A DNA stretch of 64,000 nucleotides from Macrostomum lignano (GCA_002269645.1 NIVC01000218.1:142407-206406); one strand, 5' to 3'; positions 1-64,000 are shown, numbered from the stretch's first letter. Numbers and translations are program-made. The notes: generated from the sequence alone by a model not told the origin.

Positions 1-184
1 GGGTGGGTTTGGGAAGTGTGTACATTGGGGTGGGTTTGGGAAGTGTGTACATTGGGGGCAGACTGGGGTTTGTAGGACCGCGTAAAAGTGATAATAAATA
101 TTTGCCTGTCTAATGAATCATCAGAAACTCCGACTACAGCAGAGGATAGCCCAAGTTCAAGCCAAAATCAAGGCCACAGCCAGT

Positions 185-559
185 TCAACCTTGCGCCAAT
201 TCGAAGTCGTCATCATCTGTAGTGCTGTCGCTACCACTACGCCCGTCCGAGAATACAATCCGATGTCCTTGGTCGCCGTCGGCATTTTCAATGTCCTCGT
301 CTTCGTCTTCAATATCGGCGGAAGCCAGAGGCGCAGCTTGCCTCTGTTGTTGCTGCTGCTGCTGCTGCCCTTTCAGCCTGATAGCCAGATCTCTTTCTAG
401 TTGATCGATCCTTCGCCGAAGATCTTCATTCTCGGTTGTCAATGACGCCATGCTATGACGTAATTCGGTCATACAGGCTGTCAGTTCGGTCACTTTAGAC
501 TGCAGCGAGGCGACAACAGCATCGGGTACGTCTCGAGCAGGACGAATTGGTTGCTGCTT
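185..559 (-). CDS. Candidate alternative last exon of coronin (second coiled coil)
   Basis: Acceptor ctttcttctag|AAG at 559, phase 0, open to TGA at 187-185: KQQPIRPARDVPDAVVASLQSKVTELTACMTELRHSMASLTTENEDLRRRIDQLERDL...ELAQG*. Same phase as the donor at 5346. Confidence 0.65.
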   Translation of the reverse strand, partial: KQQPIRPARDVPDAVVASLQSKVTELTACMTELRHSMASLTTENEDLRRRIDQLERDLAIRLKGQQQQQQQQRQAAPLASADIEDEDEDIENADGDQGHRIVFSDGRSGSDSTTDDDDFELAQG

Positions 560-857
560 CTAGAAGAAAGCCAGGCGGGCAAATAGGTGGGAGAGAAACT
601 TCTTAATTTCGATGGTTGACCTGGCGCTTTTTAAACTAGTGTTCATGGGAAATTTGAAAACAAACAACATAAATTAAATTAAAAGCAACAGAACAAATGT
701 GCAATACGTACATGAAAAAAATGATCCTTTGAGTGCACTTTTGATTAGCTCTTGGGCATGCTTATCTATCAAGAACATGTCTATTATTTCTGGGGTAGTT
801 TGGTCATATGCATCATCTAGCTGGGTGGTGTCTGGTCATAGACTATCGCCTCTATAG

Positions 858-1680
858 GGGAGTCTGGTCATAGGTGAGAGTCTGAGAGTCTAGTCATAGG
901 GGAGAGTCTGGTCATAAGGGAGAGTCTGGTCATAGGGGAGATTCTGTTCATAGAGGAGAGTCTGGTCATAGGGGAGAGTCTGGTCATAAGGGAGAGTCTG
1001 GTCATAGGTGAGAGTCTGCTCATAGATTATAAGAGTCTGGTCATAGGTTAGAGTATGGTTATAGTGGAGAATCTGGTCATAGGTGAGAGTCTAGTCATAG
1101 GGAAGAGTCTGGTTATAATTGAAAGTCTGGTCATAGGTGAGAGTCTAGTCATAGGGAAGAGTCTGGTTATAATTGAAAGTCTGGTCATAGGTGAGAGTCT
1201 GGTCATAGGTGAGAGTCTGGTCATAGGGGAGAGTGGTCATAGGTGAGAGTCTGGTCATAGGTTAGAGTCTGGTCATAGGGGAGAGTGGTCATAGGTGAGA
1301 GTCTGGTCATAGGTGAGAGTCTAGTCATAGGGAAGAGTCTGGTTATAATTGAAAGTCTGGTCATAGGTGAGAGTCTAGTCATAGGGAAGAGTCTGGTTAT
1401 AATTGAAAGTCTGGTCATAGGTGAGAGTCTGGTCATAGGTGAGAGTCTGGTCATAGGGGAGAGTGGTCATAGGTGAGAGTCTGGTCATAGGTTAGAGTCT
1501 GGTCATAGGGGAGAGTGGTCATAGGTGAGAGTCTGGTCATAGGTGAGAGTCTGGTCATAGGTTAGAGTCTGGTCATAGGGGAGAGTGGTCATAGGTGAGA
1601 GTCTGGTCATAGGTGAGAGTCTGGTCATAGGTTAGAGTCTGGTCATAGGGGAGAGTGGTCATAGGTGAGTCTGGTCATAA
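858..1680. repeat. 18-bp minisatellite (GAGAGTCTGGTCATAGGT)
   Basis: Direct tandem array. Confidence 0.95.
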
Positions 1681-2755
1681 ACTATAATTTTCAAGGCTTG
1701 TAAAATGACGAAATACATCCAGAGGAAATTATAGAATTTAAGGACAACAAAAAATTCAAATAACTAATCACCGCAATTCTTCTTTCTTACCTATTACTTA
1801 TGAGATAGAATAAAAAACCAAAAATAGGATTAAAAAAAAAAGAAACTGACCAAAACCACCATAAGCTACTGACTTTAGTAACAACACAACAGTTAAACAC
1901 AACAAATGTTTATGCTTTAAAGGTTAAAAGCAAGTAGAAATGCGTTCTACTCAATCATTGAGTTTACCTATACACGTGGAAAAACAGATGCCACCGAACT
2001 TGACCTTGATTTGACCTTTGAAGTCGACTTTAACATTGGCTTGACCTTTGGCCTATATCCGACAATCTCGAAGATTCCGCATCATGACCTCAAAATCTTT
2101 CTTTACATCGCGAAGATAAAATTGAAACTATTTTGGTATTTGACATAGAAACAGAGACAAAGAAAAAATTATGAATGGAATGAATTTTTAACTGCTATCG
2201 TGACGTTTGTGGAGTTTAGATATTTAGATTTTTAGCTGAGATTTAGAGTAGTGTGATAAATTGGATGTTTTGAACGTATATTTTTATTGTTTTAGGACTG
2301 GGATTTGAGATTTTTAGTTAGGATTAGGGATTTTTATTTTTAGGATTTGAGATTTTTAGTTACGATTGAAGTTTTTAGTTTCAGGATTAGGGATTTTTTG
2401 TTTTGGGATCGAAAGGTTTAGGATTTCACTTATTTTTAGGATTAGGGATTCTTTGTTTTAGGATTAAGGATTTTTTGTTTTAGGATTAGGGATTTAACGT
2501 TTTAAGATTAGATTAATTTTTAGGATTTGGGATTTAACGTTTTAAGATTAGATTAATTTTTAGGATTTGGGATTTAACGTTTTAAGATTAGATTAATTTT
2601 TAGGATTTGGGATTTATAGTTTTGAAATTTTGGATTTTTAGCTTAAAACTTAGGATTATTAGTTTTGGAATGAAGTTCTTGGGAGGAATAAAAACAGATT
2701 AGTTGCTAGATAGGATAGAAGACTTAGGCTTAGAATGAGACTGAGAATGAGAGAC

Positions 2756-9044
<6,289 letters not shown>

Positions 9045-9242
9045 TCAATGATGGGGTCGGGATTTGATTGGCTGGAAGAAATAATGTAAATTGCATAGGT
9101 GTACACTATCATAGGCAATCCTATAGCCATAGTTAAGATTGTACATGCGCAACCCTCCTGATTTACATTGGCCGTGCGACTTACTTTTTGACCAAAGATG
9201 CGACTTACCTATGAAAGAAACCGAAGCAAAAATTAACTTTTT

Positions 9243-9307
9243 GGGTAAACGGCGGGAGTAACTATAACTGTATTTTTAGGCTAAATGCCTCAGCATCTAA
9301 TTAGTAC
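9243..9307 (+). pseudogene. Short degenerate 28S rRNA fragment (helix 69-71 region)
   Basis: GGGTAAACGGCGGGAGTAACTAT and AAATGCCTC..CATCTAATTAGT match the universally conserved eukaryotic LSU rRNA sequence, recalled from memory. The middle block (canonically GACTCTCTTAAGGTAGCC) is altered. No rDNA context on either side. Confidence 0.8.
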
Positions 9308-9632
9308 CACGTTTGTATTTTTCGGGTGGGCATTTTAGCGACTTACCTCGGCAGGGCCCCTCGCTAGCCGGCCAGATCGGCCAGGTGTTGCGCATGTATC
9401 GCTAAGATGAAACTAAATAAAAATTAGCCCCTCAAATTACCATTAGCAATCTGATATTTTGGCATCAGTAATCAATGTATGAACTTTAATTTTCCATGGC
9501 AATTTTCTTACAGATTTTTTACTTTAATTTCAACAGTACTCTGTACTGTGATGAGTCAGTCTAGAGTGTAAATTCAGTGTGGCTGCATGCTTGTAAAACG
9601 AATTATGCGCTCCTGCAAAACTATCATACTTA

Positions 9633-9920
9633 TGTAGTCTAGTGCTTAAAGCCTTGGCCTCACAAACTGAAAGTCAGGAGTTCAATTCCCAATACCACTT
9701 GGAACAATTTGTGTCCTTGAGCAAGACAATTAATTAACTTTGCATTGCTTCAGTTAACCTAGCTGTAAAATGGGTGTCAGCATTAGCTGGGGTAATTGAG
9801 GGTGTGTGTTGACCCCCCCCCCAGTCCTTGGACTGAACAGCTATATGCAGCCTCTAGACATGCCATGCAAAAGCTACAGCTGAGCTGTTGGTTGGGACAG
9901 GTGTAATCAATTATTACTAT
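9633..9920 (+). mobile_element. tRNA-derived CORE-SINE, old diverged copy
   Basis: Aligns by eye with the copies at 33767 and 54093 (tgtgtccttgagcaagac...cttcagtt..ctgtaaaatggg...cccagtccttggactgaacag...ggtgtaatcaattatt). A/B boxes degraded. Confidence 0.8.
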
Positions 9921-11859
9921 AAAACTACCATGGATTTCCACAAGTTTAGCTTTAAACATTTGAGCTCAAAGTATCAACTAGCAATCTTTTTTGTTTCTTG
10001 AAGCTGCTATTCTGACTGCAAAAAACAATTCCTAATAACCTTGTTGATTATTTTAAAAATGAAAACTAATCTGATTGATTAAAGTGATCTAGATCCTTTA
10101 TAGTATGTAACTAACTAAAAAACAAGATACTATATTATTATTATAAATGTTTTACTAACTTTAATAAGAATGCAAAATTGCATTCAAGGTTTAGTTTTAA
10201 GATATGCTTTTTTAAAAACAAGAAAGAAAAATTTTTCTTACAAAAAGCAAAAAAATCTGGGTACAATATTGTATTCCAATGTCTAATTTTAAGAGGCAAT
10301 TTAGAAACTCAGGATGATATAACATTCTTATCACACAAAAAACCTAGATTATAAAAACAATTTTGATAGCTAACTTGAAACTAAACAATTGGACTATATA
10401 TCCATATGTATATATAGGCCTTAGAGTAAAATTAATAATTCATAAATCATATATTTATAATAGTTTCATAAGAAAGAAAATTAAGGTAGCTCTAATGAAT
10501 TAAACGATTATAATCAATAATCTATTGTATATCTCTATATATACACTTATATTTATAATTATAATTTATAATTCTTAATGGAAAAATTCTATTAAATAGT
10601 TATTTTATAAAGCAATTTTAGCACCTATTTATGATAGAAAAATTGTGCTGTCTATTTTTTACAAAATCCTAGATGCATTCTATAAGTGCTGATAAAAACT
10701 TGCACACTTGCATATACATTTTTGGCAAAGTTGCATAATTCTAAAAGGTTTATGTGCATACTTTTGTTTGTTCAAAAAACATGCTTGTTTTATTTAAAAA
10801 TGTTGAATATTTCACTTTTCATAGCAAAGCTACTGAGTATTTTATTGACAATAAAGAGAATTATAAAACTTTTTAAAGTATTTATTTAAACTTTGTTGCA
10901 AGTTGCGACCATTCTAAAAAAGTTGTTTAAATAATTTAAGTGCCAAGAAACTTATACAGTTAAGGATAAAAAAATTGCCCAAAAAATTTGAATATAACTT
11001 TTTCTTCCAATAGGGCCTACTACCATGCAAAGATTCCAACCTAGATTGAGGCTCATATATGCCCAACCCTAAAAATTTCACCTATCCAGTGCAACCTAGT
11101 TTTGTCTAGATTTGCAACTTAGTTCCTCTCGATTGCGACTTAGTTCCTCTTGATTGCAACTTAGTTCTCCTAATTGTGACTTAATTTTCACTTTGTATAT
11201 GACTTTTCTTGCCTTTTTCTCTTTTTTTTCTCTTTCTGGTTCTCTCTCCTCTCCTTTCTTTCTTTTCTTTTTCTCTTCCTCTCCTTTCTTTCTTCCCCTA
11301 ATTTTTAGTTTTTTGCATTTTTGATTTTGCGACTTACCTTGGCTGGTGGCCATTTCACCTCTCTCGTTTGGATGGGTGTTGGGCATGTATGTTGAGGCTA
11401 GTGGTGGACTGGTGGTATGTCATATGGTGCTGGCACAGTGGTGGTACAGTGCAAGGAATGGCAATGCATGCTAGATGTTTTAAATTTTAATGTGCAAATG
11501 GAAAAAATTAATTGTCAAAATACAGAATTGGGTATATACGTAATATACAACTGGGCCATTCGATATAATTATGGTTGTAACATGACAGGCTATTTTTACT
11601 TATAAAATGAAATCTAATCATAGAATATACTAAACCAATATTTTCAATGAAAGATTATTTTGTCAAGAATATGTTTATATAGTTTCATATAGATATCATC
11701 ATCATTAGTATAGACTAGCAATCTTTGCCCCCCGATGGGGGACATCTGGATAGAATCCTTGTTCTTTACAAATAACAAATAGACAGCGAAATAAAGCCTT
11801 CAGAAAAAACAACAGACATTCCCTCTTAAAAACAAAACATCCCAAGACAGCAAGCATCC

Positions 11860-12780
11860 TCAGACGGCATTCAAGCATCGATCCCCAAATAGCAAGCATC
11901 CCCCAGACTGCAAGCATCCCCCAGATAGCAAGCATCCCCCGATAGCAAGCAACCCCAGATAGCATGCATCCCCAGATAGCAAGCATTCCCCCAGACCCCA
12001 GATAGCAAGCATCCCCAGATAGCAAGCATCCCGCAGAAAGCAAGCATCCCGCAGATAGCAAGCATCCCCCAGATAGCAAGCATCCCCCAGATTGCAAGCA
12101 TCCCCAGATAGCAAGCATTCCCCCAGATCCCAGATAGCAAGCATCCCCCAGATAGCAAGCATCCCGCAGATAGCAAGCATCCCGCAGATAGCAAGCATCC
12201 CCCCCAGACCCCAGATAGCAAGCATCCCCAGATAGCAAGCATCCCGCAGAAAGCAAGCATCCCGCAGATAGCAAGCATCCCGCAGATAGCAAGCATCCCG
12301 CAGATAGCAAGCATCCCCCCCAGACCCCAGATAGCAAGCATCCCCAGATAGCAAGCATCCCGCAGAAAGCAAGCATCCCGCAGATAGCAAGCATCCCCCA
12401 GATAGCAAGCATCCCCCAGATCGCAAGCATCCCCAGATAGCAAGCATTCCCCCAGACCCCAGATAGCAAGCATCCCCCAGATAGCAAGCATCCCGCAGAT
12501 AGCAAGCATTCCCCCAGACCCCAGATAGCAAGCATCCCCCAGATAGCAAGCATCCCGCAGATAGCAAGCATCCCCCAGATAGCAAGCATCCCCCCCAGAT
12601 AGCAAGCATCCCCCAGATCGCAAGCATCCCCCAGGCAGCAAGCAACCCCTGATAGCAAGCATAACCTGGATACAAAGAGACCTTATAGATATCTAGCAAC
12701 CCCCTCTCAGATAGCAAGTACTCTCCACCCCCAAGAGCAAGCATCCCCCTGATAGCAAGTATCCATCCTTAAATAGCAAG
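11860..12780. repeat. 17-18-bp minisatellite (CCCCAGATAGCAAGCAT)
   Basis: Tandem array inside the Helitron-like element. Confidence 0.95.
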
Positions 12781-12839
12781 CATCCACCAGAGAACAAGTA
12801 GCTAGTGCAACAATTTCCTTAGCTTTATAATGGTTCCAT

Positions 12840-13730
12840 TTTGTTTGGCATGACACTTCTTTTATGTTTGAAATGGTGTCTCTTTTGTTTAAAAAAGTGG
12901 CTCTTTAATGTTTGACATGGTAGCTCTTCTATGTTTGACATGGTAGCTCTTTTGTGTTTGACATGATAGCTCTTTAATGTTTGACGTGGTGGCTCTTTTG
13001 TGTTCGACATGGTGGCTCTTTTATGTTCGACATGGTGGCTCTTTTATGTTTGACATGGTGGCTCTTAAATGTTTGACATGGTGGCTCTTTAATGTTCGAC
13101 ATATGGTGTCTCTTTTATGTTTGACATGGTGGCTCTTTAATGTTTGCCATGGCGGCCCTTTTACGTTTGAAATGTTGTCTCTGTTATGTTTGACATGGTG
13201 GCTCTTTAATGTTTGACATGGAGTCACGTATATTTTTGACATGATGGCTCTTTTATGTTTGACATGGTGGCTCTTTTATGTTTGACATGGTGGCTCTTTT
13301 ATGTTTGACATCGTTGCTCTTTTATGTCTGATATGGTGGCTCTTTAATGTTTGACATGGTGGCTCTTTAATATTTGGCATGGTGGCTCTTCTATGTTCGA
13401 CATCGTGGCTATTTTATGTTCGACATGATGGCTCTTTTATGTTTGACATGGTGGCTCTTTTATGTTTGACATGGTGGCTCTTTTATGTTTGACATGATAG
13501 CTCTTTTATGTTTGAAATGTTGTCTCTGTTATGTTTGACATGGTGGCTCTTGAATGTTTGACATGGTGGCTCTTTTATGATTGACATGGTGGCTCTTTTA
13601 TGTTTGAAATGGTGGCTCTTTTATGTTTGAAATGGTGGCTCTTTTATGATTTACATGGTGTCTCTTCTGTGTTCGACATGGTGGCACTTTTATGTTTGGC
13701 ATGGTGGCTCTTTTATATTTGAAATTGCGC
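12840..13730. repeat. 23-bp minisatellite (TTTGACATGGTGGCTCTTTTATG)
   Basis: Tandem array inside the Helitron-like element. Confidence 0.95.
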
Positions 13731-15228
13731 TTGCTTCTTTTATGTTTAGCATTTTGTGTTTTAAAGTGTTTTAATAAAAAAATTATTTTGCACTACTAAG
13801 ATTTGAACCCAGGTTGCTACATTAGCAGTCCAGTCTGTTCGCATCTTGGCTATCTCTTTTCAATTGGAGAACATGAATTGTGGCCCTTATAATTCAATTC
13901 TTATAGCAAGTCAGTTAGAGTAAAAAGTTATGACATAATCAATTTCTTAATCAGCCAGTATCAGTCTCAATTTAAGTTAGCAATATGGTTACGCAATTAC
14001 AATCAAGTCTTGTGTGCATTTTTTCGGCACTGTTTTGAACTTTTTGTGATGCAATCTTTATCACAATCGGAATTCAGCCAGTCAGTTTTTTCTCTAGCAT
14101 TCTTAAAATGCATTTCAAGTCAAAAATTTGGCTTGACCTTTGCAAAAAAGCATGTTTTTCGAATATTTAATCCCTTTAACATTGAGAAATTTCTTAGCCA
14201 GGATGCATGTACCGTCCCAGGAAAATTTCTGATCGAATGGTGCAAGTTTGAAGAAAATCGGTTGAGCCATTTTTTCTGAAATCTATGGCATAGGCCCTAG
14301 CTAGTTACAGACATTTCATTTTTAGTATATTGGATGCTATTAAACCTTGAATAGCACTTATGGTCGTAACAACAGGATTTTTAACATATAGAAACTAAAA
14401 GGTAAAAGTCTTATAACATTTTTCATTTTTGATATTTTGCAATACATTTTTTAAATTTGACTAAGAAAATCTTAAGAAATCATACTTTTTTATTAGAATA
14501 CCTATGTAAACTCATAAAGGCAACAAAGATACAAAAGAAAAGGCAGCCTTATGGTCGTAACATATTTTTTCTGTCAATTCAGTAACTTTGAGTTACCAAT
14601 ATATTAAAAATTTAATTAGATTATATAGTTGCTAATGTTTTTATCTGATTATGCAAATACTATAACTTTATCTATACTTTGTTTCGACCTTCCAAAGCTT
14701 TTCATTTTTTTTTCAAAAGGTACACAAAGTTAATGATGTCTTTTGCTTAGGCCTACAAAAATGTCCAATTTTTTACAAAAATGGCTTTTTGCCAATTGAT
14801 AACATACTAGGCCTAATCCAACATTTTACCATTCATTTATTCTTAGATTGTATATATTACACATAAAAAACATTAGGGCCTAGGCAAAAAATTGGCTGAT
14901 AAGGCAATGGCAAGTAAAAATATTGACTTTTTTCTATTTTCCAAATATGTCCATCCATCTTATACTTATATATGGAATGAGCCAACTGCAATCCTAAAAT
15001 GTCATTTATACATAAAACTAGTGATGGATCCAAATATTCGGATTCAAAATCCAAATCCGAAAGTCTCACTTTTTTAGAAATCTGAATGTTTCGGATTCAA
15101 CAATTTTATTTTCTAAATTTCCAAATTTGCTTCTGAATATTAAAAAATCAAATAACCAAAACAAAATTATGCTAAACCTTAAAATATGCAAAAGTTAAAA
15201 TCAACATAGATTATAATTAATTCTTTCT

Positions 15229-15267
15229 ACCGACGCGTTTCGGACCAACAATGGCCATCTTCAGGGT
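15229..15267 (-). ncRNA. Minimal type I hammerhead ribozyme motif (Penelope-like element type)
   Basis: Minus strand ACC-CTGAAGA-TGGCCATTGTTGGTCC-GAAA-CGCGTC-GGT: CUGANGA and GAAA core, bulged stem II, palindromic ACGCGT stem III, GUC cleavage triplet, 3-bp stem I (ACC/GGT). Confidence 0.6.
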
Positions 15268-17187
15268 CTGGTGTATTTTTAACTCACACAACAACTTTAT
15301 AAGTGAACAAATGTTAACTGTACAGTCCAAAGGGCATGTCATGGGCAGAATTTTCCGAAAATGTTAAGCATAGATTGCAAGTACATTGTTCAGGCTTGTG
15401 CCTCTACTTAGAATACCTTGAGCAAATGCCCCGCACCACTATGGGAGAGCTGTAAAATATGCCACCCAAAGGATATATTACTTTTTAAGATTGGCATTAA
15501 CTATGTTTTCTAATAAAGTTTGAGCAACACGGGAATTATCTCCTAATATGGCTATTTTCAAGCTTTACAGCATAAGCTTCAAATTTCAGCAAATTAAAAA
15601 AAAATCTTTTTTATTTTGCTGTCTGCAATCAACAAATTTGCTTTGTTCTACTGCGGAATAATTTGTACGCCCGAATCCGTTAAAAATGGGTTTCCTATAG
15701 CTGTAGGTAAAAAGTCCCCCAAGATTTTAATAAACTCATTCACTGCTTCAGCATAACCAATTAGTAGGATCCATGAAATAGAGCCAGCTTTTCTTGTTCT
15801 TGATACTAGGCCTATAGGTATTTAAGTATGTTAACATTTGCTGTCATGCACCACATTTATGACCATAAAGCTGGCTGCGCTTCATGACCACGATACAATA
15901 GAAAATAAAATAATGGCTACTAAGGGATCGCGTCTAGCTATTGTTTAAATTTTTAACCAACTGGCAGGGGCGTCATTCTTCGGCTACACTCGATTGTCTT
16001 GCATTTCAACTATGTACATTTAGCATGTCTTGGCCTTAATTGCCTCTCCTTGTAAAAACGACTTCCTTTTTTTCTGAAATCTCATGATTTGTTTTTTTTG
16101 TCGATTAATTTTTAGCATCACTTGTGTGATAATTATGGCCTAATTCCATTAGAGCCTTGAAATTTCGTACATAGTGATAGTCAATAGTACACAGGGCAGT
16201 GCCACCACATGCTGCACTTTTATCAAATCATTTCCTGTCTTTTAAATATTATCTTTTGTGTACTATCGATTATGTCGTCATAATCAGGGGGAGCCAGAAA
16301 TCTGACTGCCATGTTTTGAGTTTTGACCAAAATGCGATAATTTACATGACATGTAGATGTAACGTGTACGCATGATAGGCTTGTGAGTGAAAAATCCGTT
16401 GTGTAAGCTTGGTATAGTGTAACGCATGCAAGAAGTCAATCAGGTACATGTTTAGGGCATATATTTGATTAGTGGCATTCAAATGGCTGGCATGTGGTCA
16501 AATAATGGTTGGCAGTCAACTGATGAGTGATGACAGTCAAACAAACGGTTGGCAGGCAGTCCAACGGCTGTCGCGGTCAGATGTCGTGGACATGGCGGAT
16601 CATTGAGATGATTAGCGGCGCAGAAGTTTAAAAATCCTAGCTACATGTATGCAAGTAAGTAGTCTTTGTTTTCAAGTATTTTAGAATACAATAAGGGTGT
16701 GAAATGTAGCTCACTGATTTTCGTTATCAGCTTGTTGTCTGGTTTTGCTGTTTCATTAGTTTCCAAAAATAGACAATTCGCGGCCATTTCATTGACTGAT
16801 CTTGCCGCCGCATGTTTTTATCAATTTAGGCCAGGCGTGAGCCAACCCCCACCCCATAAAACCGGCTAACCCCCAGGCCTAAACCCTTATCACACAGCTG
16901 TACACAAGCTTGGCCGATTAAGCACATTGGGAGGGGGTAGAAAAAAGTGGGGTGGTTGTCGCTCCGCCTGCCGCCCGCCTAGCTCTATAGCCAATAATTA
17001 AAGCGACTATAGGTGACTGCGTATTAGCCCTCTCCCTCCATCCTTTAGTTAGTGTTAAAGTTCTAGAAGTCTAAGCGCTGTGAGCTGAGAATCTCGCGTC
17101 AACAGTCTGAGTCTTATCTAAAATATTCTGCCAAGCTTAAACCCAAGCCTTACTTGTAGGCTAAAACAGGCATTAAAATCGACAGTT

Positions 17188-20037
17188 ATGAATGAAGCAA
17201 AGCTGTCATCGCCTTCGAATGAGGACGGATTACTTCTGCATCACCAGCAGCAGCATAATGCAGCTCTGGTGGTCTCCGACGACGATGCCAAGTTCGTACT
17301 GCAGGCCGCTGCCAGACCGGCTGACCAAACTGGCATCGCCATCGCGTCGTTGTCAACAATAGCGTCAAAATCCGACCCGGACGTCTCCGTCGCCGCTGCA
17401 TGCTGCGGCGACAGCCTGTTTGCCGCTTCACCACCGCCTGCAGATCATGCCGACAACGATGGCCTGTCTCAGCTGAACTCAGCTCAGCAAACTGGCCAGG
17501 ATTCCACTAACGGATCGTCGTACTGCTGCGTACCTGGCACATCCTTCATCTTTGAGTCCCATACAGCTACAGCCGCTGCTGATGATGAAGCTACTTCAAT
17601 TACTACGATCCCAGACTCCGGCTCAGCGTTGGACTTCAAGCCGGAGCCCCCGGTGCTCCATGCGGCTCCCCCTGCCTACGGCTTGGACATGTGGGCAGCC
17701 GCTGCAGCCGTCTCGTCCGGTTGCCAGTACTTCCCGCTGCACCAGCCCAGGATTCTGCCTTCTCACAGCGTCTATCAGCATCCGCAGTTGCCTCCGCAGA
17801 TTCCCCAACAGCTTCATCGCCAGCATCTGCCGCTTCATCTGCAGGATACGGAGTCTGGCAAGATGCTGATTTTACCCGCTAGTCTAGCCGCTAATGTTGA
17901 GGGCAGTCACGCCAGCAATGCCTGCGGCTCTCTCATGCCCTCTGAGGCGCCGAAAAGATGCCGCACCAATCTGACCGAAGAGCAGAAAGTTGAGCTGGAG
18001 AAAGTTTTTGTCAAATCGAAATATCCCGATTATCCCGTTGTGGACGAGCTAAGCAGGCTTGTCGGATTGCCCTACAAGAAAGTGCTGGTAAGTTGGTGGG
18101 CGCGCGTGTATTATGAAATATGACAGTGCTTTGGTCTGGATCAAATCTATTTAAAACAGTTTTTAATGTATCCGTAGGAATTCGCATCCGCCCCTCCATC
18201 AGGAAGAATCCGCCCCCTCCCCAGGAAGAATCCGCCCCTATTACCTACCCCTCTTCTAAGAATCCGTCCCTCCCTCATGAAGAATCCGTCCTTCCTCCAG
18301 GAAGAATCCGCCCCTTCCTACCCTATGAATCCGCCACTCTTCAGGAAGAATCCGCCCCTCCCCCAGGAAGAATCCGCCCCTCCCCCATTAAGAATCCGCC
18401 ACTCCTCAGGAGGAATCCGCCCCTCCCCCATTAAGAATCCGCCACTCCTCAGGAAGAATCCGCCCCTCCCCCAGGAAGAATCCGCCCCTCCCCCATTAAG
18501 AATCCGCCACTCCTCAGGAAGAATCCGCCCCTCCCCCAGGAAGAATCCGCCCCTCCCCCATTAAGAATCCGCCACTCCTCAGGAGGAATCCGCCCCTCCC
18601 CCAGGAAGAATGCGCTACTCTTCAGGAAGAATCCGCCCCTCCCCCAGGAAGAATCCGCCCCTCCCCCAGGAAGAATCCGCCACTCCTCAGGAAGAATTCG
18701 CCCCTCCCCCAGGAAGAATCCGCCACTCCTCAGGAGGAATCCGCCCCTCCCCCAGGAAGAATCCGCCACTCCTCAGGAAGAATTCGCCCCTCCCCAGGAA
18801 GAATCCGCCCCTACCTACCCTAAGAGTCCACCCCTCTTCTAAGAATCTGTCCCTCCCTCATGAAGAATCCGTCCTTCCTCCAGGAAGAATCCGCCCCTCC
18901 TCCAGGAAGAATCCGCCACTCCTCAGGAAGAATCCGCCCCTCCCCCAGGAAGAATCCGCCCCTCCCCCAGGAAGAATCCGCCACTCCTCAGGAAGAATTC
19001 GCCCCTCCCCCAGGAAGAATCCGCCACTCCTCAGGAAGAATCCGCCCCTCCCCGAGGAAGAATCCGTACTAGTATCCGTACTAAATAAGCTGCAGCAGCA
19101 CTGTGTCCCGAACAGCTTCGCACACCCAACCAACACAAAGGTGTGGTTTAAAAACCGGCGAGCCAAGGAGAAGCGCACGCACAAGGCCGACGTGGACCTG
19201 TGCACCATTGACCAGCTGCACCAGCATCAGCAGCAGCTGCTGCAGCATCGCAAGACTTTGCCCAGTACATGTAACAACAGCGACAACGAGAATGGCTCGT
19301 CATCTGTAGCGGAAGGCGAAGCTTCTTCATCTTACACAGCCGCTGCGGGCGTCTCGATTTCCGCTTTCAACGCAGCCGTAGCCGCGGCCGCCGCTGCCGC
19401 AGTCACTCAGACTCAGCAGCAGCAGCAGCAGCATCCGCTCTCGCAGTTCCCCTATGCTCAGTACTCTGCCCCTATGCGCAAGTGCACTGCTGCTCCCCAA
19501 CACCAGGTAGCGGCGTCTCCGGCGTTGCAGCAGCTGCCTCCGCCGCCGCCACCGCCACCACCGATGCAGGGACCGCCAGCGGCCACTTACTGGATCGAGC
19601 CGGCCGCCACCGTCCCAGGCCTGATGAAGTACGAACCCGTGGGCGTGCCATCTGCTCCGCTCTATCATCACTATAACTATCACCCAGCTTTCCCTGCTGT
19701 TCATCACCACCAGCAGCAGCATCAGCCGCAGTTTCAGCCACCTCCGCCACCTCCGCCGCCTCCGCTGACTCATCATTTCGTATTCGTATCGGCTGAGAAC
19801 ATGGCTACGCAGACTTCGCCAACGATGCTATTAGATTTCACCGATAACAACGATGAAAATAACAATAATCTTCATAATGCTAACGATGATAGTCATAATA
19901 ATGCAATTATTAGTCCCGGAAACGACGTCTGCTACAATTTGACCGCCTGTCAAACCGACAGCATCGGCGGAGTTGGCGTTGTCGACGACGACGGAGGGGT
20001 CTTCGGATTAGAAGACGCGGGCGAATCGTTAAACTGA
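17188..20037 (+). CDS. Paired-class K50 homeodomain transcription factor (goosecoid-like), 2 exons, 598 aa
   Basis: Exon 17188-18087 (KKVL|gtaagt) joins exon 19141-20037 (aag|VWFKNRRAKEKR) in phase 0, at the usual PRD-class helix-3 intron position. Homeodomain PKRCRTNLTEEQKVELEKVFVKSKYPDYPVVDELSRLVGLPYKKVLVWFKNRRAKEKRTH. Flanks are rich in polyQ/A/P/H. Confidence 0.9.
18180..19065. repeat. 22-bp minisatellite in the homeobox intron (CCCCAGGAAGAATCCGCCCCTC)
   Basis: Tandem array. Confidence 0.95.
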
Positions 20038-20164
20038 TTTGCTATGACTGCTAGTTCACCTGACTCACTAGACGGTAAACAAACAGTGCATCTTAATTTT
20101 GAATTTCAATTCAAGCTGCAAATTCATCGCTCTCCGACCCAAAGCCCAGCAAACCAAAATCTCC

Positions 20165-21670
20165 ATCACTGATCTTCATCACTGATCTTCATCACTGATC
20201 CTCATCATTGATCTCCATCCTGGATCCCCATCCCTGAACTCTACCCCTAATCCTCATCCCCGATCCCCATCACTGATCCCCATCCCCAATCCCCATCACT
20301 GATCCCCATCCCCGATCCCCATCACTGATCCTCATCCCCGATCCCCATCACTGATCCCCATCACTGATCCCCATCACTGATCCCATCACTGATCCCCATC
20401 CCCGATCCCCATCCCTGAACTCTACCCCTAATCCTCATCCCCGATCCCCATCACTGATCCCCATCCCCAATCCCCATCACTGATCCCCATCCCCGATCCC
20501 CATCACTGATCCTCATCCCCGATCCCCATCACTGATCCCCATCACTGATCCCCATCACTGATCCCATCACTGATCCCCATCCCCAATCCCCATCACTGAT
20601 CACCATCCCCGATCCCCATCACTGATCCCCATCACTGATCTCCATCACTGATCCCCATCACTGATCCCCATCACTGATCCCCATCACTGATCCCCATCCC
20701 CGATCCCCATCACTGATCCCCATCACTGATCCCCATCACTGATCCCCATCCCCGATCCCCAATCCCCATCACTGATCCCCAACCCCAATCCCCATCACTG
20801 ATCCCCATCCCCGATCCCCATCATTGATCCCCATCCCGGATCCCCATCACTGATCCCCATCCCCGATCCCCATCACTGATCCCCATCCCCGATCCCCATC
20901 ACTGATTCTCATCACTGATCCCCATCACTGATCCCCATCCCTGACCTCCATGCCTGATCCCCATCACTAATCCCCATCCCTGACCTCCATGCCTGATCCC
21001 CATCACTGATCCCCATCACTGATCCCCATCCCTGATCCCCATCACTGATCCCCATCCCCGATCCTTATCACTGATTCTCATCACTGATCCCCATCACTGA
21101 TCCCAATCCCCGATCCCCAACACTGATCCCCATCCCCGATCCCCATCACTGATTCTCATCACTGATCCCTATCACTGATCCCCATCCCTGACCTCCATGC
21201 CTGATCCCCATCACTAATCCCCATCCCTGACCTCCATGCCTGATTCCCATCACTGATCCCCATCACTGATCCCCATCCCTGATCCCCATCACTGATCCCC
21301 ATCCCCGATCCTCATCACTGATTCTCATCACTGATCCCCATCACTGATCCCAATCCCCGATCCCCATCACTGATCCCCATCACTGATCCCCATCCCTGAT
21401 CCCCATCACTGATCCCCATCACTGATCCCCATCCCCAATCCTCATCACTGATCCCCATCACTGATCCCAATCCCCGATCCCCATCACTGATCCCCATCAC
21501 TGATCCCCATCCCCAATCCTCATCACTGATTCTCATCACTGATCCCCATCACTGATCCCAATCCCCGATCCCCATCACTGATCCCCATCACTGATCTCCA
21601 TCCCTGACCTCCATGCCTGAACCCCATCCCTGATCCCTATCCCTGATCCCCATCCCCAATCCCCATGCCT
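20165..21670. repeat. About 13-bp minisatellite (GATCCCCATCACT)
   Basis: Tandem array 3' of the homeobox CDS. Confidence 0.95.
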
Positions 21671-22606
21671 GATCGTAACTTCCGATCTCGAATCCCGACT
21701 CTTGACCATCCCAGATCCACCCAGAATTCCAATGCCCATCCAACCCAATTTTGCATGCCACTGTTTGTCTCATGTTTTGCGTTTGTCATCTTGAATTTTT
21801 TTCCATTTCTTAGAAAAGAGACATTCGCAGCAGCTCATTTTATTTTTTTCATGAATAATTCTGTTCCTATATAGTAACTTCTAGCTTGTATGCCTTTGTT
21901 TTGCGGTCTTCTTTCCAATAAATGGCGTTAAAAATTTGCTTCAATCTGCACAGTTTTGGCATCCTTTCCTTTGTTTTCTACTTGAAGCTCACGCACCTAT
22001 TGGTAATGAGGTGAATCCTACCAGCGCCAGTTGTTTTCGTTAAATACTTTACCGAGTAATGAATGAGCATCTTTTCAAAGCTTTTTCTTAGTTTGTTCAA
22101 TTTCCTGCTCGGTTTGTTTGTACTCAAAACAGATTTGGACTGCATTACGGTAAAAGAAACGAAACTTCAGCTTTTGCTGCTCAGTTGAAAGAGTTCTGTG
22201 ATTAAATTGAAATTTCACCGCCTTCATCATTTAAAAATGTAAATAATTTAATAAATAGCACGAGTTACTTATTAGCATTGACACAGGCGTTCTGACTGTC
22301 TGACACACTGATTGTAGCCACGTATATTTTAGGGTATCTGTGATATTGCTGGCATAAGGAGAATATTTAAGCGGAATATTAATACGATTATCTACTTAGT
22401 CTTAATTACTTTGATCTACTTTAGTCAGATAGATTATTTAGCGTCGACAGCTTAGATAAGAAGAAGAAAATAATTTGGTTATACACTGAGATATTCTGCG
22501 TTAGACCGCTACTGCATCTAGGCGGTTTAGGAAAGTCTGAAATAAAAAGTATTTCGATTTAAACGACCGAATTTTTCGCTCTTACATAGAGCTTGTTGTA
22601 CCTTAC

Positions 22607-23773
22607 CTAAGTACAGTAGTAGAATCCATTGACTATCTTCATAGTCAGATTGCAAACTTTCTTTTCTAGACGAGCCAGCGACTCTGGGTGCTGTATGACA
22701 CAGTTGGCCGATGTGAAACAGTTCGTGCTGGAGTGTGTTGCGGGACTGTGGCTGTTAGATAGGGTCTGTAGCTGTTAAATAGAGACTTTACCTGTTAGAT
22801 AGAGACTAGCTATTAGATAGAGACTTTAGCTGTTAGATAAGGACTAGCAATATGGTGCGGCCCCCCTTCGGGGCGCCCAAAAAGCAAGGAGCAAAAATAT
22901 TTCATAGAAAAAAATTAAAAAAGCACATTAGATATGTAGCTGTTAGATAAGGACTGTATAGCTGTTAGATCAAGATTGTAGCTGTTAGATAGGGACTGTA
23001 CTGTAGCTGCTAGATAAGGACTGTAGCTGTTAGATAAAGACTGTAGCTGTTAGATAGGGACTGACTGAAGCTGTTGGATAGGAACTGCAACTGTTAGACA
23101 AGAAATGTAGCTGTTAGATAAGGACTGTATGTTAGATAAGGACTGTAGCTGTTAGATAAAGACTGTAGCTGTTAGATAAGGACTGTAGCTGTTAGATATA
23201 GAGACTGTAGCTGTTAGATAAGAACTGTAGCTGTTAAACAGGGACTGCAGATGTTAGATAGGGACTGTAACTGTTGGACAGGGGTCTGTTAGAGATGGTC
23301 TGTGAAACATCATCTGTGCTACATCATCATTTAACAGGTTGCATATGTTAGACGGGTTCTAAGAGACAGGACAAATGACACAAAGTACTCTATCTGAACA
23401 CTCACGTATCCTTAATGGCGTCAACGAGCTCCTCCTGAGTCACCGAGCAGGCGGCCTCGGTGTCGGCATTGGTGATCAAGTCGGAGCAGTCGCCGTTTTT
23501 GCAGCAGACGGAATCGTTATGAAGGTCGGTCAGCTTCAGCGGGTGAGTCGTGGTCTTGAGCAGTGAGAACTGGTCGCAGATTGCGCGAAAGAAATCTCCC
23601 GGACAGATTTGGAACGGACAGGGCCCGGTCTTAGCCGTGCACGCGTCCTGATCCACATCCTCCAGCAAGCCAAATTTGTCGGCCTTCTTCGACATGGACG
23701 GCGCGATGCAGCGGGTGAGACAGTAGCCGAGCACCAGCAGAGCCAAGTTGAAATTGTGCCTGTTGAGTATCAT
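22607..23773 (-). CDS. Secreted cysteine-rich protein of unknown family (123 aa if single exon, 162 aa with putative exon 2)
   Basis: ATG at 23773 with a hydrophobic leader (FNLALLVLGYCLTRCIA) and 8 further Cys. The apparent stop overlaps a perfect donor (GAT AC|GTGAGT at 23406). A phase-compatible exon 22727-22607 adds TNCFTSANCVIQHPESLARLEKKVCNLTMKIVNGFYYCT* and is followed by GTAAGG. Confidence 0.7.
22740..23290. repeat. 20-bp minisatellite (GTTAGATAAGGACTGTAGCT)
   Basis: Tandem array, interrupted at about 22843-22930 by a foreign segment. Confidence 0.9.
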
Positions 23774-24134
23774 CTCGGATGATTGATTGATTGTTTAAAC
23801 AAAATTATGATTTTTTATCAGCCTTAGGCTTAGAATTGGCTATGATTGAATTCGATTAACCAAAGATGTAGCAATTTCTTGAGACTACAAATGTACAGAA
23901 AAGAAATGTCTATGGCTGCAAGTGGGCAGCTATGGTGAGTAATTAATCAGTCCTGAGACTCCTAAACTTAGAATTCTGCTTGCGAGTCTGCAGATATTTC
24001 TGTTGCTATGTGAAGGAGGGCGGTGTTGTTTATTACAAGAAGCAGACACAGTGTGTACTTTTATTGCAAAAGGTCACATTGTTTCAAAAATAACAAATCC
24101 GAATGGTGTCTTAAGTAGTCAATGCGTTAGTAGC

Positions 24135-24860
24135 CTGTTAGACAGAGTCACCTGTTAGACAGAGTCACCTGTTAGACAGAGTCACCTGTTAGACAGAGTC
24201 ACCTGTTAGACAGAGTCACCTGTTAGACAGAGTCACCTGTTAGACAGAGTCACCTGTTAGACAGAGTCACCTGTTAGACAGAGTCACCTGTTAGACAGAG
24301 TCACCTGTTAGACAGAGTCACCTGTTAGACAGAGTCACCTGTTAGACAGAGTCACCTGTTAGACAGAGTCACCTGTTAGACAGAGTCACCTGTTAGACAG
24401 AGTCACCTGTTAGACAGAGTCACCTGTTAGACAGAGTCACCTGTTAGACAGAGTCACCTGTTAGACAGAGTCACCTGTTAGACAGAGTCACCTGTTAGAC
24501 AGAGTCACCTGTTAGACAGAGTCACCTGTTAGACAGAGTCACCTGTTAGACAGAGTCACCTGTTAGACAGAGTCACCTGTTAGACAGAGTCACCTGTTAG
24601 ACAGAGTCACCTGTTAGACAGAGTCACCTTTCAGACAGAGTCACCTGTTAGACAGAGTCACCTGCTAGACAGAGTCACCTGTTAGACAGAGTCACCTGTT
24701 AGACAGAGTCACCTGTTAGACAGAGTCACCTGTTAGACAGAGTCACCTGCTAGACAGTCACCTGTTAGACAGAGTCACCTGTTAGACAGAGTCACCTTTC
24801 AAACAGATTCACCTTTCAGACAGAGTCACCTGTTAGACAGAGTTTATAGTCACCTGTTAA
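24135..24860. repeat. Highly homogeneous 17-bp minisatellite (CCTGTTAGACAGAGTCA)
   Basis: Near-perfect tandem array. Confidence 0.97.
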
Positions 24861-25296
24861 ATAGAGGTAATCAGCTGTTTAGTGGAATTTGTCACGGGTA
24901 TGACAATTCATAATGCAATTATACATTTAAAACAGCTGATTGAGCGCAATCACGAAAGAATTACCAATACGTTGATTGATGCCTGCTCCAAACTCGCATT
25001 GGGAGTTTCATGACTGGTTGATTGATGCGCACACTGCTAAAAACTCATATCAAGAGCCACTGAGATATAAAAAACCGATTTAACACGTATGCAGCTCATG
25101 CAAACAATTCGCATTGTAATTTGCCAGCTCAACTTTTATTAATCAGCTGATAATGATTTCTCAGATACAATTATGGAACTGATAAAATCTCATGAAACAG
25201 CGCCAATCAGAGTCAAGCAGTGGACGGTCATTCAGTCGGACATCCGTGACCACTACCAGCAGGCGCAGATCGCAGCGGTCATCCTTGCCATCGCAG

Positions 25297-25723
25297 CTAG
25301 CCACGAAGCTTCAGCTGGCCCCTCACGCAGCGGTACATCCACGGATTGTAGCAGGCGACGCCGCACTTCCAGTGGTACCTGGGGCACAGGAAGTAGCCGT
25401 CAATGCAGCGGTGCGTTCTCGGGCTGTAGCAGGTGCCGGCGCAGGAGCGGTCGCCGCCGCTGCAGGCGAGGCCGGAGTCGAGCTGCGAGAGGAGGTCGGG
25501 GCGGAGAGACTTGCTCAGGGACTGAGAGCTCGAGAGATCAGGTAATCTGACCGCATAATCAGGACTTGAGCCGGGTAAGTTGGATTAAGGACCGAGACAG
25601 AATCAACACTTTACGGCATTCTGAGAGCAAATGTACGAGTATTCCCTTTTGTTGAAAATATCCGAGTTGCTCGCTTACCTGCATCGCCAGGAGAGCCAGC
25701 AGACAGAAGCAGAGCACCTTCAT
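25297..25723 (-). CDS. Secreted CBM52-like 8-Cys peptide, copy 1 (76 aa precursor)
   Basis: Exons 25723-25679 and 25482-25297, 196-nt GT-AG intron: MKVLCFCLLALLAMQ|LDSGLACSGGDRSCAGTCYSPRTHRCIDGYFLCPRYHWKCGVACYNPWMYRCVRGQLKLRG*. TATAAA at 25836-25831; AATAAA near 25140-25135. Confidence 0.9.
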
Positions 25724-26189
25724 GTTGAGCAGACGATTGGATGTGGCTGAGTTGCAAGCAGAGAGAGCGAAACTTGTAGCAGGAGAGTCGAGAGTTGAGC
25801 ATGATTTCACTGCGAGTTGAGCAGCTCGCATTTATAGGGTCTGCCACTCACCTGCCCACTGCCTCCCACCTGCCAGCTGCTGCCTCCCACCTGCCCGCAT
25901 GCGTCAGTGAGAACAAATTTGCACCTGCATTTTTTCAGACATTTGCTGAGCACCGCTGTTTGCCAGTAGGTTTCATACTGTTGGCTTGTTGATTGCGCAA
26001 TCGGTATACAGTACTCAGTGACAATTAGAGTTCTGGACTTTACTACTCGTAATTGCCTTCCTTCTACAAAATATTTTCCAGTTAGTTATAAAGTCCACGT
26101 ACACTAGCTGTAAACAACCTGTAGTTTACAGGTCTCTGATGCTCTCTCGAACTGAGATTGCTGGAGGTGCAGCTGGTTTAAACTGCTGT

Positions 26190-26460
26190 TTACCGGGTGT
26201 TTACCAGGTGTTTACCTGTTTTTTACCTGGTGTTTACCTGGTGTTTACCTGGTGTTTACTTGGTGTTTACCTGGTGTTTACCTGTTGTTTACCTGGTGTT
26301 TACCTGGTGTTTACCTGGTGTTTAACTGAAGTTTAACTCGTGTTTAACTCCTGCTTAACTAATTGTTTAACTTCTTTTTACCTGGTCTTTAACTGGTGTT
26401 TACCTGGTGTTAAACTCGTGTCTAACTGGTGTTGAACTGATGCTTAACTGGTGTTTAACT
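26190..26460. repeat. 11-bp minisatellite (TTTACCTGGTG)
   Basis: Tandem array in the spacer of the inverted duplication. Confidence 0.9.
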
Positions 26461-26496
26461 GCTGTTTCAACGGCTGTTTTGACTACAATTAACTAA

Positions 26497-28113
26497 ACAA
26501 CAACAACAACAACAGCAGCAAAGTACGCTGTCAGGTGGAAAAAAGCAGCGTTACAGGGCACGCTTCAGAACCTGGGCGCGAACAAAGGCCGCACCGCCGG
26601 CAGAGTCCGGGGCGCCAGCGTCGGCCAGCAGGCAGTCGACGAAACGCCGAGTTCGGGCCTGGCCGCGCCGGTAGGGTGCCTGCAGCGTTAGCAGCAGCAC
26701 CTCCTGCACCGGCTGCGGGCAGTAGGACTCGGCGCGGATGATGTGGCCTGCCAGCTGGAGTCGCCGAAGTCGCGGCAGTTCACTTGGACGGGCCAGGCCG
26801 GCACGGCGATAGAGTGCCGCGTTGGTGATCCGCTCGTCGCTGATCTTAAAGGCGGCGCGCAGCAGGCCAGCGTGCGCCGCGTTGATTTGCTGTTCGAGCG
26901 AATCCGTCAGCGTCCAGGTCTCGGCGTTGTACAACAGGACGGTCTCGACCACCGCCTGGAACAGCGCCGCCCTCTGGCGATCAGGTGGGGCCTCGGACTG
27001 CAGGACTACCCTCACAGAGCGAAAGGCAGCCCAAGCGAGCCCGCGGCGACGCCGCAGATCTTCGCGGACGTCAGGTACCAGACCGCCGAGGTAGACGAAC
27101 TGCTGACAGCGCGGAAGCTCCGTTACCTGCCCGCCAGCGCCTCGGCAGAAAATTGCGGCCTCGATGTCGCCCGGCACGCAGAGCACAACGGTCTTCTTCG
27201 TGTTGACCACCAGGCTGACGCTCGCTGCAGCGCTAACCAGCTTGTCCAGCTGGCGCTGGGCGCCCTCTATGTTCGAGGACAGCAGGGCGAGGTCATCGGC
27301 GTAGCCAAGCACGCTGAGCCGTTTCTCCGGTTGACGTCGACCCACGCGTCGCCGCAGTAGGAAGCCGTCTTCGTCGGTAGGAAGAGCAGTTTGTAGCACC
27401 CAGTCAAGCACCAGGACGAACAAGAACGGCGCTAGAGTGTCCCCCTGGAGCACCCCAGGGGATGTCTCTAAGGAGTCCTACAGGCCGTCCGGCGTCATCA
27501 CAGCTGCTCTCGTAGCACAGTACAACGCCATTATGGCGGAGATCAGCTGTTCTGGTACATGATACGCACGGAGCACATGTGGGAGCGCAGCCCTCGCAAC
27601 CGAGTCGAATGCCTTCATGAAGTCAATGAAGGCAACAATCAGGTCCAACTGGCGCGTGCGCGCCTTCTGGATGATTCGGCGAAGAGCTAGGATCTGCGCC
27701 AGTGTGCCACGGTGGGGCCGAAACCCGTTCTGCTCAGGTCGCAGGTAGGGATCCAGCACGGGTTGCAACCACGATAGCAGCATCCGATTGAACAACTTTG
27801 CTTTGCTCGTCTAGCCGTGTAGTGCCCGGCTTTTTTTGGAATGGCGATGATGTGCGCCATGGTCCACTCGGTGGGTGCCATTTCACCGGAAAGCACGCGG
27901 TTAATCACACGGGCGACCTCACAGTGGATGCGCAGCGCCTCGATGGGCACTTCGTCCGGACCCAGCGCCTTGCCGCCCGGCGTCTTCTGGGCGAGCATTA
28001 CGACTTCAGCCATGGTGACTGGCACCGTTAAAACTGTCCTCTGACGGCAACGGCGTCTCTGGCGGCAGCGTCAGGATGTTAGGCAGCAGGGGTGGCGGCG
28101 CGTTGATTATGGC
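26497..28113 (-). mobile_element. 5'-truncated, inactivated RTE-like LINE (reverse transcriptase fragment)
   Basis: RT motifs KALGPDEVPIEA, AIPKK, EQNGFRPHRGT, FIDFMKAFDSV, GVLQGDTLAPFLF, LGYADDLALL and FVYLG. In-frame TAG (PDGL*DSLETS) and a frameshift or deletion near 27800. (GTT)n tail at 26497-26520. Probable TSD AATTAACTAA at 26487-26496 and 28118-28127. Confidence 0.9.
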
Positions 28114-28399
28114 GACTAATTAACTAAGAGTTTGATAAAATATTGAGCTTATTCAACGCATTGATAGGCAACCTGCATGCACTTTTTTGGTGAGCGAAAC
28201 CACCTTCTCAGATTCATCCACTCGATATTGAAACGATGCTCAACTACTCGTAGCACGACTTGCTCGTAGCCAAAGACCCGTCACAGTGGCATACAGCACC
28301 GTTGCTGCTCAGGCAGAGCTCTCGTACAATTACGAGCGTAGCGGCAAACAAAAGTGCAGGTGCAAATTTGTTCTCGCTGACCGATCGCTGACGCATGCG

Positions 28400-28500
28400 G
28401 GCAGGTGGGAGGCAGCGGGCAGGTGGGAGGCAGCGGGCAGGTGGGAGGCAGCAGCTGGCAGGTGAAAGGCAGAGGGCAGGTGAGTGGCAGACCCTATAAA
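28400..28500 (+). promoter_or_regulatory. E-box array plus TATA box upstream of peptide copy 2
   Basis: Five GGCAGGTG units (CAGGTG at 28402, 28420, 28438, 28459, 28477), one CAGCTG at 28452, then TATAAA at 28495. Confidence 0.55.
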
Positions 28501-28609
28501 TGCGAGCTGCTCAACTCGCAGTGAAATCAAGCTCAACTCGATTCTCCTGCTACAAGTTTCGCTCTCTCTGCTTTTGCAACTTAGCCACATCCAATCATCT
28601 CTGCTCAAC

Positions 28610-29036
28610 ATGAAGGTGCTCTGCTTCTGTCTGCTGGCTCTCCTGGCGATGCAGGTAAGCGAGCAACTCGGATATTTTCAACAAAAGGGAATACTCGTAC
28701 ATTTGCTCTCAGAATGCCGTAAAGTGTTGATTCTGTCTCGGTCCTTAATCCAACTTACCCGGCTCAAGTCCTGATCATGCGGTCAGATTACCTGATCTCT
28801 CGAGCTCTCAGTCCCTGAGCAAGTCTCTCCGCCCCGACCTCCTCTCGCAGCTCGACTCCGGCCTCGCCTGCAGCGGCGGCGACCGCTCCTGCGCCGGCAC
28901 CTGCTACAGCCCGAGAACGCACCGCTGCATTGACGGCTACTTCCTGTGCCCCAGGTACCACTGGAAGTGCGGCGTGGCCTGCTACAATCCGTGGATGTAC
29001 CGCTGCGTGAGGGGCCAGCTGAAGCTTCGCGGCTAG
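28610..29036 (+). CDS. Secreted CBM52-like 8-Cys peptide, copy 2 (76 aa precursor)
   Basis: Exons 28610-28654 and 28851-29036, 196-nt intron (gtaagc...ctctcgcag). Protein identical to copy 1. TATAAA at 28495-28500, AATAAA at 29193-29198. Confidence 0.9.
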
Positions 29037-29634
29037 CTGTGATGGCAAGGATGACCACTGCGAGCTGCGCCTGCTGGTAGTGGTCACGGATGTCCGACTG
29101 AATGACCGTCCACTGCTTGACTCTGATTGGCGCTGTTTCATGAGATTTTATCAGTTCCATAATTGTATCTGAGAAATCAATATCAGCTGATTAATAAAAG
29201 TTGAGCTGGCAAATTACAATTCGAATTGTTTGCATGAGCTGCATACATGGTTAATCGGTTTTTTATATCTCAGTGGCACTCGATATGAGTTTTTAGCAAT
29301 GCGCGCATCAATGCTGGAATAGCTGTATAACATTGAGCCATTGGAAACTGCAGTTCACGCAGTGTCTGTTCAAGCAATAGCACTAGTTCCATTGCACATG
29401 AAACTGCCATGTTAAGCCATGTACTTGTACAAGTATATAACTGTTTACTTTCTAATCCAGCTTATTAGAAAAAATACTGTAGTTTATGAATAGTAATTTA
29501 TGGTAGTGGGCAAGCCTCAACTGCTGGACATCCTCAGCTAGGTGAAGGTGCCGACGGCGTCGGGGTGATTACGGAATGCTGGAGAGAATAGCTGAGAATG
29601 TCGAGAAATTCGCATCAGGGTTTCAAGAGTCACC

Positions 29635-29812
29635 TGGTGCCACCTGCTAAGGTCCAGAAGCTACGCCTGGTAAAGGCCAGTGACCAACGAAGTTAGAGCT
29701 GATGCAGACACGTGTGATCGACGTGCTGGTGAGATCTGGACGCCTGGAAAGGCTGCACTGAAGCGCAGTGCTGATTGGCGCAAAGGGGTGTACTGGATAC
29801 ATTGGCGCTATA
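29635..29812 (+). repeat. Unclassified interspersed repeat (second copy about 53490-53630)
   Basis: Shared blocks gtgccacc..aggtccagaagct and aggctgcactga.gcgcagtgctgattggcgca.aggggtgtactg at both sites. Confidence 0.65.
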
Positions 29813-30059
29813 CAGAATCGCCATGAAAGAATCGAATTGCTGAGAGGTCAGGCCTCATGAGTAGAATATTTGAAGATCTTTGGCTCATAGGGGTCGGTGA
29901 GATGCCAAGGGTCAATATTGGGAGTTGTTGGTAGTCGAAGCATTGAAGGGCCGCCTCCTACTTGCACTTTATGCTATTTAGTCTCGTGTCGCGGCCGCTG
30001 AGTTGGCGGATTTTGGCAAAATATTTCTCGCCAGCCTGATTTGCCAAGCACTGCACTCA

Positions 30060-30700
30060 AAAGGGACTCCGCACTGTGCAGCAAGACCGTGCAGGCCCTC
30101 AAAGATGCCTTACGCGCGAGAAGGCCCTACCGACAAGTGGCAATAAAGAGGAGCTAGCTGACAGGCCGCCTGCTCGCTGCAAGCTCGAATGCGCCCCCAG
30201 CGAGCTTGAGGACGACGACCAGGACGAAGCTGACGCTAAACCAGAGGAGAGCCGGACATAGGAGAGAGGGGAGATTTGATTCGGCTGCTATCCCGGACTC
30301 CCTGGACGTGAGACAGAAATTGGGAGGATGAGAAACCTGTCGCGGCGGCCCTAAGCGGATGGCGTCTGCTAGACAGTCCAATACAATATTTTAATTCCAT
30401 GCGAGACAGCTGCTCGCACTGCCGCCTGCCCTGCCGCTCGAGCCTGTGGCCGGTCCTGTCGCTGTCAGCTGCCACTTTGACATCAGTCTGCTCGGCGACT
30501 TGGACGCAGAGTTTCTGAGCTCGGGCATTCGCGATAGTCGGCAAACTAGACTGGTTCTGCAAAGTGGCCAAACCTGCAAAGGCCCTGCTCCGCGCGCGCA
30601 TGGATATTAACATCGCCATTCATGAGCAGCATCAACGAGTACCGGTGCGTGGCGAGCTCCTAGCCCAGTTGCAGTTCTGGCAACATGCCAACCGTCCGAC
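30060..30700 (+). mobile_element. Decayed retroelement relic (SAP-like motif and DIRS-like RT/RNase H linker)
   Basis: Frameshifted KTVQALKDALRAR/LPTSGNKEELADR resembles a SAP motif. IVGKLDWFCKVAKPAKALLR...VRGELLAQLQFW resembles the DIRS-type GKL..A...P....LR...E...L.WW linker. Judged by eye only. Confidence 0.4.
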
Positions 30701-31761
30701 GTGTTCCCGACCGACGGGCTCGAGTGCTGGAAGCGGTCGAGACAGAAGCCTGCGTTAGTGCCACTGGCTTGATCCTGAGAACCTCTGATGGCCTGCGCGA
30801 GTTCCGCCTCGTCGACTTCTGCAGCCTCGGTCTCTGGCGCGGTTCTCGATCGCAGCGAGTTGCGACAGGTGGAGCTGCTGGCGCTTTGACCTGGCAGGTC
30901 CGGTCCGTCTTGTTTTATTTCTTCTGCGCTTCGTTGATTTGATTTGGCCCGACTGTCTCTCCCTCCCGCTTTCATTTGGCGTTGGGGTTCGCTTCCCCTT
31001 TTTGGACCGGTTGTGACAGTCTGTTGTGGCACTTGCTTTTGCTCTGCCTATGTCTTTTGGCGTTTAAGTGGCTCAACAAGGTCAAAACGTACATTTAGTT
31101 GATTCCAAAAATTATCTCTTCACTTGTTGCATCCCTAACGGGGTGGGGGGGGGGGAAATTGCTCGTAAAAAGAGTTAGTCGTACTGACAAACACCTGATA
31201 TCATGGCAAAAGTGGGTGAGTGACAAGAGCACGGATTTGATCCCCAATCACCATTTTCAACTCAGCATCCAGTATACAAGTACATGTAGTACAGGTTATT
31301 ACATGTTATTCGTAATTGTGGTAAGATGGAAAAGCTGTAGTCCAGTGTCCCATTTTACACACCTGCAATATGAAGTTATAGCGGTTATCGAATTCGATGT
31401 AGTCTAATAATAACCGAATGGTCATCCTTGCCTTACTGACAGAATTTGGATTATGTAGCATTAATCTCCATTAATCTCTTGCAGCTACACGCATCTGTAT
31501 AATCGCTAATGATCAGCGGCAAACCGTTGTCCCCAAAACACCCAGGTGCAGAGTGCGCAGGGCGATTCCTGCGATAGCAAACTCAGTATACAGTTTGAAC
31601 AATTTGTATTTGTAATTTGAGCTCAATGTAATAATTCGGCCAATATATATTTCTGCATGAAAGAGCGCCAATCAGAGTCAAGCAGTGGACGGTCATTCAG
31701 TCGGACATCCGTGACCAATACCAGCAGGCGCAGCGCGCAGAGGTCATCCTTGCCATCACAG

Positions 31762-32188
31762 CTAGCCGCGAAGCTTCAGCTGGCCCCTCACGCAGCGGTA
31801 CATCCACGGATTGTAGCAGGCCACGCCGCACTTCCAGTGGTACCTGGGGCACAGGAAGTAGCCGTCAATGCAGCGGTGCGTTCTCGGGCTGTAGCAGGTG
31901 CCGGCGCAGGAGCGGTCGCTGCCGCTGCAGGCGAGGCCGGAGTCGAGCTGCGAGAGGAGGTCGGGGCGGAGAGACTTGCTCAGGGACTGAGAGCTCGAGA
32001 GATCAGGTAATCTGACCGCATGATCAGGACTTGAGCCGGGTAAGTTGGATTAAGGACCGAGACAGAATCAACACTTTACGGCATTCTGAGAGCAAATGTA
32101 CGAGTATTCCCTTTTGTTGAAAATATCCGAGTTGCTCGCTTACCTGCATCGCCAGGAGAGCCAGCAGACAGAAGCAGAGCACCTTCAT
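31762..32188 (-). CDS. Secreted CBM52-like 8-Cys peptide, copy 3 (one G>S change)
   Basis: Exons 32188-32144 and 31947-31762, 196-nt intron. Mature N-terminus reads CSGSDRSC instead of CSGGDRSC. TATAAA at 32301-32296. Confidence 0.9.
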
Positions 32189-33766
32189 GTTGAGCAGACG
32201 ATTGGATGTGGCTGAGTTGCAAGCAGAGAGAGTAAAACTTGTAGCAGGAGAGTCGAGAGTTGAGCTTGATTTCTCTGCGACTTGAGCAGCTCGCATTTAT
32301 AGGGTCTGCCACTCACCTGCCCTCTGCCTTTCACCTGCCTGCTGCCTCCCTACAATTGTGCAATCAACAAAACAACACCGGAAAAGCCTACTGGCTTACA
32401 GCATTGCTCATGAAATCTTTGAAAAAATTGCAGGTGCTAAAGTTGTTCTCGCTAACCTTCTTTGATGTACGCAGGCTCGCAAGTGGTAGGCAGCGGGCAA
32501 GGTTTGGAGGCAGCGGGCAGGTGCATGGTGGAATAAATAATAAAAAAAAACAATACGAGCATTATCTGTTCACCATTTTTGTAGCAGAAACGATCGAGGT
32601 TCAATAGAGGATCGTAAAAATTGGATACGTTCAGTGACGTTCCTGCAACAAAAAAGTTACGTATCGGAGACGTCGAACTTTCTATTGGATACATAATTTT
32701 GCTGCTCGGGGGGGGGCAACACATTTAGAGGCCTTGGGACAGGTAAATATATGAAAGTCGTTAAAAACAAACGCAGTTAATTGTTGTCTTTAAGCCCGGC
32801 ATATGAATTTTAAAACAAATTATCAAAAGTTTTTGTTAAGTAAGATTTATTAGTAATTGACAAAGTCCTTTCTAATATTAAAAAATATATATAAACATTT
32901 TAAAAGAAAAACAAATAAAAATTTTATCTTTTAAGCCATAAGTCGTACTTTCCTGCAAAAAATTACCTCGTGGACTCATGACCTTGCTCGTAGAGTTGTC
33001 CAGTGTTTGACATCATAGTTTCTCTGTTAATTAAACATTACTTTGTTATCATTTCATGAGTGATTTAAATTTATAAAACTTCAGCCTTCATTTTTAAGTT
33101 CTGAGCCCTTTGCTTTGCCGTCTGCTTTTTGTTTTTTTCTACATACGGAGCCTGACCCCTGCACCTTTCATTTGATTAGGGAACAGAACAACTAGGCCTA
33201 ACATTTTATAATCTTAACCTTAACGCTTTAGTACTTTAAGTACTTTATGGACTAAGTACCGACTTACCATTAAGATCTTTTTTTCACTTTCAAGCTCTAA
33301 CTCTAGGCCTAGTAATAAAATTAATGCCAATCCATTGTTGAAAAATGAATTTATACAATGACACAGCTGACAATTTTCTTAAAGAAAAGTAAGGATTATT
33401 TTTTTACTTTTTTACTTAGACTTTGTTTACATTTAAAACTCTAAGTAGTCCTACTTAATAGATAATTTAAGTCATTTTTAATTTTTTCTTATTTATTATA
33501 CAAATATAGACAGTTGATTTTTTGCTTAAATTAGGGTAGGGCCTAACTAGTGAGAATAAGTAAGTTTAGAAGGCCTTTTTTAAGATATGCATCTGATAGA
33601 AGACTATAGGCCCTACTGGAATTACAAAATAGCTGTAGTCATTAATCATTATAAAATAATAAAAAAGTTAGCTTTTTTAAACAATTTAAATAGGCCTAGA
33701 AAAGTATAAATGTTATAAATAATCTATTGCTGCAAATATATCTTATACAGTTTCTAGTTTCTAGTA

Positions 33767-34070
33767 GGGGTTGTAGCCTAGTGGTTAGGGCGTCGGACTC
33801 ACGACTTGAAGGTCGGGGGTTCGATTCCCAATCCCTCTGCAACAATTTGTGTCCTTGAGCAAGACACTTAACTCTGCGTTGCTTCAGTTTACCCAGCTGT
33901 AAAATGGGTACTAGCATTAGCTGGGGTAATTGAGGGTGTGTGTGGCGACCCCCCAGTCCTTGGACTGAACAGCCGTACGCAGCCTTCAGATGCGCCGTGC
34001 AATAGCTGCGGCTGAGCTGTCGGTTGCACATCTGCCCATTGGGCAGGTGTAATCAATTATTATTATTATT
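33767..34070 (+). mobile_element. tRNA-derived CORE-SINE, well-preserved copy
   Basis: A box TAGCCTAGTGG, B box GGTTCGATTCC, MIR-like core TGTGTCCTTGAGCAAGACACTTAAC...CTTCAGTTTACCCAGCTGTAAAATGGG, (ATT)n tail, possible TSD AGTTTCTA. Confidence 0.85.
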
Positions 34071-36999
34071 AGTTTCTATGCTTTTTAGTGCCTAGCATTT
34101 TGGTATTGCAGATTGCTTTTAGTTTTAGGTATCTCAGTTTGTGATAGGCCTAGGCCTATACAAATAATAAAGTAATCTTTTTACAATATAATGAATTTTC
34201 TCAAAAACTTTCATTTTCCCAAGAAAAGTAGTATTCTGTTAATTAATTAGAGAATTCTATTTAGGTTACTTTTATTTGCTGTAAATCCATGCATACAAAC
34301 CTACAAGGCTACACTTGACTTAGAATGCATGCTAAAAAGGCTTTCTTAGGTAATAATGATAACTAACAATGATGCCATATTATATTTTTGATCAAAATTA
34401 TGAAATATGACAAATCTCTTTTAGGATGATTTTATTTATTGAGTAATATACAATCATTTTTTGATTTTTTAAAAATCAAAACAAAAAAGTAAATAAAATA
34501 AGAGCTACTTTTTCAAAAAATATAAATAGGCCTAATATGCCAATATACCACAATAAAAAGCTATCATTTTCAATTTTGATTGCAAAGCAGTTATTTAATT
34601 AAGGCTCACTTTCTATTTTTGTTTTTCATTTTAATTCATCATTTAGGCACAAAAAGCAAACTAAGGCACCAAAAAACATATACCTCTTATATTAGGCCTA
34701 GCCACTAATAATGGTTAGATAGGATTGGAGTCATTAGGCACAATGATCATTAGAAATAATTTTTTTCTAAAGTTTATTAGGATTAAGTCTCTTAATGTAT
34801 TGTAGTTTGTAAGTCTATATAGAATTATAAAGAAGGGATATACAATTAATTAAGTTGAACAAACAACATTAATATCATATCAAAAGGTAGGTCTAAAACA
34901 TGAAACATGGCAAAATGTTTTTAAAGTTTTGGGTGTTTTTAAAGGATACTAGCAATCTAGTGCCCCCCTTTGAGGTGTGCAATAAACAAGGAGCAAAAAT
35001 ATTTGTGGAAAACAATTAAAAAGGCACATTTTCCTAAAAACGAATTCTTTTTTCAGTTTTATAAAAAACTTTATATATAAAAAATCTATCCCTACATTGG
35101 AGAACAAACAATTTTGGCTAAGCACACCTATTATATATTTAAAAAGAATGCAACATGCCTTAATTAAAGCATGTGCTCTAATTTAAAATGTCCAGAAAAG
35201 CAAATCTGTAAATCTGGTCTACCTTTCCTAATAAACTTATACTAGAGTTTACAGTCAGACAAAAAGAAGCTGCTTGATCATGTGAGATAAGATTTGCTGG
35301 CAGTCTTTCCTTCCTAACAAGCATAGCTCTTTTGTGTATCTGTGGAAAGCCAAGCTAGTGTACCTAGATATAGTACATATATATGATGAGTTTATTCAGA
35401 GCATTCAAACAATTGATTAGGCCAATTTGCTAGAAAAACTATAGCACTTAAACTAAACTATAAGATACAAGCTGCAATGTATTTGGTATAATATTCATAT
35501 ATTAATTAAGACTTATGTTTTTGCCAACCTTGCCACTTATGATTCTAGTATACATATGATATCATATAGACTATTGATATATTGTAATATAATATGATGA
35601 TTTAGTGGATGCAGCAAGTTGTCCAATGCTGAGATGATAATAAGACAGTTTAGTTGATTTCTTATAACCATGTTTTAGTATGGCAACTTTGGCTAGAGCT
35701 ATCAAAATGCCTGTCTTAAGGCTCTACTTGTAAAGAAGCCAACATCCTTAGTCAGACTTGGAACAAAGAGCTTGGTTATACCTTAAAAGCATCGAAGAAT
35801 AATGTATCATTTGCCCTTAAAATTGTCTTTATAGGCCTTATATCATTCATAATTATAATTTATTTAATGGCTCATAGCAGTGACTCTTTGACTAGTTAGT
35901 ATAGCCTGCCAGCCTATTCATAAGCTCCTCTTAGATAGCCACTTAAAAAGCTATATTAGGCAAGCCCTCATAGAGTAGAATGTTAGATTTTATATTTATG
36001 CTTTTCTAGACTGTTTTGATATTAAACTATTTTTTATCTGCAAAGCTGTCTAGACTCTTATAAACACAAGTAATTAATCTTATAAAGCATAGATACATGT
36101 ACACAGCACATACTACCAAAATCTCCATGTTTCATTTTCTTAAATCTCACAAGACTCGGAAAAGAAAACAAAACCAGTGCCTTCCTTGCTTTACTTTCTT
36201 TTTTCATCAACCCTACTGTACGAAAATGATTTTTCAATCCTTTCTACTATTAGTAGGCTCATTTGCTTTTTTAAAGTTTTTACTTGCAAACATTTTGATT
36301 GATTCAATGAAAGCTTAAATAAGTTCAGCTAAAATACGAGTAAAATGAAATTCATGTTGAATTCGATTCAAATATAAAGCCTGGCTGTGCAGAGCCAGCC
36401 AACTAGCAACCCCTGCATAAATCGTGTCTCTCCCTCTTCACCCATTTTTGACAGCATTCGTCCTACCACTTTGGCGTCATCAACTGTAGGCTCAGGCCAT
36501 CAAATAGGGCAACAGCAGTTGATGACTTTAGCATCTTCTTCATCAGCTTCTGCAGTTAAAACTAAACCGCCGTTAGCGCTTAGTAACTGCGAGGAGGTAA
36601 GTGTGTGCGCAGAGTGTACACGCAGTGCTGTGCAGGGCCTAAACTCGTTTGGCTAGAAAGAGAGAGAGGGGGAGAGAGGATAGAGCCATAGGGGGCAGGG
36701 ATGGATCGAACGGCGGACCCCTGCCCCTGAAGCAGCAGCAGCCAAGCAAATCAGCCCCCATTTCCATCCTTCTTCGAACCCTCCTCCCCCATCAGCCTCT
36801 CCCTGAAGCATCGAGCCTCGCCCTCGAGAAAGTATGTACACAGTACAGTCCAGTCCAGTACAGTCCTAGTATTGCATGCACACTGGCGGATCGCACAGTT
36901 TATAATTAGACTGCTGATGAAATTGAATTTGCCCCCATGTTGAATCGAATCGAAGAGTGAAAACACGCTCAAAATATTGTGCTATTGATCAGCTCAGAC

Positions 37000-39900
37000 A
37001 TGACTAGTCTACATGCCGATTTCGATAGCGACTATTATTCGACAGAGCAGGATTTGTCTTCTTATTCTTCGGTTTTAAGTCCTACTATTCGATTAGATAA
37101 TAGTCAGGCTAATTATTGTCCGAATTGCAATTGCAATGGTCAGTGTCGAAGGCTGGCTGCTGCTGCTGCTGAACAGGGACCAAGTCAAACTGGTGCCAAC
37201 ATCGATTTGCAGCACGCTGTTGAGGTCAGAATGTTGAATAATCGTGTCAGCTTGGGTCATAGGCGGCCTAAGTCACGGTTTCATGATCAGTTTGAGCTCA
37301 TTTTTTGTTGTTGGTAGATTGCGTCATAGACAGTTTCAGTTGTTGCCAGATTGAGTCATAGACAGTTTCAGTTGTTGCCAGATTGAGTCATAGACAGTTT
37401 CAGTTGTTGCCAGATTGAGCCATAGACAGTTTCAGTTGTTACCAGATTGAGCCATATACAGTTTCAGTTGTGGGCAGATTGAGCCATAGACGGTTTCAGT
37501 TGTTGGCAGATTGAGCCATAGACGGTTTCAGTTGTTGGCAGATTGAGCCATAGACGGTTTCAGTTGTTGGCAGATTGAGTCATAGACAGTTTCAGTTGTT
37601 GGCAGATTGAGTCATATACAGTTTCAGTTGTGGGCAGATTGAGCCATAGACGGTTTCAGTTGTTGGCAGATTGAGCCATAGACGGTTTCAGTTGTTGGCA
37701 GATTGCGTCATAGACAGTTTCAGTTGTTGGCAGATTGAGTCATAGACGGTTTCAGTTATGGGCAGATTGAGTCATAGACGGTTTCAGTTATGGGCAGATT
37801 GAGTCATAGACAGTTTCAGTTGTTGGCAGATTGAGTTATATACAGTTTCAGTTGTGGGCAGATTGAGTCATAGACGGTTACAGTTATGGGCAGATTGAGT
37901 CATAGACGGTTTCAGTTGTTGCCAGATTGAGTCATAGACAGTTTCAGTTGTGGGCAGATTGAGTCATAGACGGTTTCAGTTGTTGCCAGATTGAGTCATA
38001 GACGGTTTCAGTTGTTGCCAGATTGAGTCATAGACAGTTTCAGTTGTGGCTTGTGGGCAGATTGAGCCATAGATTGAGTTATACGCATTATAAAAATCTT
38101 TCTCATAATTTTGATTTCAACTTTCTAAACAGAAAATGGTGAAATTGAACCAAGAGAACTTCGATCTTCGCTTGCACTGCTATCACCTGAAAGAGAAACT
38201 GGACAGATTAGGCCAAAGTCAGAGCAGATCGGCCGAACTAGATTCTGTAAGTTTTGATTTATTAATTAATGTATTAATTTAGATTCTTTGTTTATCAATT
38301 CGATTCACCAGTGAGAGCAGAATTTGTCAGTTTTTGAATTATGGGGCCCTGGATTTATGCCGCTGAATTTGTGTCGGAAATAGTTTATTTATGGTGCCGT
38401 TTCCTCTGTTATTATTATTATTACTATTTGATGTGTGATATTTGCGTCGGGTGATTCTATATTCGGTTTTATTACTGCGCGTGCCCAGCTAGTTTAGCCA
38501 CAACTTTTATTCCGCTTGCGATGCAAGTTATATGCTGTGGGATCAGAATATTTTGGGATCGTAATATTGGCTTGCTAATCCGTCTATCTTTTATCTCACT
38601 GTGTTCCCATCTCCCCTCCTGTCTTCCCATCTCCCCTTCTGTCTTCCTATCTCCTATTCTGTCTTTCCATCTCCCCACCTGTCTTCCCATCTCCCCTTCT
38701 GTCTTCCTATCTCCCATTCTGTCATCCTATCTCCCCTTCTGTCTTCCTATCTCCCCACCTGTCTTCCCATCTCCCCACCTGTCTTCCCATCTCCCCTTCT
38801 GTCTTCCCATCTCCCCACCTGTCTTCCCTTCTTCCCTCCTGTCTTCCCATCTCCCCTCCTATCTTCCCGTCTCCCTTTCTGTCTTCCCATCTCCCTTTCT
38901 GTCTTCCCATCTCCCCTCCTGTCTTCCCATCTCCCCTCCTGTCTTCCCATATCCCCTTCTGTCTTCCCATCTCCCTTCCTGTCTTCCCATCTCCCCTCCT
39001 GTCTTTCCATATCCTCTTCTTTCTTCCCATCTCCCCCCTCCTGTCGACTCACCTAGCCTTCCTGTCGAGCCTCCCCATCTGCCATTCCCATCCTAATTCG
39101 AAATCCCAAACCAAGCCAAAAGTCCCAAATTCACCCGCAGAGCCAGCAGGCCTACTGGGAGGAGGAGACCGGCCGGCTGCGGCGCGAGCTTCGCGATCAG
39201 GACGGCAAGCTGCGGGAGCTAGCCGCCGAGCGGGACTCCCTGCAGTCGGATAATTCTCACCTGCGTGACCTGCTGCAGAAGGTTGGCATTGCTTTTTTGG
39301 GAACTTAGAATTCTGGGAGATTCTGGCTTCTGGGAGATCGTACACCTGAAGCTCCAATGAGTAGCTGATGAGGCCACACCTGAAGCTCCAATAAGTAGCT
39401 GATGAGGCCACACCTGAGGCTCCAATAAGTAGCTAATGAGGCCACACCTGAAGCTCCAATGAGTAGCTGATGAGGCCACACCTGAAGCTTCAATGAGTAG
39501 CTGATGAGGCCACACCTGAAGCTCCAATGAACAGCTGATGAGGTCACACCTGAAGCTCCAATGAGCAGCTGATGAGGCCACACCTGAAGCTCCTATGAGC
39601 AGCTGATGAGGCCACACCTGAAGCTCCAATGAGCAGCTTATTGAGACATCTGAAGTCTCAATTAGTAGCTCAAAATGGCACAGCTAGCTTTAATAAATAG
39701 CTGTTTCTATAAAACCCGTTTCTATGCCGTTGCTATGCTAAATTCCAATTACAGTGGGAGCAGCAGGAGTCGCCATCTGGCCTCGGCGGCGGCTGTTTGC
39801 ACTATGCGCCCAGCAGCAGCACTCCCTGGTCAAAGAGCGGCGCCAGCAGTGGCGGAGCTGCTGTAACATCGGCGGCAACAATTGGCGCTTCTGCAACACC

Positions 39901-40305
39901 CTCTGCTGGGAGCAATCATATTCGACACAATGGCGTTGCCGCGTCCGAGTCTGAGCGGCTGCAGCCGGCTCGAATGCTTGTAAGAGCTCATTGGATTGTT
40001 GCTTTCTAAATCGCCCATTGGGAATTGCCATTAGGAATTGGTCATTAGGAATCGCCCATTAGAAATTGGCCATTAAAATCGTTTGCCATTCAAATTTCTT
40101 ATTATAATTAAAATTATTGGTCAAAGCCAAAACGAAGCGTTTGTCAATTGCATGGCTAGTTGCTGATATGTTTACCTAATAATTTGTTTCACTTGGCTTC
40201 TACTGACCGACTTTTGATTTTCATTTTTCAAGATGCCTTCTATAGCCTGTAGTGAGGCTCCTGTGCTTGGCCAGACTCCATACCCGATGCCCAATGTAGG
40301 AATGA

Positions 40306-40355
<50 letters not shown>

Positions 40356-43227
40356 CTGGAGCTATAAAATGCGCTCAAATTCTCAATCGCCGCTCATTCC
40401 CGATCCCCCCGTCCCACGCAGCGCGATGGCAGCTCTCAGACGTCGCCAAACCATCCGACATCGTCTGACGCGGCCACTGAGGCGGAGCTGCTGCCTCTGA
40501 CCTTAGCTGACCTGGCCGGCCCGCCGCTTGCTACAGGCTTGGCGTCCGGCGGCAGCAGCGTCGCGGGCCTCGACGACTCGCCTCAGTGCAACCTCAGCGC
40601 TGCCGCCGCTGCCCAAACTCTGCGCCAGCTGATGTCCCGCGTGCTGGCCAGCCAGACAGCCCTGCGCATCGCACTGGCCGACGAGGACGCCGCTGTCAGT
40701 GAGGTCGTTGACAAGGATGATGAACCAACTGTTCAACAGTTCAGCGCCGCCAACAACAATGGCACAGCCAATCTGGAGGGCGACACGGGAGAATCGAACC
40801 TCCAACGTCAGGTGGCCGACGTTCGATCGGCCGCTCGACTGCTGTGCCGACAATTGGCTGTCTTGTTTGGCGGTGAGTCTCGCCCTCTGTAGCTGGCGCC
40901 CCCTCTGTAGCTGGCGCCCCCTCTGTAGCTGGCGCCCCTCTCTGTAGCTGGCGCCCCTCTCTGTAGCTGGCGCCCCCTCTGTAGCTGGCGCCCCTCTCTG
41001 TAGCTGGCGCCCCTCTCTGTAGCTGGCGCCCCCTCTGTAGCTGGCGCCCCTCTCTGTAGCTGGCGCCCCCCTCTGTAGCTAGCGCCCCCCTCTGTAGCTG
41101 GCGCCCCCCTCTGTAGCTGGCGCCCCCCTCTGTAGCTGGCGCCTCCCTCTGCAGCTGGCGCCCCTTCTGTAGCTGGCGCCCCTCTCTGTAGCTGGCGCCC
41201 CCTCTGTAGCTGGCGCCCCCCCTCTGCAGCTGGCGCCCCCTTACTTGCCTACTAAAACAATTCACTGAAGTGAGTGTTACAAACAGTAGCTATTATTTTC
41301 CAATTACTCACCACAGAGCGATCCCCTCCATCTGTCGCGTCCTCAAGCGATTCCGACAACAAGCGCAGCCATCGCAAAGTAAATTTATTAGCCATCAATG
41401 CGTCAGTGCAGACTCTATCGTTTGAACGACTGCCGGAAGTTCAGCAACTATTGGAAGAATTGGCTAGACAAAGGTCTCGAGTTGAACAATTCACTGACGC
41501 TGTGGAGTCTCGGGCCGATGCCCTGGCTAAGGAGCGAGTTCAACCATTAGCCAGAGAGTTGGCTAAGAGCCTGGCTAAGGAGCAGGCGGAAGTGTTGGCT
41601 GTGCAGCGAGCCGAAGCCCTGGCCCGTCAGTGGTGCGAGTCTATGGCCAAAGATCGCGCCGAGATCATCGCCAGGGGACGAGCGGAGGTTCTGGCCGAAT
41701 CTATCGTGGCGGATAGGGCCGAATCTATTGCCAAGCGTAGAGCGGAAGTGCTGGCCAGGGAGAAGGCGGAAGTGATAGCTAGAGATCGGCTGGCTGTTCT
41801 AACGCGCGGTATGAATGACACTCTAGCTAGGGAGAAGGCCGAGTTTATGCAGAGAGCCGAGTCGCTTGTCAATGAAAAGGCGCAGTTATTGGGAGCGAAA
41901 TTGGCCAATAATATCGCTAAGGAGAGAGCGGAAGTGCTTGCTCAACAAAGAGCGGAAGTTCTTGCTCAACAAAGAGCGGAAGTGCTCGCTAATGAGAAAG
42001 CGGAAGTTCTTGCTCAACAAAGAGCGGAAGTGCTCGCCAATGAGAAAGCGGAAGTGCTTGCTCAACAAAGAGCGGAATTGCTTGCTCAGCAAAGAGTGGA
42101 AGTGCTTGCCAACGAGAAAGCGGAAGTTCTTGCTCAACAAAGAGCGGAAGTGCTTGCCAATGAGAAAGCGGAAGTTCTTGCTCAACAAAGAGCGGAAGTG
42201 CTCGCCAATGAGAAAGCGGAAGTTCTTGCTCAGCAAAGAGCGGAAGTGCTCGCCAATGAGAAAGCGGAAGTTCTTGCTCAGCAAAGAGCGGAAGTGCTTG
42301 CCAATGAGAAAGCGGAAGTTCTTGCTCAGCAAAGAGCGGAAGTGCTTGCCAATGAGAAAGCGGAAGTTCTTGCCCAACAAAGAGCGGAAGTGCTTGCCAA
42401 TGATAAAGCGGAAGTTCTTGCCCAACAAAGAGCGGAAGTGCTTGCCAATGAGAAAGCGGAAGTTCTTGCCCAACAAAGAGCGGAAGTGCTTGCCAATGAG
42501 AAAGCGGAAGTTCTTGCTCAACAAAGAGCGGAAGTGCTTGCCAATGAGAAAGCGGAAGTTCTTGCCCAACAAAGAGCGGAAGTGCTCGCCAATGAACGAG
42601 TTGACTCACTCGCTCGCGACCGGATCGAGGCGCTCGCTAAAGAGATGCTGGCCTCTTTTAATCGGTCGAAATCGTCCAGCAATTCGCCTCCGCCAGTCAC
42701 CGACAATCCCCAGCAGCGCTCGTCGCCGGAAGCTGACAGTAGCACCGATCGACATCGAGTTGAACGTCAGGCCAGACGGCTTCGCTCCGAGTTGGACACG
42801 TGGCGCGGCCTGGCGGAACGGTGGAAACTGGAGGCAGCCCAGTCAGATGATGCCAGAGCGGCTGCTCAGGCCCAGCTGGACAGTCTCCGAGCTGCATCTG
42901 AGCAGCTGCGACGTCAGGCTGCTGTTGCCTCATCAGCTAGCAAGGATCCAGACGCTTCCGCCGCTGTCAAGGCTGAGAACGAGCGACTCAAAAGCGAGCT
43001 AGTAGCGGCTGCAGCGTAAGCAGCTACTTTCTTGTACCGGCATTTAAGTACATAGGGCACTTTGTGCATACTTATGGTGTCTGATTTTTTATTTCAGTGA
43101 CGCTTTGAGCAGCCGAGAAGAAGCTCACAGGCTGCACGCAAAATTAGCTGCCGTGTCTGAGCAGTGCGAAGCGTTGCGGCTGCAGCTAGAAAGGTATATT
43201 TATCTGTTTCTGTCTGTCTATCTGTCT

Positions 43228-43289
<62 letters not shown>

Positions 43290-43302
43290 GTCTGTCTGTC
43301 GC

Positions 43303-43352
<50 letters not shown>

Positions 43353-43388
43353 TCTGTCTATCTATATATCTACCTATCTATCCATCTG

Positions 43389-43459
<71 letters not shown>

Positions 43460-43467
43460 GTCTATCT

Positions 43468-43532
<65 letters not shown>

Positions 43533-45366
43533 CTATCTATGTGTCAATCAAATCCCCAGATTCGATTCGGCCACCCCGGCCCGCCTGCTGTCGGCAATTG
43601 AGCAGCTGAACCACCGTCTCGCCGGCATCGCCCAGGCTGCCGACGCATTCGAAGCAGCGGCGGCTCAGGCCGCAGAATCTCCTGTCGCTTCCAGTCCCCG
43701 CTGCGCAGCCGCGGCCAAGACTGCGGCAGGCATCGGCAAGCTGATCAGCCGTGAGCAGTCGCGGCCGCCACCTACTCGTCCCCGTCACGTGAGCATCGAG
43801 CCGCTACGCCGTCCCAGCCCGATGTCCAGCCCCATGAGCCGAGACAGCGGCCTGTCACCTTCTGGCATCGGCCTGCCGCCCTCCGCCGCAGCCGCTGGTG
43901 TCGAGATGTACACCGGTGGCGATGACACATCCTGCTCATCTTCGCTGTCATCTTCCTCTGGTACGTCCACCTCGTCGGGCTCGTACTATTTCAGCCAGTC
44001 GCCATTGGCTCCGGTGCTAGTGGAGTCGTCAACTGCAGCATCGCCATCGAATTCTGGCGCCTCCGTAGCCTTGGCCCGCCTGCGAGCCGGCCTCACCGCC
44101 GCCGTGGTTGACACTGATCGGCTGGTTCGCCGATTGAGATGCATCGACGAAGCTACCGACCGTAAAATTTCTGGAGACAATAACAAGAATAATAAACGAA
44201 CTGCGGTTGATGCTACTGGCAGTAATAAAGTGACGATTGGATCGCAGACTGCTAATCAATATGGTGAGTTTCGCTCCTTGTTTTCTATGTTACGCAACAT
44301 ATCGGTAGTCTTGGATTTTTTATTGCTTTTTAAGATGCAAGAGTTCGTCTGATTCTATTAAAAGTATAATAGAATGTGTTTTAATAATATAACAATAGAA
44401 AGTGCTTTGCTCCTCTGTGTATGTGGAAAATGATGCTTTGTCTTTATTGTTGCACAGCATATCGGTAGTTTTGGGTTTTATGCAATTGACTCTACAAAAT
44501 TTTAGTTATTGTACTACAGTTGGAATGCAAAATAGACGTGGATAGGAATGCAATTAAAAAATTCCCCTTTTTTATTTTTTGTGGTCGTAAAACAGTGATT
44601 TGTTTTTTGTTATGCGCAAAATATCGGCAGTCGGGCGTTTTTTCAAACTTAAACGTTTAAACCGTGCAAGAGTTCGGATATATTGTTGAGAGTATTAATG
44701 AAAATTTTATTGAATTTTTGAACCGGATTATATGAACTTCTGCAGTTTCCAGTTTTGATCTACTAATAAGCCATAAATCATATCGCTTATCAATACTCTC
44801 GTAGCTACAAAGTCTACCTATGGCAGCAACAACGGCAGCAGTAACATGCTGTGGCTTTACTATCAACGTCTGCCTGACACCCTGAGTAAAGTGTCACCCT
44901 CCGTAGTTGACAGCAGTAGCCCACGTTGCCGCTGCTGTCAATGGAAAAATGCTACTCAATGTTATACTACTGTTAAAGGTATATATATGAGTAGTATAGA
45001 AAAAGTTCAATGTAGAATCTGCTGGCTGTTGTGCAAACTACTGATAGTAATATGTAGCAACTTTTTAGCTTTTTTTCTCTACCAAAGCTTTCGTGTATTT
45101 ACCCTTACTGATTTTGATTAGTGTAAGGACATGGTGAACTTACTATTGTCTTTTGTACTTATACATGACTTTAGTATGTAAGGACTGCTTGTCGTGTCTT
45201 TCCTTCGAGCTAAATTGCTGGATTTCTGGCCCCTTATTTACTGATTCTAGCTTTGGCTTTCGGTGTTTTGCCTGCTCAAAAGTCGCATGAGCGATTGTAC
45301 ATACAGTGGCTAACCTTAGTTTAAGTTGCTTGCGTGTGTGTGTGTCTGTCTGTCTGTCTGTCTTGG

Positions 45367-45415
<49 letters not shown>

Positions 45416-45455
45416 GCCTGTCTGTCTATCTGCCTGTCTTGGTGTCTGTCTGTCG

Positions 45456-45501
<46 letters not shown>

Positions 45502-45986
45502 GTCTGTCTGTGTCTGTCTGTCTGTCTGCCTGTCTGTCTGTCAGCCAATCGGACTACCTATTCATACGCCTATCTGTCATAAATTGGCACTCTAGTGTTG
45601 CAATAATCATTTAACCCAAACTCTCCCGTCTCCTAGAAGCATCGCATAGAAATCAGAAGCAGCAGCAGCAGAAGCCACATCATCACCAGCCTTCCAACTG
45701 CCGCAGCGCAGATTTCTACCGCCTCAGCTGTGTCGGCCGCCTCGAAGACCTGGAGCTGCTCAAACGGCAGAATCGCGAGTGCTGCGCCGAGCTGAACTCC
45801 GCCCTGCTGCGCATCGACAACCGCCTGCGGCACTACGCCAGCCAGTCGGTGCTGCACAGGGCTCAGAGCGCCGATTACAATTTGTTGCGCTCGCTAAGAC
45901 GCGAATTAGCGGCGTTGCAGTGCTACTCAGAGCAGCGCAAAGCCATGCTTGATAGGTTCAGTGTTCGAGAGCTGCGGGACGACTGA
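37000..45986 (+). CDS. Centrosomin/CDK5RAP2/myomegalin-family coiled-coil protein with CM1 (gamma-TuNA) motif, 10 exons, about 1392 aa
   Basis: Exons 37000-37224, 38133-38246, 39141-39281, 39755-39979, 40422-40872, 41317-43015, 43098-43193, 43560-44263, 44805-44978, 45637-45986; all GT-AG and phase-consistent, total 4179 nt. The exon 1/2 junction gives LQHAVE|[23 protein letters not shown], matching the CM1 pattern L.xENFxL(K/R)L.xY.L.E. The start codon is uncertain. Confidence 0.75.
37320..38070. repeat. 32-bp intronic minisatellite
   Basis: GATTGAGTCATAGACAGTTTCAGTTGTTGCCA units. Confidence 0.95.
38600..39045. repeat. 20-bp pyrimidine-rich intronic minisatellite
   Basis: GTCTTCCCATCTCCCCTCCT units. 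Confidence 0.95.
39345..39660. repeat. 34-bp intronic minisatellite
   Basis: CACACCTGAAGCTCCAATGAGTAGCTGATGAGGC units. Confidence 0.95.
40885..41240. repeat. 19-21-bp intronic minisatellite (CTCTGTAGCTGGCGCCCC)
   Basis: Starts immediately after the donor at 40873. Confidence 0.95.
41928..42599 (+). repeat. Exonic 24-bp (8-aa) tandem repeat, 28 units, [16 protein letters not shown]
   Basis: Lies in frame inside exon 41317-43015, with a 48-bp higher-order period and synonymous variation between units. Confidence 0.9.
43200..43540. repeat. (TCTG)n/(TCTA)n compound microsatellite filling an intron
   Basis: Similar (TCTG)n tracts at 40308-40340 and 45335-45545. Confidence 0.97.
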
Positions 45987-46179
45987 CTGGACAGGTTCTG
46001 AGGTGCTGTGAGCTGTGCAAGTGTACCTGTGTATTTTAAGTGCAGAGTAATGTTGATGACGGTCTTTAAAGTGATTAATTAGGATTGGTTGATAGAATAT
46101 ATGGTGCTCGTATGATATTGAAAGTTTGGATAGTGTAAAATGCAAAGGGAGACTTGCATAGGTTGGATGGGATGGGATC

Positions 46180-47240
46180 AGAAATCAGAGGGTGAAATCA
46201 GAAATCAGAGGGGATTAGATCAGAAATCAGAAAGGGTGAGATCAGAAATCAGAGAGGATGAGCTCAGAAATCAGAGGGGATGAGATCAGAAATCAGAGAG
46301 GATGAGATCAGAAATCAGAGAGGATGAGATCAGAAATCAGAGAGGATGAGATCAGAAATCAAAGAGGATGAGATCAGAAATCAAAGAGGATGAAATCAGA
46401 AATCAGAGAGGGTGAGATCAGAAATCAGAGAGGGTGAGATCAGAAATCAGAGAGGGTGAGATCAGAAATCAGAGAGGGTGAGATCAGAAATCAGATAGAG
46501 TGAGATCAGAAATCAGATAGAGTGAGATCAGAAATCAGAGAGGGTGAGATTAAAAATCAGAGATGATGACATCAGAAATCAGAGAGTGAGATCGGAAATC
46601 AGAGAGGGTGAGATCAGAAATCAGAGAGGTGAGATTAGAAATCAGAGAGGGTGAGATTAGAAATCAGAGATGATGACATCAGAAATCAGAGAGTGAGATC
46701 GGAAATCAGAGAGGGTGAGATTAGAAATCAGAGAGGGTGAGATCAGAAATCAGAGAGAGTGAGATCAGAAATCAGAGAGGGTGAGATCAGAAATCAGAGA
46801 GGGTGAGATCAGAAATCAGATAGGTGAGATCAGAAATCAGAGAGGTGAGATTAGAAATCAGAGAGGGTGAGATCAGAAATCAGAGAGGGTGAGATCAGAA
46901 ATCAGAGAGGGTGAGATTAGAAATCAGATAGGGTGAGATCAGAAATCAGAGAGGGTGAGATCAGAAATCAGAGAGGGTGAGATCAGAAATCAGATAGGTG
47001 AGATCAGAAATCAGAGAGGGTGAGATTAGAAATCAGAGAGGGTGAGATCAGAAATCAGAGAGGGTGAGATCAGAAATCAGAGAGGGTGAGATTAGAAATC
47101 AGATAGGGTGAGATCAGAAATCAGAGAGGGTGAGATCAGAAATCAGAGAGGGTGAGATCAGAAATCAGACGGTGAGATCAGAAATCAGATAGGGTGAGAT
47201 CAGAAATCAGAGAGGGTGAGATCAGAAATCAGAGATGATG
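46180..47240. repeat. 21-22-bp minisatellite (GAGATCAGAAATCAGAGAGGGT)
   Basis: Tandem array 3' of the centrosomin-like CDS. Confidence 0.95.
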
Positions 47241-48679
47241 AGATCAGAAATCAGAGGGAAGATTGTAAGCGGTTATGTTACAAATAAGCTGCGTCTGTCA
47301 GTAAACAGTTTAATTACCAAAATTGCATGATACATTACTTATCGTTTGACTTCGACTTCTTCAATGTTTTTTAATTTTCAGGTAGCGTCAGTGTAAAATG
47401 CAATTTCTGAGCATCTCGGAATGGACGCCGATTTGAATTGGCAAACAGTGCATTCTATTCTGTATTAATATATTTTGTTCTGTACAAAAAATACTGCAAT
47501 ATTCGAATCGTCTACTGCTAGTAGAAAGCACGTGCGCTTTTTTGCATTAGTTCTTTTTGCGTCCTAATTTTTATTTTAATCGACGCCTACAATAATAATT
47601 TAAAAAATAATCCAATAAATGCTGCTGAAGTATTAACCTTTTCCCTAATATTTATCTAACCAGCCAAATTATTCTTTTTCTTTAATCATGGCATAGAATA
47701 TTTTTATAAACTTTTTTTCTGCCTAGTAATTAATAAGTCAAATTTAATCAGGCAAAGTATTATTAACAATGGTAAATAGTTTCAGTAGTATTATTATTAT
47801 TAATAAGTTTATGTCAAAGTAGTATGTTTCGCATTTTGCTGAAAATTTAATATTGCAAACTTTGTAAACACTGAATTCTTCATGTTGGGAGCTGCGTATG
47901 GTCAACTTTTGTGTTACTTTAAAATATTAATACACGTTAAATAAACTGCTGATTGTAAAATATTATGTTGTAAATCTCTGGCTTGACGTTTTTTGCTGCT
48001 GTTTTTGTTCTACATTTTCTGAGTTTATGCATCTGGCCTGATGTACTTTTGATCCCAGCTCACCTCTTGTTTATCCCATCTGACCTCTTATTTATCCCAG
48101 CTCACCCCGTGTCTATCTAATCTCGTTCCCTTGTCTATTTATTATACTCCATCCTGCATCAAATCTCACTGCTAGATTTATTTAATCTCAAATATATATA
48201 ATCTCGCCCCTAATCTAATCTCATATCAGTTTCAATTTTGTTGCAGAATAATAGCAGCTTATTTTTCATCTAGTCTCACCCTTAATCTTAAAATCTTCAA
48301 TAGTTATACAACTCTCGTACTTTGACAGCCTGTATTATAATTGTAAAAATCCTTATAATAATAATAGGATTTTTTATAACAGCTCAATAATCTCGCATTT
48401 TTACTCCCTTGTTAAGCGCAAGCGGTTAATACTATAACTCAATGCTTTTTAATTATGTTGTAATTGTTTGTCAATGCAAAATAGAGACGTTTATTAAGCG
48501 CAGTACAAGTTAGGCTGGCTATGTTTTCAGTTACGTTTTTTGTTGGCCTGTAGGTATGCGCATTGATGAAGTTCTGCCTAAATTTCAATGACACCTTTTC
48601 ATTTTCATTAGATTGGTTTTTATTCGGGGAAAGGCGCCGTTTCGTCTAAAGAGGGTGCCATTTCTTTTTAGCAGCAAGT

Positions 48680-50260
48680 GATAAAGGGAGCGCCAAAGCT
48701 ACTGATAACGCGGGCGCCAAAGCTACTGATAAATGAGCGCCAAAGCTACTGATAAAGGGAGCGCCAAAGCTACTGATAAAGGGAGCGCCTAAACTACTGA
48801 TAAATGAGCGGCAAAGCTACTGATAAAGGGAGCGCCTAAACTACTGATAAATGAGCGGCAAAGCTACTGATAAAGCGGGCGCCAAAGCTACTGATAAATG
48901 AGCGGCAAAGCTACTGATAAAGCGGGCGCCTAAACTACTGATAAATGAGCGGCAAAGCTACTGATAAAGCGGGCGCCTAAACTACTGATAAATGAGCGGC
49001 AAAGCTACTGATAAAGGGAGCGCCTAAACTACTGATAAATGAGCGGCAAAGCTACTGATAAAGCGGGCGCCTAAACTACTGATAAATGAGCGGCAAAGCT
49101 ACTGATAAAGGGAGCGGCAAAGCTACTGATAAAGGGAGCGCCAAAGCTACTGATAAAGCGGGCGCCTAAACTACTGATAAATGAGCGGCAAAGCTACTGA
49201 TAAAGGGAGCGCCTAAACTACTGATAAATGAGCGGCAAAGCTACTGATAAAGCGGGCGCCTAAACTACTGATAAATGAGCGGCAAAGCTACTGATAAAGC
49301 GGGCGCCAAAGCTACTGATAAATGAGCGGCAAAGCTACTGATAAAGGGAGCGCCTAAACTACTGATAAATGAGCGGCAAAGCTACTGATAAAGCGGGCGC
49401 CTAAACTACTGATAAATGAGCGGCAAAGCTACTGATAAAGGGAGCGGCAAAGCTACTGATAAAGGGAGCGCCAAAGCTACTGATAAAGGGAGCGCCTAAA
49501 CTACTGATAAATGAGCGGCAAAGCTACTGATAAAGCGGGCGCCAAAGCTACTGATAAATGAGCGGCAAAGCTACTGATAAAGGGAGCGCCTAAACTACTG
49601 ATAAATTAGCGGCAAAGCTACTGATAAAGCGGGCGCCAAAGCTACTGATAAATGAGCGGCAAAGCTACTGATAAAGGGAGCGCCTAAACTACTGATAAAT
49701 GAGCGGCAAAGCTACTGATAAAGCGGGCGCCTAAACTACTGATAAATGAGCGGCAAAGCTACTGATAAAGCGGGCGCCTAAACTACTGATAAATGAGCGG
49801 CAAAGCTACTGATAAAGCGGGCGCCAAAGCTACTGATAAATGAGCGGCAAAGCTACTGATAAAGGGAGCGCCAAAGCTACTTATAAAGGGAGCGCCAAAG
49901 CTACTGATAAAGGGAGCGCCAAAGCTACTGATAAAGGGAGCGGCAAAGCTACTGATAAATGAGCGCCAAAGCTACTGATAAAGGGAGCGCCTAAACTACT
50001 GATAAATGAGCGCCAAAGCTACTGATAAAGCGGGCGCCAAAGCTACTGATAAAGGGAGCGCCAAAGCTACTGATAAAGGGAGCGCCAAAGCTACTGATAA
50101 AGGGAGCGGCAAAGCTACTGATAAATGAGCGCCAAAGCTACTGATAAAGGGAGCGCCTAAACTACTGATAAATGAGCGCCAAAGCTACTGATAAAGCGGG
50201 CGCCAAAGCTACTGATAAAGGGAGCGCCAAAGCTACTGATAAAGGGGGCGCCAAAGCTAC
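48680..50260. repeat. 24-bp minisatellite (GCGCCAAAGCTACTGATAAAGGGA)
   Basis: About 65 units with alternating variants. Confidence 0.97.
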
Positions 50261-50820
50261 TGAAAGATTGGCGCTGAATCCACTGAGAAAAAAGCGGGCG
50301 CCAAATTTCAGGTGCGGGAATAAACTAATCATGGAGCAATTGTTGGCGTCACCGTTTGCTGTCATTGCAGGTTAAGAATTCACAGGATTAGCTTTAGCCA
50401 ACGCCCATCGCAGAGAAAATGTAAAATACTTCTGACTCATCGTCCTGACACTGCTGTGAGTTTACCTTGTCATCAAGCTCATCAAGGATATTCCATTGTA
50501 GAAGTTATAGAGTCCCGCACCCAGAAGACTAAGGGCGTTGTCCCAATCGGCAGTCTCCGGTTGAGTTGACCCTTACTACTTAATAATTAATTAAAACAGG
50601 AACTCTCCTTCGGTGGGACAGTTCTAAGTATACGGAGTTTCAGGCTTGGACACAATGCAATAAAGTTGGCAGTCTGGCACTCGCTGCAGTTCCAACCACA
50701 GCAGGCCTCGGTATATAAGCAAACCAGCTTGGGCGGAAAAGCTGTTGTATGTTTTACTCAACAATAGTTAAAAACTTTGTCGGTTCTCTCTGTTATATTA
50801 TTTCATAATCATTATACCGC

Positions 50821-63354
<12,534 letters not shown>

Positions 63355-64000
63355 GTACAGAAGGAAATTTACTGTCGGCTTTTTATAACAAACACAATAA
63401 ATTTTATTCTCCGACATTGCTTATAATTTAGCTAGATACATGTATAGCAAGTTTAGAACTTTTAATATTTTCAAGATTTAGCACTTTCTTAGAAATAAAA
63501 AGTCTTGTATAAAATTTGCTTTCTTAGAAAATTTCTTCTAATAGCTTTTCTAAGAAATAAAGCATACGCTTCTAAGGAACTTCAAGAAAATCTGGTTCAG
63601 TCATTTATTACTTTTCATTTTAACTTGCACTTATCATTTTTTAAAATTGCATTTTTTGTTTTAACCTTTGAGCAAAGCAAAAGTGAGTTGTATTGGGGTC
63701 TCCCTAAAACACGCCCCGCACCGCCCAGCAGCGCTACACATTAAAACAAATTGGACTATAACTGAAGACACTAAAAAATGCGTTTTCTGTTAAGCTTCAA
63801 AGTTTTTAATAAATTTAGTTTCTTTAATTTGAAATATAAAATTCGGTGAATAATAAGTGATATTAATAATAATATTAATAAAATAATAATAAAATAATAT
63901 TAATAATAAGATAATTTAATAATGAAAACGAGAATATAAAAAATTATAATAATATTTATAATAATAATTAAAGATATTTATTCCATTACTCTTACAACAA

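Follow-up and report, generated by a model that had tools for sequence, protein, structure and literature searches.

A predicted secreted, cationic CBM52 mini-protein encoded by three gene copies in a Macrostomum-like flatworm genome

Binding of beta-1,3-glucan, the activity by which CAZy defines the carbohydrate-binding module family CBM52, is described for two proteins only, S. pombe Eng1 (PMC3627985) and Magnaporthe oryzae GBP (10.1101/2025.07.03.663104). Eng1 carries, besides its GH81 catalytic domain, three modules of the 6-Cys subtype, which lack C1 and C12, and the enzyme depends on the module to attack insoluble substrate and to reach the septum (PMC3627985). For GBP (MGG_05232), a secreted protein, experiments demonstrated binding both to beta-1,3-glucan and to the walls of fungi (10.1101/2025.07.03.663104). 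In the literature that we searched, mentions of CBM52 are confined to fungi or to CAZyme surveys.

Here we analysed a stretch of flatworm DNA (64 kb, the window) that holds three copies of a small gene for a CBM52 peptide. The flatworm peptide and the Eng1 modules are homologous, measure approximately 50 aa, and share the framework C-G-x-x-C-Y-x-P-x-x-Y-x-C ... L-C-P ... C-G-x-A-C-Y-x-P-x-x-Y-x-C-x-x-G-x-L. Unlike the Eng1 modules, the flatworm peptide is a lone 8-Cys module, strongly cationic, and encoded by an animal. With its signal peptide and CBM52 module and no catalytic domain, M. oryzae GBP is the best functional analogue of the flatworm peptide, although it is fungal, targets its own wall, and is likened here by description rather than by sequence.

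The closest relatives are the M. lignano genes BOX15_Mlig018268 g1, g2, and g3 (PAA46576.1, PAA69175.1, PAA45991.1; UniProt A0A267DBQ1), with 72% identity over residues 1-67 (phmmer) and 70% in a 54-residue alignment (BLASTP). Like the window gene, they occur in three copies, encode a signal peptide and one module, keep the Cys1 position, and give a peptide that is cationic when counted from its sequence. Their models stop just past the last Cys (...YRCT) or leave the frame (an 84-aa model), whereas the window peptide continues into a GQLKLRG tail that these models lack. The two sets of genes represent different species or divergent paralogues, and the mini-gene is older than the separation of two Macrostomum lineages. 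For the M. lignano homologue, the domain assignment had already been made by automatic annotation, and one of the BOX15_Mlig018268 proteins is automatically named 'Endo-1,3(4)-beta-glucanase 1 carbohydrate binding domain-containing protein' in UniProt; the identifier was not found in the paper texts or searchable supplements that we searched. Other animal proteins built from the same module are Hypsibius exemplaris OWA54156.1 (auto-named 'Tenascin-X', above the Pfam cut-off) and Adineta ricciae CAF1132197.1. In contrast to the flatworm mini-protein, these are arrays of 11-14 modules in 664-766 aa; they show no notable positive charge, nor do their sequences come nearer to the flatworm peptide than those of fungal modules.

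The peptide and its family

The product of copies A and B, MKVLCFCLLALLAMQLDSGLACSGGDRSCAGTCYSPRTHRCIDGYFLCPRYHWKCGVACYNPWMYRCVRGQLKLRG, which differs in copy C by G25S, consists of a signal peptide and a single 8-cysteine CBM52/PF10645 module with no further domain. The signal peptide has M-K and a 12-residue hydrophobic core, followed, ahead of Cys1, by G in position -3 and A in position -1 (T and A in the M. lignano homologue), and the peptide is probably secreted with cleavage before Cys1. The mature form of 55 aa (6.35 kDa, pI 9.2) contains 8 Cys, 7 Arg, 2 Lys, 2 Asp, no Glu, and 8 aromatic residues. Its net charge of +7 is the highest in a comparison with 97 homologous domains (mean -1.2, SD 3.1, maximum +6). 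The module is internally duplicated, with a 4-Cys half present twice. Our recount agrees with the composition and charge of about +7 given in an earlier note on this DNA, and the description in that note of a stand-alone secreted mini-protein with a duplicated 4-Cys half is supported from the sequence. The same note had proposed AlphaFold and Foldseek as a check of the structure. The AlphaFold2 model is a confident all-beta fold of 4+4 strands (pLDDT 95.4), but the comparison with the PDB gave no neighbour (best Foldseek E-value only 3.2), and no solved relative was found by sequence. Amidation of the C-terminus would be speculation, and the M. lignano gene model has a different end.

Against Pfam PF10645 (Carb_bind, gathering cut-off 25 bits), the precursor scored 33.7 bits (E 4.3e-8) and the mature peptide 34.9 bits (E 1.8e-8), and the match spans the full profile (positions 1-49 of 49). 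An hhalign comparison with alignment A2, which comprises 13 Eng1/Dikarya-type fungal modules including the three repeats of Savitreella GH81 glucanase P0133, gave a probability of 98.9% and an E-value of 1.4e-17. P0133, in which a GH81 endo-1,3-beta-glucanase is combined with three Carb_bind modules, was also matched directly by phmmer (E 9e-4 library-wide); modules joined to GH81 glucanases of the Eng1 type are the founding members of CBM52. The likeness to CBM52/PF10645 that the earlier note had proposed is thus upheld by the profile searches, and the better match to animal galaxin-like repeats that had been considered against it did not appear: apart from the insignificant myticin likeness given below, neither galaxin nor another animal family is among the Pfam matches at E<=10. 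Judged by its sequence, the protein belongs to CBM52/PF10645.

The phmmer search among 1.84 billion representatives returned 135 relatives. Alignment A1 (38 sequences) shows C8, C20, C27, C34, C38, and C46 without variation and at least 90% conservation of C12 and Y39. Each of these residues is present in the window peptide, which also has C1 and is therefore assigned to the 8-Cys symmetric subtype (191 of 353 domain instances), not to the 6-Cys Dikarya/Eng1 subtype. It also keeps the family consensus outside the cysteines, namely a CY-P motif in each half, Y44, and the G-x-L past the last Cys. Elsewhere, homologous modules are fused to partners as diverse as papain protease, fasciclin, ricin-B, and CBM96, and because these partners differ widely, specificity may vary across the module.

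Two other identities were tried and rejected, myticin (Myticin-prepro, E 2.1, 9.1 bits against a cut-off of 28.5) and nodulin (Nodulin_late, E 0.044, 14.6 bits against 30.4); these insignificant likenesses reflect only the generic look of a Cys-rich peptide.

Proposed role and origin of the peptide

We consider it reasonably probable that the window carries three paralogous, concertedly evolving, native Macrostomum-like genes for a secreted peptide that most likely binds beta-1,3-glucan and serves in defence and pattern recognition or in the gut. Each copy has its own TATA promoter and encodes the signal peptide and the single 8-Cys CBM52 module, and the secreted 55-aa peptide is predicted to fold into two four-strand, disulfide-stapled beta repeats. 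By homology with the Eng1 and Magnaporthe GBP modules, beta-1,3-glucan chains are its most likely ligand, and its aromatic residues plausibly contribute to this putative binding, as in other carbohydrate-binding modules. The characterised CBM52 members are of the 6-Cys Dikarya subtype whereas the window peptide is 8-Cys, which counts against this reading; its ligand and biological role are inferred. The flatworm itself has no glucan wall, and the target of the peptide must therefore be foreign or dietary. As a lectin-like host-defence or pattern-recognition peptide, it would coat glucan-walled microbes (fungi, oomycetes); the unusually high positive charge suggests an adaptation to host defence. 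Alternatively, it may work in the gut, where it would capture chrysolaminarin from diatoms. The finding overturns nothing, and the function proposed here is deduced from sequence. A flatworm module that stands alone, is highly cationic and probably secreted, and has tardigrade and bdelloid rotifer relatives suggests that small invertebrates, too, use the CBM52 scaffold, and the 55-aa peptide is a cheap, testable candidate for a new animal beta-glucan recognition or antifungal molecule.

A source could be assigned for 30 of the 135 relatives, about 100 being without a taxonomic label, and the labelled ones include tardigrade, bdelloid rotifer, chytrid, Dikarya, and protist sequences. The earlier designation 'fungal CBM52-like' therefore holds for the family, while 'fungal' is too narrow. 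A possible but doubtful origin is capture of the gene by the Macrostomum lineage through horizontal transfer, with a fungus or some other microbial eukaryote with a glucan wall as donor, followed by domestication (intron, promoter, codon usage) and amplification. CBM52 is best known from fungi, and the only animals among the 30 labelled relatives are flatworm, tardigrade, and bdelloid rotifer, whose sequences have no special mutual similarity (by distance, Hypsibius comes 55th of 85). The nearest tree neighbours of the window peptide are unlabelled metagenome proteins with microbial-looking architectures (papain, ricin-B, and CBM96 fusions), which would also agree with a transfer. However, the best sister-group support in the neighbour-joining domain tree (55 columns, 100 bootstraps) is 39%, which leaves no sister group supported, and the large unlabelled share of the relatives also weighs on this reading. 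The mini-gene contains a spliceosomal intron, is preceded by a TATA promoter, and resembles the host in GC3, and its product is of the 8-Cys subtype, which also occurs in chytrid, protist, and tardigrade, rather than of the Dikarya type. Furthermore, any transfer must be old, because the gene is shared with M. lignano at 72% identity, and the data suit an ancient eukaryotic module that was lost patchily just as well.

It is rather unlikely that the peptide acts mainly as a cationic, disulfide-stabilised antimicrobial or toxin-like peptide that disrupts membranes or cell surfaces, with CBM52 as a mere frame and glycan binding lost or irrelevant. Its rank as the most cationic domain in the comparison, its short length with four presumed disulfides and predicted secretion, and its multi-copy, homogenised gene family speak for such a role, and multi-copy homogenised families are common among effector and AMP genes. 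In contrast, the Pfam search gave no significant match to an AMP family, and since the consensus residues outside the cysteines are kept, constraint on the ancestral surface probably continues. We regard as unlikely the combined scenario in which a Macrostomum ancestor captured a microbial glucan-binding module and turned it into a cationic secreted mini-lectin, kept in several concerted copies for animal defence against beta-glucan-walled microbes; if true, this would be a type of host-defence or pattern-recognition molecule not recognised in animals before.

A role in reproductive or glandular secretion (seminal fluid, prostate, shell, or adhesive glands) instead of immunity or digestion seems quite improbable. 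Macrostomum secretions of the reproductive and adhesive kind contain many small, fast-evolving proteins, and the mini-gene would suit this picture in being multi-copy and lineage-restricted and in differing more between two congeneric lineages (72% identity) than the neighbouring LamG protein does (83%). Small secreted proteins also form a large share of the Macrostomum seminal-fluid candidates (PMC5977470). Against such a role, the M. lignano identifier is absent from the searched supplements of the positional RNA-seq paper.

The three copies and their surroundings

A six-frame HMM scan of the window recovered exactly three copies (Table 1), A and B being arranged head to head and B and C tail to tail. 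All introns (GTAAGC...CTCGCAG, GT..AG) are 196 nt long, and this phase-0 intron interrupts the part coding for the signal peptide; TATAAA lies 113-115 nt upstream of the ATG in each copy. The earlier account of three intact two-exon genes with a TATA box and a 196-nt intron was borne out for all copies, as were the differences that it reported between them, two synonymous changes between A and B (codons 57 and 75) and the single G>S of copy C. The splice model is backed externally by the M. lignano homologue P0003, whose alignment to residues 1-67 runs over the exon junction with no gap. The exon-2 frame of copy A reached an HMM score of 82.7 bits. The earlier note had called the true frame absent from the ORF track; in the mechanical ORF list the true exon-2 frame is present only as a 20-aa fragment, and antisense ORFs of 117-125 aa overlie the same DNA.

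Table 1 Positions of the mini-gene copies, duplicated units, and neighbouring features in the window.
Feature	Position	Strand	Details
Duplicated unit A, promoter to 3' flank	25021-25902	-	blastn 96.7% identity to unit B, 886 nt
Unit A AATAAA	25135-25140	-	motif search
Copy A	25297-25723	-	ATG at 25723; exon 1 25679-25723; intron 25483-25678; exon 2 25297-25482; product 76 aa
Unit A TATAAA	25831-25836	-	motif search
Copy A upstream CAGGTG, four	25854, 25872, 25893, 25927	-	25927 most distal, just outside the end of unit A
11-nt tandem repeat array	26134-26489	no strand	GGTGTTTACCT-like; repeat search
Degraded reverse-transcriptase (RT) remnant (retrotransposon)	26551-28025	-	Pfam RVT_1, two ORF pieces, E 2e-9 and 2.9e-9
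Sixth CAGGTG at copy B	28357		motif search
Copy B tandem repeats with CAGGTG, five, ~18-21 nt	starts 28402-28477		first two just upstream of the start of unit B
Duplicated unit B	28430-29312	+	blastn comparison with units A and C
Unit B TATAAA	28495-28500	+	motif search
Copy B	28610-29036	+	exon 1 28610-28654; intron 28655-28850; exon 2 28851-29036; product 76 aa
Unit B AATAAA	29193-29198	+	motif search
Duplicated unit C	31652-32350	-	blastn 96.9% identity to unit B, 706 nt
Copy C	31762-32188	-	exon 1 32144-32188; intron 31948-32143; exon 2 31762-31947; product 76 aa
Unit C TATAAA	32296-32301	-	motif search

Between copies, the gene body including the intron differs by 0.2-0.9%, and flank divergence is 3.6-10% (Fisher p 0.008 to 6e-11). 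Copies A, B, and C evolve in concert, and the cluster is a clean, small example of concerted evolution in a tandem and inverted arrangement. The amplification for dosage that the earlier note proposed may have occurred, but it is concerted evolution that can be read from the sequence. Because the intron is as conserved as the exons, the ratio of two synonymous changes to one non-synonymous change is uninformative on selection. That the copies are unexpressed relics or an artefact of assembly duplication can practically be dismissed: copy C is without a canonical poly(A) signal, but the reading frames, splice sites, and TATA boxes of all three are intact, the M. lignano homologues bear transcript-style locus names, GC3 is 0.92 (0.79, in the same direction, for a neighbouring host gene), extreme GC3 being typical of maintained, expressed genes, and the copies are not assembly duplicates because their flanks diverge to this extent in different contexts and orientations.

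In copies A and B, AATAAA lies 157 nt past the stop codon; neither AATAAA nor ATTAAA was found within 400 nt downstream of copy C. Unit C is shorter than units A and B because the homology stops about 110 nt past the stop codon, and it holds two CAGGTG motifs. The window also contains a LamG ORF with 83% identity to a Macrostomum lignano protein and a homeobox gene, in keeping with the animal genome that the earlier note had supposed. The RT remnant, broken into several frames, is located outside the mini-gene, in the interval that separates the divergent A and B promoters, and the 11-nt repeat array sits between the copy A promoter and this remnant.

Structure of the three genes and their product

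The three paralogous genes (copies A, B and C) each encode a 76-aa precursor and contain a 196-nt intron, which starts with GTAAGC, ends with CTCGCAG and lies in phase 0 after codon 15. A TATAAA box is located 113-115 nt upstream of the ATG in all three copies. The two-exon organization described in the earlier note is confirmed. The splice model is independently supported, because the closest homologue aligned to residues 1-67 without a gap over the exon junction. As had also been pointed out, the true frame is missing from the mechanical ORF list, where exon 2 appears as a 20-aa fragment at most; antisense ORFs of 117-125 aa overlie the exon-2 DNA owing to the very GC3-rich coding strand (GC3 0.92). 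A six-frame HMM scan of the whole window identified exactly three copies. The differences among them are as first read: A and B encode identical proteins with two synonymous changes (codons 57 and 75), and the protein of copy C carries G25S. AATAAA is found 157 nt past the stop in copies A and B. Neither AATAAA nor ATTAAA was found within 400 nt past the stop of copy C (31362-31761), and this copy may have a different 3' end or weaker expression.

Features of the three mini-genes and of their surroundings in the window
Feature	Position	Strand	Remarks
Copy A	exon 1 25679-25723; intron 25483-25678; exon 2 25297-25482	-	
Copy B	exon 1 28610-28654; intron 28655-28850; exon 2 28851-29036	+	
Copy C	exon 1 32144-32188; intron 31948-32143; exon 2 31762-31947	-	
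Unit A/B homology	28430-29312 vs 25902-25021		96.7% identity
Unit B/C homology	28443-29145 vs 32350-31652		96.9% identity
CAGGTG repeat arrays	B 28402-28490; A 25854-25927; C 32319-32342		
Homeobox gene	17188-18123 and 18610-20037	+	homeodomain positions 1-45 close first ORF, 42-57 (KVWFKNRRAKEKR) in next
Degraded reverse transcriptase (retrotransposon)	26551-28025	-	RVT_1 pieces in at least 2 frames, between divergent A/B promoters
Repeat ORF	41274-43019	+	581 aa, ~20 copies of a 16-aa coiled-coil-like repeat
LamG ORF	54515-55435	-	intron-less, 306 aa, signal peptide, Laminin_G_3 (concanavalin-like lectin)
Tandem arrays	20048 onward (13-nt); 23976-24800 (17-nt); 26134-26489 (11-nt); 37174-37985 (32-nt)		
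Further tandem arrays	11705-12744; 50821-52071; 55743-57036; 58273-59367		

The precursor opens with M-K, which leads into a hydrophobic core of 12 residues; further on, G occupies position -3 and A position -1, directly before Cys1; the M. lignano homologue has an equivalent T-D-A ahead of its own Cys1. The residue counts of the mature 55-aa peptide match those reported before, with 8 Cys, 7 Arg, 2 Lys, 2 Asp and 8 aromatic residues (pI 9.2). The net charge of +7 is the top value among 97 homologous domains (mean -1.2, SD 3.1, maximum +6), and the peptide of Mlig018268, the M. lignano gene family closest to ours, is cationic too. C-terminal amidation of the predicted peptide is speculation, since the terminal Gly is absent from the M. 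lignano models.

Membership in the CBM52 family and distribution of relatives

The peptide scores 33.7 bits on PF10645 (Carb_bind, i.e. CBM52), above the curated cut-off of 25, and covers positions 1-49 of the 49-position profile, so the resemblance proposed in the earlier note was right. Because this match spans the full profile, the "internal duplicate" is a single Pfam domain built from two similar halves rather than two separate domains. Comparison by hhalign of a profile of 13 Dikarya-type modules with the flatworm peptide gave a probability of 98.9% and an E-value of 1.4e-17, and the peptide keeps the non-Cys consensus of the family: each half has CY-x-P, and Y-x-C and a G-x-L that follows the final Cys are also present. 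When 1.84 billion representatives were searched exhaustively with HMMER, 135 relatives were obtained at E<=1e-3; word-index homologue searches with the 76-aa protein and with a 38-sequence profile gave almost nothing. The characterised fungal modules, of the Eng1 (S. pombe glucanase) and Agaricales types, have six Cys and lack C1 and C12, whereas the module of the flatworm peptide is of the symmetric 8-Cys form, which also occurs in most environmental relatives and in Chytriomyces, Hypsibius and a protist. The animal galaxin-like repeats that had been raised as a possibly better match, and the myticin family, gave no significant match, and both identities were rejected.

Of the modelling and fold search proposed earlier, AlphaFold2 on a 38-sequence alignment gave a confident fold (pLDDT 95.4) of eight short strands arranged 4+4, but nothing significant was found by fold in PDB or BFVD. 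No solved structural relative was found by sequence, nor any solved CBM52 structure in the libraries searched. The best BFVD match of the model is marginal (A0A6G6ABL3 of Borely moumouvirus; E 0.47, probability 0.77, TM 0.53, 24% identity over 54 columns), and on the predicted fold the same module may be present in this giant-virus protein.

Source look-up was obtained for 30 of the 135 relatives, and the distribution rests on those labelled. The best matches are BOX15_Mlig018268 g1/g2/g3 (72% identity). The labelled animals are M. lignano (flatworm), Hypsibius exemplaris (tardigrade, 11-14 modules) and Adineta ricciae (bdelloid rotifer, ~14 modules); the fungi are Chytriomyces hyalinus, Rhodocollybia and Savitreella, the last with a GH81 endo-1,3-beta-glucanase whose three C-terminal modules reproduce the Eng1 architecture. 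One EukProt protist and one protein filed under an uncultured Dokdonia bacterial bin complete the set, and other relatives combine the module with papain protease, fasciclin, ricin-B or CBM96 domains. The assignment to CBM52 stands, but with animal, protist and chytrid members and such diverse fusions "fungal" is too narrow a label. UniProt already labels the M. lignano homologue automatically as a protein with this domain; in the literature searched, CBM52 is discussed neither outside fungi nor in Macrostomum. The Dokdonia protein (WP_299685284.1; 148 aa, two modules, 34-kb contig, "uncultured Dokdonia sp.") is either from a mis-binned eukaryotic contig or a genuine bacterial family member. 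The layout of signal peptide plus one 8-Cys module recurs in an 80-aa environmental protein, which is encoded without introns on an ENA bioreactor metagenome contig (L001, 901-1143), which looks eukaryotic and holds a fragmentary kinase exon.

Concerted evolution of the copies

The repeat unit starts ~180 nt before the ATG and continues for ~110-275 nt beyond the stop; copy C ceases to match A and B at ~110 nt. Copies A and B are arranged head to head and B and C tail to tail; the promoters of A and B are separated by an 11-nt satellite and a dead RT element. Between copies, 1-4 positions (0.2-0.9%) vary over the 427-nt gene body including the intron, against 3.6-10% in the flanking ~285 nt (gene body vs flank, Fisher p 0.008, 8e-9 and 6e-11), with exons and intron equally invariant. 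This combination of homogenised intron and exons with diverged flanks points to gene conversion of the transcribed core, not to purifying selection on the protein alone, and makes the three copies a small example of concerted evolution. Selection inferred from the two synonymous and one non-synonymous differences was rejected given the equally invariant intron; these few differences hold no dN/dS information. An Rfam scan of 24500-33000, sought to explain the conserved intron, matched no family, and gene conversion explains the conservation better than an RNA family. Amplification "for dosage" is a reasonable guess.

Just upstream of each TATA box are tandem ~18-21-nt GGCAGGTGGGAGGCAGC-like repeats, each with an E-box-like CAGGTG. 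Within 260 nt of the ATG, this motif occurs six times in copy B (five proximal, in tandem), four times in A (three proximal) and twice in C. The array could be a copy-number-variable enhancer, but CAGGTG/CACCTG is common across the whole window (124 sites).

Possible function, origin and genomic surroundings

The gene structure is confirmed and the family assignment supported; the readings of function and origin that follow are proposals. Eng1 depends on its module both to act on insoluble glucan and to be targeted to the septum (PMC3627985). Because of this role and the family consensus kept in the peptide, the product is, by analogy, most likely a secreted mini-lectin that would bind beta-1,3-glucan. 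Predicted cleavage after DSGLA would release it as a 6.35-kDa four-disulfide all-beta module. Its high cationic charge suggests an adaptive shift towards host defence, in which the peptide would coat or damage glucan-walled microbes. The peptide is a neat candidate for an animal defence molecule that binds beta-glucan, and one that is cheap to test. A mini-lectin might alternatively target dietary chrysolaminarin: diatoms, the laboratory food of M. lignano, store a beta-1,3-glucan. On rival readings, the peptide may act as a purely cationic antimicrobial or toxin, or belong to a reproductive or glandular secretion. It is unlikely that the mini-genes are not expressed. "Mlig018268" was found neither in the main texts searched nor in the supplements of three M. 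lignano transcriptome papers.

The patchy occurrence among micro-invertebrates invites the reading of horizontal transfer made in the earlier note. The animal sequences have no special mutual similarity (by distance, Hypsibius is 55th of 85), metagenome proteins without a label lie nearest to the flatworm peptide, and a neighbour-joining domain tree of 55 columns has no supported node. The mini-gene is host-like in its spliceosomal intron, TATA promoter and codon bias and is common to two Macrostomum lineages (72% identity), so that transfer is possible, and would be old if real. The LamG ORF has a sole database relative, A0A1I8I643 of M. lignano (83% identity), and as both it and the mini-protein match M. 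lignano best, the genome is that of a Macrostomum-like free-living flatworm. It is probably not M. lignano itself; alternatively, the locus is a divergent paralogue. Further Macrostomum genomes are known (PMC10468722).

In the neighbouring homeobox gene, an intron splits the homeodomain, since its parts fall in two ORFs; a proline-rich repeat lies in the ~490-nt gap and in the first part of the second ORF. The 581-aa repeat ORF has a Pfam match (E 1e-13) to Gp5_trimer_C of phage T4, most likely an artefact of repeat composition. The window is dense with long short-period tandem arrays, which give rise to many spurious long ORFs, such as those of HRQVGSID repeats.
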